Assembly: GCA_964569575.1 (NCBI GenBank)
Contig: CAZMTL010000002.1
Location: 19,618-83,617, forward strand
Length of the DNA stretch: 64,000 nt
DNA from: an uncultured Gammaproteobacteria bacterium
Lineage (GTDB): Bacteria > Patescibacteriota > Patescibacteriia > UBA9934
Reading direction: 5' to 3'
Shown here: in pieces, positions 1 through 64,000 of the stretch
How positions within the stretch are numbered: the stretch's first letter is position 1
Layout of the letters: each line of letters begins with the position of its first letter
Translations under genes and position numbers: made by a program
Notes under the pieces: generated by a model
Databases searched by the model: none
The model's input: the letters and a program-made list of their open reading frames with translations, nothing else
Told to the model about the DNA's origin: nothing

Positions 1-408
1 TGCAAGGTGTTCCTTGAATCCGATGTTGAAATTACCTGCCGAATCTACAGCCGATTCTGGAATTCCACGAAAATCTCGAACACGAGGGAAAACGATATTC
101 ACCAACTTATCAAGAAAGCTCCACATTCGTTCGTTACGCAATGTAACCATTGCACCAACGGTCATACCTTGTCGAATCTTGAATCCCGCTTCAGATTTTC
201 GAGCCTTTGTAGCAACAGGCTTTTGACCTGTAATCTTTTGCAAAGTTTCGAGGATGACTTCAATAAATTTTGGATCACGCTTTGTGTTCAATCCTGAATT
301 GATCACAATCTTCTCAATTCGAGGAACAGCGTGAACGTTCTTACCTTCCATCAATTTTTGCAATTGAGGAAGTACTTCCTTTTTATACTTTTGTTTAATA
401 TTCGTCAT
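1..408 (-). CDS. rplE: 50S ribosomal protein L5 (uL5), N-terminal part; gene runs off the window start
   Basis: Minus-strand frame open to position 1 with ATG at about 408-406. Hand translation MTNIKQKYKKEVLPQLQKLMEGKNVHAVPRIEKIVINSGL...GMTVGAMVTLR is uL5-like. Sits directly after rplX as in the spc operon. Confidence 0.85.
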   Translation of the reverse strand, partial: MTNIKQKYKKEVLPQLQKLMEGKNVHAVPRIEKIVINSGLNTKRDPKFIEVILETLQKITGQKPVATKARKSEAGFKIRQGMTVGAMVTLRNERMWSFLDKLVNIVFPRVRDFRGIPESAVDSAGNFNIGFKEHLA

Positions 409-409
409 A

Positions 410-727
410 CTACTCTAAATCTTCGCGACCTTTTTTTGTTTTTAGTGTTCTGACCTTTTTTGTCGAACCGTTCTTTTCGATATGCTTATATCCTACTCGG
501 CCTCGCTCTTCACCTTTCATGACCTGTACATTTGAAACATGAACCGGTGCACTATATTCCACTTTTTGACCAGCTTGATTTCCAGATCGTTTCACGTGCT
601 TCAAAGCCTTATTCAAACCTTCAACAACGATTTTATCCATCTTCGCAAGTACCTGAGCTACCTTTCCGCTTTTTCCCTTATCTTTTCCTGAAATAATCAG
701 TACTTTATCTCCAACTTTTATTTTCAT
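410..727 (-). CDS. rplX: 50S ribosomal protein L24 (uL24)
   Basis: 105-aa KOW-type protein MKIKVGDKVLIISGKDKGK...; position between rplN and rplE. Confidence 0.9.
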   Translation of the reverse strand: MKIKVGDKVLIISGKDKGKSGKVAQVLAKMDKIVVEGLNKALKHVKRSGNQAGQKVEYSAPVHVSNVQVMKGEERGRVGYKHIEKNGSTKKVRTLKTKKGREDLE

Positions 728-738
728 ATAGTAGTTGA

Positions 739-1092
739 TTAAAGCACCTCGGGAGCGAGGGAAACTATTTTAGTAAAACCAGCACTTCGCAATTCTCGAG
801 CAACCGGTCCAAAGATACGCGTTCCTTTTGGTTCCTTCGAATTTCGGTCGATAATAACTCCTGCATTTTCGTTAAAACGAATGTATGTACCATCTGCTCG
901 TCGAGTTTCTTTCTGCGTACGAACAATCACAACGTGTACAACGTCGCTTTTCTTAACGGCCCCGTGAGGTGAAGCTTCCTTCACAACAGCGGTAACAATA
1001 TCAGCAATACGCCCGTAACGCTTCTGATAACCACCAAGTACTCGAATAACCTGAAGTTTTTTCGCTCCAGTGTTGTCCGCCACTTTAATCAT
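739..1092 (-). CDS. rplN: 50S ribosomal protein L14 (uL14)
   Basis: [12 protein letters not shown]...FGPVARELR typical uL14. Track ORF begins 18 nt upstream (MLQHRS, likely alt-start artefact); I place the start at the MIKV ATG. Confidence 0.9.
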
Positions 1093-1111
1093 TGATCGAT
1101 GTTGCAACATA

Positions 1112-1369
1112 TTATTTTACCTTAGTGACAACGCGCCAATTTTTCGTCTTAGAATATGGACGAGTTTCTTCGATGGTAACAACGTCACCAATTTGAAATT
1201 GATTCTGCTCGTCATGAGCCTTGTACTTCTGACTTACCTTGAAGCGCTTCAAATACTTCGAGTGTATTACCGTGCGATCAACTCGAACAACAACGGTTTT
1301 ATCCATCTTGTTCGAAACAACTTCTCCTTGAAGCTGTCGTCGCTTTGACTGTGTGTTTTTCTCGGTCAT
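1112..1369 (-). CDS. rpsQ: 30S ribosomal protein S17 (uS17)
   Basis: 85 aa; ...[20 protein letters not shown]... OB-fold S17 pattern; operon position after rpmC. Confidence 0.9.
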
Positions 1370-1371
1370 AA

Positions 1372-1581
1372 CTATGAATTATTTACAGACTCTTCTTGTG
1401 TTAAGTCATTCAACTTCGTCAACATGCGCGCAATGTCTTTCTTGGCTGCACGCAACGATCGTACATTTTTCAACTGTCCAACGGACATTTTAAGCTTCAA
1501 ATCGTACAAACTTCCCCGAGCTTCCGCGATCATTTTTTCTAATTCCTTCGCGCTTTTTTTCTCTAAATCTTTATAGTTCAT
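1372..1581 (-). CDS. rpmC: 50S ribosomal protein L29 (uL29)
   Basis: 69-aa helical protein, [26 protein letters not shown]; position between rplP and rpsQ. Confidence 0.85.
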
Positions 1582-1592
1582 AAGAGTATATA

Positions 1593-2003
1593 TTAGCGTG
1601 AAACAACTTTTGTCTTACAAGGAAGCTTGTGAGAAGCAAGTCGCAGCGCTTCACGCGCAACTGTTTCATCAACTCCATCGATTTCGAACATAACTGTTCC
1701 TGCTCTAACCGGAGTCATGTAGTAATCAACTCCTCCCTTTCCTTTACCCATCGGAGCTTCCGCACCGTGAGAAGTAACTGGATGTTGTGGGAAAATACGA
1801 ACCCAGATCTTTCCACCACGCTTGATCGATCGAGTCATCGCTCGTCGAGCAGCTTCGATTTGTCGAGCAGTAATCCATGATTCAGTAAGCGCCTTTAGTC
1901 CAAAGGAACCGAATGCTACTTCAATTTTTCGCCCGGCAACACGATCACCCTTGGTGCGTCGTTTATGCCACTTGCGATATTTCATTTTTTTCGGGATCAA
2001 CAT
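1593..2003 (-). CDS. rplP: 50S ribosomal protein L16 (uL16)
   Basis: MLIPKKMKYRKWHKRRTKG...GKGKGGVDYYMTPVRAGTVMFEI is uL16 signature. Start placed at the MLIPKK ATG rather than the track start at 2015. Confidence 0.9.
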   Translation of the reverse strand: MLIPKKMKYRKWHKRRTKGDRVAGRKIEVAFGSFGLKALTESWITARQIEAARRAMTRSIKRGGKIWVRIFPQHPVTSHGAEAPMGKGKGGVDYYMTPVRAGTVMFEIDGVDETVAREALRLASHKLPCKTKVVSR

Positions 2004-2025
2004 ATAGTGCGTCAATCAATTTTCC

Positions 2026-2727
2026 TTAGTTAAAACGCTTTCGCTTCACCTGTCGACTTTCTGCAGAAGCACTTACCTCTTCTTTTCCTTCAAATACCTC
2101 TCCTCGGTACACCCAAACCTTAATTCCGATCGCTCCGTAAATAGTTCTTGCTGTTACACGAGAGAAGTTTACGTCTGCACGAAGATTGTGCAGAGGAATG
2201 CTGCCGCGAGAAATAATTTCGCGTCGTGCAATTTCTGCTCCGTTCAATCGTCCAGAAAGACAAATCTTCACTCCCTTCGCGCCGGCCTTCATCACCTTTT
2301 CCGCAGACATCTTCATCGAACGTCGGAAAGGCATACGCTTTTCAATTTCGGCAGCAATTTGCAAACCAACAATACGAGCAGAAAGCGCTGGATTAGCAAC
2401 TTCCTTAATGTTGATGTTCAAAACAACACGTCGACCTCGGTAAAAAGTTTTTTGAATTTTCTTCTTCAACTCTTCAATTCCAGCTCCTTGCCGACCAATA
2501 ATGAATCCAGGCTTTCCAGATTCAATGGTGATTGTAACGTCATTCGAATTACGATCAATTAGAACTGAATCAACACTTGCTTCACGTAATTCTTGCAATA
2601 AAAATTCTCGAAGACGAACATCGTCGCGAAGAAACGGAATATAATCTTTCGCCTTAGCAAACCACTTAGAATCCCAAGTGTAGATTGTTTGTAATCGAAA
2701 CAGTTTTGGATGAATTTTATTTCCCAT
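2026..2727 (-). CDS. rpsC: 30S ribosomal protein S3 (uS3)
   Basis: 233 aa with KH-like GKPGFIIGRQGAGIEELKKKI and an S3 C-terminal domain. Confidence 0.92.
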   Translation of the reverse strand: MGNKIHPKLFRLQTIYTWDSKWFAKAKDYIPFLRDDVRLREFLLQELREASVDSVLIDRNSNDVTITIESGKPGFIIGRQGAGIEELKKKIQKTFYRGRRVVLNINIKEVANPALSARIVGLQIAAEIEKRMPFRRSMKMSAEKVMKAGAKGVKICLSGRLNGAEIARREIISRGSIPLHNLRADVNFSRVTARTIYGAIGIKVWVYRGEVFEGKEEVSASAESRQVKRKRFN

Positions 2728-2731
2728 AGGA

Positions 2732-3136
2732 TTATTTGGTTGCTTTTGAAGTCTTCTTCGTCGAAACTTTCGCCTTTACTGCATCATCTTCCTTTGCAGA
2801 AACACCTTTTGGCGCTACTTCAATCGTAATGTGCGACATTCGCTTTCGAATAGGCGTTGCTCGACCCTGTGCACGAGGCATAACTCGGTGCATTGTAGGA
2901 CCTTCGTCAACGTACGCTGTTTCAACAACGAAATTTGTCGTATCAAGATTAAAGTTATTCTGCGCGTTAGCGATAGCAGAATTAAGAACTTTCAATACAG
3001 GTTTAGCTGCTGCTTTTGCAGAAAACTGAAGCTGGCGTTGCGCGGCAACGATCGGAAGTCCTCGTACTAGATCAACAACAAGTCGAACCTTTCGAGGCGA
3101 CATGTGTATGAATTTTGCTGTAGCTCTTACATTCAT
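2732..3136 (-). CDS. rplV: 50S ribosomal protein L22 (uL22)
   Basis: 134 aa; MNVRATAKFIHMSPRKVRLVVDLVRG...ITIEVAP matches uL22; extra K-rich C-terminal tail. Confidence 0.9.
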   Translation of the reverse strand: MNVRATAKFIHMSPRKVRLVVDLVRGLPIVAAQRQLQFSAKAAAKPVLKVLNSAIANAQNNFNLDTTNFVVETAYVDEGPTMHRVMPRAQGRATPIRKRMSHITIEVAPKGVSAKEDDAVKAKVSTKKTSKATK

Positions 3137-3152
3137 ATAAATATTTCTCTAA

Positions 3153-3440
3153 CTACGCTTTCTTTACAACAGCCACTTCAGCAACCTTTCCACCATGACG
3201 TGAAAAGCGACGAGTTGGCGCAAACTCACCCAACTTGTGACCCACCATGTTTTCCACAATCTTTACCTGCACAAAATCTTTTCCATTGTGCACAGCAAAT
3301 GTGAAACCAACCATTTGTGGAGTAATTGTAGACGATCGCGCCCAAGTCTTAACAACAGTTTTGTCGCCAGCCTTTAGCTTGTCTACTTTTTTCGCCAAAT
3401 TTTCATCGATGTATGGTCCTTTTTTCAAACTTCGAGACAT
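3153..3440 (-). CDS. rpsS: 30S ribosomal protein S19 (uS19)
   Basis: [19 protein letters not shown]...[17 protein letters not shown] is near-universal S19 sequence. Confidence 0.95.
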
Positions 3441-3450
3441 AGACTAGATG

Positions 3451-4278
3451 TTACTTTCTTCGACCTTTTAGAATAAATTTATCTGAAGGCTTTTTCTTTC
3501 GTGTCTTCACACCAAGGGCCTTCTTACCTGTAGGAGTCTTTGGACTCTTCAAACCAATCGCGTTTCGTCCTTCTCCTCCTCCGTGAGGGTGATCAACTGG
3601 GTTCATCGCCTTACCTCGAACGGTTGGGCGAATACTTCGGTGTCGCGTACGACCCGCTTTACCCCATCGAATCAATCGCCAATCAGGATTTGAAACGTTT
3701 CCAATAGTTGCCATGCAGGTCTTTTGAACCATTCGCATTTCTCCAGAAGGAAGACGCACAGTTGCTCGATCTCCTTCTACAGCGAGCAATGTAGCGCTCG
3801 TTCCCGCCCCTCGAACAATCTGCGCTCCAGCTCCAGGCTGAAGTTCGATTGCATAAATAGGCATTCCTGGAGGAATTACTTCTAGAGGGAAACGGTTTCC
3901 TGGATCAGGTTCACCTTTCTTCTTCGAAGCAACAACCACGCTACCAACCTTCATTCCTTGCGCAGCGAGGATATAACGCTTTTCACCGTCAGCGTAAGTA
4001 ACAAGAGCGATACGTGCTCCACGATTTGGATCGTATTCGATCGTTTGAACAGTCGCAGGAATATCCATCTTTTCTCGCTTCCAATCGATTACACGAATAT
4101 GACGCTTCGCTCCACCCCCTCGGTGACGCACAGCAATCTTTCCACCAGACCGTCCAGCCTGTTGCTTCTTGCTTACAATTAATTTTTTGTATCCACTCTT
4201 CGCAGTAACGTCATCGAATGTTTGTACACTCGAATTTCGTCGCCCTGCAGATGTTGGTTTGTAGATTCTGATTCCCAT
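3451..4278 (-). CDS. rplB: 50S ribosomal protein L2 (uL2)
   Basis: 275 aa; ...GGGAKRHIRVIDWKREK...HPHGGGEGR... L2 motifs. Confidence 0.95.
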   Translation of the reverse strand: MGIRIYKPTSAGRRNSSVQTFDDVTAKSGYKKLIVSKKQQAGRSGGKIAVRHRGGGAKRHIRVIDWKREKMDIPATVQTIEYDPNRGARIALVTYADGEKRYILAAQGMKVGSVVVASKKKGEPDPGNRFPLEVIPPGMPIYAIELQPGAGAQIVRGAGTSATLLAVEGDRATVRLPSGEMRMVQKTCMATIGNVSNPDWRLIRWGKAGRTRHRSIRPTVRGKAMNPVDHPHGGGEGRNAIGLKSPKTPTGKKALGVKTRKKKPSDKFILKGRRK

Positions 4279-4281
4279 ATA

Positions 4282-4695
4282 TTAAACGCCTTCAAAAACA
4301 TCAACACGAGTTCCCTTTGGAAGGGTAATCAATGCCTTTTTATAATCTTTCGACTTTCCTGAAACTTTCCCAAATCGCATTTGCGCTCCACGTACTTTGA
4401 TAAAGTTCACCTTTGTAGGAGTTACTTTATAAAGTTCTCGGAAGGCATTACGAACCTCTACCTTGTTAGCACCGATGGCAACTTGAAATACAAGTACTCC
4501 TGCATCAGATAGCTTCGCTGCTTTTTCAGAAACAACAGGGCTGTAGAGAGTGTTTACAACTTTCTTCGAAAGTGAAAAGACTTTCTTTTCTTTCGCAGCA
4601 GCTGCCTTTTTCTTAGCAGCTGGTTTCTTCACGGTCTTTTCTGATTTTTCAGAAGCTTTAGTCGTCGTTTTCTTTTTTCGATCTAGAATGCTCAT
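4282..4695 (-). CDS. rplW: 50S ribosomal protein L23 (uL23) with about 40-aa Lys/Ala-rich N-terminal extension
   Basis: C-terminal 95 aa (VVNTLYSPVVSEKAAKL...ITLPKGTRVD) is uL23. N-terminal KKKTTTKASEKSEKTVKKPAAKKKAAAAKEKK is low-complexity extension. Confidence 0.85.
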   Translation of the reverse strand: MSILDRKKKTTTKASEKSEKTVKKPAAKKKAAAAKEKKVFSLSKKVVNTLYSPVVSEKAAKLSDAGVLVFQVAIGANKVEVRNAFRELYKVTPTKVNFIKVRGAQMRFGKVSGKSKDYKKALITLPKGTRVDVFEGV

Positions 4696-4700
4696 ATAGA

Positions 4701-5330
4701 CTACTTAGAATATTGATCAATAAGTAAATCCAATGCGGCCTTCGTAAGAACAAGATATTGGAATTTAACCACATCTCGAACGTTCAAACTCTTTACAGAA
4801 ACCGCGTCAGTTTTCTCCAAATTACGAATCGCTTTCTTCAAACCAGCTTGTTCAGGCGCCGCTACGAACAAAACATTCGAATTTTCAACCGGCAACATTC
4901 CTCGCAAAGCTTTGATGTCCTTAGTCTTCACGACCGCGTCAGTCAAATCTTCAACAACAATAAACTTTTGATCGTTTACCTTGTCTGTCAAAGCCATCAT
5001 CAATGCCTTTGTCTTTGCTTTTTTGTTAATCTTTTTTCCAAACACTCGAGCAGCAATTGGACCGAACGTAATACCTCCACCGATCCAGATAGGTGAACGT
5101 CGAGAACCGTGTCGAGCACGTCCTGTTCCCTTCTGTTTCCATGGCTTCTTTCCAGTTCCCGCAACTTCTGAACGATCTTTTGTTTGCGCGTATCGAACAC
5201 GGCTATTTGCTTCTTGAGTCAAAATAGCTTCATGAACAATACCAGGGTTGATTGTCACAGCGAACAAAGACTCAGGAAGAGTAATCTTCCCGCCTTTTTC
5301 ACCGTTCATTTTGTACATGGTTAATTCCAT
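4701..5330 (-). CDS. rplD: 50S ribosomal protein L4 (uL4)
   Basis: 209 aa; ...GTGKKPWKQKGTGRARHGSRRSPIWIGGGITFGP... uL4 signature. Confidence 0.93.
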   Translation of the reverse strand: MELTMYKMNGEKGGKITLPESLFAVTINPGIVHEAILTQEANSRVRYAQTKDRSEVAGTGKKPWKQKGTGRARHGSRRSPIWIGGGITFGPIAARVFGKKINKKAKTKALMMALTDKVNDQKFIVVEDLTDAVVKTKDIKALRGMLPVENSNVLFVAAPEQAGLKKAIRNLEKTDAVSVKSLNVRDVVKFQYLVLTKAALDLLIDQYSK

Positions 5331-5941
5331 ATATTTCCTTCAGTTGATGTCAGAACTACGAAACCTCCTCGGCTACCTGGAACTGCTCCCTTGATAGCAA
5401 TAATGTTTTCCTCTTTATTAACTTGAACGACTTCCAAATTCTTTACCGTCACACGATCTCCTCCCATGCGACCTCCCATGCGAATTCCTTTAAATACTCG
5501 CTGCGGACCTCCGGCTCCGATAGAACCAGGCATACGCAATTGGTCTTTGTGACCGTGAGTCGCAGGACTTCCGCTAAATCCATGTCGTTTAACAACACCC
5601 TGGAAACCTTTTCCTTTAGATGTTCCAACTACATCGATCGCTTCACCTGTTTCGAATAATGATGCATCAATAACCGCACCACGTTCTAAATTGATTCCTT
5701 CAGGCATTGGGAATTCTCGGGTATGAGAAAATGCACCCAATTCCTTCCAGTCTCCAGCCTGAGCTTTCGCTACATGCTTTTTCGTTCCAAATCCAATAAC
5801 AACCGTATTTACGCCTGCTGGATTTGTTTTCACAGCCGTAACGGTACAAGGCCCCGCCTGTACTAAGGTAACTGGTACAACTGTACCGTCATCCTTAAAT
5901 ACCTGCGTCATTTCAAGTTTCTTTCCTAGGAGGAATTTCAT
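5321..5941 (-). CDS. rplC: 50S ribosomal protein L3 (uL3)
   Basis: MKFLLGKKLEMTQVF...GKGFQGVVKRHGF...; overlaps rplD by 10 nt. Confidence 0.93.
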   Translation of the reverse strand: MKFLLGKKLEMTQVFKDDGTVVPVTLVQAGPCTVTAVKTNPAGVNTVVIGFGTKKHVAKAQAGDWKELGAFSHTREFPMPEGINLERGAVIDASLFETGEAIDVVGTSKGKGFQGVVKRHGFSGSPATHGHKDQLRMPGSIGAGGPQRVFKGIRMGGRMGGDRVTVKNLEVVQVNKEENIIAIKGAVPGSRGGFVVLTSTEGNIWN

Positions 5942-6217
5942 AGAGGAAGATTATCTTCTTATATATCTGGCATCAAAAAAACCAGAAGTCGTAACGCGTT
6001 TTTAAACACGAAACAGCTTCTAGTCCCTAAGCACTCCTTAAGCTTTGGGTTGATTGTTTGAGTAAAAGAGTCCTTTCGCTGTTGCTCAATCTATCGACAA
6101 GAAGGTTTTCCAATGGATCTATCTTCTTAGTAAATCGAGAAACGATTGTTGCGAACTCAGAAAAGTACCTATCAAGATGCTTTTTTGAATTCACAACTCC
6201 TCCTAATTAACTGTGAA

Positions 6218-6550
6218 TTACATTTTAATTTCGATGTCCACACCTGCTGGAAGATTCAATGTCATAAGGGCATCGATCGTTCCTTCGCTTGGACCAAGTA
6301 TGTCAATAAGACGCTTGTGAATACGCATCTCGTACTGATCTCGAGATTTCTTGTGAACGAATGTTGATCGGTTCACGGTGTACTTTCTCTTTTCAGTAGG
6401 AAGCGGCATAGGACCGACAACCTTCGCGCCAGTGCGTTCAGCGGTTTTAATAATCGTCTGTGTAGCAGTGTCGATTATTTTGTGGTCATACGCTCGAATC
6501 TTAATTCGAATTCGTTGCTTTACTTCTTCTTTCACGTCTGTTTTTGCCAT
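6218..6550 (-). CDS. rpsJ: 30S ribosomal protein S10 (uS10)
   Basis: 110 aa; ...[14 protein letters not shown]...[17 protein letters not shown]... S10 signature. Confidence 0.93.
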
Positions 6551-6565
6551 ATAAGGTACGAAATC

Positions 6566-6600
6566 AAGAAAGGAAAAGGCTCAAAAGCCTTTTCCTTGCT
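6566..6600 (-). terminator. Stem-loop between tuf and rpsJ (likely tuf terminator/attenuator preceding the S10 operon)
   Basis: aggaaaaggc-tcaaaa-gccttttcct inverted repeat (10-bp stem). On the minus-strand transcript it is followed by uucuugauuucg, immediately 3' of the tuf stop. Confidence 0.55.
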
Positions 6601-6607
6601 TTGAAAT

Positions 6608-7801
6608 TTATTCAATAATCTTTGTTACAACTCCTGCTCCAACTGTTCGTCCACCCTCTCGGATAGCGAATCGCATCTTTTCTTCCATAGCTACAGGCTG
6701 AATCAACTGAATAGTTGCGTTCACTGTATCTCCTGGCATAACCATTTCAGTTCCAGCTGGAAGTTCAGCAACATCACCAGTTACGTCAGTAGTTCGGATG
6801 AAGAACTGAGGCTTGTATCCCTTGAAGAACGGCTTGTGTCGTCCACCTTCTTCCTTTGTAAGAGCGTACATTTCAGCTTCAAACTTTGTGTGAGGCTTTA
6901 CTGTTCCAGGCGCTGCCAAAACCATACCACGTTCAACGTCGTCTTTCTTCAAACCACGAAGAAGTAGACCAGCGTTATCTCCAGCCATACCCTTGTCAAG
7001 GTTCTTGTTGAACATTTCGATTCCAGTCACAACGCTCTTCTGAGTGTCGCGCAAACCAACAACTTCAATTTCATCGTTCAAGTTAATCATTCCACGTTCA
7101 ATACGACCAGTAACAACTGTTCCACGTCCTTCAATAGAAAACACGTCTTCAACTGGCATCAAGAAAGTCTTATCAGTATCTCGAACTGGCTGAGGGATGT
7201 ATTCATCCAATTTCTTCAACAATTCCTTTACCGGACCTGCAGCTGCGTCATCTGAAGGATTTTCAAGTGCTTTAAGAGCTGATCCACGAATTACTGGAAT
7301 TTCATCTCCTGGGAAATCGTACTTCTTCAACAAGTCTCGTACTTCTTCTTCTACAAGATCAATCAATTCTGGATCATCAACCATGTCAACTTTGTTCAAG
7401 AAAACAGTGATTGCTGGAACACCTACCTGCTTAGCAAGAAGGATGTGCTCTCGAGTTTGAGGCATTGGACCATCAGCAGCAGAAACAACAAGGATAGCTC
7501 CGTCCATCTGAGCGGCACCAGTGATCATGTTCTTAACGTAGTCAGCGTGTCCTGGACAATCAACGTGCGCGTAGTGACGTGCATCAGTTTCGTATTCACA
7601 GTGAGCTGTCGCGATAGTGATACCACGAGATCGAGATTCTGGAGCTTTGTCCAAATCTTCAATACCTTTCTTTTGTGCATTTCCACCAGCCGCACTTGTA
7701 ACTGCAAGTAAAGCCGCTGTTAGAGTGGTTTTTCCGTGGTCGACGTGACCAATAGTTCCCACGTTTACGTGTGGCTTGCTTCGATCAAATTGTTCTGCCA
7801 T
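6608..7801 (-). CDS. tuf: Elongation factor Tu
   Basis: 397 aa; [22 protein letters not shown]-motifs and canonical EF-Tu domains II/III. Confidence 0.97.
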
Positions 7802-7858
7802 ATGAATTGATTAATTTGTTGGGCAATTGCCCTTTTAAACATTAGTTTAAGTGCCAGG

Positions 7859-7887
7859 AGTATAACAAACATTGAAAAATCTTGCAA
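7859..7887 (-). promoter_or_regulatory. Putative sigma70-type promoter for tuf (TTGCAA-N17-TATACT on minus strand), with a 12-bp perfect palindrome GGGCAATTGCCC in the 5' UTR (7821-7832)
   Basis: Read directly: minus-strand ttgcaagatttttcaatgtttgttatact about 55 nt upstream of the tuf ATG. Palindrome lies between putative TSS and start codon. Confidence 0.45.
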
Positions 7888-7972
7888 GTCATACTGTGTA
7901 TTCCTAAATCTCTTCTAAACCTACCTCCAAAAACCACTAAATGAACATGGGAATTTTTGCTGAGAAAAGCAA

Positions 7973-8341
7973 TTATTCAATAGGTTCAAGGTAAAAACGC
8001 TCCTCTATCCCTTGAGCAGGAACCTGCTCAGACTGAACTTCAGGAACATTCACCGACGAAGACGGTTCCGGAAGATCTGTTTCGGTAGGCAAATCCACCA
8101 ATTCCGACAATACCTCTTCCTCGCTAACTCCTTCGTTCCAAACCTCTTCTTGAGCGATCGAGGGCGAGCTCACCGAACTCGCGTCAGATTCACCTACCGA
8201 AACAAAGTCATCTACCAACATTTCATACTTTTCAACCGGCAAAATGACAACCGATTTTACCATGTTTTCACCAGCAATAATCAGTGTATCACCTGTTTTT
8301 TGCGACAGTTTTAACAGTCGATTCAATTCGTTCTCATTCAT
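7973..8341 (-). CDS. Small acidic protein with Phd/YefM-antitoxin-like N-terminal segment, inserted between fusA and tuf
   Basis: GDTLIIAGENMVKSVVILPVEKYEMLVDDF resembles the YefM/Phd N-terminal fold motif. C-terminal 70 aa is low-complexity S/E/V/P-rich acidic. Track ORF starts at a TTG at 8377; I prefer the ATG (MNENEL) at 8341. Confidence 0.4.
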   Translation of the reverse strand: MNENELNRLLKLSQKTGDTLIIAGENMVKSVVILPVEKYEMLVDDFVSVGESDASSVSSPSIAQEEVWNEGVSEEEVLSELVDLPTETDLPEPSSSVNVPEVQSEQVPAQGIEERFYLEPIE

Positions 8342-8378
8342 ATGAAAACATCTTAACGTTTTTTTTACTTCGGTCAAG

Positions 8379-8407
8379 AAAATAACAGGGAATTTCCCTG
8401 TTATTTT
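8379..8407 (-). terminator. Near-perfect 13-bp palindromic hairpin immediately 3' of the fusA stop
   Basis: aaaataacaggga-at-ttccctgttatttt; both arms end in A/T tracts (bidirectional-terminator-like). Confidence 0.5.
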
Positions 8408-10495
8408 CTATTTAGCCGATCGTTTTTCTACAATTTCTTTCGCTACGTTATTCGGAACTTCCTGATATTCATTAAATTCCATTGAATAACTCGCTCGCCC
8501 CTGAGTCATCGAACGCAAGTTCGTTGCGTATCCGAACATTTCTGCCAAAGGCACTACAGCTCGAACCGTCTTCACGTTACCACGGTCTCCCATTTCCTGA
8601 ATTTGACCACGCTTTCCGTTCAAGTCACCTACAACTGTACCCATGAAATCTTCCGGAGTCACAACTTCCACTTTCATCGTAGGTTCTAGCAAGACTGGCT
8701 TTGCTTTTCGACAAGCTTCTTGCATTGCAAGTGAACCTGCCATTTTAAACGCCGCTTCGTTCGAGTCAACTTCGTGGTATGAACCATCGAATACAGTCGC
8801 CTTAATGTTGATAAGTGGGTACCCAGCGATAACACCTCGATCCATCGCTTCTCGAGCTCCCTTTTCAATCGCAGGAATGTATTCGCGAGGAATAACACCG
8901 CCTTTAATTTCTTCTTCAAATTCGAAGTTATCCGCTTCTGGATCAGTCTGAGGTTCAACACGAATCCAACAATGACCATACTGACCACGTCCTCCAGACT
9001 GCTTAACATACTTCCCTTCTGCTTGCGCTTCCTGACGAATCGTTTCACGGTAACTAACCTGCTGCTTACCAACATTTACTTCCACGCTAAACTCACGCTT
9101 CATTCGGTCCACGATAATCTCGAGGTGAAGTTCTCCCATTCCAGAAATAATCGTCTGATTCGTTTCTTCATCTGTTCGAACACGGAAGGTAGGATCTTCT
9201 TCTGCCAACTTCGACAACGCAAGCGACATCTTTTCTTGGTCAGCCTTTGTTTTTGGCTCAAGTGCCTGCGAAATAACTGGCTCTGGGAAGGTGATCGATT
9301 CAAGAACAACAGGCTTTGCTGGATCACAAAGCGTATTACCTGTTGTTGTATTCTTCAATCCAACCGCCGCGGCAATATCTCCAGCATGTACTTCGTCTAC
9401 TTCTTCTCGAGTATTCGCGTGCAATCGCACAATTCGAGAAATTCGTTCTTTTTCACCAGTTGAAGTGTTTAATACGTAGCTTCCAGACTTTACAACTCCA
9501 GAATACACACGGAAGAATGCCAACTTTCCAACGAAAGGATCTGTAGCGATCTTAAATGCAAGCGCAGCAAAAGGCTCTGTATCTGAAGCAGGTCGCGCAA
9601 CTTTCTTTTCCGAATCATCTGGATCAAAACCTTCTACCGGAGGAATATCTAGTGGTGAAGGAAGATAATCAACAACAGCGTCAATCATCATCTGAACACC
9701 TTTGTTCTTCAAAGAAGAACCACAAAGTACAGGGAACACCTGCAAAGCAATCGTTGCTTTTCGAAGCGCTACTTTCAAATCAGCCATTGGAATTTCTTCT
9801 CCTCCAAGATATTTTTCCATCAAGACTTCGTCGTTTTCTACAATCGCTTCAATCATCTTTCCACGATATTCTTTTGCCTTTGCTTGGTACTCTTCTGGAA
9901 TATCAATTTCGTCTACCTGCTTTCCTTCTTCGTCTCGGTACATGAAGGCCTTCATCTTCAACAAATCGATAATTCCTTCGAATTTTTCTTCTGTTCCGAT
10001 TGGAAGCTGAATAGGAAACGCGCGCTTTGTAAGTCGTGCATGAATTGAATCCAAATCTTTATAAAAATCTGCACCTGTTCGATCTAGCTTGTTAATGTAA
10101 CAAACTCGAGGAACTTTGTACTTATCCGCTTGGTGCCAAACAGTTTCTGACTGCGGTTCTACACCAGCAACTCCGTCAAATACGGTTACACCACCATCCA
10201 AAACACGTAGAGAACGCTCTACTTCAACAGTAAAGTCAACGTGACCTGGTGTGTCAATAATGTTAATTCGGTGCTCCTTCCAAAAACAAGTTGTCGCAGC
10301 TGAAGTGATCGTAATTCCACGTTCACGTTCCTGTTCCATCCAGTCCATTTCTGCTTCACCTTCGTGTACTTCACCAATTCGGTGTTTCTTTCCTGTGTAA
10401 AACAAGACACGTTCCGTCGTAGTCGTTTTTCCAGCATCAATGTGAGCAATGATACCGATATTTCGAGTTCGTTCGAGGGAATATTCACGGGCCAT
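8408..10495 (-). CDS. fusA: Elongation factor G
   Basis: 695 aa; [22 protein letters not shown]-domain motifs plus EF-G domains III-V. Confidence 0.97.
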
Positions 10496-10531
10496 AATAT
10501 AGTTGAGCTAATTGAGATGACTAAATTGAGA

Positions 10532-10999
10532 TTATCGAGCAAAGTGTGCGAATGCGCGGTTTGCTTCTGCCATTCGCTGAACATCCTGTCGCTTCTTGAT
10601 TGCTTCACCTTCATTGTTTGAAGCGGCGATTACTTCCGCTGCTAGTCGCTGAGCCATTGGCTTTCCTTTTTTCGCTCGTGCCGCCACAAGAATCCATCGG
10701 TACGCAAGTGCATATCGGCGGTCTCCTCGTACCGGAATCGGGACTTGATAGTTCGCTCCTCCAACACGTCGAGATTTTACTTCAACCGCTGGAATAACGT
10801 TCTTCAACGCCTTTTCAAAAATTTCAATTGGACTTTGCTTTGTTTCTTTCGAAATAATTTCAAACGCATCGTACACAACACGTTCTGCAACGGTTTTCTT
10901 TCCGTCATGCATCACGTAATTAATCAATTTTGTAACTAAAACATTACCGAACTTAGCATCCGGTAGCAATTCTCGTTTTTCTGCTTGTTTTCCACGCAT
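10532..10999 (-). CDS. rpsG: 30S ribosomal protein S7 (uS7)
   Basis: 155 aa; ...[23 protein letters not shown]...[14 protein letters not shown]... S7 signature. Confidence 0.93.
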
Positions 11000-11097
11000 A
11001 ATATATTCGTTAATTCCGGTTTCTTCCTCCCGTGGGCAGGAGTACTCGGAATAATAGTTAGATAGACAGAGAGCGCCACAAATGTGACGCTTTCATT

Positions 11098-11517
11098 TTA
11101 TTTCTTTGGACGCTTCGCTCCATATTTAGAGCGACCTCGGTTACGACCTTCTACTCCAGAGGCGTCGTAACGACCACGTACGATGTGGTAGCGGACACCC
11201 GGAAGATCTTTTACTCGCCCACCTCGGATCATAACGATCGAGTGTTCCTGCAAGTTGTGACCTTCTCCTGGAATGTAAGCAGTAACTTCAGTTCCGTTCG
11301 AAAGACGAACACGCGCTACTTTACGCAAAGCTGAGTTCGGCTTTTTTGGCGTTGTTGTATACACACGTGTACACACTCCGCGCTTAAATGGTGAACCTTT
11401 TGGAAGGTTCGTTCGCTTACGATGAAGCGTATCGAGAGCATACTGCATGGCCGGAGACTTTGACTTCTTCGACTGCGATGTACGCCCTTTTCTGATAAGT
11501 TGGTTTACAGTTGGCAT
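11098..11517 (-). CDS. rpsL: 30S ribosomal protein S12 (uS12)
   Basis: [12 protein letters not shown]...[19 protein letters not shown]... canonical S12. Confidence 0.96.
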
Positions 11518-11582
11518 AATTTTAGATGGCGGAAATGTATCACGCGAAACGATTTAGGTCAAGAATTCAGTGATATTTCATC

Positions 11583-12287
11583 TTAGCGAAGACTTTGATT
11601 CAAAAGCATGGTGCACGAATCACCTACCGTCGCATCACAAATAGCATACGCAGGGGCACTGATAAAGAAGAATACGTTAAATGGGGTAAGAAGCGAAATC
11701 AATACCAAAACGAGCAATAATTGAGGCCCATAAGTCGCAATAAACAACCGAGTTTTCGCATGTTTTGGAGCAGAAAGCAGCACATCTACAATCTTTGATC
11801 CATCAAGCGGGTGAACTGGAAGCAAATTGAATAACATCAAAAATAAATTGATAATGATCAGCAGCACCAAAAACGGCTGCAATAACGTTCCAGCACCAAT
11901 CCCTGCACCTAAAACAACAAATCGAAGTAAAAGCGCAGAAAGTAGAGCTAAAAACAAATTCGAAAATGGGCCCGCAAGCGCAATATGCAGCGCATCAACA
12001 AACGGATTCTTCAAGTTATAAGGATTATAAGGAACTGGCTTTGCCCAACCAAAACCAAATAACAACAAGGGAACAAACCCCCACAAGGTAAGGTGAGCAA
12101 AAGGATTCAACGTCAATCTACCAGCCGCCTCGGCCGTTGAATCACCTTTTAAATGCCCGAGCAACGCATGTGAAAATTCGTGGACAGTTAGCGACAAAAC
12201 AATCACCACTATCCACACGATAGCAACAGCTGGGGATAAACTAAGTAATTCGAAAAACATACTATTCAACTTCGATCTGAGCCCCAA
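11583..12287 (-). CDS. Site-2 protease family (peptidase M50) membrane metalloprotease
   Basis: Polytopic membrane protein with HEFSHAL (HExxH) in a TM helix and downstream NLLPVHPLDG (NxxPxxxLDG) motif typical of M50/S2P. Confidence 0.75.
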   Translation of the reverse strand: MGLRSKLNSMFFELLSLSPAVAIVWIVVIVLSLTVHEFSHALLGHLKGDSTAEAAGRLTLNPFAHLTLWGFVPLLLFGFGWAKPVPYNPYNLKNPFVDALHIALAGPFSNLFLALLSALLLRFVVLGAGIGAGTLLQPFLVLLIIINLFLMLFNLLPVHPLDGSKIVDVLLSAPKHAKTRLFIATYGPQLLLVLVLISLLTPFNVFFFISAPAYAICDATVGDSCTMLLNQSLR

Positions 12288-13554
12288 TCGACCTCAATTT
12301 TCCAACCAAATCCTCGTACCCACGCTCCAAATGATCAACTCCATCAATCTCCGACGTCCCTTCCGCGACCAATGCTGCTGCTACATAAGCAAGTCCTGCA
12401 CGAATATCTGGAACCGTCATCTTCCCCGCCTTCAAAGGCGTTACGCCTCGAATGATAGCCGACTGTTGATAATTTTGATGCTTAAACGGTCCCGACACGC
12501 GGTCCGGCAAATACGTAATTTCGATATTCGCGCCCATCGTATTCAATGTCTCTGTATATTTAAACCGATCTTCATAAACCGTTTCATGAATAACCGACTC
12601 CCCATCTGCCTGCGTCAATACAACCGCCAACGGCTGTTGCCAGTCGGTAGAAAACCCCGGAAATGTATCTGTTTCAACCTCGATCGGTCGATACGAACTC
12701 TTTCCACGGAACCAAATTCCGCTGTCAGTTACTTCAAATTCCGCCCCAAGTTGCCGAACCGCATTCAAAAACGTCACCATATGCCCCTGCCGCGCTCCTT
12801 CACAAAAAATCTCTCCCTTCGTCGCAAGCGCAATACACGCAAAACTAGCTGCCTCCAAACGATCAGGCAGCACCGTATGCTCACATCCATGCAACTTTTC
12901 CACACCAATAATCTCAATTTCGCGCCCAGCCTTCTGGTGAATGATCGCCCCCATCTTCTGCAACATCATCATTAATCCCATGATTTCCGGCTCAATCGCA
13001 GCGTTCCGAATCACCGTCTTCCCCTTCGCCAACACTCCCGCGTACATCAACGTTTCAGTTGCTCCAACTGATGGATACGGCAATTCAAACGAAACACCTT
13101 TCAATCGACCTTCGACCCAAAATTTCCAACCTTCTTCCGACTCCTCAACCTTCGCCCCCATTTTTTGCAACGCCTTCAAGTGATAATCCACCGGTCGAGC
13201 TCCAATCTTGTCCCCGCCAACACGCGCAACATACGCTTCACCCGTGCGATGCAAAAGTGGCGCTACAAGCAAAATAGACAATCGATTTTTTCGACTCTGC
13301 GCCATCGTAGAAGCTGACGCAATTTCCTTCGTCGTCGCCCGCAGCGTATGATCTTCAATCGTCACCTGCGCCCCAACCGTTTCGATCAACTCCTTCGCAA
13401 TATCCGTCTCCTGTTGCAACGGAACATTCCGCAAGGTAACCGTTTCGTCTGTAAGTAAGGTCGCAATAATCATCTTACTCGCCGCATTCTTCGCACCAGC
13501 AATCTTGACCGAACCATTCAAAGCAAGTCCACCAGTAATTTTCATTCGTTCCAT
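12262..13554 (-). CDS. murA: UDP-N-acetylglucosamine 1-carboxyvinyltransferase
   Basis: MERMKITGG...KIAGAKNAASKMIIATLL... EPSP-synthase/MurA fold, about 430 aa. Start placed at the MERM ATG (13554), not the track start at 13629. Confidence 0.85.
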   Translation of the reverse strand: MERMKITGGLALNGSVKIAGAKNAASKMIIATLLTDETVTLRNVPLQQETDIAKELIETVGAQVTIEDHTLRATTKEIASASTMAQSRKNRLSILLVAPLLHRTGEAYVARVGGDKIGARPVDYHLKALQKMGAKVEESEEGWKFWVEGRLKGVSFELPYPSVGATETLMYAGVLAKGKTVIRNAAIEPEIMGLMMMLQKMGAIIHQKAGREIEIIGVEKLHGCEHTVLPDRLEAASFACIALATKGEIFCEGARQGHMVTFLNAVRQLGAEFEVTDSGIWFRGKSSYRPIEVETDTFPGFSTDWQQPLAVVLTQADGESVIHETVYEDRFKYTETLNTMGANIEITYLPDRVSGPFKHQNYQQSAIIRGVTPLKAGKMTVPDIRAGLAYVAAALVAEGTSEIDGVDHLERGYEDLVGKLRSIGAQIEVE

Positions 13555-13659
13555 AATGTTGAGATAAGTGCGTCCATTTTCGCATATTTCAAGAAAAAGA
13601 AGAAGCGCGCCGATTTCTCGACGCGCCACGTAGTCAACCCTCGCGCAGCTCGCGCACGA

Positions 13660-14949
13660 TCACGAGGTGGAATTTTTCACAGAAGGAAGACGCGAACGCC
13701 AATCCTTCTCGAGCGTCTCTCGCGTATGCTTACTTCCCCAATTGATGTTAGGGATGTGTCCGAAATACTCCGGAGCGATGAACCTAAGTGCACGACGACC
13801 CGCGTACAACCTATGATTCTCTTCTGCGGTGGTCATCAGGTCGGAGATATGATCGCCAACCGGAATCACAATCTGCTCCGTGCTCACAGCAGTAAACCAC
13901 CCTTCATCCCGCCTTGGCATCAGAATGCAGCCAGCGGTCTTCACATCCCAGTAACCAGATGCCGTCATGTGGTTTTGAGGCTTCTCTGTGTCTTCAGACC
14001 GGAGAGGATCCGTCCAGAGCACGCCCTTCAAGTATTCACTCAGAGAGCGAGCATCCTCGCGTGTCGCCACGCGAATGCGACCACCCTTTACAGGCATAAC
14101 ACCCATCACCACGTAACGCCAACCAGCACTATCGGTCACCTTTCCCCGGCGCTCAAGCTTGATCAAGCGCGACTCCTGAGTCTTCCTACGACTCCGGACC
14201 CACACGATATAGCAAGCATCCTTTGTCCGAATCACACGACACTCCTGTCGCTCGTGCGCGAAGAAGCGATCCTGCTTCTTTCGTCGTGATCGAAACTCAT
14301 TCCACGACGACTCGTTCATGAACAGTCGAATCGCAGGCTCGTCAGTCGCCCCACCCACGACACGTCGATCGCCTTCGCTCAACTCCGCAGCGACCCAGAG
14401 ATGCTTCAGGTCAGCCTCGAAGACACGCTCATTCGCGAGCTCGTTGACACGCTGAATCGCGTTCGAAATCAGCAGATGCCGTTCGATCATCTCCATCACC
14501 ATCAACTGAAGAGCGATGGTGAGATTACGACGCGCCTCATAGTAAAGACGTCGTTCGCGAATGCGCGGATCACGCTTACTGGGCTTCCTTGGCTCACGAC
14601 GTACCCACTCGATCTGGCGACGCGGATCAGTCGTACTCGACACTTCTTCGAGCGTTTCGAGTCGCCCGGAATACGGAGCAAAGTACATGTTTGCCATGGT
14701 GCGCACATGATCTTCCGCCGCATTCAATGCCTCGCAGAATCGATCGAAAAACTCCTCAACTCCCAGCTCGGTCGAAACACCATGAGCGGACTTGTGATAC
14801 CTCACGAACGCTGCATGCAACGCCGCCTTGGAGTCGTAACCGATTTCGATCAGTCGAAAGTATTCTTTCGTCATGCGCTTCAGCGCCTGTGCCTCTGGAG
14901 CGAATTGCCGAAACGGCATCGCGTCAATCTGCGGACTGAAGATTTTCAA
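13660..14949 (-). CDS. Hypothetical Arg-rich protein encoded in a GC-rich (foreign-looking) segment
   Basis: 429-aa ORF; no motif I can assign. Local sequence is visibly more GC-rich than neighbours and several other frames are also open here (shadow ORFs 13726-14289+, 14401-15054+). Strand and frame assignment therefore only moderately secure. Confidence 0.45.
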   Translation of the reverse strand: MKIFSPQIDAMPFRQFAPEAQALKRMTKEYFRLIEIGYDSKAALHAAFVRYHKSAHGVSTELGVEEFFDRFCEALNAAEDHVRTMANMYFAPYSGRLETLEEVSSTTDPRRQIEWVRREPRKPSKRDPRIRERRLYYEARRNLTIALQLMVMEMIERHLLISNAIQRVNELANERVFEADLKHLWVAAELSEGDRRVVGGATDEPAIRLFMNESSWNEFRSRRKKQDRFFAHERQECRVIRTKDACYIVWVRSRRKTQESRLIKLERRGKVTDSAGWRYVVMGVMPVKGGRIRVATREDARSLSEYLKGVLWTDPLRSEDTEKPQNHMTASGYWDVKTAGCILMPRRDEGWFTAVSTEQIVIPVGDHISDLMTTAEENHRLYAGRRALRFIAPEYFGHIPNINWGSKHTRETLEKDWRSRLPSVKNSTS

Positions 14950-15042
14950 GAATCACCTCTAACTGAATTGTTTTCACCAACACGACCCCTTACTCTTACA
15001 AAAATCCCAACAAAAATCAACCTCAATCACCTCCCTAAAACA

Positions 15043-15069
15043 AAAAACAGCTAATGAAAGCTGTTTTTT
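15043..15069 (-). terminator. Rho-independent terminator downstream of ndk (bidirectional-looking)
   Basis: aaaaaacagc-taatgaa-agctgtttttt: 6-bp GC-containing stem flanked by A-run and T-run, 14 nt after the ndk stop. Confidence 0.55.
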
Positions 15070-15082
15070 GCACCACGAAGGA

Positions 15083-15550
15083 CTAAACTCCTTCTCCAAA
15101 GTGATACTTATCAGTCAATTTTTCGTATGTAAACAATTCGTTTTCTGAGAAGAATCGGTTGATCTCTGTTTCTGCCGCTTCCGGAGAATCTGACGCGTGA
15201 ACCATATTTGATGGTACATTCATCGAAAGATCTGCTCGGATCGTTCCAGCGTCCGCTTGTCGAGGATTTGTTGAACCAACGATTTTTCGAATTTCATCAA
15301 TCACCTCCAACCCTTCGAACACAGCCGCTACTACCGGAGTTTGCATCATGAATTTCTTCAAATCTCCAAAAAATGGCTTATCTTTCAAGTGTCCGTAGTG
15401 TTCAACCAATGTCTGTTCGTCTAGGTTGATCATCTTAAGCGCCACCATCTTCAAGCCTTTTCGCTCGAATCGGCACAATACTTCACCAACTAATTCGCGC
15501 TGAAGTGCATCTGGTTTAATAAGAACGAGGGATCGTTGAATGTTCGACAT
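15083..15550 (-). CDS. ndk: Nucleoside diphosphate kinase
   Basis: 155 aa; LVLIKPDA...; NMVHASDS (NxxHxSD active-site His motif). Confidence 0.92.
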   Translation of the reverse strand: MSNIQRSLVLIKPDALQRELVGEVLCRFERKGLKMVALKMINLDEQTLVEHYGHLKDKPFFGDLKKFMMQTPVVAAVFEGLEVIDEIRKIVGSTNPRQADAGTIRADLSMNVPSNMVHASDSPEAAETEINRFFSENELFTYEKLTDKYHFGEGV

Positions 15551-15617
15551 AAATCTAATGTTATTTTGCTCACAGACTACTCAAAAAAACCAAAAATGTA
15601 AAGAAAAGACACGCGCA

Positions 15618-16481
15618 TCAAAAATCAAATGTCGCCACCTGCGGTTCGCCTCCATCAAATAGAACTCGCAAATCACCGTGCAAATCCGTACGTAAAATGA
15701 CATCCGAAAATTGCGCGAGGCGCTCCATAACCGTCGCATGCGGATGTCCATACGAATTCTCCCCCACCGAAATCAACGAAATTTCTGGAGTAACTGCAGA
15801 AAGAAATCGCTGACCCGTTGAAGTAGCACTTCCATGGTGAGCCACCTTCAACACATCAACATCACCTATCACATCCAAAATTCGCTCCTCCTCTTCAAGA
15901 CCGATGTCACCCGTAAACAACATATCCCCTTCTAAATACTCGAACAACAATGTAATCGAACCGGCGTTTGGATCATCCAACTCCTGTTGCTTTAATGATT
16001 GAAACGGAAACACAACACTCAATTCCGCAAATTCGTGAAGCGAAATCGCATCTCCTCGTTGCACAAACCGAACTTTCTGATCGGCCAAATCCAAAAATCG
16101 TTCACTCAACAACGAATCATACCCCTGTCCCGTCACCCAGACTTCTCCCACGTCATACTGATCAAGCACTGCAACCAATCCCTCCACATGATCAGCATGC
16201 GGATGCGTATTAATCACCACATCAATTGACCGATCCCAAAACGGCATCACTCGACCAAGTTTTTCGAGCACCGCATCGCCGTAACCACCATCAATTAAAA
16301 CCTGAGCCTTCTTCGAATCAATAAAAATCGCATCCCCTTGCCCGACATCAAACACCCAAACGACCACGCGATCCGGTTGAAATGCACGCGCACTTAAAAA
16401 TAATTGAACAATAATACCCAAAACAATAAGCGCAAAAAAGAACGCTATTTTTTGAATTTGTGTTTTTGTAGAGCGACGCAT
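15618..16481 (-). CDS. comEC: ComEC/Rec2 C-terminal metallo-beta-lactamase domain fragment (frame-shifted relative to upstream comEC ORF)
   Basis: DVGQGDAIFID and HPHADHVEG MBL motifs. Its ATG lies inside the 3' end of ORF 16445-17920 in a different frame, across caaaaacacaaattcaaaaaa. Confidence 0.7.
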   Translation of the reverse strand: MRRSTKTQIQKIAFFFALIVLGIIVQLFLSARAFQPDRVVVWVFDVGQGDAIFIDSKKAQVLIDGGYGDAVLEKLGRVMPFWDRSIDVVINTHPHADHVEGLVAVLDQYDVGEVWVTGQGYDSLLSERFLDLADQKVRFVQRGDAISLHEFAELSVVFPFQSLKQQELDDPNAGSITLLFEYLEGDMLFTGDIGLEEEERILDVIGDVDVLKVAHHGSATSTGQRFLSAVTPEISLISVGENSYGHPHATVMERLAQFSDVILRTDLHGDLRVLFDGGEPQVATFDF

Positions 16482-17920
16482 ACAGCAAAAAGAAATAACC
16501 AGGCAATGCCAGCAAGAATAAATTGAACCACTCCATGCACTTCAATCACCGCAAACGGAAGAGCAGAGAAAAAGCGAATAACCCACAGAATCACATTCAA
16601 AAACAACCACCCCGGAGCAAGAAAAAGAACACCGAGTGGATCAAGTAAAAACGACAACCCTACCGCCATCGAACCAAACAACATGGCATACGGCAAAAAT
16701 GGAAGCACGAGCAAATTCGCAAGTGGTGCAACAAAAGAGATTGTGCCAAAACCAGAAATGGTGACAGGAAGTGTAAAAAACGTCGCAGCAAGTGTCGCCA
16801 CAAACCCTTCTCGAATTCCAAAATCTTTCGGCAAAAAAGAAAAACGCGGTTCCAAAATTGGCACAAAAAATAATAATCCTGTCGTCGCAAGAACAGACAA
16901 CTGAAACCCAATATCATCACGCAACAAAAACGGGTTAACCGCCAGCATTACCGCAACCGTCAAAAGCAACACATTTGTTGAAGTTGATCGCCGACCAATT
17001 TGTCGCGCCACAAGCAAACACGCTCCCATCACTCCAGCTCGGACCACAGCCGCTTCACCGCCCGCAATACCGATATAGAAAATGATTCCCAAAATCAACA
17101 CCCAAAACGCACGCTGACGTCGCACACCTACCGAAGTCAAAAATCCAAACAACAAAAACACAACCAAGGCAATATTGTATCCCGAAGCAGCCACGATATG
17201 CGATGTTCCGGTTCGCGCAAAACGATCTTCCCATTCATCCGAAAACGTTTTTTCACCAAGAAGCAATCCGGCGAGCAACGTACTTTGCGGCGGTGAAAAC
17301 GTACGAGCAATCGCTTCACTTGCAAAACCTCGTGCTCGATCCACCACCATCAACGGCGAAACGGTATTAGTTGATTCGATGCTCAGTTCACGCACAAAAC
17401 ATGTCTTATACACTCCTTTCGCAGCCAAGTATCGATCATACCGAAATCCTTCAAACGGTTCCGGATCCGCCAATTCACAAGCAAATACAATTCGATCACC
17501 TACCCGAGGAGCCTCAATATGTTGCGAAAAAATAAGAGCGCGATCGGAATAAAATTGCTCATCAATCTGAATCGAACGAACCGTGATTTGATCAGTCACT
17601 CCCGACTGAACACGCACCACTTCGCCCGCCACATCGCGATATTCACCATCGTAAAAAACAATCGAATCAGACATTGGTTCGTGCAGTGCAAACGAAAACC
17701 ATCCGAGCGAAAAGAAAAATAAACACACCGCCGAAAGCAGCGCCGACTTGTGGCGTTGAAAAATAAACGCATCAATCAATACCGCGAACAGTGCAATCGC
17801 AACAGTCACCAAAACCCAAACAACCGAATCCAAACGAATCCAAGAAAGGGCCGCGACTCCAGCAATGAATCCAAATAACGCCGAACGCAAAACCTGTGAA
17901 GGAGTTCCTATGCGTTCCAT
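16445..17920 (-). CDS. comEC: ComEC/Rec2 N-terminal (DUF4131-like + competence channel domain) fragment
   Basis: 491-aa polytopic membrane protein with the ComEC competence-domain hydrophobic pattern. Together with 15618-16481 it would give about 770 aa, normal ComEC length. Confidence 0.7.
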   Translation of the reverse strand: MERIGTPSQVLRSALFGFIAGVAALSWIRLDSVVWVLVTVAIALFAVLIDAFIFQRHKSALLSAVCLFFFSLGWFSFALHEPMSDSIVFYDGEYRDVAGEVVRVQSGVTDQITVRSIQIDEQFYSDRALIFSQHIEAPRVGDRIVFACELADPEPFEGFRYDRYLAAKGVYKTCFVRELSIESTNTVSPLMVVDRARGFASEAIARTFSPPQSTLLAGLLLGEKTFSDEWEDRFARTGTSHIVAASGYNIALVVFLLFGFLTSVGVRRQRAFWVLILGIIFYIGIAGGEAAVVRAGVMGACLLVARQIGRRSTSTNVLLLTVAVMLAVNPFLLRDDIGFQLSVLATTGLLFFVPILEPRFSFLPKDFGIREGFVATLAATFFTLPVTISGFGTISFVAPLANLLVLPFLPYAMLFGSMAVGLSFLLDPLGVLFLAPGWLFLNVILWVIRFFSALPFAVIEVHGVVQFILAGIAWLFLFAVCVALQKHKFKK

Positions 17921-19197
17921 AATCCCATCCCATGAACCCTAAAACCAGCACGAGCAACGTCTGCACGCGGCAAACAATTTTTTCCGTCAAAAATCAAACC
18001 ACCCGAAATTGCTCCAGCAACTCGCTCCCAATCAGCTGTTAAAAATTCATCCCACTCCGTCAACACGAATAGCGCATCAACACCTTCTAGTGCCACCTCC
18101 TTCGAATCACACCAAACAACATCCGCCGACACAATCTCCTTCTTTGCATTTTCCATCGCCTCTGGATCAAACACGCGCAACTTCGCACCACGCGACAATA
18201 ATTCCTGCGAAATCCGCACCGCAGGCGATTCCCGCACATCATCGGTATTCTTATTAAACGCCATTCCCCAAACCGCAATCGTTTTCCCAGAAATACCTCC
18301 AAGTAATCGATCTGCCTTTTCTACAAAATACATTCCTTGGCGAATATTCGCTTCAATAATTGGCTGAATCAACAAACTTTCCACCCCATGAGTAGAAGCA
18401 ACTCTCGCAAGTGCCTGAACATCTTTCGGAAAACACGAGCCACCAAATCCGGCCCCCGCACGCAAAAACGGCGAACCAATGCGCGTGTCCGAACCAATGC
18501 CACGTTCAACATCCTGAATATCCGCACCAACAACATCCGCAATGCACGCCAATTCATTCATAAGCGAAAGTCGCATCGCAAGCATCGTATTTGCCGAATA
18601 TTTTGTAAGCTGAGCGCTCGCAATCGACATGACAAAAATAGGCACATCCAAAAATGCATACACGTCTCGAAGCACCTGCTCATCACGCGACGAAGAAACG
18701 CCAATCACAATCCGATCCGGCGCAAAAAAATCTTCCATCGCCCGACCTTCACGCAAAAATTCCGGATTTGCAGCGAGTCGCCCACCTGTGCCAAGCCAGC
18801 CACACATCTCTTCTTCAAGCCCAGGCGGCACAGTACTTTTTACAACCACCAAACAATCCAACCCAACACGCCCAATTTCTTTCATCACCGCTTCCACCGC
18901 CGACAAATCACAGCTTCCATCCTCGCGCGAAGGAGTTTGAACACACACGAACACGCATACACTTTCAAAATCCCGCGAAGCATCTTCAAGAGACGAAAAA
19001 AAACGCAACCGTCCCGCAGCGCTATTCGCTTCCAATTTTTCTGCCAACCCAATTTCAAAAAATGGCACTTCAGCACGCCGCAAACACTCGACTCGTTCAA
19101 CATTTACGTCAACACACCGAACAACATGTCCGGCTTCCGCAAGACCAACCGCCTGCACCAACCCAACATATCCCGCTCCTATAACCGTAATATTCAT
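17908..19197 (-). CDS. ugd: UDP-glucose 6-dehydrogenase family (UDP-sugar dehydrogenase)
   Basis: NITVIGAGYVG Rossmann motif and catalytic-Cys motif GGSCFPKD; about 430 aa. Confidence 0.8.
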   Translation of the reverse strand: MNITVIGAGYVGLVQAVGLAEAGHVVRCVDVNVERVECLRRAEVPFFEIGLAEKLEANSAAGRLRFFSSLEDASRDFESVCVFVCVQTPSREDGSCDLSAVEAVMKEIGRVGLDCLVVVKSTVPPGLEEEMCGWLGTGGRLAANPEFLREGRAMEDFFAPDRIVIGVSSSRDEQVLRDVYAFLDVPIFVMSIASAQLTKYSANTMLAMRLSLMNELACIADVVGADIQDVERGIGSDTRIGSPFLRAGAGFGGSCFPKDVQALARVASTHGVESLLIQPIIEANIRQGMYFVEKADRLLGGISGKTIAVWGMAFNKNTDDVRESPAVRISQELLSRGAKLRVFDPEAMENAKKEIVSADVVWCDSKEVALEGVDALFVLTEWDEFLTADWERVAGAISGGLIFDGKNCLPRADVARAGFRVHGMGLWNA

Positions 19198-19237
19198 ATG
19201 TATCACTGTATAAAGTCTTCACGCTTCTGTGAAGCGA

Positions 19238-19960
19238 TCAACGCGAAAGCAAAAAACGTTGATCAAAATGCACACTGCACCGCGCGCATGAACGTGGTTT
19301 TTTAAAAATAATCGCCGTCTCGGTTTGATGCCCATTTGGACAACTATACACATACACCTGCTTACATGCATGTTGAAATTCAACCGTACGAATCTTTACA
19401 TGCTTTTCATCCCAGCGTTTTTGTTCGACACGCGACGACATCACTGTTCCAATAATACCCTTTGGAACAAATAAAATGCTCGGCTTTTCACGACCCCGCC
19501 ATTCCTGTACACGCACCTTTTGAACACCTGAGAGAACAGGAAGATCAACCCCTCCGGCATCTAGATATTCCTTCACCATCGCCTTCACTGTGCGATCGAA
19601 CGACTTGCCGTGCCGCGCACTACGCAAACGCCCGTCACATGCATCAGCTACATGCCACAATTCGTGCATGACCACTTCGAGCGCACATTCTTTTTTTCGA
19701 TACGTCTCGTGAAGTAAGTACGGATTAAACGTAATCAAATAACGAATATCACGACCATGATGAGTTACTTCGGGAAACACAGGTGTGTACACGCGCCCCT
19801 GCCGAGCATGACGCAATCCTGCAGTATGACCATACTGCCGCAAACTCATCTTCTGCGTTAGTACCAAAATCCGCTCTGGCTGAACATACTTCAGGCGATC
19901 AACAACCAAAGCAGCGCGCTCGATTACCTCAGAAAAAACATCCGCAAGCGAAATGATCAC
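19238..19960 (-). CDS. SprT-like zinc metallopeptidase with C-terminal zinc ribbon (family-level guess)
   Basis: VMHELWHV (HExxH) followed by CPNGH...CARC ribbon; 240 aa. Confidence 0.4.
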   Translation of the reverse strand: MIISLADVFSEVIERAALVVDRLKYVQPERILVLTQKMSLRQYGHTAGLRHARQGRVYTPVFPEVTHHGRDIRYLITFNPYLLHETYRKKECALEVVMHELWHVADACDGRLRSARHGKSFDRTVKAMVKEYLDAGGVDLPVLSGVQKVRVQEWRGREKPSILFVPKGIIGTVMSSRVEQKRWDEKHVKIRTVEFQHACKQVYVYSCPNGHQTETAIIFKKPRSCARCSVHFDQRFLLSR

Positions 19961-19962
19961 AT

Positions 19963-21315
19963 TTATTCTCCACGCGTCATCAATTCTACCAACTCATCAA
20001 CGCGCGCGCGCATCACATCCTCGCTTGTCGCCTCAACTGTCAAACGAATCACCGGTTCGGTATTAGAAGCGCGCACAATAAACCACCAATCCCGTCCAAA
20101 TTCACAACGAATTCCATCCAATTCATTCACAATAGTTGCTTGCGGAATATACACTTCCTTCACACGTGCAATCACCGCATCCTTTGCCTCAACTTCAATA
20201 TTTACTTCTCCGCTGTTCACAAACGTACGCAACGGCCGAACCAAATCTGCAAACGTACTGCCCGAACGCTTCCAAGCAAGCAAAATGAGTAAAAAAGTAT
20301 AATCGATCGACTCCAAATCACGGAACGGTTTAAAGAAAAAGTGACTCGAAATCTCACCTCCAATTTCCGCCCCCGATTCGCGCATTTTGCGAATCGCAAA
20401 CGTGCGTCCGATACGATCTTCGATCAACTCCGCACCCGCCTCACGCATCGCATCCGCACTCGCCCATCCGTGGTTTGGCGCTACAACCACCTTTGCGGAA
20501 TCATGATCCTGCAAATACGCCTGTACAAGCAACGCCAATGTTTGATCCCCGCGCAATGTTACTCCCTCACTATCAACAAATCCGATCCGATCCCCATCTC
20601 CATCAATCGCCACACCAAAATCAGCACCAATTTCCTTCATCTTCGCCTTCAAATCAATCAATGTACTTTCTTTGGCAGGATTTGCTTCATGATACGGAAA
20701 TCGCGCATCTGGTTCCTCGTACAGCTCCACGGCCTGAATACCCAAACGTGCAAGCAACGGCGCAAATGTAACAGCCCCCATTCCGCTACCGTAATCAACA
20801 ACTAACTTAACATCCTTCACAGAAGGAAGCGTACCAGCTGCAGCAAGTACATACGCCAAATACTCACCAATGAATTCTTTTTCTTCCACACGTCCCGCGA
20901 CATCAGCATTCGGCACAACCAAATTCATCAACGTAAACAATCGCTCACCCGAAACCGGTTCACCATCTGCGAGCGCAACCTTGATTCCATTATATTCGGC
21001 TGGATTATGCGAGGCTGTAATCATCACACCAACATCCACCCCCTGCGTCGTCACCGCCCAATTAAACAACGAAGTCGTCACCATTCCCATCGAAACCACA
21101 TCCGCGCCAGCAGCCGTAATCCCAGCGATCATCGCTTCGGCTAGCTGAGGACTTGTTTCACGCATATCGCGCCCAACCAACACTTTTTTTGCTTGATATT
21201 TCTGCACTAACACGCGCCCAACCTGTTCAGCTAATTCTACCGTAATTTCGGGAAGCAAACCGCGAATATCATTCGCTTTAAAAATCCCTTTCGGAAATTC
21301 CATATTCGTTGACAT
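19963..21315 (-). CDS. glmM: Phosphohexomutase (phosphoglucosamine mutase/phosphomannomutase family)
   Basis: TASHNPAEYNGIK phosphoserine loop and DGDGDR metal-binding loop; 450 aa fits GlmM; exact substrate not determinable by eye. Confidence 0.75.
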   Translation of the reverse strand: MSTNMEFPKGIFKANDIRGLLPEITVELAEQVGRVLVQKYQAKKVLVGRDMRETSPQLAEAMIAGITAAGADVVSMGMVTTSLFNWAVTTQGVDVGVMITASHNPAEYNGIKVALADGEPVSGERLFTLMNLVVPNADVAGRVEEKEFIGEYLAYVLAAAGTLPSVKDVKLVVDYGSGMGAVTFAPLLARLGIQAVELYEEPDARFPYHEANPAKESTLIDLKAKMKEIGADFGVAIDGDGDRIGFVDSEGVTLRGDQTLALLVQAYLQDHDSAKVVVAPNHGWASADAMREAGAELIEDRIGRTFAIRKMRESGAEIGGEISSHFFFKPFRDLESIDYTFLLILLAWKRSGSTFADLVRPLRTFVNSGEVNIEVEAKDAVIARVKEVYIPQATIVNELDGIRCEFGRDWWFIVRASNTEPVIRLTVEATSEDVMRARVDELVELMTRGE

Positions 21316-21418
21316 TTAGTAAAAAAATACGTACTGTTTAGAAGGATAAGCCCTTCTATTCACACGTAAGTGTAGTGAAAAACTAATAACTCGGCAACCG
21401 CCGAAAATAAACATCTTT

Positions 21419-21973
21419 ATGGAAATTATTCTTATCGTCATTCTTGCAGTGCTTGGCGTGACAGCCCTGTGGCTCATGATGGTCTTCAACGGCCTCATTC
21501 GTCTTCGAAATCGTGTCGACGAAGCATGGTCAGACATCGAAGTTCAACTAAAACGACGATACGACCTAATTCCAAACTTGGTAAATTCGGTAAAGGGGTA
21601 CGCAAAACATGAAGAAAACGTCTTCACAAAGGTAACCGAAGCACGAGCGAACGCCATCGGCGCACAGACTCCAGCTGAACACGCACAAGCAGAAGGCATG
21701 CTAACAGGAGCATTGAAAAGCCTGTTCGCGGTTGCGGAAAGTTACCCAACACTTCAAGCATCAGAAAACTTCCTCCACTTGCAACGCGAACTGGTTGACG
21801 CAGAAGACAAGATTCAAGCATCACGACGCTTCTACAACGGAAATGTCCGAGACTTCAACACGCGACTTCAAGTATTTCCAAACAATTTAGTCGCAGGCGT
21901 TCTAGGATTTACAAAATATGATTTCTTCGACGCACCAGACGAAGTAAACGCCACTCCAAACGTCCAATTCTAA
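21419..21973 (+). CDS. lemA: LemA family membrane protein
   Basis: N-terminal TM then ...VDEAWSDIEVQLKRRYDLIPNLV...FYNGNVRDFN... LemA signature; upstream of htpX as often seen. Confidence 0.85.
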   Translation: MEIILIVILAVLGVTALWLMMVFNGLIRLRNRVDEAWSDIEVQLKRRYDLIPNLVNSVKGYAKHEENVFTKVTEARANAIGAQTPAEHAQAEGMLTGALKSLFAVAESYPTLQASENFLHLQRELVDAEDKIQASRRFYNGNVRDFNTRLQVFPNNLVAGVLGFTKYDFFDAPDEVNATPNVQF

Positions 21974-22073
21974 ATCGTAACCAAGGATTCTTGCATCTTC
22001 TTTGCAGAGATCCAAAAAAAGAAGTAGCGAGCTCTGCATCCGTCCGCGGTCAGTCACTCTCTACTTTTTTCTT

Positions 22074-22979
22074 ATGTACAATTCCATCGCTTCAAACAAA
22101 CGAAAAACTTGGGCGCTCTTAATTGCCTTCACCATCCTGTGTACCGCACTGTTTCTTGTACTTGGAATAAACCTAGGCATGAACTACTGGCAATCCATCG
22201 CTCTCGGCGCAGGATTCAGCATCTTATACGGAAGCATCAGCTATTTCTTCAGCGACAAAGTAGCCCTCTTCGCAGCAGGAGCAACGCCAATCAAAAAACA
22301 AGATCATTTCGAGCTCTACACGATGGTAGAAAATCTCGCGATCACCGCCGGATTACCAACGCCAAAAATCTACATCATCAACGACCCAACGCCGAACGCA
22401 TTCGCAACCGGCCGAAATCCAGAACACGCATCCGTCGCCTACACAACGGGAATTCTTCAAATTCTGAACAAACAAGAACTGCAAGGAGTCACCGCACACG
22501 AATTGTCACACATCAAAAATTACGACATCCGTATTATGACCATCGTGGTCGTGCTCATTGGACTGGTTGTATTAATTTCCGACATCCTGCTTCGCGTAGG
22601 ACTATTTGGTGGCGGTGGACGTTCGCGCGAAAATAACGGACAGGCTGCAATCGCCTTTCTAGTGATCGGTCTGATCGCGGCAATCCTCGCTCCATTCATC
22701 GCGCAAATTATTCAACTAGCCGTGTCTCGTTCACGAGAATACCTAGCAGACGCAAGCGGCGCGATGCTGACACGCTACCCGCAAGGACTTGCATCCGCTC
22801 TACAAAAAATCCAACAGCACGCCGGAAAACTACAAAATGCAAACCACGCAACCGCACACCTCTACATCGCAAATCCATTCGGAGGAAAAAATGCACACCG
22901 AGGATTCTTCAACCGTCTATTCGCCACACATCCTCCAACAGAAGAACGAATTAAACGATTGCTCGACGCAGGAAGATAA
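22074..22979 (+). CDS. htpX: Zinc metalloprotease HtpX (peptidase M48)
   Basis: TAHELSHIKNYD (HExxH), later EYLADASGA; four TM segments; about 300 aa. Confidence 0.85.
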   Translation: MYNSIASNKRKTWALLIAFTILCTALFLVLGINLGMNYWQSIALGAGFSILYGSISYFFSDKVALFAAGATPIKKQDHFELYTMVENLAITAGLPTPKIYIINDPTPNAFATGRNPEHASVAYTTGILQILNKQELQGVTAHELSHIKNYDIRIMTIVVVLIGLVVLISDILLRVGLFGGGGRSRENNGQAAIAFLVIGLIAAILAPFIAQIIQLAVSRSREYLADASGAMLTRYPQGLASALQKIQQHAGKLQNANHATAHLYIANPFGGKNAHRGFFNRLFATHPPTEERIKRLLDAGR

Positions 22980-22990
22980 CCAGCAAATAT

Positions 22991-25465
22991 ATGAATGACA
23001 TTATCGGAAAATTCACCAACCATCTGAAAAACGCACTCACCCGAGCGCTTTGCTTAGCGGTCGAAACACAAAAATCCGAAATCACCCCACTTCACCTAGT
23101 CTGGGCACTTCAATCACAACAAGGCTGTGTTGCGGCAGAAATTCTGGAAAAATCAGGATCTTCATTTAAGCAACTACAGCTTACCGTAGGCGACAGTGGA
23201 CAAACCTTCGAAGAAAAAGCTGAACAAAAATCAACTGTTCCAGCGCTTTCTGAAGCGGCAAAAATCGCCATCGAAAAAGCCGTACTCGCAGCAAACACGT
23301 ACGAACACAAATACATCGGCACCGAACATCTTCTCTCCGGTCTACTTCAGTCATCACGCGAAGTACGAGAATATTTCGAAGAGGCAAAAGTAAATGTTTC
23401 GAGCATTCAAACACACCTCACTGCGATCTTCCGAACAAGCGCCTCATTTCCAGATCTCGCACAACCAACAAAATCAATTCAAAATTTATTCCACGAACTA
23501 GAACACGAGGAAGAAGAAGACGACAGCAAGCAACTGGCGATTGATTTCTTTACGGACGAAATGACCACCGAAGAAGCAGTAGAAAAAATCACGCCAGTCA
23601 TCGGTCGCGATACCGAAATTCATCGACTCGCAAACATCCTTGCGCGCAAACAAAAAAACAATCCAATCCTAATTGGTAAACCGGGTGTTGGAAAAACAGC
23701 CGTCGTCGAAGGGCTCGCGAAAAACATTCTAGAAGACAACGTACCGGCAGCTCTTTCAGGCAAACGCATTTTGCGTCTAGACTTAGCTTCAATGATCGCC
23801 GGCACGATGTACCGAGGTGAATTCGAATCACGCTTGCGACAACTGATCGAAGAAGTGACAGAACGTCCCGACATCATTCTGTTCATCGACGAAATCCACA
23901 CCATCATGGGAGCAGGTGCCGCTTCAGGCTCGCTCGACGCAGCAAACATTCTAAAACCCGCCCTCGCGCGCGGTGAAATTCGCTGTATCGGCGCAACAAC
24001 GCCAGACGAATTCAAAAAGTTTATCGAAACCGACGGCGCGCTCGAACGACGATTCCAACAAATCCCACTCCGCGAACCAACCAAAGAAGAAACGCGCAGC
24101 ATCCTAGAAGGCATTAAATCATTCTACGAAAAACATCATCACGTAGAATACTCAGACGAAGCACTGGCACGTACAATCGAGCTAGCTGACAAGTACCTCC
24201 ACGGAAAAGCCTTCCCCGACAAAGCAATCGACGTCCTCGACGAAGCAGGATCACTTGCAAATCACCTAAAACGAAAACGCAAAAAAGACGCGTCTATTTT
24301 CGAACTACAGAAAAAACTGGCAGCAGTAAAAAAACAAAAGAAGACAGCTGTTACCGAAGAACGATTCGAGGAAGCGATGCAGTTGAAAGAAGAGGAACTG
24401 TTGCTCGAAAAAACCATGAAAGAACGCCGCGACAAAGCAACAAAAAATCTTCAAATCATCTCGGTAGACGAATCCATTATTACCGAAACTGTGTCACACA
24501 TGTGCGGTATTTCGCTTGATAAATTAAGCGCTAGCGAACAAAAAGAACTAAAAAAACTAGAAACGACACTAAACGAACAAGTCATCGGCCAAAACAAAAT
24601 TGTCGCCGAAGTAGCAAAAGCCATCCAGCGATCAAAACTAGGACTCGGCAAAAAAGAACGACCGCTTGCGTCATTCCTCTTCCTTGGACCTTCCGGCGTA
24701 GGAAAAACGCACCTCGCAAAAACGCTGGCAAAAAATCTCTTCGCACACGAAGACAGCTTTTTGCGACTCGACATGTCTGAATACTCGGAACCGTTTACGA
24801 TCAGTAAATTAATCGGCTCACCAGCTGGCTACGTTGGCTATCGCGAATCAACAAAACTGACCGACCACATCAAACAGCATCCACACACCGTCATCCTGTT
24901 CGACGAAATCGAAAAAGCACACGGCGATGTTCACAATTTGTTGCTTCAAATTCTAGACGACGGAATGCTTACCGACGCCACGGGAAGAAAAATCAACTTC
25001 CGAAATACGTACATTATCCTGACAACAAATGCCGGAAAAGAATTTCTCGACAGCTCAACGCTCGGCTTTGCCTTAAGTGATGGCGCCGACGTAAAACAAC
25101 AACGCATGCGCGAAGCACTCGAGCAACAGTTCAAAGTTGAACTGCTCAATCGCATTCAACACATCTGCGCATTCGAACGTCTTTCGCAGGAAAGCATTCA
25201 AAAGATTTCCGAAAAAGAACTTGCCGAAATCGGAAACCGATTGGAAGAAAAAAACATTCATTACTCGCTTCACAAAGAAGTCGCAGAACACATTGCAAAA
25301 AAGGTACGAGCAGAACACGGCGCACGCGATATCCACAGAGTCATCGAAGAACAAGTAGAACACGCGATCGCCGAACAACTCCTCTCTGCCACAAAACAAC
25401 CAAAGAAAATTCAAGTTTCGACCAACAAAACAGGAAAAATCCTAGTAAAAAGCCTGTCTCGATAA
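22991..25465 (+). CDS. clpC: Clp/Hsp100 AAA+ chaperone, ClpC-type (two NBDs, Clp_N repeats, short M-domain with UVR-like motif, LGF loop)
   Basis: GKPGVGKTA and GPSGVGKTH Walker A; ILFIDEIH Walker B; linker EERFEEAMQLKEEE; about 65-aa middle domain argues ClpC not ClpB. Confidence 0.85.
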   Translation: MNDIIGKFTNHLKNALTRALCLAVETQKSEITPLHLVWALQSQQGCVAAEILEKSGSSFKQLQLTVGDSGQTFEEKAEQKSTVPALSEAAKIAIEKAVLAANTYEHKYIGTEHLLSGLLQSSREVREYFEEAKVNVSSIQTHLTAIFRTSASFPDLAQPTKSIQNLFHELEHEEEEDDSKQLAIDFFTDEMTTEEAVEKITPVIGRDTEIHRLANILARKQKNNPILIGKPGVGKTAVVEGLAKNILEDNVPAALSGKRILRLDLASMIAGTMYRGEFESRLRQLIEEVTERPDIILFIDEIHTIMGAGAASGSLDAANILKPALARGEIRCIGATTPDEFKKFIETDGALERRFQQIPLREPTKEETRSILEGIKSFYEKHHHVEYSDEALARTIELADKYLHGKAFPDKAIDVLDEAGSLANHLKRKRKKDASIFELQKKLAAVKKQKKTAVTEERFEEAMQLKEEELLLEKTMKERRDKATKNLQIISVDESIITETVSHMCGISLDKLSASEQKELKKLETTLNEQVIGQNKIVAEVAKAIQRSKLGLGKKERPLASFLFLGPSGVGKTHLAKTLAKNLFAHEDSFLRLDMSEYSEPFTISKLIGSPAGYVGYRESTKLTDHIKQHPHTVILFDEIEKAHGDVHNLLLQILDDGMLTDATGRKINFRNTYIILTTNAGKEFLDSSTLGFALSDGADVKQQRMREALEQQFKVELLNRIQHICAFERLSQESIQKISEKELAEIGNRLEEKNIHYSLHKEVAEHIAKKVRAEHGARDIHRVIEEQVEHAIAEQLLSATKQPKKIQVSTNKTGKILVKSLSR

Positions 25466-25475
25466 ACACAAAAGA

Positions 25476-25511
25476 AAAATCATCCCAGCAAATTGTCGGG
25501 ATGATTTTTTT
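25476..25511 (+). terminator. Rho-independent terminator after clpC
   Basis: atcatccc-agcaaattgtc-gggatgat followed by ttttttt. Confidence 0.6.
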
Positions 25512-25571
25512 GATTACAAAAAAGTGAAAAGAGAGCCACAAAAACAGCACATTTTCTGCTATAATACAGGC

Positions 25572-26450
25572 ATGGCAGAAGCCGTTCAGCAACAAGTAAA
25601 CCCGCGCGCACAACTTCAACAAGCAAGAATCGCCGCACAAAAAAACAGCACGCAAAACCGCGCGTCTAATTCGCGATCGAATCGAAGCAAAATTCAACAA
25701 CAAGTCACCTCTCGAAACGTCGACATCGAAGCAATCACCAACCGCCCACGAAACGAACGCGAAGAAGAAGCACTCGAAAACGAAAAACGCGTCAAAGAAC
25801 TAAACAACAAAAAACGTTTGCACATCCAAAAAATGCAAACACGCGCGATGCTCCAAAACTACATCGCCGCCCCACGAGAATTCACCGAACTGCAAACACC
25901 CCAAGAACAAGAGCAGCAACAGATGCAAGAAGCGTACGACGAATATCAGGAAGAAAATGCCAACGTCATGCAATCAACCGAAGGCACGCTAAAGAAAGTA
26001 CGCCAACTGGCAAAAAATAAACAAGAATTGATGGCAAAAGCCCGTAAAGTAAAAGAAAGCATCGATAAAGCAAAGAAAGCAAAAGACATTCTTTGGACCG
26101 CAGGACAATACGTCACGCTCACGGAACACGTCGCACCAGCAGCCGCAGAAACAATTTTTACCGGAGGTGGAACGATTGGCGCCTACCGATTCGTAAAACT
26201 CTTAGCTGGTAAAGACGACTTCTTTCCCGGAATGTTTTCGTTTCTGGAACCATCACGCTACAAACTAAGTGACATTACTTCCTGGCTTTCGATGCTGCAT
26301 TTCGCGTACTTCAGCCTTATCGCCCTACTCGTCATCGCCGCAATTCTCGCAGCGCTCATCCTGCTCGTCATCCCGATCGCACTCGCCGGCACCGTCGCAG
26401 GCACAGCCTCGTACCAGCTCTACAACTTCCTTCAAACATACATTCTCTAA
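25572..26450 (+). CDS. Hypothetical Gln-rich coiled-coil protein with C-terminal TM anchor
   Basis: Start at MAEAVQQQ (tataat 8 nt upstream). Q/E/K-rich helical region, then C-terminal LIALLVIAAILAALILLVIPIALAG TM segment. Confidence 0.5.
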   Translation: MAEAVQQQVNPRAQLQQARIAAQKNSTQNRASNSRSNRSKIQQQVTSRNVDIEAITNRPRNEREEEALENEKRVKELNNKKRLHIQKMQTRAMLQNYIAAPREFTELQTPQEQEQQQMQEAYDEYQEENANVMQSTEGTLKKVRQLAKNKQELMAKARKVKESIDKAKKAKDILWTAGQYVTLTEHVAPAAAETIFTGGGTIGAYRFVKLLAGKDDFFPGMFSFLEPSRYKLSDITSWLSMLHFAYFSLIALLVIAAILAALILLVIPIALAGTVAGTASYQLYNFLQTYIL

Positions 26451-26454
26451 CCCT

Positions 26455-27678
26455 ATGTCTCCCAAGCAAAAGCAAATCATTCTCGTCATCCTGTTCATCG
26501 CCGCAACCGCGCTTATCGCAGCGGGAATTATTTTCATCTTATTCCGTCCACCATCGCTCACGCCAACGCCAACTCCAAACGAAGAGCCTGGAAATATTGG
26601 TCAGCTACCAGAATCACAACCAGGAACAGGCGGAAATGTGATACCAGACAACGAAAATGGCGAAGGAACAAACACACCAGGTACCCTTCCTGGGTCCGAA
26701 GTAGCAAGCGGAGGATTAACCAACGTACAGCAACTCACAACAGGCACAATCTCGACGCCAACCATCTCGGGAAACAACATTGCGTACTACGATCCAGCTG
26801 ATGGACGCTTCTACACCATCAACGCAAACGGTGAAGTCGTCGCACTCACCGACACACCTTTCCCAAATGCTGAAAATGTCACCATCGCCCCAAGCGCCGA
26901 AGCAGCCGCGATCGAATTCCCAGACGGAAGTAACATTTTGTATAACTTTACAACACAAAAACAAATCAACCTTCCAAGCCATTGGGAAGATTTTGCTTTT
27001 TCTTCCACTAGCACAGAAGTGGCATCTAAAAGCATTGGTGTAGACGCAAACAATCGCGCCCTTGTCGTCACTTCAGCAGACGGATCAAGAACAACCCCAA
27101 TCGCTGCACTTGGCAACAATCAAGACCGAGTCACCGTCAACTGGTCACCAAACAACCAAATCGTCGGATTCTCTGACACAGGCAGCGTACAAAACAGCTT
27201 TGGCCGAAAACAAATCTTCCTCATCGGAAGCGACGGCGGAGAAAAAGGCGCGCTCATCGTAGAAGGCGGAAATTTTTCAGGCACCTGGTCCCCTTCTGGA
27301 AACAACATCCTCTATTCCATCGCCTACAGTGCCCGTAACAACCGACCATCCCTCTGGCTTGCAAACGCCACCGGAACCGTCGGCACAGAACGAAAATACC
27401 TAAACATCGAAACCTGGGTAGAAAAATGCACATTTCAGAACGAGACGACTATTTTATGTGCCGTACCAAACTCGGTCCCAGACGAATCTGGATTTGATCA
27501 AGATCTAGTAACCGCTCCTGACAACCTGTTCAGCATAAACATCTCAAGCGGTCGATCAACACTTCTTGCTATCCCGTCAGACCAGATGCAAATGCACAAC
27601 CTCTCTATCTCCGAGGATGGAACGGTTCTCTATTTTACAAATGAAAACGGACAACTCAGTTCAATGAACCTACGCTAA
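26455..27678 (+). CDS. Membrane-anchored TolB-like/PD40 beta-propeller repeat protein
   Basis: N-terminal TM, Thr/Pro-rich linker, then repeated ...WSPNNQIVGFSD..., ...GTWSPSGNNILYS..., ...ISEDGTVLYF... blades. Starts 4 nt after upstream stop. Confidence 0.5.
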   Translation: MSPKQKQIILVILFIAATALIAAGIIFILFRPPSLTPTPTPNEEPGNIGQLPESQPGTGGNVIPDNENGEGTNTPGTLPGSEVASGGLTNVQQLTTGTISTPTISGNNIAYYDPADGRFYTINANGEVVALTDTPFPNAENVTIAPSAEAAAIEFPDGSNILYNFTTQKQINLPSHWEDFAFSSTSTEVASKSIGVDANNRALVVTSADGSRTTPIAALGNNQDRVTVNWSPNNQIVGFSDTGSVQNSFGRKQIFLIGSDGGEKGALIVEGGNFSGTWSPSGNNILYSIAYSARNNRPSLWLANATGTVGTERKYLNIETWVEKCTFQNETTILCAVPNSVPDESGFDQDLVTAPDNLFSINISSGRSTLLAIPSDQMQMHNLSISEDGTVLYFTNENGQLSSMNLR

Positions 27679-27682
27679 TGCT

Positions 27683-28291
27683 ATGAATATTTCTGCAAAA
27701 CAACTAGCGATCACAGCTTGTTTAATAAGCCTTTTGATTTTTATCGCACTTGCAGGAAAAATGCTGGAAAAGAATGCGAATAGCAAAGAAACAAGAACTA
27801 CGAACGAAGCCCTTCCGGCCGTCTACGGAAATCCCAAAGCTGAAACAATTATAGAAATCATCGGCTACCCAGGATGCCAACAATGCGAAACACAATCCAT
27901 CAACCTACGAGCGGTCATCGATCAAAATCCGAACATCCAACTCCACTGGTACGATCTTCCAAACGACTCTCTCGATATGAGCGCGACACAAACAACGATT
28001 GCAACACACTGCGCCGAAGAACAAGATCAATACTGGCAATATTTCGATCTTATCAATAGCCAACAACAAAAAAACAAAACCGTTTACATCGAAGCGGCAA
28101 AAACGCTCGAACTAAACGAGAAAAAATTCACTCGATGTTTGGAAAAACAAAAACCGCTCAAAAACATCGAACAAAACAGCCTCTACGCGAACGAAAAAAA
28201 TCCCACCGCACTTCCAACCACTTTCATTCAACAAAAACGCTACACAGGAGTGATGTCCATAAACGAAATCCAAACCGCTTTGCAAAACTAA
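27683..28291 (+). CDS. Membrane-anchored thioredoxin-fold/DsbA-like protein (CxxC = CQQC)
   Basis: N-terminal TM then YPGCQQCETQ in thioredoxin-like context; 202 aa. Confidence 0.45.
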   Translation: MNISAKQLAITACLISLLIFIALAGKMLEKNANSKETRTTNEALPAVYGNPKAETIIEIIGYPGCQQCETQSINLRAVIDQNPNIQLHWYDLPNDSLDMSATQTTIATHCAEEQDQYWQYFDLINSQQQKNKTVYIEAAKTLELNEKKFTRCLEKQKPLKNIEQNSLYANEKNPTALPTTFIQQKRYTGVMSINEIQTALQN

Positions 28292-28292
28292 T

Positions 28293-29822
28293 ATGAAAAA
28301 AATTCTCGCTCTCCTATTCGTTGCGTGTACAACCCTGTTCTTACCCACGCAAACCTTCTCCGCAGAACTCATAACGCCCTCGGTTCAATGCGATAACGGA
28401 GAAGAAGGTCTCTACTGCATCTGCTCGACACACTTTCCAAATCCGGGAGTTTTTACCAATGGAATCAGTGATGTTTACGGAACCATCACAGGGTTTGAAT
28501 CCTATCCAGATATCACTACCTACCCAACTACCGTAAATAAATTCGATAAATGCACCGAAGTCTGTTTACAAAACTTGAGAGACAGCGCAGCTAGCAACCC
28601 AACAGCTGTAAGAGAAATTTATACAAACAGCAATAATCCACTAGATTTTTACGCAACCCTCTACTGCGTTGACGCATCAGCAAACGCAACAAATCAAAAA
28701 ACAGAAGTAATCAAATTGGACAATCAGCTAAATTCGGAAGGCAATGCACAATCGGCGAACGCAGACCTACTAAACAATCAGCCACCCAGATTAAACATCA
28801 AAATCCCTGGATTCGGAGAAACTTTCACTACAAGCAACTACATCGGTGAATACATTAAAGCGATTTATCAATTCCTACTGGGAATATCTGCCCTTATTGC
28901 TATTTTGATGTTCACCATTGCAGGATTTCAATGGATGTTAGCTGCAGGAAATTCTGCAGGCATAGCTCAAGCAAAAAAACGAATGGCAGACACCCTAGCC
29001 GGTATCATTCTTTTACTTTGCGCTTACGCAATCGCACAATTAATCGATCCATCCTTTACAACATTTGAAAGAATAAACGTAAGCAATGTTGCAAGAATTG
29101 AAGACGAACTACACTTCGACAACGAATCACAAACCACATCCTCTGAAAATATAACCTTGCCAGATCCAAGCCTCGTGGCGATTACAGGCCCTCACTTACA
29201 GGTAATGACAACGAGCAGATATATGGATGCAAAGGTTCTAGAAGCACTCAACGCCGCAGCAGAACAATTCTACGAAGAAGAAGAATTAAATATAAGAGTC
29301 ACGTCTGGAAGCAGAAGCGTGCAAAGACAAGTAGAAATATTCTACGATCAGTGCCTAACGCCAGGAAAAAATTGTTTAGCTTGCAATCCTGTACCAAGTA
29401 GCAGCCCGTTGTTACAAAAACAGAATTCGCGATATGTCGTTGGCGCAGAGTTACAAGGAAAATCACGAGCAGAAGTTGTCGCAGCACTCACTGCCGTAGG
29501 AAGAGCATCAAAGTGTCCTCACACAAGTAATATCGCCGTAGACGCATGGTGTCCACGAGGCCAAAAAACCGGATACATTACCGAAATTTATTGCCAAGAA
29601 AAGCTCATACAAATCATGAGCGAACACGGTTTCTGTAGACTAGGGATTGAAGCATGGCATTTCGAATACAACGTCCAACCGTATACAAAACTCTCGACCG
29701 ATTGCTCGATGACTCCATCAATAACTTACAAATCCAAAACAACAGGAGCGGCAATTACTCCGGACAAGGCAACTTGCAGTGTATGGGATTGGGATGATCA
29801 CAAATGCGTTGTAGCAAAATAA
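28293..29822 (+). CDS. Fusion protein: Cys-rich extracellular domain + TrbC/VirB2-pilin-like two-TM segment + C-terminal peptidase M15 (VanY-like) cell-wall hydrolase domain
   Basis: Signal peptide; ...FLLGISALIAILMFTIAGFQWMLAAGNSAGIAQAKKRMADTLAGIILLLCAYAIAQ (VirB2/TrbC-like helix-loop-helix); then SGSRS, H-x6-D (HTSNIAVD), EAWHFEY = M15 motifs. Confidence 0.55.
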   Translation: MKKILALLFVACTTLFLPTQTFSAELITPSVQCDNGEEGLYCICSTHFPNPGVFTNGISDVYGTITGFESYPDITTYPTTVNKFDKCTEVCLQNLRDSAASNPTAVREIYTNSNNPLDFYATLYCVDASANATNQKTEVIKLDNQLNSEGNAQSANADLLNNQPPRLNIKIPGFGETFTTSNYIGEYIKAIYQFLLGISALIAILMFTIAGFQWMLAAGNSAGIAQAKKRMADTLAGIILLLCAYAIAQLIDPSFTTFERINVSNVARIEDELHFDNESQTTSSENITLPDPSLVAITGPHLQVMTTSRYMDAKVLEALNAAAEQFYEEEELNIRVTSGSRSVQRQVEIFYDQCLTPGKNCLACNPVPSSSPLLQKQNSRYVVGAELQGKSRAEVVAALTAVGRASKCPHTSNIAVDAWCPRGQKTGYITEIYCQEKLIQIMSEHGFCRLGIEAWHFEYNVQPYTKLSTDCSMTPSITYKSKTTGAAITPDKATCSVWDWDDHKCVVAK

Positions 29823-29825
29823 CCT

Positions 29826-31094
29826 ATGTTCACCTGCACACACTGCGATGCGCAAAGTCTTAAGTGGCAAGGACGATGCACTGAATGCGGAAAATGGGGT
29901 TCGCTTGTGGAGGAAGCAGCAACATCATCAGCAAAAAAACCAACTGTAAAATCAAAACCAGCTTCAGTCATTGATTTTAAAAACGCCACAACAAAAGCTG
30001 TTACTCATGCAAAAACGGGCATCGACGAATTAGATCGAGTTCTTTCGGGCGGAATCGTTTCAGGATCCGTCATCCTTCTCGCCGGTGAACCAGGGATAGG
30101 GAAATCGACCCTCGTCGCTCAACTTGCAGGACTCTTCCCTACCTCAACCTACTACGTTTCCGGGGAAGAATCGGAAGGACAAGTTATGATGCGACTGGAA
30201 CGTCTCAACATTCCAACCACAAAACTTCTCTTCTCAAACGCCATCGAATTAGGCAGCGTAATCGAAACAGCAAAAACCCAAAAACCGGGACTGCTTATTG
30301 TTGACTCCATCCAAACCATGCTACCCGACCAGGTAGAAAACATGCCCGGAACTCCTACCGCCGTCCGCGCTGCAACCTCACAACTTGTCGAATTTGCAAA
30401 ATCAACAAACATCCCAGTTCTCCTAATCGGACAAGTCACAAAAGAAGGAAACGTCGCAGGACCAAAAACACTCGAACACCTTGTCGACACAGTATTAACA
30501 CTCGAAGGCGATCGTCAAACTTCGTACAGAATTCTACGCGCAACCAAACATCGCTTTGGGACAACGGACGAAGTAGGCGTGTTCGAAATGACAGAAAAAG
30601 GAATGATTGCTGTTGAAAATCCTTCTGCGAAATTTCTCGCAGAACGCCAAGCAACTCCTGGATCCGTCATCACCTGCATCATGGAAGGAACGCGACCATT
30701 CTTAGTCGAAATCCAAGCTCTCGCTGAAAAATCAGTCTTCGCAAACCCGATTCGCCGAACTTCAGGCTACGACACAGGTCGCCTTCAAATGCTACTTGCG
30801 ATCATCGGAAAACGTACCGGCGTCAGTGTTAGCGGCCATGACGTCTATGTAAACGTTGTGGGAGGAATGAAGGTAAAAGAAACCGCAACAGATCTAGCCG
30901 TAGCAGCAGCCATCATTTCGTCCGTCAAAGACAAAATGATCACCAAAGATGCCGTCGTGATCGGCGAACTAGGCCTAGGTGGAGAAGTCCGATCGATCCC
31001 CTTCTTAGACAAGCGCCTAAAAGAAGCATCAAGACTAGGACTCAAAGAATCCCTGAATCCAAAAAATACAAAGAATTTAAAAGAACTTATCTAA
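29826..31094 (+). CDS. radA: DNA repair protein RadA (Sms)
   Basis: CxxC-x10-CxxC zinc finger, GEPGIGKST Walker A, KNRFG, Lon-like C-terminal domain; 422 aa. Confidence 0.92.
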   Translation: MFTCTHCDAQSLKWQGRCTECGKWGSLVEEAATSSAKKPTVKSKPASVIDFKNATTKAVTHAKTGIDELDRVLSGGIVSGSVILLAGEPGIGKSTLVAQLAGLFPTSTYYVSGEESEGQVMMRLERLNIPTTKLLFSNAIELGSVIETAKTQKPGLLIVDSIQTMLPDQVENMPGTPTAVRAATSQLVEFAKSTNIPVLLIGQVTKEGNVAGPKTLEHLVDTVLTLEGDRQTSYRILRATKHRFGTTDEVGVFEMTEKGMIAVENPSAKFLAERQATPGSVITCIMEGTRPFLVEIQALAEKSVFANPIRRTSGYDTGRLQMLLAIIGKRTGVSVSGHDVYVNVVGGMKVKETATDLAVAAAIISSVKDKMITKDAVVIGELGLGGEVRSIPFLDKRLKEASRLGLKESLNPKNTKNLKELI

Positions 31095-31106
31095 CTTCCA
31101 CAAAAG

Positions 31107-31139
31107 CAAAAACACACCGCATCAAACGGTGTGTTTTTT
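31107..31139. terminator. Bidirectional terminator between convergent radA and recG
   Basis: aaaaacacaccg-catcaaa-cggtgtgtttttt. Confidence 0.6.
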
Positions 31140-31145
31140 ATAACC

Positions 31146-33221
31146 TTACTCAAAATGCACTTCTTCTACATATTCGAACACGCGTTCTCTCAACATTGGC
31201 CAAGTCTGCAAATCTTCGTCTTCGTCCAAATAATCACGCGCATAATCCTTTGCAAGGAAGATAAGATCACGATCAGCGAACGAACCAAGTTTGAATGTTT
31301 CGAACCCAGACTGTTCTGTTCCGAAAATATTTCCAGGTCCACGCAATTCCAAATCTTTATCTGCAAGCACGAACCCATTTTGCGTAGCAACTACAGCCTT
31401 CAAACGTTTACGTGCCAGCTCTCCCAAATCCCCCGTCGGATGCAAGAAACAATAACTTTGATGATCTCCGCGCCCAACACGACCACGCAATTGGTGAAGC
31501 TGAGCCAATCCAAATCGTTCAGCTCCTTCAATAAACATCACGGTCGCATTACGAACATCCACTCCAACTTCCACAACCGTTGTCGAAACTAACATATCCA
31601 ATTCACCTCGCACAAATCGTTGCATTACTTCATCCTTTTCTTGCTGCTTCAACTTACCGTGAAGCATCCCAATATTATACGCGCGGAATGGACCGTCTTC
31701 AAAATCACGGAACACTTCGTTCACGGAATTCACCCCAAGCGCATCAGATTCTTCGATAATCGGACACACCACAAACACCTGACGACCAGCATCCATTTCT
31801 TCGCGCATTTTTTCGTAATACGGTTCTTCTTTCAATTTTTCTACAATAAACGTCTCAATCTTCTTGCGTCCCGCCGGATACTCGTCGAGCAATGAACGGT
31901 CTAAATCACCATACATCACTAGCGCGAGAGAACGAGGAATCGGCGTTGCCGTCATTGAAAGCAAGTGAGGAATACCATCACCATCCCCTTCCCTGTCCTT
32001 TAACGCCTTACGCTGCTTCACTCCGAAGCGGTGCTGTTCATCGACCACAATTAACCCAAGTCGATTAAACAAAACATGTTCCGAAAGCAAGGCGTGTGTT
32101 CCAATCGCAAGATCAATCTTTCCATTCGCAAGCGCATCAAGCATTTGCTTCTTCGTGACTTCGTTTCCAGAAACTCGTCGCTTTGTACGAGTAAACAATG
32201 CAACGCGCATTTCGTGTCCAAATAATTTTTCCAAATTCGTCGCATGCTGTTCCGCCAAAATTTCGGTCGGAGCAAGAAAAGCCGTCTGCCATCCACCATG
32301 CGAAGCATTTAACGCAGCCAACGCAGCAACAATTGTTTTCCCCGTTCCCACATCTCCTTCAAGCAATCGGTTCATCGGCTGCACACGATCCATGTCCTTA
32401 ATAATCGCCCAGGTCGCTTTTTTCTGCGCAGCTGTCAAAGCAAATGGAAGACGTTTAACCGCATCTTTAATAATATCCTCCTGAAACTTCACCTTAGATG
32501 CTTTCTGCTGCAGTAATTCTCGTCGCGCCTTCGCGTGCAAGATTTGATGCAAGAAAAATTCGTCGAATTTCAAACGAGTCGTCGCGCGTTCCAGATCTTT
32601 CTTTGAAGAAGGAAAATGCATCGAACGAATAGCATCTTGGAGCGAAACAAATCCTTCGCGTTTAATAATTTCTTCCGGAAGCCATTCCGGCAAATCATTC
32701 ATTGCATCAATCGCAGTTTCCGCCAACATACGTCGCATTTTTTGCGTAATGCCACCAGCAAGTGCATACACCGGCAAAATACGCCCCGTGTGCTTAGTCG
32801 TTTTTTGCTTCCCAATCACCTCGTACGTTGGGTTCACAAAAGAAAGACCATACTTATCGTCCACCTTCCCTGAAAGCGAAATAACAACGCCTGGTCGCAA
32901 CACTTTCGTTAAAAATCCTTGGTGAAACCACATCGCCTTCACCTGCCCAGTTCCATCTTCTAAAATAGCTTCAGTAATAATCATCCGTCGATTATTTTTG
33001 CTCTTCCGATTGGTAATCAATGAAACGGTCGCGCGAATAGTCACCTTTTGACCACTCTTCAACTGACTAATCGTAGCACTTTCCGAAAGATCGTCGTGAC
33101 GGAATGGAAAATCAAAAAGGACGTCTTTCAACGTCACAATTTCAAGTCGCGCAAAGTCTTTTGCCTTTGCAACACCAATCCCTTTTATATAACGAACCTC
33201 TTGGTTGAGCTTCTCAGACAT
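31146..33221 (-). CDS. recG: ATP-dependent DNA helicase RecG
   Basis: 691 aa; wedge/OB N-terminal domain, GDVGTGKT Walker A, DEQHRFG helicase motif II. Confidence 0.92.
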   Translation of the reverse strand: MSEKLNQEVRYIKGIGVAKAKDFARLEIVTLKDVLFDFPFRHDDLSESATISQLKSGQKVTIRATVSLITNRKSKNNRRMIITEAILEDGTGQVKAMWFHQGFLTKVLRPGVVISLSGKVDDKYGLSFVNPTYEVIGKQKTTKHTGRILPVYALAGGITQKMRRMLAETAIDAMNDLPEWLPEEIIKREGFVSLQDAIRSMHFPSSKKDLERATTRLKFDEFFLHQILHAKARRELLQQKASKVKFQEDIIKDAVKRLPFALTAAQKKATWAIIKDMDRVQPMNRLLEGDVGTGKTIVAALAALNASHGGWQTAFLAPTEILAEQHATNLEKLFGHEMRVALFTRTKRRVSGNEVTKKQMLDALANGKIDLAIGTHALLSEHVLFNRLGLIVVDEQHRFGVKQRKALKDREGDGDGIPHLLSMTATPIPRSLALVMYGDLDRSLLDEYPAGRKKIETFIVEKLKEEPYYEKMREEMDAGRQVFVVCPIIEESDALGVNSVNEVFRDFEDGPFRAYNIGMLHGKLKQQEKDEVMQRFVRGELDMLVSTTVVEVGVDVRNATVMFIEGAERFGLAQLHQLRGRVGRGDHQSYCFLHPTGDLGELARKRLKAVVATQNGFVLADKDLELRGPGNIFGTEQSGFETFKLGSFADRDLIFLAKDYARDYLDEDEDLQTWPMLRERVFEYVEEVHFE

Positions 33222-33344
33222 CTCGCAATACTAACAGATTGGAGCAAAAAAGCAAGCCCTCGCACATTTGTAAAATCAAAAACCCGCCGATGTTTTCGAC
33301 AGGTTTTTGTGATTTTAAAAATACTCGTAAAAGCATTTTCAACA

Positions 33345-33421
33345 TGGTGCACCCGGCACGACTTGAACGTACGACCCTCAGCTCCGCAAGCTGATGCTCT
33401 ATCCAACTGAGCTACGGGTGC
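33345..33421 (-). tRNA. tRNA-Arg, anticodon GCG (CCA encoded)
   Basis: Hand-folded: GCACCCG/CGGGTGC acceptor; D-arm GCTC-AGTTGGATA-GAGC (A20); anticodon stem TCAGC/GCTGA; loop TTGCGGA; T-arm GTACG-TTCAAGT-CGTGC; A73; CCA. Confidence 0.75.
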
Positions 33422-33554
33422 AAAATATGAAAGAACTCCAACCGACGTACATCTTAACGGACATATGTCATCCGATCAAGTCCCACTAACCAGTACAGCG
33501 AAACGGGTGACGGGAATCGTGAGCAAAAAAAGAGGCCAACTTCAAACGTTTCGC

Positions 33555-34082
33555 TTAGAGTTTATACAGTCTTCGCATCATGTCCGTCAAGCTCTCTTCG
33601 CTACGTTCAATGTTCTCGATACAGTACGGCAACAACGCCTCTCGAACAAGAATCGGGTCAGCGTCTTCAAGCGGAATCGTCAGCATTGGCAACCAACCTT
33701 TTTGAAAAGAAACGTACAGCCATTTAATCTCGGGAGGGGCATAAATGACCGAAAAATCCTTCACTTCCTCGAACGAATAAAATTTATCATCAACCACAAT
33801 CCCTAAATCGGTAATATGCACCTGAATACGCGCTGGTTTTCGCAAATCGAGTGCCAGAAAAATCACCGCAATCATCAACACAATAATGGCAAACATAAAG
33901 TTCGCCGTCCACAAAGAATACACAATTAAAAGCGCCGTAATAATCCCTGCAACAATATACCAACGCTTCGAACGCAGATGCGGTAAAAATTCCCAAGTCT
34001 CCCAAGAATACGCCGCCAAACCAGCATCCATCACTTCTTCCTGTGGAGAATTATTTCCCTGATTTTGGTCATTTTTTTCCAT
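33555..34082 (-). CDS. Hypothetical membrane protein (2 TM)
   Basis: Start placed at MEKNDQNQ ATG (34082); the longer track ORF would run through the tRNA-Ser gene. No recognisable motifs. Confidence 0.45.
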   Translation of the reverse strand: MEKNDQNQGNNSPQEEVMDAGLAAYSWETWEFLPHLRSKRWYIVAGIITALLIVYSLWTANFMFAIIVLMIAVIFLALDLRKPARIQVHITDLGIVVDDKFYSFEEVKDFSVIYAPPEIKWLYVSFQKGWLPMLTIPLEDADPILVREALLPYCIENIERSEESLTDMMRRLYKL

Positions 34083-34156
34083 ACTTCTTCCAGTATACCA
34101 AACAACTCTTGATTCCAGGAACAATTTCGGGTACTCTATGCACACCTCAATACTGA

Positions 34157-34246
<90 letters not shown>

Positions 34247-34372
34247 AAAACATCCAACGCAAGTTGGATGTTTTTGTTTTTAGAAGAGAACAAGTCCTTG
34301 CACTACGATTTTCGCGCAAAACAAAAAAACGACCACTCAAGGTCGTTTTTTTGTGTTTACAATCACGTGAAG

Positions 34373-34846
34373 TTATTCGCAATCTTCTTCGTTAATCACC
34401 ACAAGGTAACTCTCGTCACTATCAGCGACGGCGTACGAATACTTCAACTCGATACCAGCATCAAACAACACAGGTGCGTCTGGATTTGCGCACACAGTTG
34501 GAAGAAGGAATTCTTTCAAGAACTCGTTCGAAAACCCTGTTCGATCAAGATCAGCGGCGATTTCGTATTCGTATCGAACCGCATCACCTTCCGCAACCAA
34601 ATCAACAAGCGTCGTAGAAGAATCAACGGCCATTGGCAAATCAAGATTTTCCTTCGCCTCCGAAACGAAACTCTGGATCATTTCATCCTGAACCTTTCCC
34701 GAATTTCCACCAGCAAGCACAGCTACAACCGCCACAATAACAGCAAGAACCAACAAACCTCCCACAACAGCAGCACCCATCATCGACGATTTCTTTTGAT
34801 TAGGCATCTGCTGACCCGGAACCGACTGTGTATTCATATCACTCAT
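34373..34846 (-). CDS. Hypothetical membrane-anchored protein
   Basis: Start at MSDMNTQ; single TM (AAVVGGLLVLAVIVAVVAVLAG) then acidic soluble domain; no assignable motif. Confidence 0.45.
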   Translation of the reverse strand: MSDMNTQSVPGQQMPNQKKSSMMGAAVVGGLLVLAVIVAVVAVLAGGNSGKVQDEMIQSFVSEAKENLDLPMAVDSSTTLVDLVAEGDAVRYEYEIAADLDRTGFSNEFLKEFLLPTVCANPDAPVLFDAGIELKYSYAVADSDESYLVVINEEDCE

Positions 34847-34952
34847 ATTCGAAAGGTAATAATTTATATTGAAGAAGTATACCAAGAAAAGACTATAAAA
34901 TAAAAGCTCTTACAAGAAAAGAAAAAGCCTCACCGAAGTGAGACGTTTTCCA

Positions 34953-35042
34953 TGGCGGAGAGGAGAGGATTCGAACCTCCGAGGGATTTGACTCCCTGCC
35001 ACGTTAGCAATGTGGTGCCTTCGGCCACTCGGCCACCTCTCC
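34953..35042 (-). tRNA. tRNA-Ser, anticodon GCT (long variable arm; CCA encoded)
   Basis: Reverse complement GGAGAGGTGGCCGAGTGGCCGAAGGCACCACATTGCTAACGTGG...GGAGGTTCGAATCCTCTCCTCTCCGCCA; loop TTGCTAA. Confidence 0.75.
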
Positions 35043-35098
35043 AGATAAGAACTCGAGGGTAGTTTAGTAAAAATCACGCCGACTGTCTAGTGCAGAAA

Positions 35099-36436
35099 CT
35101 AGGCGACATCCTGCTCAACAGCTGGTGCAAGCAGCCTGTACGAACGTGAATTTCGAGCCAAAATAGTCACAAACAATCCAATAATTCCGGCACAAATAAA
35201 CACAAGTGCAATTCCACGATCCATTCCGACTCCAAACCAATCTCCGATCAATCCAACTCCGGCCCCAGTAGTCATAAACGGAATGAACACTGTTTGCGCG
35301 ATCGGACCAATCAAAAATGCAGTAAACGGAGTCGCTGCCGATTCAACACTTTGCGCAAACCCAAACACACGCCCTTGCCGTTCATACGGCACCACTTTCT
35401 GCAAAATAGTCTGTTCCGAAGCCTCCATAAACGGTACAAGCAACATCCAGAAAAATAGCCCAATAATCAACAGCACAATCGACGCCTGAATAGTAAAGAA
35501 AATACACACGGTCCACGTGATCATATTAATTGCAAACAGTGTTCGTAAAGGATTTCGACCAAGTCCAAATTTTGCAATCAACAATCCGCCAGCAATAAAG
35601 GCAAAACTTAAACACCCAAAAATCAATCCCCACGCCTGAACAGACACGAGCGATAACCCATAAGCGTCCATCAGCGCCATAAACACACCGCCTAGAAAAT
35701 TGTTGAACGTGGTAAAGAAAATAAGTGCAAACAATCCCGGAACAGCAGAAATAATCGCGACCGTTCGACCAAAATCCATTCGCTTTACCGGCTCATCTCC
35801 CTTTCGCCAAACCGCTTTTTTCTCAGGAATAACAACAAACATTAAGTGTGCCAATACCGCCATAGTAATCACACAGGCGATCAACATCGCAAACCACATA
35901 TTCAAAAACCCGATGACCAATCCGCTAAATACCGAAGTAATCGCAAACGCCGCCCCATTCACGGCCCCAACCATTCCATTCGCCTTCGCTCGCTCACCTT
36001 CCGGAAACAGCAAGGTAACCGTCGTAGAAAGCGCGATAGTTCGCAAATTTCCAACAACCACGCCAACAAGCAACACAACAATCAATAGCCAAAGCATTGG
36101 TGAAGAAACGGTCGCAAACACCTCACCAGGAAAAGCTTGAAGCAAAAAAAGCCCAGCTGTAAACGAAACTAAAGAAAAAGCACTCGAAAACATCATCACG
36201 TTTTTCTTCAAATTATGATCAACGATCGCTCCAAAAAACACAGCCGAAAAAGCATTTGCAACGGCAAAAGTACCGGCAAGCAATGATGTCGCAAGCACCG
36301 ATTGAGTTTCGAGAAAGACCCAAAACGTCAACGCAAACCAAACAAAGGTATTGGTAACCGATGCAAACAAGGTATTAAATAAAAGCCCATAAAAAGATTT
36401 CCAAGCCTTTTTCTGGGAAATAGTTTGTTTTTTCAT
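35099..36436 (-). CDS. Major facilitator superfamily transporter
   Basis: About 445 aa, 12 predicted TM helices in two 6-TM halves; start at MKKQTISQ. Confidence 0.6.
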   Translation of the reverse strand: MKKQTISQKKAWKSFYGLLFNTLFASVTNTFVWFALTFWVFLETQSVLATSLLAGTFAVANAFSAVFFGAIVDHNLKKNVMMFSSAFSLVSFTAGLFLLQAFPGEVFATVSSPMLWLLIVVLLVGVVVGNLRTIALSTTVTLLFPEGERAKANGMVGAVNGAAFAITSVFSGLVIGFLNMWFAMLIACVITMAVLAHLMFVVIPEKKAVWRKGDEPVKRMDFGRTVAIISAVPGLFALIFFTTFNNFLGGVFMALMDAYGLSLVSVQAWGLIFGCLSFAFIAGGLLIAKFGLGRNPLRTLFAINMITWTVCIFFTIQASIVLLIIGLFFWMLLVPFMEASEQTILQKVVPYERQGRVFGFAQSVESAATPFTAFLIGPIAQTVFIPFMTTGAGVGLIGDWFGVGMDRGIALVFICAGIIGLFVTILARNSRSYRLLAPAVEQDVA

Positions 36437-36580
36437 AATGCAAATCAGCCGGGATAATAGCACGAAAACGAAATAAAATCCAGTCCAACAACATGGGTTT
36501 CGTTTTCAAAAAAAATACACTACAATACCGACAAATATATGATTTTTCACACCATCAACCGTAAACTGCAATCGATCACC

Positions 36581-38056
36581 ATGTACAACGTGGTCTTGTA
36601 CACGCTATTCGTCATCACCCTCGCGAGCTTCTGCGCAAGCGCGCTCGGGCTGATCACCTACTCCCCACTCGATCTACTCCTGTCGTTTATCTCAATAAAC
36701 GTAGCAGCCATTACCGCACACCTTATCTTTCAATGGATGTTCCGCGCACCCGCGCACCTTCCCTCCACAGGCGTCACAGCCCTACTACTCTTTCTTATCC
36801 TCTACCCATCCACAGACCAAGCAATTCTGGCAGGTAACGCGATCGCAACCATCGTGGCCATCGCCTCAAAATACTTGCTCGCCTTCCGAAAACAACACTT
36901 CTTCAACCCAGCGGCATTCGGCGCAGCATTTGCTGGAATAAGCGGATTAAGCTTTGCGCTTTGGTGGATAGGAAATCCCTACCTACTAGCGATCGTGGCA
37001 CCAATGGCATTACTGGTTGTAGCAAAAATGCGCCGATTTGGAGTGTTCGCCGCCGTCCTGATTTCGAGCACCCTGACCGTCATCGCGCTCGCTCTTGCAA
37101 AAGACGCTCCCGTTGTTGATCAAATTCGCCAACACTTCCTATCGTGGCCAATCGTCTTCTTTGCCGCGTTTATGATCACCGAACCATACACCGCTCCCGT
37201 GCGAAAATGGCAGCAATACGTATTCGCCCTATTCATTGGAATCATCTCAAGCTGGCCAATTCACGCAGGTAGCATTTACTCGACTCCAGAATTAACACTC
37301 CTAATCGCCAACTTCTTCGCCTTTTTTACAGGAATGAAACAGCGGCTTCTCTTGAAGCTGGAAGAAAAACGCACAATCGCAAAAGACACCGTAGAATTTA
37401 TTTTCTCTACCGCAAAAAAACCATGGTTCTTGGCCGGTCAGTATCTTGAATGGACTCTTCCACACGCATCGGAAGACAACCGAGGAATACGCCGATACTT
37501 CACCATCGCATCCGCCCCAACCGAAGACAGCATTCGCCTTGGAATAAAATTCAACACACCTTCTAGTTCATTCAAAACACACCTCGCTAAAATGAAGGTA
37601 GGTGAAACGATCACAGCGTCACAGCTGGGCGGTAATTTCGTTCTTCCAAAATCAACAAGCACTCCACTCGTATTCGTCGCCGGAGGAATCGGTGTTACGC
37701 CATTCCGTAGCATGCTGCAGTACGCCATGGATCAAAAGAGCGATCAACCAATCACCCTCTTCTACTGCAACAAAACAGCCGCAGACATCGCCTACAAAGA
37801 ATTCCTCGCGTCAGCAACCGAAGCGCTCAACCTAACACCGGTGCACGTTCTTTCTGACGACGCTACAAACAGTGAAGCAACCGAGCATGGATTCATCAAC
37901 AAAACGATGGTCGAAAAGTATGTTAAAAATCATCAAGACGCCATTTACTACCTATCTGGACCAAGCGGCATGGTGGACGCCTACAAAAAAATGCTCACCG
38001 AAATGGGAATAAAACGAAGCAAAATCAAAACCGACTACTTCCCTGGCTTCGCTTAA
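36581..38056 (+). CDS. Fusion oxidoreductase: RnfD/NqrB-like polytopic membrane domain (FNPAAFG motif) + C-terminal FNR-like FAD/NAD(P)-binding domain
   Basis: N-terminal about 270 aa, 6-7 TM, with FFNPAAFGAAF (RnfD/NqrB hallmark). C-terminal RRYFTIASAP (RxY[ST] FAD motif) and VFVAGGIGVTPFRSML (NAD(P) motif). Confidence 0.55.
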   Translation: MYNVVLYTLFVITLASFCASALGLITYSPLDLLLSFISINVAAITAHLIFQWMFRAPAHLPSTGVTALLLFLILYPSTDQAILAGNAIATIVAIASKYLLAFRKQHFFNPAAFGAAFAGISGLSFALWWIGNPYLLAIVAPMALLVVAKMRRFGVFAAVLISSTLTVIALALAKDAPVVDQIRQHFLSWPIVFFAAFMITEPYTAPVRKWQQYVFALFIGIISSWPIHAGSIYSTPELTLLIANFFAFFTGMKQRLLLKLEEKRTIAKDTVEFIFSTAKKPWFLAGQYLEWTLPHASEDNRGIRRYFTIASAPTEDSIRLGIKFNTPSSSFKTHLAKMKVGETITASQLGGNFVLPKSTSTPLVFVAGGIGVTPFRSMLQYAMDQKSDQPITLFYCNKTAADIAYKEFLASATEALNLTPVHVLSDDATNSEATEHGFINKTMVEKYVKNHQDAIYYLSGPSGMVDAYKKMLTEMGIKRSKIKTDYFPGFA

Positions 38057-38057
38057 T

Positions 38058-38918
38058 ATGAATCTATTCCTCTCGTTCGATTCCATGGGCAGCACTTGGA
38101 ACATCTACACCAACCAAACACAGGAGGAAGAACTTAAAAAATTAATCACTACCCAAGCATCCGAATTCGATGCTCAATTTTCTCGCTTCAAAAAAACCTC
38201 CCTCATCCAAAAAATAAGTAAGCAGGCAGGAATCTACAATGTACCGACAGACCTGATTGAAATGTTGAAGATCTATAAACAACTCTACACCCCAAGCAAC
38301 AAAACCTTCACACCACTTATCGGAAAAACGCTCGAAGACATCGGCTACGACGAACACTACAGTCTAAAAGAACAACAAACGCTCACACAAACTCCAGATC
38401 TAGACACAGTGCTTCAGATACAAAACAGCACCACAATCAAACTCACACAACCAGTTCTGATCGATATCGGAGGCATCGGGAAAGGATATTTTGTCGATAA
38501 AATTGCTTCAATCCTCGCAAGCCACAACATTACAGAATATCTCATCGACGGCAGCGGCGACATTCTTCACAAAGGCGCAAAGGCGATCCAAACCGCCCTC
38601 GAAGACCCAAACAACACAACAAAAGCGATCGGCATCGCCACATTCCAAAACGGATCCATGTGCGCATCTGCAACCAATCGTCGTACTTGGAAAAAATGGC
38701 ATCACATTGTAAACCCACACACAAACACAAGCGATAACACCATCATTGCGACATGGGTCTACGCACAAAGCACCGCGCTCGCCGACGCGCTCGCAACCGC
38801 CTTATTCCTTGCGCCACCAGAAGCATTCCACGAACAACAGTTCGAATACCTCATCATGAACAATGCACGCAAAATAAAAAAGTCCGCAGGTTTCCCCGCG
38901 GAACTCTTTTTGAAATAA
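38058..38918 (+). CDS. apbE: FAD:protein FMN transferase (ApbE family)
   Basis: 286 aa; ...VLIDIGGIGKGYFVDK... ApbE signature; 2 nt after upstream stop. Confidence 0.8.
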   Translation: MNLFLSFDSMGSTWNIYTNQTQEEELKKLITTQASEFDAQFSRFKKTSLIQKISKQAGIYNVPTDLIEMLKIYKQLYTPSNKTFTPLIGKTLEDIGYDEHYSLKEQQTLTQTPDLDTVLQIQNSTTIKLTQPVLIDIGGIGKGYFVDKIASILASHNITEYLIDGSGDILHKGAKAIQTALEDPNNTTKAIGIATFQNGSMCASATNRRTWKKWHHIVNPHTNTSDNTIIATWVYAQSTALADALATALFLAPPEAFHEQQFEYLIMNNARKIKKSAGFPAELFLK

Positions 38919-38919
38919 C

Positions 38920-39438
38920 TTACGCAGCTGCTTCTTCTCGAATCTGCTCAACAGCGTCCATGAATCCTTTTGGAGTAAGTGATGAACCGTTTACAACACC
39001 CAAGGAAAGCTCATCAAGCGACTTGCCTACCACTTCCGACTCAAATCCTTCTGCAAACATTCCTTGCAACAACACACTTGTCGGATTAGAAGCCTTTCCA
39101 TCAAATTCTGCTGCAACAATCACATCATTTTCTACCGTCAACACAACTTCGACCTCTTCCTGACCAGCAGGTGAAGTGTACGCCCCTGTCGCTGTGTATT
39201 CCCCATCTACATACATTCCCATATCTTCCGCGTCATCTTGCGCCGAATCATCTTCATCCATCATTTCATCTCCGTTCGCTCCCTCTACCTGTTCCATTTC
39301 TTCGGTATTTGTCGAATCTTCAACAGGTGTACGCATCGATTCATTCGTAGCAATCCACACAATAAGAGCAATAACGACACCTAGAGCCAGAACTCCGCCG
39401 ATAATTCGTGCGGGAGAAGTAGTTGTTTCTTGTGACAT
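38920..39438 (-). CDS. Membrane-anchored FMN-binding-domain protein (candidate ApbE flavinylation substrate)
   Basis: N-terminal TM, acidic linker, then YVDGEYTATGAYTSPAG...EVVLTVENDVIVAAEF...LGVVNGSSLTPKGFMDAV, which aligns to FMN_bind consensus (...VDavSGATvTS...) with Ser/Leu at the usual SGAT position. Confidence 0.55.
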   Translation of the reverse strand: MSQETTTSPARIIGGVLALGVVIALIVWIATNESMRTPVEDSTNTEEMEQVEGANGDEMMDEDDSAQDDAEDMGMYVDGEYTATGAYTSPAGQEEVEVVLTVENDVIVAAEFDGKASNPTSVLLQGMFAEGFESEVVGKSLDELSLGVVNGSSLTPKGFMDAVEQIREEAAA

Positions 39439-39510
39439 AGTAGTTCGATAATAGTAACGCCGCCTATTTTAGTAAAATTTAGCAGGAAGAACAATCAAAG
39501 TTCTCCACAG

Positions 39511-40239
39511 CTACCCGCGACCAAGCGAGAATACATGCACCCGCTTTACCCCTGAACGCTTCAATGCGCGCGCAGCGGCCGAAGCCGTTGCCCCCGTTGT
39601 CCACACATCATCCACCAATAAACATCGTTTCGAAGAAAAATCAGAACAAACCAAAAACGGCGAATTCTCCATTTCTAACTTCCGCGCCTGATCACTGCGC
39701 TCCACCTGCCGACCCGTCGAACGTACCCGAACGCAACTCTCCACAACAGGCAAAGAAAACGCAGCACCCAAGTGCTCGGCAATCAATCGAGACTGATCAA
39801 ATCCCCGTTCGCACAATCGTTGAGCATGCAACGGAACATACGCGATTGCATCAATTTTTTGAAATTGTAAAAAAGGCTCTAATTGAACTAAATAGAGACC
39901 AAACTTTCGCTGCAACAACTTCCAAGCAGAATCATCGTAAAAATATTTCCAAGCATGAAGAAGTTCACGAAAAACCGGATCCGCATACACAAAGGCAGAT
40001 TGAACAGAATCAGGTAACAGCTCTTCTCTACATCCAACACACGCAAAACCATACGGTGAAGAAGCGGCGCAAACAAAACACACCGCATGCGGAACAGTTG
40101 GCACCCACGAAACAAAACAATCACCACACAACAAATCCCCTTCCCGCGAACACCGAACACAAAAACGCGGAAAAACAGCCTCCTCCAAAACGGAAACAAG
40201 CTCTTTTAGTCGACCCATGCAAATGAATTCACAAGCCAA
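39511..40239 (-). CDS. comFC: ComF family protein (ComFC-type phosphoribosyltransferase)
   Basis: N-terminal CxxC...CxxC zinc finger; C-terminal LLVDDVWTTGATASAAARAL PRTase motif; about 235 aa. Confidence 0.75.
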   Translation of the reverse strand: MACEFICMGRLKELVSVLEEAVFPRFCVRCSREGDLLCGDCFVSWVPTVPHAVCFVCAASSPYGFACVGCREELLPDSVQSAFVYADPVFRELLHAWKYFYDDSAWKLLQRKFGLYLVQLEPFLQFQKIDAIAYVPLHAQRLCERGFDQSRLIAEHLGAAFSLPVVESCVRVRSTGRQVERSDQARKLEMENSPFLVCSDFSSKRCLLVDDVWTTGATASAAARALKRSGVKRVHVFSLGRG

Positions 40240-40763
40240 CGATCACCACTTTTCACTAACTCAATTTCAATATCTTGGTAGCGTACAGACGTATTCGAAG
40301 GACTATCAATGGACTCACTTCGCTGTGTTGTGACTCGATATCGAACCGCTTCCGCTGTTTCCGAAACCGTGTTCATCGCGATCACACGTGTCGAAACACC
40401 ATAATATCCGCCAGGCGTTGTCGCGAGCGATTCATTGGTCAAATTTCCAAGCGACGCTTGAAGCGAAGGACTCGAAAGCGCAGCAACATCATCCACATTG
40501 GCAAAATCCACATCCGTTGAATAACTAGCGTATCGCTCGACAAATGAACGCGCAATCACATTCGAAGGCGAAGTCATCGTTCGGCTATCAACTTCCGTCA
40601 CACGCTCAATGCGCGCTCGCTCTTCTTCAGTCAATTGGTCTTCAGGTAACGGAACTTCATCTATCGCACCGTCACGTCGCAAAAGCAAGAAGAGAATCAA
40701 TGCAATCAATCCTGCAATAATCAGCACCGCACCAATCACTTCGAACATGGTTTTTCTTGTCAT
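40206..40763 (-). CDS. Bitopic membrane protein, possibly VirB8-like (N-terminal TM + NTF2-like-looking C-terminal domain); inference only
   Basis: MTRKTMFEVIGAVLIIAGLIALILFLLL TM; C-terminal ...VRYRVTTQRS...YQDIEIELVKSGDRWLVNSFAW. Located immediately downstream of virB4. Confidence 0.3.
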   Translation of the reverse strand: MTRKTMFEVIGAVLIIAGLIALILFLLLRRDGAIDEVPLPEDQLTEEERARIERVTEVDSRTMTSPSNVIARSFVERYASYSTDVDFANVDDVAALSSPSLQASLGNLTNESLATTPGGYYGVSTRVIAMNTVSETAEAVRYRVTTQRSESIDSPSNTSVRYQDIEIELVKSGDRWLVNSFAWVD

Positions 40764-40768
40764 AAAAT

Positions 40769-42766
40769 CTATTTTGGAGAAATAGGAATACTACTCGATC
40801 CCTGCACTTCAGCTCCATCAAGTGCATTTTTCGAACTATTCGGTTTTACCTCATCTTCGTCATCCGTAAACGATGAAGCAAATTCCTTTTTCGCACGCTC
40901 AATTTCGAGCAACTGCTCAGGATTCGTCGTAACCAATTGATCTTCAGTATACGAAGCGACAATTTTAATCGCCGCATGCTTCGGTCCAGCAAAGAAAATC
41001 CCCTCCCCTACAGCCGCTTCAAGCAACAAATATTTTTCACTCTGAGTTAAATTAAACGTGGTCGCAATACGCTCCACTCCCGCCGGCGACTGCTTTAGTA
41101 ACAATTGAAGCGACGAGTTTGTCACAATCGCCTGCCCATACGCGTTCCCCAAGAAGTCGTTCACGTCCTGGGTAATAGTCGTTACTCCTAAATAATACTT
41201 TCGAGCACGCTTCACAAGCGCAAAAATAAACTTCGCCGAATCTTCGTATTGCATCAGCCACCAAGCTTCATCAATCGCCAACACGCGCTTTCGACGACTA
41301 GATCGCACCACATTCCAAATATAGTTTACGATGGTATAAATCGCGATCGGTCGCAATTCATCTTCCAAGTCTCGCACCGAAAAAATCACCAGCTGATTAT
41401 CCATCTCCACGTTAGTCGGCGAATTCAACAATCCAGAAAACGTTCCCTGTGTATACTTACGCAAACGCGCAACCAATTCCTTCGTTCCTTCCATTCCCTC
41501 CAACACTTCTTCCAAATCTTGCAACACCGGAAATTCAGCCGTTGCTAAATTCTGCATCGGAATATCGGAAGTAATATCTTTTTTCGCATACGACTCAATC
41601 AGTGCACGGTCTAACATCGAATCTTCTTCCGGCGTAAATCCAATCACGCCAGCCCCACCCTGCGGCTGACCAATCATAATACGCAACAATCCCTTCAAGG
41701 TAATCACCGCACTTCTCAAAATATCTTCCACCGACGTTTCTTCCCCGACAGGACGTGGTAAATCGAACGGGTTAATTTTTGCTTCGGAAGCAAGCGAAAC
41801 ATTCACGAATGTTCCCCCAACCGCGTCTGAAAGATTGCGATACTCCATTTCCGGATCGATAATAATCACGTCCGTTCCCATCATCAAACTACGCAATACT
41901 TCCAATTTTACCGCATAACTTTTTCCGGCACCGGACGTCGCAAACACGACCGAATTCGCATTCTGCAACGAAAAACGATCAAACAAAATCAACGAATTGT
42001 TATGACGATTAATCCCGTACAAAATCCCTTTATCGCTCGTTAAATCAGAAGAAATAAATGGAAACGAAGAAGCGATCGGTGACGTGTTCATGTTGAACGT
42101 AATCATCAACTCGTCGTTACCAAGCGGCATGGTGGAATTGAAGCCTTGTTCCGATTGATAAAACCCACGCTTCGAATAAATCAACTTCGCACCAAAAATA
42201 GATTCAATGTCTTCAGTACGCTTATCAAGCTCTTCTTTATCCTTCGCGTACACCGTAATATAAAAAGCAAACTGGAAAAAGTGCTCAATCCCCTGTGTTA
42301 AATCGTCACGCAATTGTTCCATATCGCGCAACGCGGTTTCGCGAATCGGATCACGCGGCGCTCCTTTTTCGTTGTCCGAAATAATCTGTGCCTCCACAAT
42401 ACCAACACGGTTTCGCAACTGCTTCAAAATAACCGGTGATTCTACCGGATAAAAAAACATCGCAATGTCGAGCGTTCCATTATAATTGATCACCGGCGCA
42501 CCCCATCCAATCCCAACGTATCGCGGATACGTCACCACAAACAATGTGCGAATATACGTATTTCCTAACAACAAATGATCAGGATTTACCTGAAAAGAAG
42601 CCGGAGCAATCAGATCGCGAACCGTAACAGTTCCACGTCGATACACGCGCTCTTCTTCAAGGGTCGCCTTTTCTTGAACAACACGTTCTTGCTCAGGCGT
42701 AAGCGGCTTCGCCTCTTGCGGCGCAGCCTGCTTCTTTTGATTCAAGTCATTAATATCAAATGCCAT
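40769..42766 (-). CDS. virB4: VirB4/TrbE/CagE-family type IV secretion ATPase (ATPase portion)
   Basis: VFATSGAGKSYAV Walker A, VLAIDEAWWLM Walker B, VirB4-like C-terminal region; 665 aa. Confidence 0.8.
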   Translation of the reverse strand: MAFDINDLNQKKQAAPQEAKPLTPEQERVVQEKATLEEERVYRRGTVTVRDLIAPASFQVNPDHLLLGNTYIRTLFVVTYPRYVGIGWGAPVINYNGTLDIAMFFYPVESPVILKQLRNRVGIVEAQIISDNEKGAPRDPIRETALRDMEQLRDDLTQGIEHFFQFAFYITVYAKDKEELDKRTEDIESIFGAKLIYSKRGFYQSEQGFNSTMPLGNDELMITFNMNTSPIASSFPFISSDLTSDKGILYGINRHNNSLILFDRFSLQNANSVVFATSGAGKSYAVKLEVLRSLMMGTDVIIIDPEMEYRNLSDAVGGTFVNVSLASEAKINPFDLPRPVGEETSVEDILRSAVITLKGLLRIMIGQPQGGAGVIGFTPEEDSMLDRALIESYAKKDITSDIPMQNLATAEFPVLQDLEEVLEGMEGTKELVARLRKYTQGTFSGLLNSPTNVEMDNQLVIFSVRDLEDELRPIAIYTIVNYIWNVVRSSRRKRVLAIDEAWWLMQYEDSAKFIFALVKRARKYYLGVTTITQDVNDFLGNAYGQAIVTNSSLQLLLKQSPAGVERIATTFNLTQSEKYLLLEAAVGEGIFFAGPKHAAIKIVASYTEDQLVTTNPEQLLEIERAKKEFASSFTDDEDEVKPNSSKNALDGAEVQGSSSIPISPK

Positions 42767-42768
42767 AC

Positions 42769-43473
42769 TTAAAATCCGTCCTCAACGCGCAATTCGTTCA
42801 CGTTGGTTAATTTTTCATTATCGTACACGTCCGGGTTGTACACCGTGTAATACAACTCAATCAGCCCCTGTGTATCGAGTACCACGCTCTTCAATCCCAT
42901 TCCGTTCAAGCCCCCTTCCACAATACTGACACGCTGCATTAACGCCTGTTTGCGCTCTTTAAATTGCTTGGCATTCAACTTCACCACCGAAGCCGGCACA
43001 AGCGCACTCGAAATACGAGAAAAAAATCCATTCTTTTTATCGCTCGCCGTACTATACGGAACAACAACATAAAAACGCTTCTCCATAATCTCGCCCAAAT
43101 CCACCAAATCCTTCACGAATGCACGGTAATCTTTAATTTGCGTACGTAACAATTCATTCGCAATCTTTTCCTCTTGTTCAATTAAATAATTCATGTACCG
43201 ATCAACGTTCATCTTTCGTGACTGGATAACGATTTGCAAAGGATGTTCCAATCCATTCAAAAACTGCATGTACGACTGAATAGTCGCCTGCTGTTCATCA
43301 ACTGATTTAAGCGCAAAATTAATCGACGATACCATCATAACGGCACGCAACGTACCATCCTTCAAGATCACCACATTCTCTCGAATTTCGGCAATATCCA
43401 AATATCGCTGAGTCGGAGGACCTGGTTTTACTTTACTAATTTTTTTGGATTGCATTTCGTTCGACTTTGCCAT
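42769..43473 (-). CDS. VirB4 N-terminal-domain-like protein (split VirB4, translationally coupled to 40769-42766)
   Basis: Stop TAA at 42769-71 and downstream ATG at 42766-64 (2-nt gap). Sequence ...QRYLDIAEIRENVVILKDGTLRAVMMVSSINF... resembles VirB4/TraC N-terminal domain; combined length about 900 aa. Confidence 0.45.
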   Translation of the reverse strand: MAKSNEMQSKKISKVKPGPPTQRYLDIAEIRENVVILKDGTLRAVMMVSSINFALKSVDEQQATIQSYMQFLNGLEHPLQIVIQSRKMNVDRYMNYLIEQEEKIANELLRTQIKDYRAFVKDLVDLGEIMEKRFYVVVPYSTASDKKNGFFSRISSALVPASVVKLNAKQFKERKQALMQRVSIVEGGLNGMGLKSVVLDTQGLIELYYTVYNPDVYDNEKLTNVNELRVEDGF

Positions 43474-43474
43474 A

Positions 43475-43954
43475 TTAAAGCAGTTGTTTCGAAGTAACCG
43501 GATCAATAAGAATTTCTTGATCAACGCCAGATTCGTACACGCCACCCGTATTCACCACCAACGCCAATTCAGACAATTTTGATCGTTCCAACCCACGTTT
43601 CACAGGGACAGGCGGAGGAAGAACTTCAACGTCTTTTTTCAGACGCATCTTCAAATCAGAATCGAGCAACGTCTTATCCCAAACCCGCAGCATCGGCTTG
43701 CGCAACGTTTGCACCATATTCAAAGCAATATAATGAAACGGCCGCCCATTCACCCGCGCAAACGCAAAGACCACGCCAATCACCAGCACCGGAATTCCTA
43801 ATAAAAGAAAAATAATGATGCTCGAAAAAAGACTATAGATAAAAAATTCCACCAAAATAACCGCAAGCAAAATCAAAAACTGCCGACCAGTAATCGGACC
43901 AATAATCTTCGACTCGACATCAAGAAATTGTGGAACGACAAATTGCTGCGCCAT
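43475..43954 (-). CDS. PrgI/VirB3-like small two-TM protein
   Basis: MAQQFVVPQFLDVESKIIGPITGRQFLILLAVILVEFFIYSLF...LLLGIPVLVIGVVFAFARVNGRPFHYI; stop 1 nt before the VirB4-N ATG. Start at 43954 rather than track start 44278 (which runs into the repeat region). Confidence 0.5.
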   Translation of the reverse strand: MAQQFVVPQFLDVESKIIGPITGRQFLILLAVILVEFFIYSLFSSIIIFLLLGIPVLVIGVVFAFARVNGRPFHYIALNMVQTLRKPMLRVWDKTLLDSDLKMRLKKDVEVLPPPVPVKRGLERSKLSELALVVNTGGVYESGVDQEILIDPVTSKQLL

Positions 43955-44047
43955 GCCTTCAGTATAACACGAAAACAAAAACCAACAGGGATAATAAAGT
44001 GGATAGAAAAAGAGAAATTTAAACCCGACAGCAAACAAAGAAGCGAT

Positions 44048-44097
44048 CAACGCGTAACCACCCCTAGCCCCTCCTTGTGGATCTAAGAAGGAGGGGG
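44048..44097. repeat. Direct repeat copy 1 (caacgcgtaaccacccctagccc + GC hairpin cccctcctt...aaggagggg)
   Basis: Read directly; 9-bp perfect stem cccctcctt/aaggagggg with 11-nt loop. Confidence 0.7.
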
Positions 44098-44565
44098 AAC
44101 GAGCTCGATTTTCGCCGAGAGATTGCTTCGTCGCAAGACTCCTCGCAATGACCAAGTCGAGGCGCATAGATCCTTCACTTCGTTCAGGATGACAAAGTCG
44201 TTTGTTCTGATGTCCTTCCCGCACGAAGAGAGGCGAAGCCGAACGCCAGCGGAGCTCAACGCGCTGTGACAAAGGCACTGTAACAAAATCACGCGAAGGT
44301 CGAGCAGTTCGTCGAACCGGCTGGAGGGGGCCTGACCCCCGTAGGACCGGTGTAGCGAAAAGAACTGCGATCGGTCACTTTCCATAATTTAAAAAATGAA
44401 GCGTGCCGCCGAGCCACGAAAGGCTCTTTCTTTTGCCTACTTCTCTTTGAGCCAGCAAAGAAAAGTAGGTCGGGGTTCGGGGGTGAAACTCCCGATCGCT
44501 GTGACAAAGTCGAGTGTAACAAAATCAAAGCGGCGGAGTCGCGTCAGCCTCGCGGGCACACACGA

Positions 44566-44607
44566 CCAACGCGTAACCACCCCTAGCCCTTCCTTGAAAA
44601 GGAGGGG
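44566..44607. repeat. Direct repeat copy 2 (caacgcgtaaccacccctagccc + hairpin ccttcctt-gaaa-aggagggg)
   Basis: Same 23-nt leader and same hairpin arms as copy 1 but with a GAAA tetraloop; copies about 520 bp apart. A second internal repeat pair (gctgtgacaaag..tgtaacaaaatca..gcg) lies at about 44263-44300 and 44498-44537. Confidence 0.7.
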
Positions 44608-44694
44608 GAAGCGCTTGCGAGAACCGATAGATCCCGGATCAAGTCCCGGATGACGAGAAATGAGAGCTCGATTAACGCAGAAGCGTCACCCTTT

Positions 44695-47019
44695 TTAAAA
44701 CTTCATCTTCTTATTCAACTCCACAATCGCCTGCACCTCGGCAGGAGAAAGCGATTCTTTCCCTTCATTTCTACGATCAGTCGCAATTTCCGCAAACGAA
44801 CGCCCGGCTGTAAGCGATTCACGCGCCATATCTAAATACAACCGATTTACCGGACTCTTGCGCCAACCAGCAACACCAGCAATACGCTGTTCGTAGGCCG
44901 TCGCCTGCAACAACATTAATTTATCCAAAATCTTGCGCCCTGCTTCTTTAGGATCGCTACTCAATCGTCTAAATTCAGAAACCGTCATTGTCCCCAATTC
45001 CTCCACAGGCCCAACCAATTTCTTCACATACGAAACATCCGTCACCTTCCCACCAGATTCTTTATGAACAGGCGCCGCACTTCCAGCGCTCACAAACGCC
45101 TTCGCTTTCTTTGGTCGAGCAGAAACTTCTGCCTCAACAAGAGCCTGCGAACTCACAGAACCTCCCTGCAACTTCAGTTCCTCCTCTTTTGTTCGCGCAG
45201 CACTTACGCTTGCATGCGGAAGCACCGGCTCGACAGATTCTGTCGAACGACTTTTCGTTAACGCAGAAAAACGCTGATCAAGCACCTGGCGCTCTGCTGT
45301 ATCAAAATCCTTCTTCACCTCAGGTACAGCTTTCACTGGCATTTGATGCACACTCGCACGTTTCGCAGCCAACACCACACGCGCAGCATCTTCGTGAGTA
45401 AACGAAAACTTATCAATCAAATACCTCTCCGCTTGATGCAATTCACGCGTTCCTCGCACTACCGAAGCAATCACATCACGAGCCTGCTTTTCTTCAACGG
45501 TATATTTATTAAAGATCTCTGAAGTACTTCGGTACACTTCTTCCACAGTCGTCTCGATAGAAGTAGCCGCAGGAGCAACAGCACGTCTCTGCATCTTGCG
45601 CTTCTCGGCAAGCACCTCCTTCTCTTCCTCTGGTCCAAGCATCATCGAGGCATCTTTCGCTGCAACCACCGAAACGCGTTCGAGCGATTGCGCAGGAGAA
45701 CGCACCGAAAGCGGGCGATCAAACTGTACAGGCGTCTTTTTTGCCTTTATCTCAACCGCAACATCAGGCCCAGACATCATACGCGTCCGTTCCTTGCTTA
45801 ACTTAGCTAAAATATCGCCTGCTTCTTCTTTCGAAAAACCGTGAACATGCTCCAAAATCTGCCGCGTCTTCCCCTTCGAACGCCCTTCGTGCAAAAACCC
45901 GATCGTTAAATCTTTATACGCCACTTCGGACAAACCTTTATTTAGAAAAGTAGCGTGAATCGACTCAAGCGAATCACCCGCATCAACAGTCTGATTTACA
46001 GCACCACGGTCAATAGGAACATCGCGCCAATTCGAAGGTACATCAAGCGCCGCAAATAACGAATCCCAAGACAAATCTTCATCGTCAACCGGAAGCTGAA
46101 CGTCGGGCGCAGGAGCTGTATCACGTGAAGAAAAAAGAGCCATAAACTGATTCCAAACAGCCGCCTTCGATCGCTCGAGTGGTACATCGCTCGCAACATG
46201 CACATCTGTTCGACCAATCTGAACAGACTGATTTGCGCCACTCAACGTAGATTTATACCGATCCGCTTCGCGCTTTGTTAATACCCCAGGCTGTCTGCGC
46301 TGTAACGTCGTCGGACCACCCACTTTAAATACATAAGCAGGATCATCGGCCGCACGCGCAGGCAACCTCGAATCCAAAGACGGTTCAACGACAGGCGCTT
46401 CTGTTTCCAAATCCGAAACATCAGACACATCGAGCGCAAATTTCTTCCCTTCTTTATCGAGCGCATCCAAAAATTTCTCCGAAACAGCCGCATCCAACTC
46501 CATCCCACCAACCGAGACAGGACGACCAAGTGTATGCAAAATAGATTCCTTCGTTCGCGCCTTGGTTAAATACGAAGTAGCCAAGTAAATCAACCGTCGC
46601 AACAAATGTTCCGACAAATTCATCCCCCACTTCTGCACCATGTGACGCACAAACTCGTCGGGAGAAATTTGCTCCTTCTCAACTACCTTTGTTTCATAGT
46701 GCGTCACATCTCCTCCCAAATGCGAAATCTCGGCAACCACGGTTGGTAAATATAACTTCAACGGCAACAACACCATTCCCAAAAAATCCGCCGTCACTTC
46801 CTTCGACTTCGCCTCTTCCAGTCCAAACGCCGCCCGAATCAATTCCTCAACGCCCGTAATTTCCAAATTCCCCCGCACCACCGCATCGCGTAAATCTAAA
46901 AACTCCTCCAACCGATCGGCCGGTAACTGATGCTTTTCAACTAACTGCCTAAGTCGACTAAACACTGAAACGTCGAGCACATAAACAGCAACTGGCTTGT
47001 AAACACGTAAATCCTCCAT
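44695..47019 (-). CDS. Large hypothetical soluble protein (774 aa) inside the T4SS-like cluster
   Basis: Long ORF, no TM, no P-loop found by eye (GRSKGKT is G-x3-GKT, not a Walker A); no assignable motifs. Confidence 0.5.
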   Translation of the reverse strand: MEDLRVYKPVAVYVLDVSVFSRLRQLVEKHQLPADRLEEFLDLRDAVVRGNLEITGVEELIRAAFGLEEAKSKEVTADFLGMVLLPLKLYLPTVVAEISHLGGDVTHYETKVVEKEQISPDEFVRHMVQKWGMNLSEHLLRRLIYLATSYLTKARTKESILHTLGRPVSVGGMELDAAVSEKFLDALDKEGKKFALDVSDVSDLETEAPVVEPSLDSRLPARAADDPAYVFKVGGPTTLQRRQPGVLTKREADRYKSTLSGANQSVQIGRTDVHVASDVPLERSKAAVWNQFMALFSSRDTAPAPDVQLPVDDEDLSWDSLFAALDVPSNWRDVPIDRGAVNQTVDAGDSLESIHATFLNKGLSEVAYKDLTIGFLHEGRSKGKTRQILEHVHGFSKEEAGDILAKLSKERTRMMSGPDVAVEIKAKKTPVQFDRPLSVRSPAQSLERVSVVAAKDASMMLGPEEEKEVLAEKRKMQRRAVAPAATSIETTVEEVYRSTSEIFNKYTVEEKQARDVIASVVRGTRELHQAERYLIDKFSFTHEDAARVVLAAKRASVHQMPVKAVPEVKKDFDTAERQVLDQRFSALTKSRSTESVEPVLPHASVSAARTKEEELKLQGGSVSSQALVEAEVSARPKKAKAFVSAGSAAPVHKESGGKVTDVSYVKKLVGPVEELGTMTVSEFRRLSSDPKEAGRKILDKLMLLQATAYEQRIAGVAGWRKSPVNRLYLDMARESLTAGRSFAEIATDRRNEGKESLSPAEVQAIVELNKKMKF

Positions 47020-47028
47020 GTATCAAGT

Positions 47029-49860
47029 TTAAGGGGTTCCTGTAGAGCCTGGCGTTGGCGTTGACGGCGTCCCAGAAGTTGCCATACCCGGAGCCGATCT
47101 AATATCTCGAGCTACCAAATTAGCATAATCCTTCAAACGTTCACGCTCTTCGCTCTTCCGAATAACAACCGCTCCTTTTCGAGCAGCCACCGCATCATCT
47201 GCTCGAAGTACACGCATAACATTCATAACAGCAGCTTGAATATCTTTTAATTCAGTAGCATTTGCACGCTGTGCGCGCGAATGCAAATCACTAAGTAATT
47301 TTGAAGCATTCTGAGCAATCACCTTTCCGGCATCAGTATGATTACCGCCACCCGTCAGCGAAGGCGTAGACAACATCTTCGCATCAAATTGGGCAACAGC
47401 GGCAGGAGCTGTAGAAATAACTTGTTGCAACAAAATTGGATTAGCAACAGAACCCGTCGCAGAATTAACCTCCACGTCGTTCAAATTACCTGTTGATAAA
47501 TATTTAGCTTGCTTATATTTACTCTGTTCAGCTAGCGAAAGAGTGTTGGAAGCCTGAATAGCATCGATCTTCGCGACAAGAGCATCTCGAACATCAGTCG
47601 CCATATCACTCAAATCCGCTCCACTCACAGCCGCATCAACCGTAGCCTGAACAACACGCCGAGCCTGTTCTTCTGCTTTAGGGTCTGTAGCAGAGCCAGC
47701 AAAATCAAGTGCCGCGATTGGATAAACGCCTGCTTTGACTTCTTCGTCGGTGACCGGCCTCAAAACAGCCTGCTTAGCTCCAATAGCCTCGCTCATTTTT
47801 TGAATATTATTACTTACGGCAGGATTATAATTCTTATTCTGACTAAGCTTAGACAAGTAATTTTGGACGTCTTTATTAACGCCGCCAACGCCAGTATTTA
47901 ATTGATCCAGTGCAGTAGACGCGGTTCGTTTACCACCATTCTCCTGGTCATTAAAGTAACCCATGACTCGCTCATCCAAGGCATCAAGAATCTTTTGATT
48001 AGGCACTGTCTTATATTTCTTTGTCTGAGGATCCATAACGTATTCACCCGTCTTCGGATCAACATAAAATTCCTGCAACGATTCCGCCGAAATCATGCTT
48101 GTCTTGAAACGTTCATCTGAAATAACCTTTTTAACATCTTTTTCATCAAGCAAATGCAAATTTTTAACCTTTGCTTTATACAAATTATCGCTGAAAGACT
48201 TGTCTTCCGCTCCAAAAACCTCTTCCTTCGCATCAGCAACCTTAAGAGCCTGTTTCATTGCAAGATCATAACGCTCTTGTCCTCCAGGTTCACCATACTG
48301 CTTCTGCAATCGTTCCTTCAATCGCTTCTGCTCAAACTTATTTTGCATTAAATTTGAAGCAATAAACATTGAAAACGCTTGGTCACTTTCGTTAAGCTTA
48401 CTAATATCAAAACCAGGCGTCATCATGCGCTCATAATCCATCGCGCGCTGCGTATCGCTTCGAGATTCATATCGCTTCTTCGCCGAATCACGAACAGCAT
48501 TTTCTTGTAACTCAAGTCGATTTTCAGCCATTCCTGCTACATTGGATGTAGCACGCCCAACGGCAGCCAAGGGAGCGAAGGAACTTTGAGCTTGTCGCTC
48601 TCCAAATCTAACAGCATTCTGAGCGTAATCTTTGAAAACTGCAGGAGCGCCTGTACGCCGGTACCCTGCATACGCACCCTTCCCTGCATAATTTGCACCC
48701 GTCGCCAATGTTCGACGCGCAAGCATAGTCGCCATTCCTCCATCCGCCGAAATTGCTTTCGCAGCAAACCCTCCAACCGAAGAAGCTTGCTGACTTGCTG
48801 TCTGAAAGCCAACCATAATCAAAGCAACTCCAACAATCACTCCCATAATCTGATCAAGTGAAAATACTTCAACCAAAAAGTCTGATTCAAAATAATTTCC
48901 ACTTGCGTCTAACTGAGGATCAAACCCAGCGTCTGTGGCAATCGATCCACTAGACGCAACTGCTAGCCCAAGCCAAAGGAAAAAAAGCATGATTGGACCA
49001 AACGCAATCGCGCCAGTCAATCGCTTCCACCAATCTCCGTAGACTCCCTGCAACCCCCCAAGCGTCGCACCCACGCCTTGCGCAAAAAACGCCAACGGTG
49101 AAATAACAATCAAAATCCAAAGTACAACAATGCGATACATCAACGCTGCCGTTAACAAAATAAGCGTAGACGCAACCAGCGCAAGCAGCCAAACCATCGC
49201 AATGGTTGTACCAAGCAATTTAAACGCCTCGATTCCAGAACCAACCGTACCAGCAACTAAACCAGCGTCTTCATTCAATTCGTAAAATCGGCTAAGATTA
49301 AAAAATTCGGCAAAATTCCCTGCCCCTACTTCCGAAATCGCATTAGCAAATGTCACCATGATCACCTGACCAATATCAATCATGAACAAAGTGATCGTCT
49401 TTGAGAAATTCATCGCAATCACAGCGATAAATAATTTCGGCAATTGCTGCTTCCAATCAACTCGACCGGCACCAACCATTGTTTGAACCGCAATCACGAG
49501 CAAAATTACAATCACGAACATGTTCATCAAGTCTCGCACCAACTGCCAACCAACCAACACAACCTGACTACTTCCAAATGCATCATACTGAATCAACGTC
49601 AGCATGATAGAGATAAGCAAAACAATTAATTGCCCAAGCATCCAGGCGATCACGTTAAAGATTCCAGCAATCAAACCCATCAATGTATTTCGAGCAGTAG
49701 CGGTAATCGCTCCAAGTGTATCGCTTTGAGCCAAAACAACATCAGCGCCCCCGAAAACTCCCCCAACAATAACCGCACTCAAAATAAAAAAACTTAAAAA
49801 CAATCTGTGTTTGAACAGAAAAACGCTTGCCTGCGAAAACCATGTACGCAACCGGTTCAT
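47029..49860 (-). CDS. VirB6/TrbL-like polytopic membrane protein with about 550-aa hydrophilic C-terminal extension
   Basis: Start at MNRLRTWF (49860): signal-like segment, then at least 7 hydrophobic helices over about 400 aa, then long soluble region rich in A/K/Q. Confidence 0.45.
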   Translation of the reverse strand: MNRLRTWFSQASVFLFKHRLFLSFFILSAVIVGGVFGGADVVLAQSDTLGAITATARNTLMGLIAGIFNVIAWMLGQLIVLLISIMLTLIQYDAFGSSQVVLVGWQLVRDLMNMFVIVILLVIAVQTMVGAGRVDWKQQLPKLFIAVIAMNFSKTITLFMIDIGQVIMVTFANAISEVGAGNFAEFFNLSRFYELNEDAGLVAGTVGSGIEAFKLLGTTIAMVWLLALVASTLILLTAALMYRIVVLWILIVISPLAFFAQGVGATLGGLQGVYGDWWKRLTGAIAFGPIMLFFLWLGLAVASSGSIATDAGFDPQLDASGNYFESDFLVEVFSLDQIMGVIVGVALIMVGFQTASQQASSVGGFAAKAISADGGMATMLARRTLATGANYAGKGAYAGYRRTGAPAVFKDYAQNAVRFGERQAQSSFAPLAAVGRATSNVAGMAENRLELQENAVRDSAKKRYESRSDTQRAMDYERMMTPGFDISKLNESDQAFSMFIASNLMQNKFEQKRLKERLQKQYGEPGGQERYDLAMKQALKVADAKEEVFGAEDKSFSDNLYKAKVKNLHLLDEKDVKKVISDERFKTSMISAESLQEFYVDPKTGEYVMDPQTKKYKTVPNQKILDALDERVMGYFNDQENGGKRTASTALDQLNTGVGGVNKDVQNYLSKLSQNKNYNPAVSNNIQKMSEAIGAKQAVLRPVTDEEVKAGVYPIAALDFAGSATDPKAEEQARRVVQATVDAAVSGADLSDMATDVRDALVAKIDAIQASNTLSLAEQSKYKQAKYLSTGNLNDVEVNSATGSVANPILLQQVISTAPAAVAQFDAKMLSTPSLTGGGNHTDAGKVIAQNASKLLSDLHSRAQRANATELKDIQAAVMNVMRVLRADDAVAARKGAVVIRKSEERERLKDYANLVARDIRSAPGMATSGTPSTPTPGSTGTP

Positions 49861-49993
49861 AGATAGGTACAGTATAACAAATTTTCGCTCACTCTTGTGA
49901 AAGTTTTGCACATGCAACCGAAAGAAAAATCCCCACTTCTTCCAAACGCCGTTTGCGTGCAGAAAAAGTAGGGATCAGTTGAGCGAACACGAC

Positions 49994-52450
49994 TCAGGGA
50001 GCCGTCAGTACACCGAAGACAGGGACGTGTGACTCGTAGCCGTCGACCGTTCCTTCGTTCGGAACCGTCGAGAACATGACGTCGCCCGGATTGGTACCAC
50101 TCGACACAGGCACGCCATCGAACGGCGCACCAGCATGGCGGTACACACGCGAAGCCCACGAAGGAAGTGCGTCGTCTTCGTGAAACACGAAGCCGAGACG
50201 ATCACACACGTACCCAGGTCGGAACAGGTACGCGTTGAATTCGACCGAGTCTTCCTGCAGTAGAAGCGAGAGGTGCAGTCCCGAGGGCTCGACGCCGTAA
50301 CACTGAGAAATGGCAACCAAGCGGTCACCACCCCCAAACGCCACCACGCCACCCGCCTGCCCCGAACAGCCCGAACCGTACGTGGGATTGGTGCACAAAT
50401 CGGGCGGATAGAGCGTGATCACGCGTCCATCCGTCACCCACTGCGCACCAGGCGAAGCAGAGCCGTAGCGATGTTCGAAATCGCGATACACCTCATGCAC
50501 GCCATTACCATCGATATCAGCGACCACATTCGGCCACTCGCGGTAGTACCGCTGAAGCGTCAGTCGACCGTCTTCGTCCACCGCGCCGTCGCAGTCGTTG
50601 TTCGCCAAGTCCCACAGCTCGACGTGTCCCGGGTGAATTGCGGCATTACTGTCCACGCAGTCCCCGGTACACAAGCCGTATCCGTCGCCATCCACATCCG
50701 CACACCCCGCGTCAGTGTCGGTGTCCGAATCAGAATCCGCATCACTGTCTGCATCCGCGTCAGAATCGGCATCCGCATCACTGTCGGAGTCTGCGTCAGA
50801 ATCCGAATCGGCATCGCTATCCGCATCTGCGTCCGTGTCAGCATCCCCTTCTGCACAACCGAGTTCGGAATGATCCGAAGCTCCGTTGCAATTGAGGTCA
50901 CCATCCACGTAATCACACATGCTCCACCCCAGTCCCGCGAGCGGCGCACCTGGATACGAGTATTCGTACCCGTCGTCGCAATCACCCTGACAGGTGGTGA
51001 AGCCATCGAAGTCCGAGTCCGGACACAAATCGCCCGTATCGGCGTCTGCATCAGAATCGGCATCCGAGTCAGCATCGCTGTCCGCATCTGCGTCGGAATC
51101 TGCGTCGCTATCCGAATCCGCATCCGCGTCGGCATCCGACTCACCCAGCAAGGAAACCCACTCGTCCGCAGGTCCTCCACAGGTGTACACGTCCTGCTCG
51201 GTCAAGCAAAAGTAATCCGTGGCGCAATCGCCCACACGCCCCTGAACCGCCGTGATGGCACCGTCCAGAACGTGCAGAATGTCGCGATCACCAAAACCGA
51301 GCAACAAGTACGTCGACCAGTTCGCGATCGGCATCGCAACGCCGTCCGAAACCAGGTAGACGGTAGGCGTATGTTCTTCGCGCATCACCGTTCCGTCCCG
51401 AAATTCCGCCAAAGCGAAGTCCGAAACGTACTGCGAATACGAAGCGATCTGCGCCGGCACCGCCAGTTCGGACACCGAATTGATCGACATCCCCCAGCTC
51501 GCCAACACCTCACGCCAGTATTCGTGCGGAACACGCAGACGACGCTTGGCACCACCCTCACCGAGCAGCAACCACACCTCGCCTGCGTCGTGCACGGCAT
51601 CCACCGACCAATCCCCATTAACCATGCCACCCGTTTGGTAGCAGGCGAATTCCTGAGGAGAGATCACTTCCACGTTCCGGAAGTCGAATTGACCACCCCA
51701 GAACACCGACTCCGACACGAACGGTCGTAGCACACCTTCCTGCAACCAATACACCGTGCTCGAAGAAGGCTGCTTCACCAACATCCCGTTTGGATGCCAG
51801 CGAGGCGTGCTCAACCGCGAACGGTACAACCGCCCACCCGGCAGTGCACACACCATGTCACTCACAGGGTAACCAGCTTCGATTCCCGTTAGAACATCGG
51901 ACGCATACACGTCCAAGCCCTCGATCGAAGTTCCGTACACCGCATCCTGCCGTGCGTTCCCCTGGTGACGCCCCATGTGGACATGATCACCCGTCGACAT
52001 CCCCGTCGTTCCTTCGTATCCGATCAACGAACCGGCCGCCACCTGCGTACCGTCCGCCACGAACACGTCAGAGAGATGCCCAAGCAACACGTACGTACCG
52101 TCCCCCATCTCGATGTTCACATGAATGCCGAAATTGGTATTCGGCGAATCCTCGTGAACGAACGCCGTGCCCTCGACTGGCGAGTACACCAGATCACGCC
52201 GGTCGTTCGGCGTGTCGAGATCGACGTCGTACCGCGTGCTGTTCCCGCTATGCGAGAAATCACCACCCGGACCCTGAACACACATGCTGGTGTAGCCGTA
52301 GTCGAACGGCATATCCACCATCACCACATCCTGCCCACCACCAACGCCACCGGTCTGATCCCAATCCTCCAAGCCACCCGGCATACGCCAGCAGCCCGAG
52401 TTCAGAATCAGAATCAACAGCAGCATCAGCACCTGAAGATGCTTTCGCAT
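49994..52450 (-). CDS. Secreted (possibly lipoprotein) peptidase M23 (LytM-type) with long Asp/Ser/Ala acidic repeats and Cys-rich CxxDCDD...NDCDG repeats; encoded in GC-rich DNA
   Basis: MRKHLQVLMLLLILILNSGC signal; M23 motifs ...GHLSDVFVADGTQVAAGSLIGYEGTTGMSTGDHVHMG (HxH); runs of DADSDSDADSDADAD; GDCVDSNAAIHPGHVELWDLANNDCDGAVDE repeat. Confidence 0.65.
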   Translation of the reverse strand: MRKHLQVLMLLLILILNSGCWRMPGGLEDWDQTGGVGGGQDVVMVDMPFDYGYTSMCVQGPGGDFSHSGNSTRYDVDLDTPNDRRDLVYSPVEGTAFVHEDSPNTNFGIHVNIEMGDGTYVLLGHLSDVFVADGTQVAAGSLIGYEGTTGMSTGDHVHMGRHQGNARQDAVYGTSIEGLDVYASDVLTGIEAGYPVSDMVCALPGGRLYRSRLSTPRWHPNGMLVKQPSSSTVYWLQEGVLRPFVSESVFWGGQFDFRNVEVISPQEFACYQTGGMVNGDWSVDAVHDAGEVWLLLGEGGAKRRLRVPHEYWREVLASWGMSINSVSELAVPAQIASYSQYVSDFALAEFRDGTVMREEHTPTVYLVSDGVAMPIANWSTYLLLGFGDRDILHVLDGAITAVQGRVGDCATDYFCLTEQDVYTCGGPADEWVSLLGESDADADADSDSDADSDADADSDADSDADSDADADTGDLCPDSDFDGFTTCQGDCDDGYEYSYPGAPLAGLGWSMCDYVDGDLNCNGASDHSELGCAEGDADTDADADSDADSDSDADSDSDADADSDADADSDADSDSDTDTDAGCADVDGDGYGLCTGDCVDSNAAIHPGHVELWDLANNDCDGAVDEDGRLTLQRYYREWPNVVADIDGNGVHEVYRDFEHRYGSASPGAQWVTDGRVITLYPPDLCTNPTYGSGCSGQAGGVVAFGGGDRLVAISQCYGVEPSGLHLSLLLQEDSVEFNAYLFRPGYVCDRLGFVFHEDDALPSWASRVYRHAGAPFDGVPVSSGTNPGDVMFSTVPNEGTVDGYESHVPVFGVLTAP

Positions 52451-52997
52451 GCGTAACCCTTCTGTTCAATTGTAAATGTTCGCGAGACGCTTATTCGTCT
52501 CGAAGCATGAAGGAGTACGCGGTCTAATCAAACTTCGAGCAAAACAAGTAAAGAACCAGCCGAGAGGGTAAAGGGGGCTAAACCCTCTCGCATGGACGGA
52601 CAACGCCTACTCCCATAAACGTCGTCTGTAAATTGTAAAGATCTAGGAAAAGCACGTCGTTTTACTCTTCCAGCAAAGAAACCAAGGAACCCGATCGCGC
52701 CGCTCATTGAATGAAGAACCTGTCACCTCCCCACCCACCTTACGAACGCCTCAGCATTCCGCGTTCAAACCTGAACGTACTTCCATTGCACCTCAGCAAA
52801 CACCCCCAAACAAGCAAAAACCTAAACAATCCTGTCAAACACAAATAACACCTAAACTATTTTCAAAAAGAAACCCTAGCAAAATCCCACAAAAACCCTG
52901 TCGGAACCCCCCGACAAATCGTGGGGATAAAGAAATAATTAAAATTTTAAAACCTTAAAACAAGAGCAACAAGACATTAGGCAAAAATACAAAAATC

Positions 52998-54158
52998 TCA
53001 AGGGTACGTTTTTTGATTCTTCAGCCTTGGATACAAAATCGAATTTTTTATATCATCCCTGCACAAAATCCAAGTAATAAACCTCTCTACCCCCAAACCA
53101 AAACCCGAAGTAATCTGATAACCCTTCTGCCTTCGTAAATTTATGTACCATTCGTAAACTTCGGAATCAATGCCTTGCCTAAAAAGCGATTCATACATTT
53201 CATCCACATTATCCTGACGTTGACCGCATCCAACAATCTCACCACCAAAAGATCCTTCAATAATTGGGGGAAAAATCAAGTCCGCGTTGAAGACCTTACT
53301 CGAACCTTCAGAAACAGGCTTCTGATAAAATGGCACTCTATCTCGATCGTAATGCGTAATCCAAAACGGCGTAACAAATCCCAAGATCTCTGCTATCTTC
53401 AACTCACCCTCGGAAGTTAAATCCCGACCAAACGGAGTAGTACGTACAAAATCCCCATAGCCAGACTGAACTAAAGTTGAAATTGCTCGATCAAACGTAA
53501 TTACTGGAAATTTTTGTGATTGCAAAACCCTGTTCGCGGCAATCAATGATCTCTCGGAGGCTAAACTTATTTGCTGCAAAATATTCGGCAATGAAATCAA
53601 CGTATACGACAATATCTTGACATAATTCTCCACTAGAGGAATCAAGTCACTGATGCCGCCCCGTATCTCCGCCTCACAATGAAAAAATTGATTCAAATGT
53701 CGTTTATCTGGATCTTCTCCGCGCATCGAAGGCATGTAACAATAAACTTTTTCGATACCATTCAACAAAATTGGCTCAAAACCAAACTGAGAAGAATCCA
53801 CAAGATTTGAAGCATACTTTCCGAATTGAATTGGAATTGCTTCAGAATCAGAACCAGGTCCCATTGGCGAAGAAACGCTGGGAGTCAACATGAACAGATC
53901 AATATTTTTCGCTCCACATTCTACGGAGAAATAATAATCCGAAACAATTTTGACATGATGTCGCAGATAAATGAGAGCCTGAAAATAACCACTCGTCGTT
54001 AGATCAAGATAATGAGTTTCTGAATGATACTGTGGTAAAACAAATTTTTTCTGATCAATATTTTTAAAGATCAAATCATCCTTCACTATTTCCTGCATTA
54101 AATATGACGGCAACATAAAATCAATGTTCAAGTATTCTAATTCTTGCTTTATTTTCAT
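52998..54158 (-). CDS. Class IIb aaRS (AsnRS/AspRS)-like catalytic-core protein lacking an anticodon-binding OB domain (AsnA-type ligase or aspartyl-adenylate-forming enzyme)
   Basis: Motif 1-like NIDLFMLTPSVSSPMGPGSDSEAIPIQFGKYASNLVDSSQFGFE; motif 2-like MRGEDPDKRHLNQFFHCEAEIRGG; motif 3 SGFGLGVERFITW; N-terminal 60 aa not OB-like; 386 aa. Confidence 0.6.
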   Translation of the reverse strand: MKIKQELEYLNIDFMLPSYLMQEIVKDDLIFKNIDQKKFVLPQYHSETHYLDLTTSGYFQALIYLRHHVKIVSDYYFSVECGAKNIDLFMLTPSVSSPMGPGSDSEAIPIQFGKYASNLVDSSQFGFEPILLNGIEKVYCYMPSMRGEDPDKRHLNQFFHCEAEIRGGISDLIPLVENYVKILSYTLISLPNILQQISLASERSLIAANRVLQSQKFPVITFDRAISTLVQSGYGDFVRTTPFGRDLTSEGELKIAEILGFVTPFWITHYDRDRVPFYQKPVSEGSSKVFNADLIFPPIIEGSFGGEIVGCGQRQDNVDEMYESLFRQGIDSEVYEWYINLRRQKGYQITSGFGLGVERFITWILCRDDIKNSILYPRLKNQKTYP

Positions 54159-55140
54159 GCGCCATTATCTCTGCACTACCTCCAACAGGCAAAGTTGCAA
54201 GAGAAGATGTATGTCCAAAATCAACATTTGCAATAATAGGCAGATCGCTCAACTCACGCTTAGTGCCCACAATCTGATTCAGCAAATCCCTTGTCATCTT
54301 GCTTGATTTTTGAAAACGACCGATCAATATTCCTTTAACTCCCGCGAAATCAGGCTGTTGAATAAACGACTGCAAATGTCTATCGAATAGTTGGGGGTTA
54401 ATTTCAGCATCCTCTTCTAAGATCAAAATCGAATCATCAAGTCCTGGCCAAAATTCAGTTCCCTGCAAAGCGCTCAAACTTCGAACATGACCACCGATAA
54501 CTCTACCGACCGCATGGCCAGGATTAACAATCCAGTACCCTTCGTTTAAAATAAAATGTCTTTTTTCTTGATCCAAATACCAAGCATCGTCACTCCACTC
54601 CCGAGAAGATACAAGATCATAGGCGGATTCCTGCATACAACATTCCACGAAACTATCTATAGAGTAATCAAAACCATGCTTCATAGCCCAACTAGAAAAA
54701 TGAGGTCCTAAATAAGTAATCATTCCCGTTTTTGCAGTAATCGCATTAATTAACGCTGTTATATCCGAAAATCCGCAAATAATCTTTGGATTATTCTGAA
54801 TTAACTCATAATCAATATACTGAAGCAACTGGTTCGAATTATACCCTCCAATAACAGTCAAAATTGCATCTACTCGACGATCTCGAAAAGCATCGTGTAA
54901 ATCGGACACCCGGGCGCTAACCGAAGAAGAATGAAACGACTCCACTTCATTAATACGCTCGCCAAAAGACAAGGTAAATCCAAAACGGCGCAATCGATCT
55001 AACGCATCCTCAAAAATCACATCAGATAATAAGCTCAAATTTCGCGCAGGCGCTATCACGCGGATATGAGAACCTTTAACAATTCTTTTTGGCTTAATGA
55101 TATTTTTAATCTCAATAGTATCTGGCATATAAATAGACAT
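54121..55140 (-). CDS. S66-family LD-carboxypeptidase (MccF/LdcA-like serine peptidase)
   Basis: 339 aa; nucleophile motif ICGFSDITALINA; overall LdcA/MccF two-domain pattern. MccF versus LdcA cannot be distinguished by eye. Confidence 0.6.
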   Translation of the reverse strand: MSIYMPDTIEIKNIIKPKRIVKGSHIRVIAPARNLSLLSDVIFEDALDRLRRFGFTLSFGERINEVESFHSSSVSARVSDLHDAFRDRRVDAILTVIGGYNSNQLLQYIDYELIQNNPKIICGFSDITALINAITAKTGMITYLGPHFSSWAMKHGFDYSIDSFVECCMQESAYDLVSSREWSDDAWYLDQEKRHFILNEGYWIVNPGHAVGRVIGGHVRSLSALQGTEFWPGLDDSILILEEDAEINPQLFDRHLQSFIQQPDFAGVKGILIGRFQKSSKMTRDLLNQIVGTKRELSDLPIIANVDFGHTSSLATLPVGGSAEIMAHENKARIRILEH

Positions 55141-55142
55141 CT

Positions 55143-56288
55143 TTAACTTAACGCATCTACAATCTTCTTTTCATCTTCTGTTAAATTTCGCTTCATAAAT
55201 AATTCATTTTCAAATGCTTGAATATATTCCCGAATAGTTTCAGCGGACAATGATTGTTCTGAATGCTGAAATTGAACATTCTCGAAACTAGAAATGAGTT
55301 CCTGAACACGATCAAGTTCAAAACCAGCTCGTCCCCTAAAATAGCTTAACGATCTAACATACTGCTTTAAAATTCTATTTCGATTACCTTGCCCAAACGG
55401 CCGCAAACCCTCTCTATACAAAACACAACTAGTAATAATTGAATCTTCAAATTTTCGTCTTATAACTTGATCCTCGATAACTTCAAGCCCAATAACGGGT
55501 ATGCAGTCCTGAACATGATCTAAGGCATGCAATTGTTTTAGAATTACACTAGACCCCAAAGCAACTTCAATACCCAGCGAACCTTGATCATCTTCCAATA
55601 AAATAACATTTCCAATATCACTAAAGCCCTCACCAACAGGGTCACGCAACGCGATATTAAAATTCCTTCCGATCACACCCGGCACACCAATTTGATGCCG
55701 ATAATACTCAGGTTTCCTACTATCCATCTCTAACCTATCATCACAATACACCCGGGCCGCAGCAATTAAATCAGAATCCTCCGAAAAGGCTCTTACCAAA
55801 ATATTATTCGGCTGAATATGCAGCGTTCTTTCTAAAAAAGAAAACACATCACGACACCCTTCCTCTAATCCAGTTGGCGTAGAAAGAACGCCCATACTCG
55901 AAAAATACGAACCCCACTGCGGAGAAAAAGAATCATCAAACAACTTATCTACATTTCTCGTTCTTAAACAATCCTGCTGCATGAAAAGTCCTGGCGGAGC
56001 AATTGACTGCGAATTTAGATACGGTTTAAAAACACTAATATGAGAACCGATAAATCTAACCGTCGGGTCAATACCTGAAGTAATTTTTACCGAAGGTACT
56101 TGTTGATAACCAAGTAAAGCATAGTGCTCAGAAAAACTATTCAATAAATCATCAACTACCTCCTTTGCTGTTTCTGGAGAAAAACGCTCTTTGCCGTAAA
56201 TATTTTCTTCAGGAGTCTCGACGGATTTTTTCTCAAACTCTAAATGTGGCTTAAATTTCTCACTCATACTAATTAAACTTACAAACAA
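55143..56288 (-). CDS. Stand-alone alanyl-tRNA-synthetase-like catalytic domain paralogue (no tRNA-recognition/editing/C-Ala domains)
   Basis: N-terminus aligns to the AlaRS aminoacylation domain: SEHYALLGYQQVPSVKITSGIDPTVRFIGSHISVFKPY vs AlaRS F..F...GH..V.SS.LVP..DPTLLFTNAGMNQFKP; QQDCLRTRNVD vs SQRCVRAGGKHND; WGSYFSSMG vs FFEMLGNFS. Region corresponding to GMGLERI is divergent (LGSSVIL). Alternative start MSEKF at 56267. Confidence 0.5.
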   Translation of the reverse strand: MFVSLISMSEKFKPHLEFEKKSVETPEENIYGKERFSPETAKEVVDDLLNSFSEHYALLGYQQVPSVKITSGIDPTVRFIGSHISVFKPYLNSQSIAPPGLFMQQDCLRTRNVDKLFDDSFSPQWGSYFSSMGVLSTPTGLEEGCRDVFSFLERTLHIQPNNILVRAFSEDSDLIAAARVYCDDRLEMDSRKPEYYRHQIGVPGVIGRNFNIALRDPVGEGFSDIGNVILLEDDQGSLGIEVALGSSVILKQLHALDHVQDCIPVIGLEVIEDQVIRRKFEDSIITSCVLYREGLRPFGQGNRNRILKQYVRSLSYFRGRAGFELDRVQELISSFENVQFQHSEQSLSAETIREYIQAFENELFMKRNLTEDEKKIVDALS

Positions 56289-57042
56289 TTAAAATCAAGA
56301 ATTTATTCCGCCCAAAAATCTTCGCAACAAAATTACCGATCGAATTCAAGATAAATTTTGGCGTTTCCATAATCAACGGATTACCAAAGCGCTCAACCGA
56401 TACAACATCAATTTGTTTACCCGCCCCGCTAGAGACTTTATGGAAAATCCGAACAATTTCTTCTATTTTATAAAACCTCTCTGTATCTAGCTTGTAACCC
56501 GGGAGAAATTTAATCTTTTTCAAAAACCAGGCTTTTACAATAGGACCAGAGTAAAAATTCGGCATACCCACAGCAACAGCTCCACCGGAACGACAAACTC
56601 GAAACATCTCCTCAAGAATTAATTCGATATTCTCCAAGCTATAATGCTCAATGACACCAATATTCCAAACAAAATCAAATTCACCCGATTTGAAAGGCAT
56701 CTTGTATAAATCGCCTTCAACAAACTCAATACCATCGGATTCAAATTTTTTAGATAAATGAGAGGCATACTGCAACGCAACCGAAGAAATATCTAAAAGA
56801 GTCTTAGAAAACGAACGATCTAACAAAATTGTCGCCTTGCCAGAGCCACTACCCGCCTCAAGAATACGAGTCAGCTGATTCTTTTGTAAAAACTGGTCAA
56901 CAAAAACCTTCAACTCCTCGTAGTAACACTGCCACCAATATGAAGAAAATCGCTCCATTCGATCAGCTTTTAATTCCGACTCAAAAATCTTGCTCCAAAA
57001 GTCATTTTCGTGCTCAACAATCTTTTGTAAATCTTCTGTCAT
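56269..57042 (-). CDS. Class I SAM-dependent methyltransferase
   Basis: Motif I ILEAGSGSGKAT, acidic post-I LLDIS, motif II FDFVWNIGVIEH; 257 aa. Confidence 0.7.
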   Translation of the reverse strand: MTEDLQKIVEHENDFWSKIFESELKADRMERFSSYWWQCYYEELKVFVDQFLQKNQLTRILEAGSGSGKATILLDRSFSKTLLDISSVALQYASHLSKKFESDGIEFVEGDLYKMPFKSGEFDFVWNIGVIEHYSLENIELILEEMFRVCRSGGAVAVGMPNFYSGPIVKAWFLKKIKFLPGYKLDTERFYKIEEIVRIFHKVSSGAGKQIDVVSVERFGNPLIMETPKFILNSIGNFVAKIFGRNKFLILIVCKFN

Positions 57043-57174
57043 ACAACTCGATAGAAATCATCAAAATCTATAAATATTGTACGCTACATACGCAAAAAAC
57101 AAAATTTCACAGAAAAACATCATGAAATAGCTCAATAAATATAAACAAAATAACCCAAACCTTATCCCCAAGCA

Positions 57175-57203
57175 TTGACAAAACCGCTAAAATAAGCTAT
57201 GTT
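57175..57203 (+). promoter_or_regulatory. Putative sigma70 promoter (TTGACA-N17-TATGTT) for the lipoprotein gene, followed by a GNRA-tetraloop leader hairpin (57220-57237)
   Basis: Read directly; hairpin gacactc-gcaa-gagtgtc then gcttcttgctctttggg; AGGAG SD 8 nt before ATG at 57307. Confidence 0.4.
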
Positions 57204-57306
57204 TGAAGCAAAGGAGAGAGACACTCGCAAGAGTGTCGCTTCTTGCTCTTTGGGCAATGTCGCCCGTACACCACCGCGCCGCAGGGCGCCCAGATAGGAG
57301 AACCCC

Positions 57307-57978
57307 ATGCGCAACAGCATGACCTTCATCGCGTTCGCCCTCTCCCTCGTCGCCTGCAAGGCCGGCAAGGACACGGGCATCGACACCTCCAACCCGGAAG
57401 AGGTCGCGTTCATCGAGTACAACGTCACGATCGGCAACCAGCCGGTCAACATGTTCGTCTTCAATGCCGACGGACAGTCGGTCGCCAGCACCAACCGCGA
57501 AGTCCAGGTCGAACCGGGACCCTACCGGCTCCTGGTCGGCGACGGCAGCGCGTGGCACCCGAACGGCGAGTGGCCGCTGTGCCTGTACACCGACGGCAAC
57601 TACTGGGGCTGTCCGGAGACCGAGACGCTCGTCCTCGAGGACGGCGACGTGTTCCAGAGCTCCTGCGACATGTCCCTGGTCTTCTGGGGAACGTACACGC
57701 TCACCAGCCAAAGCTGCAACGAGTCTGCGTGCAACGAACCTCGCACTGAGACCAATGTCTACGTCGAGGTGCAGCCGAACCTCACGATTCTGCTCGAAAG
57801 CGGAGACGGAGACAACATCGCGAACGAGTTCAACGGAACGCTCGAAGTACAAGGAGCAAGCCTGTCGATCAACACCGATGCAACCCTTGAAGTCAACGAG
57901 TTCAACGTCGACTACATCGACTTCATCCGGTACCAGCCTAGCGGAAGCTGGAGCAACATCACCATGTCGCGCCAGTAA
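57307..57978 (+). CDS. Hypothetical lipoprotein (GC-rich gene)
   Basis: MRNSMTFIAFALSLVACK: canonical lipobox L-V-A-C; Cys-containing Asn/Thr/Glu-rich mature part; antisense ORFs 57187-58026 and 57162-57494 are shadow frames. Confidence 0.6.
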   Translation: MRNSMTFIAFALSLVACKAGKDTGIDTSNPEEVAFIEYNVTIGNQPVNMFVFNADGQSVASTNREVQVEPGPYRLLVGDGSAWHPNGEWPLCLYTDGNYWGCPETETLVLEDGDVFQSSCDMSLVFWGTYTLTSQSCNESACNEPRTETNVYVEVQPNLTILLESGDGDNIANEFNGTLEVQGASLSINTDATLEVNEFNVDYIDFIRYQPSGSWSNITMSRQ

Positions 57979-58094
57979 CAACTTTGCACGACGGCATTCA
58001 AGACCCCCTAGTTCCACCTTCCGCACACGGCAGAAGGCGCAGCGAACAAGGGGGTCTCGCTATTTCAAAAAATTTAATTAAACTACGATAAATA

Positions 58095-58121
58095 AAAAGA
58101 GAGCTTTATTGCTCTCTTTTT
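58095..58121. terminator. Bidirectional rho-independent terminator between convergent lipoprotein gene and giant-protein gene
   Basis: aaaaagagagc-tttatt-gctctcttttt perfect 11-bp stem with A/T tracts on both sides; giant-gene stop TAA at 58124-58126. Confidence 0.7.
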
Positions 58122-58123
58122 AT

Positions 58124-61100
58124 TTATCGTGGCGAAACAAGAATCACTCCATCAAACTCTATCCAAGGGTCAATGCCAGGCTCTAAAACATCCGGAAAAG
58201 CTTGATAATCACACTGTACGCGTTCCGTTGGATCAGTACCTAGCCCGGCTGTACTGTTCGTATCCACCGTCCCCTCAAAACATCCATCCTCTCCATTACA
58301 CGTTCCTGCACACCATCCCCAGTTATCACGAACGTGAACTTTTGGCTTAAATGCACATTGTGCAGTATCGCCTTCACCTACACGACAAGGCGTGTTTGAG
58401 TAGTCAGCGTTACACACCGACGTGCCAGGAAGAGTTACAGCGTTACAAGTATACGTATGCGTATACGATAGATAATTCTCACTACATGATTCGCTTGTTA
58501 ATCCCCATTCGGAGTTAAGTGAACACAGCGTTGTGGATTCGTCACCTTGCACCAATCCACGGTGATTTCGGAAGAAGTTGTCTTCTGAAGGTGACCCACT
58601 TTCATCACCATCACCCCAATCCACAATCACACGTCGAATCGGCAACTGATCAGGCAACGCGAAGGCAAAGAAGTTTGCTGTTACTCGCAAGAATCCGCCC
58701 TGTCCGATAACCGTTCCAGAATTTTGACCATTTACGGTAATTGTATCTTCCTGACCTTCTTCACACAAATCCCCGAAACATCGATCCGTATTCAATCCTC
58801 GAACGCGCGGAGGACCACCTTGAGCCGCACGCACATCCCACAGCGCTCGATCAGCCTCTGCCAATTCACCTCCAAGAGAATCCTCGACAGTGTACTCAGG
58901 AGCATACTCAGTAGATTGCCAGTTCGCTGCCGGCGTAATCAAATCTTGAGTCCAAGTAAACCAATCCTGAGTGTCCGGAAGGTTCAAACTAGCAAACATC
59001 TGCGTCGCACGGGCATAGAAGTTGTTTGCTGGATTTGCCTCGACAGTCCAGAAATCAACCAGGTCATCGAAAGCTACATCTTCGTAATCATAACCGAAAT
59101 CCATCAACGATGAGATTTCAGGATCTGAAGGAACATGGCCGTCTACTCCATAAAACAGCGCACCACTCTCCATTTCTTCGTATGGGTACACACAGTTTAC
59201 TGTCGTAGGGGCCGCAAGATCATTCAACCAAGCACTTTCTTCAGAAGAACTTTGGAAACTTGTTGAAGCAGTACTAGAAGTTGTATCAAAATTAATATTC
59301 GAATCGTACACAGGTGCATTTGGCAATGGAGTTCCTGGAGCAAACTCATTGTCTGCCTTATTCGCGATACACGCACCGATTCTTAACGGAGCTTTTTCAA
59401 GTAAAGTATCCGAAGCATTAATAGCGGAAGGCGAATACTTCGCGGCACCTGCAATATTATCTGCTCCAAAAGAATAATTCATTCGAGGATTATTCGATGC
59501 AATTACGCCGCCTTGGAAAAGCTTATTTGTAAACGCATATCCCTCCCCAGAAGACGAAGACACTTGCAATAAATCTTTACAGGCAGGATAAACATCAAGA
59601 TTGATATAAGCATGTCGATAACGTCGGTTTGCTGTTATTGCAACATCTTCGTTTGTACGGAAATCATAAATGCTATCCAACTGATCCGCCGCAACACCTG
59701 GAAGCACACAATCCTGATAAGCATTCAACACAGCACTAAACGCTTGAATCTGCTGCGCACCTCCATCATTGCGATCATTCAAAGGCTGACTAGTAGCTGC
59801 CCATGTATAAACCTCGTTGCCAAAGTTACTAGTACGAACACCACCATTAATAGCAGATTCGGCACCTTGTAGACCGTCTATCGCGGCAGCCACAGCATCA
59901 TCTGAGCTTGGCGCAAGACATTCACGCTGCTCCAGATTTTCATTCGCCTCGGATGCATGGAAAGAATTTTTCGGAATACAGGCGTATGGACAATCGTTAT
60001 CAGAACCATCTCCGGCACACATACCTGCGGCACCACCAAAATTCGCATTTGGTGCTGGCTGACCCACCACGGCGAAATATCCTTCAGGACAAGCTGCATT
60101 CTGCCAACAACCATCAGCATTAGAAGTAAGTCTTTGATAACTATTATTGACGTTGACTCCTTGAACTCCTGGAGCTTCTGCACAGGCAACGCCTGGCTGA
60201 TTCGCATTATTCGACAACTGAATATCACTCGTCCTCAAATTCGCGAACAGGCGAACGTCTGAACACACGAATGTGTCTTCGAAGAATCCGGCTGTTTTGT
60301 ATTTTGCGTACAAATCAGTTGTTCCCTGCAATTGATCTACTGGGTACCAAGTAATACATGCTCCAACATCTGTTGTTCCATCAATATTAATTGACGTATC
60401 ACGCTCCAAACAGAATCCTTCCATTCCATAGAGGGTATCGAGTCGGTTAATTGGCTGACAAACGGCTCCAGAATCAACATCTCCACAGTCAGTGTCTTCG
60501 GTACAAATCGAACCAGCAAGCGCTCCACCGCTACACACTCCAGAATACGGAGTTGTTGAATCGTATGGATCTGTATCCAAATCTAAGTACGCAAATTGAT
60601 TACTCGAATCCGAAATCTTCACATACGAACACATACAGTCTTCACCCGGCGCGCAGAAATTCGCATTTTCGTAGCCGGAAACTGTCGAGAACGGCGAAAC
60701 AGAAGATTGATTTAGACCACCGCCAACAATTGGATCACCAACTTCCGACGACGACTTAGGCACGCCATCTTTTCCAATCCATTGTGTAACAAGCGAAGAA
60801 TCAAACGGACTTGTCGCTTCTGGATATGCGCGACAAATATGAACTTCACCGCTATCTTCCGCGATTTGCTCACCATCTACTCCCACAACACAACTATCGC
60901 GGTAGCAAGTTCCTTCCGTAGTCGCAACCGACTGGAAACACACGCCCGCTCCACACGATCCATTAATACACGTTCCCGCCAAACTACAATCTCCCACATC
61001 GTTATAACAAGTTCCGGCAACAAACACCTGACCAGCCGAACAATCTGCTTGGCTGTCGGCACCCGTTGATCCAACTGAATAATATTCACCAATAATACAA

Positions 61101-64000
61101 CTTCCACCACCCGCGCCACATTGACCATCGCCCGCACACGGCGAACCAGTTTCTGAACAATACCCAACCGTACAACTATCTCCATGGTTCAATCCAGCAG
61201 AACACGAACCAGCATCAAAGGCGAGTCGGTAATCTTCTTCCGGATTCGATCCACATACAAGCGTCGAACCGCAGTCTGCATCCGTTTCACAAACAGTCAC
61301 CTCACCATTGAAAACAAACGGAGTACCACTTACGCTCAGACAAATTTGAGCCGGCGCGATATTCACCTGATCCAAATGTTGAACTGGGTAAGAATTCGGC
61401 AATGAATAACCAGAATATTCTTCCCCATACCAACCAACATTTCGCGCTGCGTATCGATTAACATCCAACACAACCGCAGGATCGTTAATAACCGGATTGA
61501 TACATCCTTCTTCATTCGACTCCGAACACAAGGTAAGTCCAGATGAAATTTCGCGCCACGCGCCGATTGATTGATCAAACACCGGGCGAGTATCACTTGG
61601 TGCCAACCATTCACTACATTCACGATCGCGATTCACCTTCAACACGCGATTTGTATCGTTCTGCAATCGAGGAACAGCCTGAGTAGCAAATGTTCCTGAA
61701 GGATCAACCAATGACGTTTCACACGTTCCGCTCACCAAATCGCCTGTAAACGATTCGACTGGCAAACAATCTGTATCTACATAACAAGAACCACCAAGCG
61801 TGTATAAGTCAGAAGCTGAACTCGAGCTAAACGAAGGCTGCAATCGCGAACGATCGTACACACATCGCTGTGCACACAAATCCACAACCTCACCTGTCGA
61901 AGTCGTCATCAAACTGCTGCCAGACGAACAATCAACCGGGTCTACCAAATCAAACGGCTGACCACCGGTAAACGCATCTGCATGTTCACTCTTCACCAAC
62001 GTCGCGCTTGCGTTAAACGTAAGTGAAGTATTCCCCGTATCTTCAAACAACACACAACCAAGCGTTTGGCTCACGCGCCCATTACATCGCTCGCTCGAAA
62101 GCAATGTTGTGTCGTCCAAACTGTCGTCGTCGAGGAAGTAATACGAAGCACCCGAATTTGGCGTTGCATATTCAGTCGCACTCGCGACATCCAATGTATC
62201 AATAAATTCACTACATCCATCTTCTCCTTCCGGACATGTCCCAACCCAACCAGAGTAAGAAGCATCCCCATTTCGCCACACTCCCGCATCCGTGCCACCG
62301 ATCAAATAATTACTCTGAGTCACTCGACACGTACCAGCTCCAGCAGCCGCACATTCCGAATCGAGAGAACACGAAATGCCCGTGTTGTCCGAACAAACAC
62401 CTGTCCCGTAACAGAAATTTGTCGTTCCAGTTCTAAACCACCCATTATACTGAACACCATTCACCGACACATTTTCTTTGTATTCACACGTCTTCGCAAG
62501 CGGATTTCGGAAATACCAAGTTCCTTCGCTTCCAGCGCTCCATTCTTCACAGAACAACGATTCGTCATCACACAAAATATCGGCATACCGATCCGGGTCA
62601 TTCAATACAAATGTCGACTGCCATTCTTCCACCACCGATTGATCGGCGCTCAATTTTGGCAATGCCACTTCTTCACAACCAGCGACTCCGGCAGCACACG
62701 TATACGAAGCATCGTACACGGCATACACCACATGATCTTGTGGAACAACCTGCGTATGCGCGTCATAAGAAATATGCGCGTAGGCACCTGAACCTAATTG
62801 GAAATCTGGAAGATAATACTCAAGATCAAACTGACAAGAAGAAGCTCCTGGCGCAATATCACACGCTTTCGGAGAATTTAAATCGTAACCAGTACCAACA
62901 GTCTGCAAATGACACGCAGTTCGAGTCGAAACCGGCAATCCGTTCAACGTAGAACACGTAGCATTAAACACCTGAGCATTTACCGCTACTGAATTTGAAG
63001 TGTCATAAAACGCTCGACATCCCACCATATCGTCTCCACACAATCGCGAGAACGACTTCAAGAAATGCGTATTATTCAACTGATCTGTATATTCCTGACA
63101 TCCAAGCTGGAATTGCGGCACCACCTGACCTTCAAAATTTTCGTCACACATCGCCGGAGTCACCCAAGAATCACGAATAATTGTGATATTCGATTCACCT
63201 TCTCGCAAAATTACGTTATCGATATAAAACTCACTTGCCGTCGTAGGATCGAAGGAAAGAATAGTACCGACATCAAAATTCGCTGCTTGCGCCGCAGACA
63301 ACACAACCGGACCAACGCTATAACGTTCCCATGCCGGCGAAAGCTGCAGATCATCCGCAAACACCGCATCAACTCCAGGGCCATTCACCGTATTATTGAA
63401 GACCACGTCCATTGCCCCATTTCCTTTTGCCCAGAATGTAAGTGTGTACGTTTTTCCAGCAAAAATTTCATTATTCAACACTCCACAATATTGCTGACCA
63501 TTTACTACCGTACAGTTTCCACCAAGCGTACCAGTCGGACTCGCGCAACCAGCTGGATCGGTACACGCCGAACCAAGGTTAAATACATGGGTAGAAACAG
63601 TGACTCCGCCAGTTGAATAAAGCGACTGCCCTCCTGCCGCCACTGATTCATTACTCAACGTAACCGCCGTTGCGCTCGCTGCTGTCCAGTTTGTTAAATC
63701 AATTTCAAAATTATCATTCAATACCACGCGACTATTCCGACTCTGACCACCCGTATATTCGCGACATCCGTTTTCGGCCGCCGAACACACAGCACTTTCG
63801 GTCGAAAGACCAAAGTACAAACACGCATTCGTTGCTGTATCGAAATATCCACCCGAACCAGAACAGTTCGCGGCTCCATCATCAATCGCGTCCGCATTCG
63901 AATCCGATCCCAATCCAGCCAAATCCGTCTTTCGATACACCGTACAGCTATTATCAACACTCACCGTATTTCGCCAATCGCGATAGTGAATATTTCCAAG
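58124..64000 (-). CDS. Giant (>1,950 aa) Cys-rich, Gly/Thr/Asn/Asp-rich secreted/surface protein; 5' end lies beyond the window
   Basis: Single uninterrupted minus-strand frame from the window end to 58124; very high Cys content (CxxGxC-type spacing recurring); no TM in the visible part; track start at 63964 is probably internal. Confidence 0.7.
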   Translation of the reverse strand, partial: LGNIHYRDWRNTVSVDNSCTVYRKTDLAGLGSDSNADAIDDGAANCSGSGGYFDTATNACLYFGLSTESAVCSAAENGCREYTGGQSRNSRVVLNDNFEIDLTNWTAASATAVTLSNESVAAGGQSLYSTGGVTVSTHVFNLGSACTDPAGCASPTGTLGGNCTVVNGQQYCGVLNNEIFAGKTYTLTFWAKGNGAMDVVFNNTVNGPGVDAVFADDLQLSPAWERYSVGPVVLSAAQAANFDVGTILSFDPTTASEFYIDNVILREGESNITIIRDSWVTPAMCDENFEGQVVPQFQLGCQEYTDQLNNTHFLKSFSRLCGDDMVGCRAFYDTSNSVAVNAQVFNATCSTLNGLPVSTRTACHLQTVGTGYDLNSPKACDIAPGASSCQFDLEYYLPDFQLGSGAYAHISYDAHTQVVPQDHVVYAVYDASYTCAAGVAGCEEVALPKLSADQSVVEEWQSTFVLNDPDRYADILCDDESLFCEEWSAGSEGTWYFRNPLAKTCEYKENVSVNGVQYNGWFRTGTTNFCYGTGVCSDNTGISCSLDSECAAAGAGTCRVTQSNYLIGGTDAGVWRNGDASYSGWVGTCPEGEDGCSEFIDTLDVASATEYATPNSGASYYFLDDDSLDDTTLLSSERCNGRVSQTLGCVLFEDTGNTSLTFNASATLVKSEHADAFTGGQPFDLVDPVDCSSGSSLMTTSTGEVVDLCAQRCVYDRSRLQPSFSSSSASDLYTLGGSCYVDTDCLPVESFTGDLVSGTCETSLVDPSGTFATQAVPRLQNDTNRVLKVNRDRECSEWLAPSDTRPVFDQSIGAWREISSGLTLCSESNEEGCINPVINDPAVVLDVNRYAARNVGWYGEEYSGYSLPNSYPVQHLDQVNIAPAQICLSVSGTPFVFNGEVTVCETDADCGSTLVCGSNPEEDYRLAFDAGSCSAGLNHGDSCTVGYCSETGSPCAGDGQCGAGGGSCIIGEYYSVGSTGADSQADCSAGQVFVAGTCYNDVGDCSLAGTCINGSCGAGVCFQSVATTEGTCYRDSCVVGVDGEQIAEDSGEVHICRAYPEATSPFDSSLVTQWIGKDGVPKSSSEVGDPIVGGGLNQSSVSPFSTVSGYENANFCAPGEDCMCSYVKISDSSNQFAYLDLDTDPYDSTTPYSGVCSGGALAGSICTEDTDCGDVDSGAVCQPINRLDTLYGMEGFCLERDTSINIDGTTDVGACITWYPVDQLQGTTDLYAKYKTAGFFEDTFVCSDVRLFANLRTSDIQLSNNANQPGVACAEAPGVQGVNVNNSYQRLTSNADGCWQNAACPEGYFAVVGQPAPNANFGGAAGMCAGDGSDNDCPYACIPKNSFHASEANENLEQRECLAPSSDDAVAAAIDGLQGAESAINGGVRTSNFGNEVYTWAATSQPLNDRNDGGAQQIQAFSAVLNAYQDCVLPGVAADQLDSIYDFRTNEDVAITANRRYRHAYINLDVYPACKDLLQVSSSSGEGYAFTNKLFQGGVIASNNPRMNYSFGADNIAGAAKYSPSAINASDTLLEKAPLRIGACIANKADNEFAPGTPLPNAPVYDSNINFDTTSSTASTSFQSSSEESAWLNDLAAPTTVNCVYPYEEMESGALFYGVDGHVPSDPEISSLMDFGYDYEDVAFDDLVDFWTVEANPANNFYARATQMFASLNLPDTQDWFTWTQDLITPAANWQSTEYAPEYTVEDSLGGELAEADRALWDVRAAQGGPPRVRGLNTDRCFGDLCEEGQEDTITVNGQNSGTVIGQGGFLRVTANFFAFALPDQLPIRRVIVDWGDGDESGSPSEDNFFRNHRGLVQGDESTTLCSLNSEWGLTSESCSENYLSYTHTYTCNAVTLPGTSVCNADYSNTPCRVGEGDTAQCAFKPKVHVRDNWGWCAGTCNGEDGCFEGTVDTNSTAGLGTDPTERVQCDYQAFPDVLEPGIDPWIEFDGVILVSPR

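Follow-up and report, generated by a model that had tools for sequence, protein, structure and literature searches.

Between the genes for a nucleoside diphosphate kinase (ndk) and a UDP-GlcNAc enolpyruvyl transferase family protein (murA), in a 64-kb window (the whole stretch of DNA that was analysed) from a Candidatus Uhrbacteria-type (Patescibacteria) bacterium, lies an open reading frame, here called gene X, which raises the question of whether it belongs to this genome at all and what its product might do. A preliminary description had regarded X as a likely foreign insertion and had listed a mobile-element, a defence, or a replication protein as candidates for its strongly basic product. 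The analysis described here establishes X as a genuine, vertically inherited, and lineage-restricted gene of its host. Moreover, structure prediction and the conservation of putative active-site residues suggest that X probably encodes a very divergent pyrophosphokinase resembling the synthetases of the RelA/SpoT-homologue (RSH) superfamily, to which the producers of the bacterial stress signal (p)ppGpp belong.

The coding sequence of X was taken from the ORF listing and occupies positions 13660 to 14949 on the minus strand, from a TTG start codon to a TGA stop codon (429 aa). This start is backed by a ribosome-binding site, a Shine-Dalgarno sequence GAGGTG that was read at positions 14954 to 14959 of the same strand, 4 nt 5' of the TTG codon, as well as by the N-terminus MKIF..., which agrees with that of the closest homologue (P0002). 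An upstream ORF of 23-26 codons, which ends in TTGA at the start of X and could be coupled to it, lacked conservation in the orthologues and was rejected. The GC content of X is 0.545, versus a mean of 0.459 for the window (96.5th percentile among equal-sized windows), and its GC3 of 0.607, versus 0.34-0.50 in the neighbouring genes, ranks second among 55 ORFs, at about +2.5 SD. The abrupt change of composition that had been noted at this locus is therefore real, and Arg codons alone are insufficient to explain it. The description of the product as Arg-rich and strongly basic was likewise borne out (12.4% Arg, 4.9% Lys, pI 9.6); Arg and Lys are enriched at residues 108-135 (nt 14545-14628).

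The flanks of X, comprising a terminator of ndk, an A/C-rich tract, and the start of murA, were found as originally described. The upstream neighbour ndk (15083 to 15550, minus strand; PF00334, E 1.5e-49) is followed by a terminator hairpin at 15041 to 15070 (minus strand), an inverted repeat with a perfect 12-bp stem and a run of T's (RNAfold, -16.5 kcal/mol), which bounds the leader region of X (14950-15040); the A/C-rich tract lies between this hairpin and the start of X. Directly 3' of the stop codon of X and 5' of the murA ATG, a terminator scan detected an intrinsic-terminator-like hairpin with a T-rich tail (13594 to 13627, minus strand; RNAfold, -18.8 kcal/mol), and this terminator of its own suggests that X is transcribed as a separate unit. 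The downstream neighbour murA (12262 to 13554, minus strand; PF00275, E 1e-72) probably starts at the ATG at 13554 and not at the GTG at 13629, because the GTG-extended ORF would cross the terminator hairpin of X. No RNA element was detected in or upstream of X with Rfam, in searches at gathering and E-value thresholds that covered the window and five orthologous loci.

Long open frames are indeed present on both strands, as had been stated before. On the plus strand, ORFs at 13726-14289 and 14401-15054 (187 and 217 aa) both lie in the exact mirror frame of X, which is open because only 1 of the 58 Leu and Ser codons of X is a TTA, CTA, or TCA codon, the three that read as mirror-frame stops. 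The number of such stops in the orthologues ranges from 0 to 15, and the antisense frame is therefore not conserved; moreover, searches with the antisense products returned nothing beyond the locus itself and faint traces of the sense-strand conservation. These ORFs follow from the codon choice of X, whose minus-strand frame is the real one. That the segment would be non-coding, or that its real gene would lie in an alternative or antisense frame, is a barely credible reading of these two frames, given the origin and poor conservation of the mirror frame, the 60 homologous clusters and the confident structural model (pLDDT 94) obtained for the sense product, and the blank Rfam result at X.

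The family of X was exposed by an exhaustive HMMER search, which yielded about 60 clusters (60 cluster representatives), labelled 'hypothetical protein' in public records. A word-indexed protein search was too insensitive for this family, returning the query only when started from X alone and 2 proteins only when started from the family alignment. One apparent homologue (P0028; 3,867 aa with 35 matching stretches) was an unrelated tandem-repeat artefact. Homologues of X fill the slot between ndk and murA in at least 12 further loci of the Uhrbacteria type (L002-L006, L008, L009, L012, L026, L082, L085, and L086), with identities of 22-46% to the distant homologues in this slot. All 8 members of the clade of the window in the murA tree carry X, and so does the basal locus L026. 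The 13 contexts of X that were examined all correspond to the ndk-murA slot, the family was found nowhere else, and ndk and X are adjacent in 11 X-bearing loci. Some loci have an additional gene 3' of X, being an FMN-reductase gene that abuts murA with a gap of 3-4 nt in 7 loci, although not in the window, and a gene for a MazG-type nucleotide pyrophosphohydrolase in L026 only. Among related loci, 16 lack X, which makes the gene dispensable, and tblastn detected no remnants of X in relatives without it. Where X is present it diverges rapidly, with 41-64% identity at a murA identity of 79-86%. Its evolution is also faster than that of ComEC, a rate that would suit a conflict gene as well.

These data bear directly on the supposed foreign origin of X. 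If X were a cassette of foreign or mobile origin that had arrived recently, it would be expected to stand out in composition, and it is a clear GC and GC3 outlier in the window; furthermore, ndk and murA are only 86-88 bp apart in some relatives and enclose unrelated genes in others, for example one encoding a phytase-like beta-propeller protein, so that the slot is variable. However, same-slot homologues occur throughout the clade and in its basal relative, and the recent nodes of the X tree match murA, with the three genome pairs that are closest by murA also being closest by X. The excess of GC over the gene's own neighbours, and likewise that of GC3, was found in every orthologue (13/13 loci), and thus characterises the family as a whole and is not a sign of recent transfer. 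The borders of X were inspected for flanking direct repeats or att-like sites and for an integrase, without any being present, the closest tRNA gene lies about 18 kb away, and tblastn searches of phage and plasmid collections found no relatives; nor did a search of a viral fold library give a credible match. Recent acquisition is thus very improbable, and the claim of a foreign insertion does not hold in view of the conserved murA-X-ndk order; the mobile-element and replication proteins that had been proposed as candidates gained no support either. X is ancient and evolves fast, and it belongs to one group of the ultra-small Patescibacteria.

Comparison with sequence models left the function of X blank, in line with the earlier failure to place it in any family. 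The X protein had no match in Pfam, NCBIfam, PADLOC (0 families), or PHROGs (0), and a weak HNH-helper match (E 0.05) was taken as noise; searching Pfam and NCBIfam with the 51 family members gave scattered single-member noise only. PF04607 (RelA_SpoT) matched neither the X protein at E<=10 nor any of the 51 members at E<=1. Against PDB sequences, the single protein gave only noise at E~1.7, and the family profile gave a spurious match to a designed repeat protein and none to an RSH protein. Alignment of the family profile with a RelQ profile by hhalign was not significant (probability 0.4%, E 0.16), the latter profile being shallow (Neff 2.2; 19 sequences, all at least 67% identical), and hhalign of RelQ alone was not significant either.

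Structure prediction was more informative. An AlphaFold2 model of X, built on an alignment of 51 sequences, had a pLDDT of 94 and a pTM of 0.91, and the best 36 matches of this model in a Foldseek search against the PDB were all small alarmone synthetases (SAS), with a probability of about 1.0 and moderate structural scores. According to DSSP on the model, residues 1-175 (14425 to 14949, minus strand) form an all-helical N-terminal region (helices 16-35, 40-51, 64-89, 109-117, 130-155, and 158-175). Residues 176-429 (13663 to 14424, minus strand) form an alpha/beta region, predicted to be catalytic, with a RelA/SpoT-synthetase-like fold of the nucleotidyltransferase type according to the Foldseek matches. 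In the model the order of the core elements is strand-helix-strand-helix-strand-strand-strand-helix, and the motifs discussed below fall at the expected places. An RSH-type fold, and homology with this superfamily, are likely.

The conservation within the family is concentrated in residues that would line an RSH-type active site. Mean column identity is 21%, while K256, D273, and E358 are invariant (51/51), and R254, K264, G276, Y/F333, and H379 each recur in at least 86% of the members. The motif R254-R-K256-TQE-S260-RLI-K264-LE-R267 (14149 to 14190, minus strand) forms a putative ATP triphosphate-binding strand and helix of the donor site (R254 in 46/51, K256 in 51/51, S260 in 32/51, K264 in 47/51 with Arg in the other 4, and R267 in 37/51). 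For FaRel2, the donor-site residues are R64, K66, S70, K74, R77, D90, G93, R95, and E145 (PMC11782079), the putative counterparts in X follow in matching order, and the spacing of the motif in X, RxKxxxSxxxK(xxR), is identical to that of the first five; the single best hhalign alignment with a RelQ profile, itself non-significant, places the X residues onto R46, K48, S52, and K56 of RelQ. The next motif, D273-SA-G276-W-R278 (14116 to 14133, minus strand), begins the model strand 275-285 and comprises a putative Mg2+-binding Asp (51/51) and putative adenine-contacting Gly (44/51) and Arg (R/K at 278 in 36/51), corresponding to D90, G93, and R95 of FaRel2 and, in the non-significant hhalign alignment, to D72, G75, and R77 of RelQ. 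A putative acceptor-site G-loop aromatic residue with basic residues is found in Y333-WDV-K337-TA-G340-C (13927 to 13953, minus strand; Y/F333 in 50/51, K337 in 43/51, G340 in 49/51, R341 in 31/51). Y333 precedes the fourth core strand, as do Y116 of RelQ and Y128 of FaRel2, a presumed equivalence by order and by an approximate, non-significant alignment. The putative catalytic Glu lies on the fifth core strand in E358-Q359-I360 (13870 to 13878, minus strand; E358 in 51/51, followed by Gln at +1 in 32/51 and at +2 in 21/51) and was aligned with E139 of RelQ, again non-significantly by hhalign; some orthologues read EHQITT here, which is near the canonical EIQIRT. The helix after the catalytic strand carries H379-RL-Y382-A (13801 to 13815, minus strand; H379 in 49/51, Y382 in 37/51, R/K at 383 in 40/51), resembling the H..YK of RSH proteins, with the Tyr at +3 instead of the +4 of RelQ (H155..Y159-K160). 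A composite regular expression of these motifs matched 119/120 RelQ proteins, 20/51 members of the X family including the copy in the window, and none of some 1,300 further background ORFs. Besides these positions, C237, R238, R275, W312, and D156 are near-invariant in the family and fall outside the RSH donor-site set that was compared; the copy in the window deviates at two of these places, with Ala at 275 where 49/51 members have Arg, and with Glu-Arg in place of the near-invariant D156-P157. Taken together, X has a predicted fold like that of small alarmone synthetases and conserves the residues of a putative donor site.

The closest structural neighbours of the model are RelQ/SAS1 and RelP/SAS2 (RSH superfamily, PF04607; PDB 5DEC, 5DED, 6FGK, 6EWZ, and 2BE3), which share with X the order of secondary-structure elements and the succession of RxKxxxSxxxK, DxxGxR, a putative G-loop aromatic residue, and a putative catalytic Glu. 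Unlike these proteins, X is without significant similarity at the sequence level (no Pfam match; hhalign E 0.16) and its family is restricted to Uhrbacteria. It is twice as long as a canonical SAS of about 200 aa, with a helical N-terminus of about 175 aa plus additional strands at 177-241, and both the Gln after the catalytic Glu (in most members) and the His..Tyr spacing are shifted by one residue; moreover, the K264-D273 loop is shorter in X than its counterpart in RelQ and FaRel2.

On the basis of the model and the conserved residues, X is probably an active pyrophosphokinase. The C-terminal alpha/beta domain would bind ATP-Mg2+ in the donor site, with R254, K256, S260, K264, and R267 holding the triphosphate, D273 and E358 serving in metal holding and catalysis, and G276 and R278 contacting the adenine. 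With a purine acceptor stacked on Y333, the enzyme would then move the beta,gamma-pyrophosphate of ATP to the 3'-OH of this acceptor. The preferred acceptor would be a free nucleotide, giving an alarmone of the (p)ppGpp or (p)ppApp type; this assignment is tentative, and hints in its direction are the constant upstream neighbour ndk, the MazG-type gene that follows X in L026, the conserved basic residues K337 and R341 that flank the putative acceptor Tyr, and the lack of a conserved partner resembling an antitoxin. A tRNA or another macromolecule is a less likely acceptor. The N-terminal helical region of about 175 residues may serve in regulation or sensing.

Different chemistries have to be weighed for a protein of this fold. 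Pol-beta-type nucleotidyltransferases typically carry G[SG] followed by a metal-binding acidic diad, [DE]x[DE], on the second core strand. X could belong to this group and transfer NMP, as do OAS, CD-NTases, MenT, and CCA-adding enzymes, and its non-significant sequence homology to RSH proteins would leave room for this. In contrast to OAS1, the CD-NTases, and the CCA-adding enzymes, however, X does not have the second-strand diad, since the family shows a single invariant Asp, D273, with non-acidic residues (S/R, A/R, G) after it, and an invariant Glu, without G[SG]...[DE]x[DE], and it has the RxKxxxSxxxK triphosphate-binding element at the position of the RSH donor site, on an RSH-type basic strand and helix. 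NMP transfer is therefore improbable. Alternatively, X could be a toxSAS-type protein of defence or addiction, in which a toxin and a sensor are fused as in CapRel; it would pyrophosphorylate the tRNA 3'-CCA ends or drain ATP via (pp)pApp, and its N-terminal helical domain would keep it auto-inhibited until it is triggered, for example by phage infection. Defence or toxicity is a minority reading of its role, entertained because the fold is of the RelA/SpoT type and some such synthetases are toxins; to this extent the defence protein among the earlier candidates keeps some standing, although PADLOC gave no match. Like the tRNA-pyrophosphorylating toxSAS CapRel(SJ46), FaRel2, and PhRel2 (PDB 7ZTB), X combines an additional domain with its catalytic core in one polypeptide, is strongly basic (notably at residues 108-135), and diverges rapidly relative to murA; its presence is patchy, with repeated loss, and its GC3-rich codons, atypical for the host, could hold expression low.

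Several features nevertheless set X apart from these toxins. Its extra domain is N-terminal and all-helical, whereas that of CapRel is a C-terminal pseudo-Zn-finger antitoxin domain (pZFD), of which X has no counterpart. The gene occupies one fixed housekeeping slot without signs of mobility or relatives in phages and plasmids, it is monocistronic in the window with terminators on both sides, and an antitoxin-like partner gene conserved across the family was not found. The housekeeping enzymes RelQ and RelP are structurally nearer to X than CapRel or Tas1, and the (pp)pApp synthetase toxins Tas1, FaRel, and exported SAS (PDB 6OX6 and 8VX3) also match the model less well than RelQ and RelP; conserved immunity or SAH genes next to X are lacking across the family, and its N-terminus, as judged by eye, has no resemblance to secretion or polymorphic-toxin domains. 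Finally, the basic residues beside the acceptor Tyr follow the pattern of alarmone synthetases, and not the reduced patch of FaRel2. A toxin-sensor function is thus unlikely, and the divergent RSH-type pyrophosphokinase is the better explanation of the data.

The locus holds a methodological warning, in that a sharp local anomaly in GC and GC3 is here a stable trait of a vertically inherited family and no proof of horizontal transfer. Surveys of RSH proteins such as that in PMC7229694 depend on sequence HMMs, and the X family lies outside the Pfam, NCBIfam, PHROG, and PADLOC models tested; a search of the literature on RSH or (p)ppGpp in the Candidate Phyla Radiation (CPR) or Uhrbacteria retrieved nothing relevant. 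It is conceivable, albeit doubtful, that X founds a family of RSH-like alarmone synthetases specific to this Patescibacteria lineage, missed by the sequence models, genomically tied to ndk, and provided with a new regulatory input in its N-terminal domain. These bacteria with their reduced genomes would then produce signals of the (p)ppGpp or (p)ppApp type by means of an enzyme that has diverged beyond the reach of the Pfam and NCBIfam models. If X is an active pyrophosphokinase, the RSH superfamily would extend into sequence space that is reached by structure prediction only, and the chemistry of nucleotide second messengers or toxins in CPR bacteria, a group that is difficult to culture and little explored as to its regulation, would gain a concrete and testable candidate.

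The gene X (window positions 13660–14949, minus strand) comprises 429 codons, runs from a TTG start codon to a TGA stop codon, and is preceded by a Shine-Dalgarno sequence (GAGGTG) located 4 nt 5' of the TTG; its deduced N-terminus, MKIFSPQ, agrees with the MKIFYPDQ of the nearest homologue. X is flanked by ndk (15083–15550; PF00334) and murA (12262–13554, minus strand; PF00275). A hairpin with a perfect 12-bp stem followed by T's terminates ndk (15041–15070), and another hairpin, G+C-rich and trailed by T residues, is found 3' of the X stop codon (13594–13627), on the basis of which X looks like its own transcription unit. The true start of murA is most likely the ATG at 13554, since the mechanically called murA ORF (12262–13629, minus strand), which uses a GTG at position 13629, would traverse the X terminator; the product of the ATG start (MERMKITGG...) also agrees with the Pfam match and with the relatives. 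The X leader (14950–15040, minus strand) contains a second Shine-Dalgarno-like sequence, GGGAGGTG, followed by an ORF of 23–26 codons of which the TGA overlaps the TTG start of X (TTGA). This leader ORF is probably fortuitous, because X orthologues do not conserve it.

The preliminary description of X as a GC-rich, arginine-rich ORF was accurate with respect to composition. The GC content of X is 0.545 versus 0.459 for the window (96.5th percentile among equal-sized windows), its GC3 is 0.607 versus 0.34–0.50 for its neighbors (second highest of 55 window ORFs), and its product contains 12.4% Arg and has a pI of 9.6. The GC3 anomaly is a property of the X family, as GC3 of X exceeded that of the flanking housekeeping genes in all 13 loci compared (the window and the relatives' loci L002–L006, L008, L009, L012, L026, L082, L085, and L086), by 0.17 on average (range 0.06 to 0.36). 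Within the window, GC3 runs from approximately 0.31–0.35 in translation genes to 0.40–0.50 in ordinary genes, and only X and one M23-peptidase gene lie above 0.6. The excess could reflect an expression-linked codon gradient with X at the weakly expressed end, which is plausible and would be unremarkable, or family-specific selection. The long open frames that had been noted on both strands do exist, including plus-strand ORFs at 13726–14289 and 14401–15054, but they carry little significance: these plus-strand ORFs represent the exact mirror frame of X, which stays open because X has a single TTA/CTA/TCA codon among its 58 Leu and Ser codons. X orthologues have 0–15 such codons, and the antisense frame is therefore not conserved.

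Elsewhere in the window, a second compositional outlier is an 818-aa ORF (49994–52450, minus strand) with a GC content of 0.593, the highest in the window, and a GC3 of 0.669; Asp (13%) and Gly (12%) abound in its product, which is nearly Lys-free, carries a Peptidase_M23 domain near its N-terminus, and displayed no sequence kinship to X in an HMM search. In another GC-rich block (57187–58081; 0.594), both strands carry overlapping ORFs, and no Pfam match was obtained for its 279-aa minus-strand ORF, the adjoining 1,946-aa ORF (58124–63964), or a 962-aa ORF (47029–49917). Three clustered tRNA genes (Arg-GCG, Ser-TGA, and Ser-GCT) with alternating strands are located at 33345–35042.

A word-indexed protein search with X returned the query alone. 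The best matches of the window's murA were 58–72% identical and derived from Candidatus Uhrbacteria or Patescibacteria MAGs, and the ndk-murA interval of many such loci holds distant X homologues; an exhaustive HMMER search recovered 60 cluster representatives of the family. In every context examined, even for the weakest match (P0059, E 6e-4), the gene order was comEC, a metallo-beta-lactamase-fold gene, ndk, X, in some loci an FMN reductase gene, murA, an M50 peptidase gene, and rpsL. According to a murA neighbor-joining tree, X is present in 8/8 members of the window's clade, in L006, L008, and L012, and in the basal L026, and it is missing from 16 other relatives. In the latter, ndk and murA are separated by 86–88 bp or by unrelated genes, and no X remnants were found in the X-less loci checked, the simplest history being ancestral presence followed by repeated loss. 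Moreover, the three genome pairs closest by murA (79–86% identity) are also closest by X (41–64% identity), and X therefore descends vertically, while diverging faster than ComEC or the beta-lactamase-fold neighbor. Neither bordering repeats nor a nearby tRNA were found, and X relatives were absent from phage and plasmid collections and from a viral structure library. The earlier suggestion of a foreign insertion is thus contradicted, as murA-X-ndk is syntenic across the lineage, an arrangement that had been named beforehand as evidence against it.

A PF03358 NADPH-dependent FMN reductase gene follows X in seven X-bearing loci (L082, 7384–7938; L085, 6382–6933; L003, 3469–4029; and L005, L002, L009, and L086), abutting murA with a gap of 3–4 nt; the window lacks this gene, and none was seen in X-less loci. 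The ndk-murA slot of X-less relatives sometimes contains unrelated genes, among them those for a phytase-like or PQQ beta-propeller protein and for proteins without a Pfam match (L016, 1432–2592; L022, 2751–4241 and 4389–5912; L033, 5202–5909), and its content thus varies within the lineage. The ndk of L011, L012, L020, and L021 is 41–46% identical to that of the window, versus 70–81% for other relatives at similar murA distance, and could have been replaced or belong to another ndk lineage. Several MAG records (L002, L003, L005, L006, L009, and others) are titled 'uncultured Gammaproteobacteria bacterium', whereas the Uhrbacteria/Patescibacteria type is clear from their murA, ndk, and rpsL genes and from the order of their genes; these are probably mislabelled submissions.

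The sequence libraries tested (Pfam, NCBIfam, PHROG, and PADLOC) recognized neither X nor its family, and relatives of X appear in public records as 'hypothetical protein [Candidatus Uhrbacteria bacterium]'. In an alignment of 51 family sequences (mean column identity 21%), K256, D273, and E358 are invariant, and R254, K264, R275, G340, H379, C237, R238, W312, and D156 nearly so; in the window copy, Ala replaces the Arg found at position 275 in 49/51 members, and Glu-Arg replaces the near-invariant Asp-Pro at 156–157. AlphaFold2, supplied with the family alignment, confidently predicted a single globule (pLDDT 94, pTM 0.91) consisting of a helical N-terminal region (1–175) and an alpha/beta C-terminal region. 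The best 36 Foldseek matches in the PDB were all small alarmone synthetases, including 2BE3, RelP (6EX0/6EWZ), and SAS1 (5DEC/5DED/5F2V), with a probability of approximately 1.0 and moderate scores (E from 3e-3; TM to target 0.4–0.48), which points to the synthetases among the RelA/SpoT homologues (RSH). In FaRel2, a toxin-type RSH enzyme, R64, K66, S70, K74, and R77 contact the donor triphosphate, D90 contacts Mg2+, and G93, R95, E145, and Q147 contact the adenine (PMC11782079). X resembles this donor site in its R254-x-K256-xxx-S260-xxx-K264-xx-R267 motif followed by D273-xx-G276-x-R278; its aromatic Y333 precedes the fourth core strand, E358 lies in the fifth, and the helix that follows carries H379..Y382. 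Two more comparisons point the same way. Although not significant (E 0.16), the one best alignment that hhalign produced between the family and a RelQ profile pairs R254, K256, S260, K264, D273, G276, R278, and E358 with RelQ R46, K48, S52, K56, D72, G75, R77, and E139 (RelQ sequence verified against PDB 5DED). A composite-motif regular expression matched 119/120 RelQ proteins, 20/51 family members including the window copy, and none of approximately 1,300 other background ORFs. No significant sequence-level homology to RSH enzymes was found. An acidic diad is typical of Pol-beta nucleotidyltransferases, and none was present in the X family.

Given the predicted fold and conserved residues, the most likely identity of X is an active RSH-type pyrophosphokinase that carries a new kind of helical module at its N-terminus. 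Its main rival is a toxin or sensor resembling the toxin-type RSH enzyme CapRel, which is consistent with the fast divergence, patchy retention, and high pI of X, as well as with its fused extra domain. We lean toward a free nucleotide as acceptor, i.e., an alarmone synthetase, considering that ndk is the constant neighbor of X, that Y333 is flanked by conserved basic residues, that no conserved antitoxin-like partner of X was found, and that a MazG gene lies 3' of X in L026. This MazG-type nucleotide pyrophosphohydrolase ORF (L026 5521–5979; PF03819, E 7.6e-12) is located between the X homologue and murA in that locus only, and may act as a functional partner if the product is a nucleotide. 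Judged from sequence and model, the chemistry and fold of X appear to be of a known kind; the family itself is new in its architecture, occurs in one CPR lineage only, and went undetected by the HMM libraries tested.

Follow-up and report, generated by a model that had tools for sequence, protein, structure and literature searches.

[quoted passage not shown] (2021, eLife 10:e66878) as a fusion of the PF03116 and PF00175 domains encoded beside ApbE, together with an NqrC/RnfG-like partner, and 127 clusters of this kind were recorded, mainly from Actinobacteria and the candidate phyla radiation. Huang et al. (2024, bioRxiv 2024.03.13.584918) modelled the system by AlphaFold-multimer, described its second subunit as an NqrC/RnfG homologue that is membrane-anchored and extracytosolic, and reported that the B/D-like domain has lost the flavinylated Thr of NqrB/RnfD. 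In their description, the complex of the two subunits carries the flavin of the partner up to the flavin pocket of the B/D-like domain. A one-way model, with electrons passing from NAD(P)H to the outside, has been published. The published accounts examined are bioinformatic or consist of AlphaFold models, and the system has never been purified. A Pfam-based census found flavinylation to be under-represented in the candidate phyla radiation.

The three-gene cluster described here corresponds to these accounts in several points. PF03116 and a C-terminal PF00175 domain occur on one protein (protein A), as in the definition of Méheust et al. (2021), these authors ask for an ApbE, FMN_bind, DUF2271 or DUF3570 gene no more than five genes from the fusion gene, and here the ApbE gene starts 1 nt after gene A. 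The anchored, extracytosolic NqrC/RnfG homologue of Huang et al. (2024) is matched by protein C, and the absence of the flavinylated Thr from the B/D-like domain is matched by protein A. The sequence-only reading did not know the RnfD–FNR fusion as a standard architecture, but it is by this gene that Méheust et al. (2021) define the NQR/RNF-like system. The architecture is therefore known, and the cluster is another member of a described, biochemically uncharacterised system. A strict version of the published pipeline might skip it, since the ApbE is leaderless and protein C has neither a lipobox nor a Pfam FMN_bind match.

The genes belong to a bacterium of the candidate phyla radiation, placed there by its ribosomal protein L2, and lie close together in the 64-kb window (the whole stretch of DNA that was analysed), with a 1-nt gap between neighbours. 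Gene A (36539-38056, + strand; 505 aa) encodes a protein in which an RnfD/NqrB-like membrane domain is followed in the same chain by an FNR-type FAD/NAD(P)H oxidoreductase domain, and is the key gene of the NQR/RNF-like system. Gene B (38058-38918, + strand; 286 aa) encodes a leaderless FAD:protein FMN transferase of the ApbE family. Gene C (38920-39438, - strand; 172 aa) is convergent to genes A and B; its product has a membrane anchor at the N-terminus, then an acidic linker of low complexity and a divergent domain of the FMN_bind fold. This product is the NqrC/RnfG-like partner and presumably the substrate of ApbE. Gene A had been read from 36581, but the start at 36539 is more likely because the 14 residues upstream of M15 are conserved among homologues, T14 being nearly invariant and M15 and Y16 invariant. 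An A-ApbE fusion or stop-codon read-through is ruled out, as genes A and B are in different frames with a TAA between them.

Several putative regulatory elements, all of them consensus matches only, flank the genes. One promoter-like site (TTTTCA-17-GATAAT; 36430-36458, + strand) is located about 80 nt upstream of gene A, within a 75-nt divergent intergenic region shared with an MFS gene, and the count of such sites in the region is not above the shuffled expectation. Another (TTTACT-17-TATTAT; 39448-39476, - strand) is found directly upstream of gene C, while a terminator-like hairpin (38883-38902, - strand; 8 bp, 6 GC, with a T-rich tail) lies just 3' of the gene C stop, inside the 3' end of the ApbE gene. 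The divergent MFS neighbour bears a weak resemblance to EntS/Mef-type exporters.

The membrane domain of protein A (aa 1-268; 36539-37342, + strand) comprises an N-terminal amphipathic helix and about 10 transmembrane helices in an RnfD/NqrB fold, so that the 6-7 transmembrane segments first proposed give way to about 10-11 helices. Its assignment to this family, also made from sequence before, holds: Pfam NQR2_RnfD_RnfE (PF03116) matches aa 144-261 with 38.3 bits against a cut-off of 27.7. This match covers only the C-terminal 40% of the profile. However, in an hhalign comparison of the protein A family profile with E. coli RsxD, residues 43-267 of protein A align with RsxD 40-345 (E = 7e-6), and by alignment the whole membrane domain is RnfD-like despite the partial Pfam match. 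The FNPAAFG motif noticed earlier is present in the translation at aa 122-128 (36902-36922, + strand), where N123 and P124 are invariant among 30 homologues and align within FNPAMIG of RsxD; T214-E215-P216 (37178-37186, + strand), equivalent to TDP of RnfD/NqrB, is likewise invariant among the 30. Judging from motif correspondence and the RsxD alignment, N123, P124, T214, E215 and P216 probably represent NPA and TDP of RsxD and the NqrB riboflavin pocket, which is lined by F342, T345 and D346 (PMC9293633). Nothing in protein A corresponds to RsxD 138-216, the stretch that includes T187, indicating deletion of the approximately 80-residue loop that bears the flavinylated Thr.

The FNR-like cytoplasmic module of protein A (aa 269-505; 37343-38056, + strand) consists of FAD_binding_6 (PF00970; aa 272-360; 22.4 bits against a cut-off of 21.1) and a C-terminal NAD_binding_1 domain (PF00175; aa 379-483; 71.1 bits against a cut-off of 22), and NqrF chains are among the best PDB matches. 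Both FNR-type motifs of the sequence-only reading were recovered, namely the FAD-binding R-x-[YF]-[ST] motif as RRYFT (aa 318-322; 37490-37504, + strand; R319 and T322 invariant) and the NAD(P)H-binding glycine-rich motif as GGIGVTP (aa 382-388; 37682-37702, + strand; G382, G383, I384, G385, T387 and P388 invariant). The module contains no Fe-S or haem motif, and the two Cys residues of protein A are both outside the conserved columns. Beyond the standard FNR and RnfD motifs no flavinylation site of the G-[AS]-[ST] type was found in protein A, and all of its invariant Ser and Thr residues belong to these standard motifs. Two flavinylation substrates had been considered; protein C remains plausible, with an invariant Ser at the acceptor position, whereas the RnfD-like domain has lost the loop corresponding to that of RsxD T187.

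The ApbE signature of the second gene was borne out by Pfam (PF02424; E = 1.1e-41, 143.5 bits), and residues G141, G143, D147, S204, R208, H216, D243 and T247 are conserved in an alignment with E. coli Ftp/ApbE. By analogy with enzymes treated in a review, H216 would act as the general base and D243 and T247 as Mg ligands. An N-terminal signal peptide or lipobox is typical of ApbE, but not universal. None was found on protein B, which has no equivalent of the 35-residue lipoprotein leader of E. coli Ftp/ApbE; the first conserved strand starts already at M10 (MGSTW), after no more than 9 residues (MNLFLSFDS). There is also no space for a leader upstream, since the frame is closed 15 codons ahead of the start codon. 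The same is common among relatives, as the ApbE is without signal peptide or lipobox in 60 of 64 related clusters, and we found no discussion of leaderless ApbE in the literature consulted on the NQR/RNF-like system.

Protein C carries a transmembrane anchor at aa 12-30 (IIGGVLALGVVIALIVWIA; 39349-39405, - strand), seen as a helix at 17-35 in the predicted structure, which looks uncleaved and is not a lipobox. A lipobox-like leader takes the place of the anchor in 50 of 258 homologues, and the FMN_bind-like domain of protein C is therefore taken to be extracytoplasmic. No twin-arginine pattern was seen in any of the 258, and Tat export, considered as a way to reconcile the leaderless ApbE with an exported protein C, was rejected. 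In the predicted model the C-terminal 97 residues (aa 76-172; 38923-39213, - strand; pLDDT >90) adopt the FMN_bind fold. Hence the earlier suggestion of an FMN_bind-like domain in the facing gene stands as a predicted fold and fails as a Pfam match: protein C has no match in Pfam or NCBIfam, and none to Pfam FMN_bind (PF04205) at E<=0.1, while 9 of 32 homologues match that profile weakly (best E = 1.6e-4). A family profile searched against PDB gave nothing meaningful (best E = 0.62, Protein L), the probability in hhalign against RsxG of E. coli, taken as a single sequence, was 2.8%, and protein C was not recovered at E<=1 with a profile of the canonical SGAT partners. The tie to FMN_bind is consequently one of fold comparison and motif-level alignment.

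The predicted flavinylation acceptor is Ser153 (codon at 38980-38982, - strand), situated within V-V-N-G-S-S-L-T-P-K-G-F. It is invariant among 32 homologues, all 243 family members that bear the motif have Ser here, and in alignments the position corresponds to the SGAT Thr of Pfam-positive partners and to T174 of RsxG from E. coli. The Ser/Leu that had been proposed for this position is thus settled as Ser. Compared with the consensus D-x-x-[S/T]-G-A-[S/T], Ser153 and Gly151 are present and invariant, while Asp is replaced by Gly (at a column variable in the family), the S/T of position 3 by Asn and Ala by Ser. Serine is an accepted ApbE acceptor, and changes of D to A and A to V in the motif of another, tested enzyme weaken but do not abolish flavinylation.

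Relatives of gene A were found by tblastn in at least 478 stretches of a species-representative genome set, from which 80 loci were kept for neighbour analyses. These include Patescibacteria, Chloroflexota, Alphaproteobacteria, Actinobacteria and Spirochaetota, and the A-B-C trio recurs in loci whose flanks are otherwise unrelated. A long ApbE (about 287 aa), as in this window, pairs with an xG(S/A)S partner having a Ser acceptor (17/17), whereas a short ApbE pairs with a [ST]GA[TS] partner (35 Thr and 6 Ser acceptors). In the gene A tree the short-ApbE type forms one clade, while the long-ApbE type is a basal grade and not a single clade. Sequence comparison thus points to two co-evolving lineages, one combining long ApbE with the xG(S/A)S Ser acceptor and the other short ApbE with canonical SGAT; no discussion of this split was found in the literature consulted on the NQR/RNF-like system. 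Since the trio recurs amid unrelated flanks and the ApbE subtype tracks the acceptor motif, genes A, B and C behave as a unit. The partner family with a Ser acceptor (NGSS/SGSS) amounts to 3145 clusters at 50% identity and goes undetected by Pfam FMN_bind. Clustering of neighbours across the 80 loci gave, besides the FMN_bind gene, only ABC transporters and two-component systems of sporadic occurrence; conservation does not extend to the MFS neighbour, and there is no conserved terminal reductase, acceptor, transporter or iron transporter near the cluster.

Within the NQR/RNF-like system, this cluster shares with the described members the fusion next to apbE, the anchored NqrC/RnfG-like partner, the RnfD-like part lacking the flavinylated Thr, the occurrence in the candidate phyla radiation and the predicted one-way flow from NAD(P)H to the outside. 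It differs in that the partner is invisible to Pfam FMN_bind and has the Ser in N-G-S-S without Asp, that the ApbE is of the long subtype, and that gene C is convergent. Ktedonospora and Dictyobacter, which are closely related to the organism of the published model, belong to the short-ApbE/SGAT lineage, unlike this window.

Na+-NQR (NqrA-F) follows the same logic of ApbE-dependent flavinylation, and the pocket residues of protein A correspond to the NqrB riboflavin site; however, NqrA, NqrD, NqrE, the 2Fe-2S domain and the covalent-FMN Thr of the B-like domain are all missing here, and the B-like and F-like parts form one polypeptide. There is no basis for Na+ pumping, because a return path to quinone is lacking. 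The Rnf complex (RnfABCDGE; RsxABCDGE in E. coli) offers a parallel to the acceptor segment of protein C (NGSSLTPKGFMDAV) in RsxG (TGATITPRAVVNAV), but RnfA, RnfB, RnfC and RnfE are missing, the RnfD T187 loop is deleted, and the donor would be NAD(P)H through the FNR module, in contrast to Rnf, which uses ferredoxin through Fe-S subunits. Flavin-based extracellular electron transfer of the Listeria type (Ndh2, DmkA/B, EetA/B, PplA, FmnB) likewise takes place in a monoderm and delivers NADH electrons to an FMN_bind protein that is flavinylated by ApbE and tethered to the membrane outside the cytoplasm, but its route passes through quinone and EetA/B and not through an RnfD-like domain, and FmnB is a secreted lipoprotein whereas the ApbE here is leaderless. 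The MsrQ-like/NOX-type and PepSY-like PF00175 fusions also place an FNR-type module on an outward electron-carrying membrane domain and occur in clusters with apbE and FMN_bind; the membrane domains of these fusions are di-haem cytochromes, whereas that of protein A is of the flavin-binding RnfD/NqrB fold, with neither a haem nor an Fe-S ligand motif.

We regard it as about 75% probable that the cluster is an NQR/RNF-like flavinylation-associated transmembrane electron-transfer system of the long-ApbE/Ser-acceptor lineage. Domain identities, folds, synteny, motifs and conservation are shown here, and from the folds, the motifs and the published model we infer the cofactor content, the flavinylation of Ser153, the direction of flow, the acceptor and the specificity for the donor. 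In protein A, NAD(P)H would reduce the FAD of the FNR-like module on the cytoplasmic side. The RnfD/NqrB-like domain would then take the electrons across the membrane, probably by way of a non-covalent flavin in a conserved pocket that is recognised by its NPA and F-x-x-T-E-P motifs and is equivalent to the NqrB riboflavin site. From there the electrons would reach FMN, linked by ApbE through a phosphoester to Ser153 of the anchored extracytoplasmic protein C; this FMN may take the place of the covalent FMN of NqrB/RnfD in the parent complexes. The electrons would finally leave to some extracellular or cell-surface acceptor. The flow is predicted to be one-way: a return path through NqrD/E or RnfA/E is missing, as is an Fe-S centre, and nothing points to ion pumping. 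The idea of a compact, Rnf/Nqr-derived unit carrying electrons from NAD(P)H to an extracytoplasmic flavoprotein agrees with sequence, fold and published model; a simple picture in which ApbE works on the outer face finds no support in the sequence, the enzyme being leaderless. What counts against the main reading is this leaderless ApbE set against an exported protein C, the failure of protein C to match Pfam FMN_bind or the canonical-partner profile together with the departure of its motif at Asp and Ala, and the lack of a conserved terminal acceptor or iron transporter beside the cluster.

The prevalence of leaderless ApbE (60/64 clusters) could alternatively mean that the enzyme serves the cytoplasm only, having another target or acting as an FAD-binding or FAD-hydrolysing helper of protein A, with protein C binding flavin non-covalently or having another role. 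Cytoplasmic ApbEs with cytoplasmic substrates do exist, for instance in the case of Klebsiella fumarate reductase (as covered in a review), and the protein C motif lacks the consensus Asp and Ala and is sub-threshold in Pfam. However, protein A offers no other acceptor motif, its invariant Ser and Thr residues being those of standard RnfD/FNR motifs; the acceptor Ser is kept in all 243 motif-bearing homologues; the ApbE subtype co-varies with the acceptor motif of the partner, as would be expected of an enzyme and its substrate; and D-to-A and A-to-V changes merely reduce flavinylation. We therefore consider a purely cytoplasmic ApbE unlikely. It is also doubtful that the same machinery works as an assimilatory ferric or metal reductase feeding an iron importer, and we give this little credence. 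Méheust et al. (2021) suggested an assimilatory iron role for the six NQR/RNF-like clusters that include VIT1, iron is often reduced by FNR-fused membrane reductases, and the divergent MFS neighbour is weakly EntS/Mef-like; but neither VIT1 nor another iron transporter is near the cluster in the window, no iron-transporter family is among the 15 most recurrent neighbour families of the 80 loci, and the MFS gene is not conserved.

Respiratory complexes are generally absent from candidate phyla radiation genomes, which argues against the view of the cluster as a decayed Rnf/Nqr operon, either a non-functional fragment or spare subunits for a complete complex with its genes elsewhere. The parts are limited to D/B-like, G/C-like and F-like ones, the RnfD Pfam match is partial and the inspection covered 64 kb of a contig of at least 139 kb, all of which would be compatible with a remnant. 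Yet the three-gene unit is found in several phyla and in unrelated surroundings with its ORFs intact and many residues invariant, and both the FNR fusion and the exact excision of the Thr loop are derived features held in common. The refuting condition named in the sequence-only reading, a complete Rnf/Nqr complex, was checked for in the 64-kb window with a negative outcome: phmmer and tblastn with E. coli Rsx proteins detected no RsxA, B, C, E or G homologue elsewhere in it, and no other ORF there has a match to Rnf/Nqr Pfam families (including the A/E = NqrD/E pair and the B/C = NqrA/F subunits). A remnant thus seems very improbable.

If the main reading is retained, a cytoplasmic transferase stands against an exported lipoprotein or signal-anchored substrate without a Tat signal, and this is seen in both lineages and in several phyla. 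A tentative and rather improbable solution is that the partner receives its FMN before it folds, in the cytoplasm with its supply of FAD, and afterwards passes through Sec or YidC as a flavinylated chain. If true, a covalent cofactor would be installed ahead of export, and export of FAD would not be needed.

The module is already catalogued, and the window contributes a member and not a concept. For the flavinylation field it provides testable points in the way in which a leaderless ApbE serves an exported substrate and in the large Ser-acceptor partner family missed by the Pfam-based census. If flavinylation before export holds true, the NGSS/SGSS partners would be an under-counted class of flavinylation substrates, and the candidate phyla radiation would look poorer in extracytosolic flavinylation than it really is. 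Bacteria of the candidate phyla radiation possess almost no membrane redox machinery, and because of this the three-gene device may be one of their few candidate routes for balancing redox or for reducing external or host substrates.

The three genes of the module are separated by one-nucleotide gaps between neighbouring ORFs. Gene A (36539-38056, + strand, 505 aa) encodes an RnfD/NqrB-like membrane domain fused to an FNR-type FAD/NAD(P)H domain, gene B (38058-38918, + strand, 286 aa) is the ApbE (FAD:protein FMN transferase) gene of the window, and gene C (38920-39438, - strand, 172 aa), convergent on gene B, encodes a membrane-anchored partner of the FMN_bind fold. Among the features tested, the cluster possesses those that define the NQR/RNF-like system, described as a flavinylation-associated cluster encoding a PF03116 and PF00175 fusion (Méheust et al. 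2021) and as two subunits, the fusion and an NqrC/RnfG-like protein (Huang et al. 2024). The RnfD and FNR fusion, not recognised as a standard architecture in the sequence-only reading, had already been catalogued in both studies. We found no biochemical characterisation of the system in the literature, and the window cluster is another member of this known, experimentally uncharacterised kind. Its parts are identified and conserved, and the route they form is most likely one in which NAD(P)H would reduce FAD in the FNR module of protein A, electrons would pass to a flavin held non-covalently by the RnfD-like domain of the same protein, then to an FMN that Ser153 of protein C would carry on the outer side of the membrane, and finally to an acceptor beyond protein C. 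We infer these cofactors and steps, and the proposal largely agrees with the earlier idea of an Rnf/Nqr-derived transfer of electrons from NAD(P)H to the outside.

Three Pfam domains are matched above the gathering threshold in protein A, namely NQR2_RnfD_RnfE (aa 144-261, 38.3 bits), FAD_binding_6 (aa 272-360, 22.4 bits) and NAD_binding_1 (aa 379-483, 71.1 bits). The FNPAAFG, RxY[ST] and GGxGxTP motifs noticed earlier are real, and lie at residues 122-128, 318-322 (RRYFT) and 382-388 (GGIGVTP), respectively. Because the RnfD match is partial, the whole membrane domain was tested further; with a profile of 30 homologues, residues 43-267 align with residues 40-345 of the E. coli Rnf subunit RsxD (hhalign, probability 84%, E 7e-6), which bears out the RnfD/NqrB assignment. 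The domain has about 10-11 helices instead of the 6-7 first counted, and since its N-terminal helix is conserved, a start at 36539 is favoured over the 36581 originally proposed. Protein A shows neither an Fe-S nor a haem motif, and its two Cys residues both fall outside conserved columns. [quoted passage not shown] 2024). N123-P124 and T214-E215-P216 are invariant among the homologues and match NPA and TDP in RsxD, and the riboflavin-pocket segment of NqrB is F-x-x-T-D (F342, T345, D346; PMC9293633). A non-covalent flavin site is therefore probably retained in protein A. In the Ktedonobacter complex as modelled with AlphaFold-multimer, the covalent flavin of the partner seems to reach the B/D-like flavin pocket (Huang et al. 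2024).

The facing gene C was originally called FMN_bind-like. Its product itself has no Pfam or NCBIfam match, and the family profile has no PDB match by sequence, but PF04205 is weakly matched by 9 of 32 homologues, and in a MAFFT alignment Ser153 shares a column with the flavinylated T174 of E. coli RsxG and with the Thr of Pfam-positive partners from related clusters. The surrounding near-invariant segment, V-V-N-G-S-S-L-T-P-K-G-F-M-D-A-V, parallels F-T-G-A-T-I-T-P-R-A-V-V-N-A-V of RsxG. This family is large and conserved, with 375 proteins at E<=0.01 in a word-indexed search and 3145 representatives (50% identity) at E<=1e-3 in an exhaustive one. Several of the 375 come from contigs equal in length to contigs on which gene A homologues lie. 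The motif is present in 243 of 258 members (NGSS 172, SGSS 47, AGSS 11, NGAS 8, SGAS 4 and HGSS 1), and the acceptor is Ser in every one of the 243; of the Ser/Leu suggested at this position, Ser stands and Leu does not. Of the two candidate substrates, protein A lacks the Thr187 stretch and protein C offers Ser153. The ApbE target motif in the literature is D-x-x-[S/T]-G-A-[S/T], with Ser tolerated less well than Thr as acceptor and changes of the Asp or Ala only weakening flavinylation, and Ser153 thus appears compatible with the modification. A lipobox-like leader takes the place of the anchor in 50 of 258 homologues and a twin-arginine pattern occurs in none of the 258, indicating that the domain is extracytoplasmic and Sec-dependent. 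Between anchor and domain, protein C has a strongly acidic, D/E-rich linker of ~40 residues (aa 36-75), while the linkers of its homologues are Ser/Thr/Pro- or Met-rich, of low complexity and very different in length. One homologue, P0363 (440 aa), carries three tandem domain copies, two with G-G-A-S-L-T-N and one with G-Q-A-S-E-T-T, and is possibly a member of the Ser-acceptor family that is flavinylated at several sites.

A scan in which each species was represented by a single genome confirmed relatives of gene A in at least 478 matched stretches. We compared 80 loci together with four contigs carrying named homologues; the 80 include Patescibacteria, Chloroflexota (Ktedonobacteria), Alphaproteobacteria (Mesorhizobium, Kaistia), Actinobacteria (Agreia, Herbiconiux, Cellulomonas) and Spirochaetota. 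Gene A, ApbE and a small FMN_bind-type gene co-occur while the flanks vary, the FMN_bind gene being the only strongly recurrent neighbour family. It is very improbable that the module is the remnant of an operon; no other Rnf or Nqr subunits were found within the 64-kb window. Long ApbEs (about 285-310 aa, the window type) always accompany a divergent xG(S/A)S-L-T partner with a Ser acceptor (17/17). Short ApbEs (about 247 aa), still matching PF02424 at 131-136 bits, have partners with the canonical V-D-x-x-[ST]-G-A-[TS] and a Thr (35) or Ser (6) acceptor; Pfam detects the canonical partner in the one tested. Neighbour-joining analysis of gene A gathers the short-type loci in a single clade, leaves the long-type loci as a basal grade and groups the window with loci of the same convergent gene order. 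These patterns suggest that the NQR/RNF-like system comprises two co-evolving lineages, long ApbE with Ser acceptor versus short ApbE with SGAT (examples at L053 3761-6509 and L017 417-3319). That ApbE type co-varies with the acceptor motif of the partner is the strongest indirect argument for ApbE and protein C being enzyme and substrate.

The next gene, B, was rightly recognised by its ApbE signature (Pfam, E 1.1e-41), and it keeps G141, G143, D147, S204, R208, H216, D243 and T247 when aligned with three related-cluster homologues and E. coli Ftp/ApbE. Whereas the E. coli protein has a 35-residue lipoprotein signal, the gene B product has no leader, only nine residues preceding the first conserved strand (MGSTW). 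Judged by a frame upstream of this strand that is closed or without a hydrophobic stretch, ApbE is unable to encode a signal peptide in 60 of 64 NQR/RNF-like clusters, across several phyla, and we found no mention of this in the literature on the system. A leaderless ApbE beside an exported FMN_bind partner (with anchor or lipobox, and no Tat motif) looks like a topological paradox. The cytoplasmic ApbEs known so far all have cytoplasmic substrates, according to one review. An ApbE whose role faces the cytoplasm, leaving protein C unflavinylated, is an unlikely explanation here. As ApbE accepts short unfolded tags (literature), one possibility, admittedly speculative, is that the partner is flavinylated before Sec export. 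A specific iron-reductase role for the module is also unlikely. We still regard the route from NAD(P)H to Ser153-FMN and onwards as the most likely one.

Beyond the module, the window is unremarkable chromosomal DNA from a member of the candidate phyla radiation. It encodes ribosomal proteins, EF-Tu, EF-G, ComEC (16445-17920), RecG, type-IV-secretion-like proteins and three tRNAs; the L2 ribosomal protein shows 76-80% identity to proteins labelled Patescibacteria or Candidatus Uhrbacteria. Upstream of gene A and divergent from it, across a 75-nt intergenic region, lies an MFS transporter gene (35099-36463, - strand), which is DHA3/Mef/EntS-like, far under all NCBIfam cut-offs, and is not kept beside the module in other genomes. 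Just upstream of it, tRNA genes Arg-GCG, Ser-TGA and Ser-GCT are interleaved with small ORFs without family match (33345-35042). By consensus match only, promoter-like hexamers precede gene A (36430-36458, +) and gene C (39476-39448, -), and a terminator-like hairpin for gene C lies within the 3' end of gene B (38902-38883, -). Gene C is followed by a ComF-family gene (39511-40239, -). Type-IV-secretion-like genes, comprising a T4SS_pilin-domain protein, a VirB4/TraG-type ATPase and a PrgI-family protein, are found on either side of the module (28293-29822 and 40769-44278); together with ComF and ComEC, such genes are what bacteria of the candidate phyla radiation usually carry for DNA uptake and pili. 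Three very large ORFs, 58124-63964 (-, 1946 aa), 47029-49917 (-, 962 aa) and 44695-47019 (-, 774 aa), have no Pfam matches, and an 818-aa ORF (49994-52450), with an M23 peptidase domain as its sole match, spans a GC-rich stretch (0.60 at 50-52 kb versus ~0.45 elsewhere).

The published census of flavinylation systems filtered for Pfam FMN_bind or ApbE plus a predicted signal peptide, and the candidate phyla radiation is under-represented in it. Because of this filter, the Ser-acceptor lineage may be under-counted there, and both this lineage and the leaderless ApbE merit specialist attention.

Follow-up and report, generated by a model that had tools for sequence, protein, structure and literature searches.

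A probable non-conjugative type IV secretion gene cluster with an adjoining comFC on the chromosome of a Candidatus Uhrbacteria-type (ABY1) genome

The window, i.e., the whole 64,000-nt stretch of DNA analyzed, carries eight intact genes in one operon-like row on the minus strand, which run from 52450 to 39511 in the 5′→3′ order M23, VirB6-like, p774, PrgI, TrsD, VirB4, VirB8-like and ComFC (Table 1). All the genes that a first-pass annotation had listed were found on that strand and at the coordinates it gave, and its component calls (an M23 hydrolase, a PrgI/VirB3-like protein, a VirB4 ATPase and ComFC among them) were borne out by profile searches and a structure model, with the sole exception of VirB6. 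The VirB4 of the window has 416 relatives, and the genomes of the best 80 were used for comparison. The VirB4 proteins of these best 80 of 416 are 70-82% identical to that of the window, and their loci are of the Patescibacteria type, mostly labelled Uhrbacteria (class ABY1) or Patescibacteria. Among these 80 species-level genomes, practically every locus whose flanks reached far enough kept the gene order.

Table 1. Genes and features of the type IV secretion cluster and its neighbourhood; positions are those of the window.
Feature	Coordinates	Strand	Basis
M23 peptidoglycan metallopeptidase, 818 aa	49994..52450	-	Pfam Peptidase_M23, E 2.9e-13
VirB6-like "extended" polytopic protein, 943 aa (probable)	47029..49860	-	topology and conserved position
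p774, soluble all-helical multidomain protein, 774 aa	44695..47019	-	conserved locus member
Intergenic spacer, 740 nt, with short hairpin (REP/MITE-like) repeats	43955..44694	.	repeats found
PrgI/VirB3-like two-TM protein, 159 aa	43475..43954	-	Pfam PrgI, 31.5 bits (cut-off 27)
TrsD-family protein, 234 aa (separately encoded VirB4 N-terminal segment)	42769..43473	-	NCBIfam
VirB4 ATPase, CD1110/MPF_FATA type, 665 aa	40769..42766	-	NCBIfam conju_CD1110
VirB8-like bitopic protein, 185 aa (predicted fold)	40206..40763	-	AF2 model and Foldseek
ComFC (ComF family)	39511..40218	-	TIGR00201 comF, Pfam Pribosyltran and DZR_2
RecG helicase (conserved context)	31146..33221	-	Pfam RecG_wedge, DEAD, Helicase_C
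RadA	29826..31094	+	Pfam KaiC/AAA_25/Lon_C/zinc ribbon
VirB2-like T4SS pilin domain in a secreted protein, 509 aa	28293..29822	+	Pfam T4SS_pilin (PF18895), 2.2e-9
ComEC	16445-17920

The M23 gene, with which the cluster opens in 41 related loci, is preceded by a terminator-like hairpin (52918-52897). Its product starts with a signal or lipoprotein-like peptide, carries acidic DS/DA repeats as well as Cys-rich motifs, also matches the NCBIfam PG_M23 and Sdr-like repeat models, and is a candidate for the VirB1 role. The next ORF extends to a TTG at 49917, with ATG 49860 as the likely start, and its product has about 8 hydrophobic helices (aa 30-372) followed by a hydrophilic tail of ~570 aa. The polytopic topology and the large soluble tail on which this protein had been called VirB6/TrbL-like were thus as described; family support was limited to a Pfam TrbL/VirB6 match in 1 of 47 orthologues (E 5.5e-5 and 1.2e-5), the profile matching neither the window protein nor the consensus sequence of its orthologues, and the window protein had no match in the PDB, in NCBIfam or on plasmids. 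On the basis of its topology, its position (upstream of p774 in 58 loci) and the match of one orthologue, we consider it probably VirB6-like. The third product, p774, is described as cytoplasmic and is encoded between the VirB6-like and PrgI genes. It had been listed as unknown, and it matched no family in Pfam or NCBIfam; the family of which it is a member is large and unannotated, and has no fold match.

Between p774 and PrgI lies the repeat-rich spacer, the repeats of which were found as previously noted, its size being 740 nt and not 650. The orthologous gap measures 1-195 nt (median 23, 67 loci), and this spacer is an insertion specific to the genome of the window; its RNA fold has a z of -4.3, and no Rfam family was found in it. 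A longer ORF of 267 aa runs through the repeats into prgI, whose start is ATG 43954. PrgI, with its TM segments at aa 16-70, is kept in 77 loci.

The TrsD ORF is separated by 1 nt from the preceding PrgI stop and by 2 nt from the VirB4 ATG that follows, the gaps reported previously. It had been described as a VirB4 N-domain, and the protein is known as TrsD: it matches the NCBIfam models VirB4_plasma (positions 91-240, 1.2e-10) and TrsD (1.2e-4). In the CD1110 VirB4 profile this ORF covers positions 6-138 (3.5e-4) and the ATPase ORF positions 171-729, and because the two match complementary parts of one profile, the reading of a split VirB4 was essentially right. The ATPase itself, with the Walker A motif ATSGAGKS, scores above the conju_CD1110 cut-off (1.4e-102; 344 bits, cut-off 325), and matches Pfam P-loop_TraG (8e-26) and the VirB4 structure PDB 4ag5 (E 2.6e-51). 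A VirB4 spread over two ORFs and a row broken by a repeat-filled spacer could be taken as signs of degradation in a decaying, non-functional cluster. We consider this scarcely credible, since the TrsD/VirB4 split is universal among the relatives (74 loci) with the three frame offsets about equally frequent (22, 24 and 28 loci), TrsD is a named family whose homologues also adjoin VirB4 on Firmicutes plasmids, the eight ORFs are intact and conserved at 26-82% identity across related loci, and the spacer lies between genes and interrupts none.

The 185-aa product of the seventh gene was modeled with AF2 (pLDDT 87), and the model has a TM helix, a linker and an NTF2-like domain. Its top Foldseek matches were TrwG/VirB8, CagV, PrgL, TraH, TcpC and A. 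tumefaciens VirB8 (E 5e-6 to 4e-4), and Pfam VirB8 matched 4 of 76 orthologues and the consensus sequence, so that the VirB8/NTF2 fold, for which the first-pass annotation had proposed to look, is the one that the model predicts. The longest comFC ORF starts at TTG 40239 (39511-40239); from the probable start, ATG 40218, it overlaps the stop of the VirB8-like gene by 13 nt. In 54 of 70 loci comFC starts inside the upstream VirB8-like gene, and in 61 of 70 its start lies within 20 nt of that gene. ComFC contains CxxC pairs (double zinc ribbon; DZR_2, 1.2e-4) and the VDDVWTTGAT motif of a PRT domain (Pribosyltran, 29.1 bits, cut-off 26.3), and it matches the comF model at 3.5e-24, under the strict cut-off of that model.

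Downstream of the ComFC end, many related loci carry RecG, RadA, pilin and DsbA. In the window the only pilin domain (aa 184-251 of the 509-aa protein, which also matches the NCBIfam Mbov_0395 pilin-like model at 3.6e-5) is encoded some 10 kb away from comFC and roughly 12 genes away from virB4. The fusion of this pilin to an M15 hydrolase, as previously proposed, was recovered, the VanY/M15-like part being weak (VanY E 0.0069); the comEC reported elsewhere in the window was likewise found. Only 4 nt separate the pilin gene from radA, the last gene of its operon, and this adjacency is kept in the relatives. Here RadA is conserved context and not a part of the T4SS.

The genes that had been reported missing were indeed absent: no relaxase, VirD4, VirB7/9/10 or VirB11 was found in Pfam searches of the sizeable ORFs of the 64-kb window, which is part of a 138.8-kb contig. 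The P-loop proteins in the 64 kb were only ClpB, RadA, VirB4, EF-G, EF-Tu and RecG, and two chance P-loop motif matches fell in an EPSP-synthase-family ORF; no further T4SS-type P-loop protein was present in the window. The cluster is without a relaxase or a coupling protein, and therefore it most likely does not support conjugation. In many genomes VirD4 homologues lie far from virB4 (Quinonero-Coronel et al. 2025, PMC12102498). VirB4 and TrsD have homologues in conjugative and plasmid systems of Firmicutes, as would be expected if the cluster were not resident on the chromosome but an integrated conjugative element, or what is left of one. We hold this to be highly improbable: neither an integrase nor repeat boundaries were found in the 64-kb window, the G+C content is like that of the surroundings except in the repeat-rich M23 gene, housekeeping genes make up the flanks (aaRS, LD-carboxypeptidase, ApbE, RecG, RadA, ClpB, EF-G), and the cluster is found at the same place, between the same neighbours, in about 80 species-level genomes. 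The 64 kb contain no integration module, relaxase or VirD4/TcpA-type coupling protein, which, together with the housekeeping synteny in 80 genomes, speaks against an ICE or conjugative T4SS, and the earlier view that this is not a conjugative element stands on the flanks and the conserved chromosomal position.

Comparison with reported Patescibacteria T4SS loci, which had been suggested at the outset, gave a match to a published system. The component set of the Patescibacteria-clade T4SS consists of TrsD adjoining virB4, PrgI, VirB6 and PF18895 pilins, without a relaxase; VirB8 homologues are almost confined to ABY1, and ABY1 loci are commonly found with comF, recG and radA (PMC12102498). With the ABY1 arrangement the window shares VirB4 plus TrsD, PrgI/VirB3, a probable VirB6-like protein, VirB8 and a PF18895 pilin, as well as the lack of a relaxase, the chromosomal site and comF, recG and radA, and nothing essential differs; the 740-nt repeat insertion, the pilin-M15-like fusion, the M23 gene in first place and the p774 family are specific to the window or unstated in that paper. 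Hence, we conclude that the locus is, with a probability of about 0.88, a chromosomal, non-conjugative T4SS of the Patescibacteria clade, related to MPF_FATA, in a Candidatus Uhrbacteria-type (ABY1) genome.

The T4SS of Southlakia epibionticum ML1 (SEML1_0006-0019; Wang et al. 2023, PMC10633639) has in common with the window the order VirB4, TrsD-like, PrgI, large membrane-protein neighbours, an NTF2-like protein and PF18895 pilins, and no relaxase is recognisable in either. Six pilins stand in an array within the Southlakia cluster, whereas the single pilin gene of the window is 10 kb off, and for Southlakia no comFC coupling is reported. Epibiotic growth requires this homologous Saccharibacteria cluster (PMC10633639), and only there has essentiality been shown. 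The MPF_FATA systems of Firmicutes (pGO1 trsC-trsD-trsE type, CD1110-family VirB4) resemble the window in the separate TrsD gene, the PrgI-like two-TM gene upstream, the M23 hydrolase in the cluster and the Mbov_0395-family pilin-like gene, but the window lacks their coupling protein and relaxase and has in addition p774, the VirB8-like gene and comFC. The closest non-CPR relative is a Pontibacillus megaplasmid locus with a pilin, a polytopic protein, a two-TM protein, a TrsD-like protein, an M23 protein and the best plasmid homologue of VirB4 (37% identity), although the polytopic proteins of the two loci have no detectable sequence similarity. The ComB T4SS of H. pylori, like the cluster of the window, has neither a relaxase nor a coupling protein and is associated with ComFC and ComEC. 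ComB, however, is of the diderm VirB2-10 type with an outer-membrane core, and none of the VirB7/9/10 core genes was found in the window; furthermore, the link of ComFC to the T4SS in the window is read solely from the gene neighbourhood, unlike that in H. pylori.

By analogy with the archaeal Ced system or with ComB of H. pylori, the ABY1 T4SS could be the uptake arm of natural transformation. DNA would then be captured by the pilin filament and channel, pass the membrane through ComEC, and be processed by ComFC, RadA and RecG. The overlap of comFC with the VirB8-like gene, the conserved pilin-radA pair, the presence of recG and comEC in the same neighbourhood and the published ABY1 co-localisation are in line with such a role, as is the lack of a ComFA-type ATPase within the 64-kb window; moreover, in what is cited from Damke et al. 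2022, H. pylori ComFC acts downstream of the T4SS. On the other hand, in Southlakia the T4SS is essential yet a comEC deletion is viable, and therefore the essential role is not ComEC-dependent uptake; type IV pili, the usual uptake organelle, are present in Patescibacteria (PMC10633639 for both). In addition, unrelated genes often share operons in compact genomes, and the match to the Ced ATPase (CedB model) is weak (8e-11; 41 bits, far under the cut-off of 700). We consider this uptake role doubtful. A fuller version, in which the Uhrbacteria/ABY1 T4SS is wired into transformation, with VirB4/TrsD and the VirB8-like protein translationally coupled to ComFC, the pilin co-transcribed with radA, import of host or environmental DNA in a monoderm, and p774 or its two separable domains acting as a cytoplasmic adaptor that replaces the coupling protein, is in our opinion unlikely.

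The system and its linkage to competence genes are already known from work published in 2023-2025, and what the present locus adds is modest, namely, the complementarity of TrsD and VirB4 in the profile, the overlap at the comFC start, the p774 family and the genome-specific spacer. By extrapolation from homologous T4SSs, PrgI and TrsD would be the membrane tether of a VirB4 hexamer, the VirB6-like and VirB8-like proteins would form a membrane channel and a wall-spanning scaffold, M23 would open the peptidoglycan, and VirB4 would power the assembly of a pilin-based filament or channel. The more likely role, extrapolated from Saccharimonadia and conjugative systems, is that the cluster mediates contact-dependent exchange with a host cell, which might be the export of proteins or signals, or the uptake of host material, a role proposed earlier for the T4SS that is essential in Southlakia epibionticum. 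The tight coupling to comFC, together with the nearby radA, recG and comEC, suggests that this machinery is co-expressed with the DNA-uptake and recombination pathway.

The eight minus-strand genes running from 52450 to 39511 were all found to be intact ORFs in a single row, so that the cluster picked out by the first-pass annotation is real and was well read. We assign it, at a probability of about 0.88, to the Patescibacteria-clade type IV secretion system (T4SS). As first described, the ATG of the 234-aa ORF follows the PrgI stop after 1 nt, and a 2-nt gap separates the stop of this ORF from the VirB4 ATG. On one side the cluster is flanked by a class II aminoacyl-tRNA synthetase and an LD-carboxypeptidase, and on the other by ApbE, an NQR-type oxidoreductase, an MFS transporter, tRNAs and RecG. 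The M23 gene has a G+C of 0.60 (window 50001-52000) against about 0.45 around it, and encodes acidic DS/DA repeats in tandem at 50700-50864 and at 51021-51155, along with Cys-rich motifs of the DxDxDG type; the long ORFs that cross it in antisense (e.g., 50273-51730, plus strand) are compositional artefacts. A giant ORF of 1946 aa (58124-63964, minus strand), whose sole match was a faint carbohydrate-binding module, probably encodes a large surface protein.

Features of the T4SS cluster and of the pilin and competence genes in the window
Feature	Position	Strand	Length	Matches and remarks
M23 peptidase	49994-52450	-	818 aa	Peptidase_M23, 2.9e-13
VirB6-like (probable)	47029-49917	-	962 aa (943 from ATG 49860)	no family match; ~8 hydrophobic helices, aa 30-372
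p774	44695-47019	-	774 aa	no family match
p774/PrgI spacer	43955-44694		740 nt	
PrgI	43475-43954	-	159 aa	31.5 bits, cut-off 27
TrsD	42769-43473	-	234 aa	weak TraC match; TrsD models
VirB4	40769-42766	-	665 aa	P-loop_TraG 8e-26, AAA_10, DUF87
VirB8-like by predicted fold (p185)	40206-40763	-	185 aa	window protein itself without family match
ComFC	39511-40239	-	242 aa	phosphoribosyltransferase domain, double zinc ribbon (ComF-type)
Three tRNA genes	33348-33421, 34157-34243, 34956-35042			between RecG and MFS transporter gene
Packed row	25524-31094	+		308-aa protein, 469-aa membrane protein, DsbA-like thioredoxin, pilin/M15 fusion, RadA
Pilin gene	28293-29822	+		PF18895 T4SS_pilin 2.2e-9, then weak VanY/M15-like match (E 0.0069)
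ComEC ORF	16445-17920	-		DUF4131 and Competence domains
ComEC-region ORF	15618-16481	-		metallo-beta-lactamase domain

The 665-aa protein scored 344 bits, against a curated cut-off of 325, with the NCBIfam family "VirB4-like conjugal transfer ATPase, CD1110 family", covering positions 171-729 of the 752 of the profile, and its nearest solved relative was the VirB4 C-terminal domain 4ag5 (2.6e-51). An FtsK or HerA identity is ruled out, and the original VirB4 call holds. The 234-aa ORF, initially taken for a VirB4 N-domain, matched positions 6-138 of the CD1110 model, positions 91-240 of a mycoplasma-ICE VirB4 model (1.2e-10) and the TrsD/TraD family model (1.2e-4). Since the two ORFs match different profile segments, together they account for complementary parts of a full-length VirB4, as the N-domain reading implied, and the smaller protein is, by these sequence matches, identified as TrsD. 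In a profile-profile comparison (hhalign) TrsD had no significant match to the first 260 residues of the VirB4 ORF (E 0.11), so that its being a paralogue of that part was rejected; this fits complementarity, not duplication, and in full-length VirB4 profiles TrsD corresponds to the segment ahead of the N-terminal part of the VirB4 ORF. A VirB4 gene in two pieces could also reflect a frameshift or sequencing error, or a cluster in decay. TrsD and VirB4 are, however, separate ORFs in 74 loci, mostly with gaps of 1-10 nt, and the three relative frames are equally common (22, 24 and 28 loci), which rules out an error; with all eight ORFs intact as well, decay is very unlikely. The two-gene layout is also found on Firmicutes plasmids. 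The testable point is thereby sharpened to VirB4 as a conserved two-piece motor composed of TrsD and the ATPase.

The VirB8-like call for the 185-aa protein (p185) was examined by structure prediction. Matches to the Pfam VirB8 model came from 4 of 76 p185 orthologues, at best 6e-5, and from the consensus sequence of the family (1e-3). In the AlphaFold2 model (41 sequences, mean pLDDT 87) an N-terminal membrane helix is followed by a poorly ordered linker and by helices packed on a four-stranded curved sheet. When this model was compared with the PDB by Foldseek, VirB8-family structures were among the best matches (E 5e-6 to 4e-4), namely R388 TrwG/VirB8, CagV, PrgL of pCF10, TraH of pIP501, TcpC and the VirB8 proteins of Rickettsia, Bartonella and Agrobacterium, with other NTF2-like proteins mixed in among them. 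The predicted model thus confirmed p185 as VirB8-like at the level of the fold, in agreement with the first reading.

The VirB6/TrbL-like call is favoured by topology and by position: about eight membrane helices precede a long hydrophilic tail rich in lysine and alanine, and the gene sits in the slot that a polytopic protein takes in a Firmicutes relative. Its sequence support was, however, limited to one of 47 orthologues matched by Pfam TrbL/VirB6 (1.2e-5). Neither the window protein nor the consensus sequence matched Pfam, the protein had no match in NCBIfam, and nothing useful was obtained with the whole protein or its TM part against PDB profiles, by tblastn against plasmids, or with its HMM against the Pontibacillus polytopic protein. 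The 943-aa polytopic protein is therefore a probable, not a proven, VirB6 of the "extended" type (the concept is reviewed in PMC12857230).

The next gene encodes p774, a helical protein of 774 aa. Word-indexed searches, with the single sequence or a 64-sequence profile, were dominated by low-complexity candidates and returned only p774 itself and one partial match. An exhaustive HMMER search recovered 2135 cluster representatives with a threshold of E<=1e-3 and 1527 with one of E<=1e-10; their usual length is 550-650 aa. None of the family libraries searched, including NCBIfam, names this family, and it is without a fold match. The window protein exceeds the median orthologue length by ~190 aa. 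It lacks a signal peptide, and a hydrophobicity scan marked a single short borderline segment (aa 80-98). In its AlphaFold2 model, disordered linkers connect four domains that are entirely helical and confidently predicted (aa 1-195, 349-415, 488-557 and 667-774), the pLDDT in them being mostly above 90. The best-conserved parts are an N-terminal domain of ~200 aa and the final 110-280 aa, with a variable middle between them. On a more distant contig (L083, 3218-5892) the family occupies the interval from the VirB6-like gene to PrgI as a pair of neighbouring genes, one for the N-domain (438 aa) and one for the C-domain (450 aa), so that the two parts are separable modules. The fixed place of p774 in the gene row argues that it belongs to the T4SS machine, where we infer that it most likely acts as a cytoplasmic adaptor or assembly factor.

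Between p774 and PrgI lies a spacer that had been described as repeat-rich and 650 bp long; it is indeed repeat-rich, but measures 740 nt. One hairpin element occurs in it twice (44044-44077 and 44563-44596), alongside several further short palindromes, and the spacer transcript is predicted to be unusually structured (z = -4.3). The repeats produce a false N-terminal extension of PrgI (translating, e.g., as HPERSEGS): the longer ORF of 267 aa is a read-through of them, and the true start is ATG 43954. No Rfam family matched the spacer, its repeat was absent from all 81 fetched loci searched, and the orthologous gap in 67 related loci is 1-195 nt (median 23). The spacer is a local insertion of REP/MITE-like repeats and no conserved part of the system.

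A one-genome-per-species collection contains 416 relatives of the window VirB4. The best 80 of them are 70-82% identical to it, and almost all derive from MAGs that bear the label Candidatus Uhrbacteria or Patescibacteria group. The title "uncultured Gammaproteobacteria bacterium", given to many MAG records with T4SS loci of the Uhrbacteria type, is evidently a mislabelling by the submission pipeline. When the window proteins were mapped onto these 80 loci, a single order was observed wherever the flank was long enough to judge it (M23, VirB6-like, p774, PrgI, TrsD, VirB4, VirB8-like, ComFC), and in many of them RecG follows ComFC, and then, on the opposite strand, RadA, pilin, DsbA-like and the 469-aa protein. 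The same row was found on two more metagenomic contigs reached through distant p774 and p185 homologues. An integrative conjugative element (ICE) would also carry a VirB4 cluster, and the first-pass annotation had noted that no relaxase, VirD4 or VirB9/10/11 was visible. This was borne out: no ORF of the 64-kb window, which is part of a 138.8-kb contig, matched relaxase, VirD4/TcpA, VirB9/10/11 or integrase models, and a Walker-A census returned only ClpB, RadA, VirB4, EF-G, EF-Tu and RecG, plus two chance motifs, both within an EPSP-synthase-family ORF. Hence there is no adjacent relaxase and VirD4 module in the window that would make this an ordinary ICE, and conjugation is unlikely. Together with the gene order shared by related loci, this makes an ICE very unlikely; the cluster is a resident chromosomal locus.

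Genes for the pilin, competence and recombination lie close by. A separate VirB2-like pilin gene fused to an M15 hydrolase had been proposed, and its pilin match is clear while its M15 match is weak; more distant relatives have the pilin without the M15 part, and in one locus (L044) the pilin is present twice. The pilin gene is followed after 4 nt by radA and preceded, with gaps of 1-4 nt, by the DsbA-like gene and that of the 469-aa membrane protein, which has a weak TolB-propeller match and whose ORF overlaps the 308-aa ORF as listed. The order RadA, pilin, DsbA, 469-aa protein is repeated in four relatives (L012, L055, L057 and L058). With its probable ATG at 40218, comFC shares 13 nt with the end of the VirB8-like gene; by heuristic start calls, 54 of 70 loci have a comFC start that overlaps the gene upstream, and in 61 it lies within 20 nt of that gene. 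RecG lies between the cluster and the pilin/radA block, and ComEC, correctly placed elsewhere in the window, is 21 kb away; it appears as two overlapping minus-strand ORFs (15618-17920), either a real split or a frameshift. The coupling of comFC and radA to T4SS genes is unusually tight, and is a main interest of the finding.

The system itself is already published, and the window adds no new kind. The T4SS cluster of Southlakia epibionticum resembles Gram-positive conjugation systems, has no recognisable relaxase or coupling protein, and is needed for epibiotic growth, its pilins being essential (Wang et al. 2023, PMC10633639). According to the tables of that study, it shares with the window VirB4, PrgI, large membrane proteins, an NTF2-like protein and PF18895 pilins, and a hypothetical protein adjoins VirB4 within the shared core. 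A phylum survey placed the Patescibacteria VirB4 clade as sister to MPF_FATA, with TrsD as the commonest virB4 companion, PrgI/VirB3 and VirB6 nearby, VirB8 homologues almost confined to class ABY1, M23 domains in some VirB1 homologues, and relaxases rare (Quinonero-Coronel et al. 2025, PMC12102498). For ABY1 loci the survey names comF, recG and radA as common members. Our literature search found no paper specifically on an Uhrbacteria T4SS. A similar minimal row occurs on a Firmicutes megaplasmid typed as non-mobilizable (Pontibacillus sp., NZ_CP062975.1, 351801-361354), with two pilin-like genes, a 779-aa polytopic protein, a 2-TM protein, a TrsD-like protein, a CD1110 VirB4 and a 1050-aa M23 peptidase, and with no relaxase within the annotated 24.7-kb stretch; flagellar genes adjoin this row.

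By analogy with homologous systems, PrgI and TrsD would anchor a VirB4 hexamer to the membrane, channel and scaffold would be built by the VirB6-like and VirB8-like proteins, M23 would open the cell wall, and VirB4 would drive the assembly of a pilin-containing structure. For the function, our preferred candidate is a device for contact-dependent exchange that serves life on a host cell. The gene coupling with comFC and radA suggests instead that the ABY1 machine imports DNA jointly with ComEC, ComFC, RadA and RecG; we consider this improbable, given that the phylum has type IV pili and that Southlakia cells lose competence upon comEC deletion and yet are viable (PMC10633639). The Patescibacteria T4SS belongs to a small set of envelope machines with a demonstrated essential role in epibiotic life, and the window offers a clean, fully syntenic ABY1 example of it. 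The other main interest is p774, a fixed member of the locus from a large, unannotated family without a fold match, and a further testable point is the presence in ABY1 of a true VirB8-fold subunit, encoded by a gene that overlaps comFC. If the linkage to competence is mechanical, it would mean a T4SS-driven route of DNA import in a monoderm.
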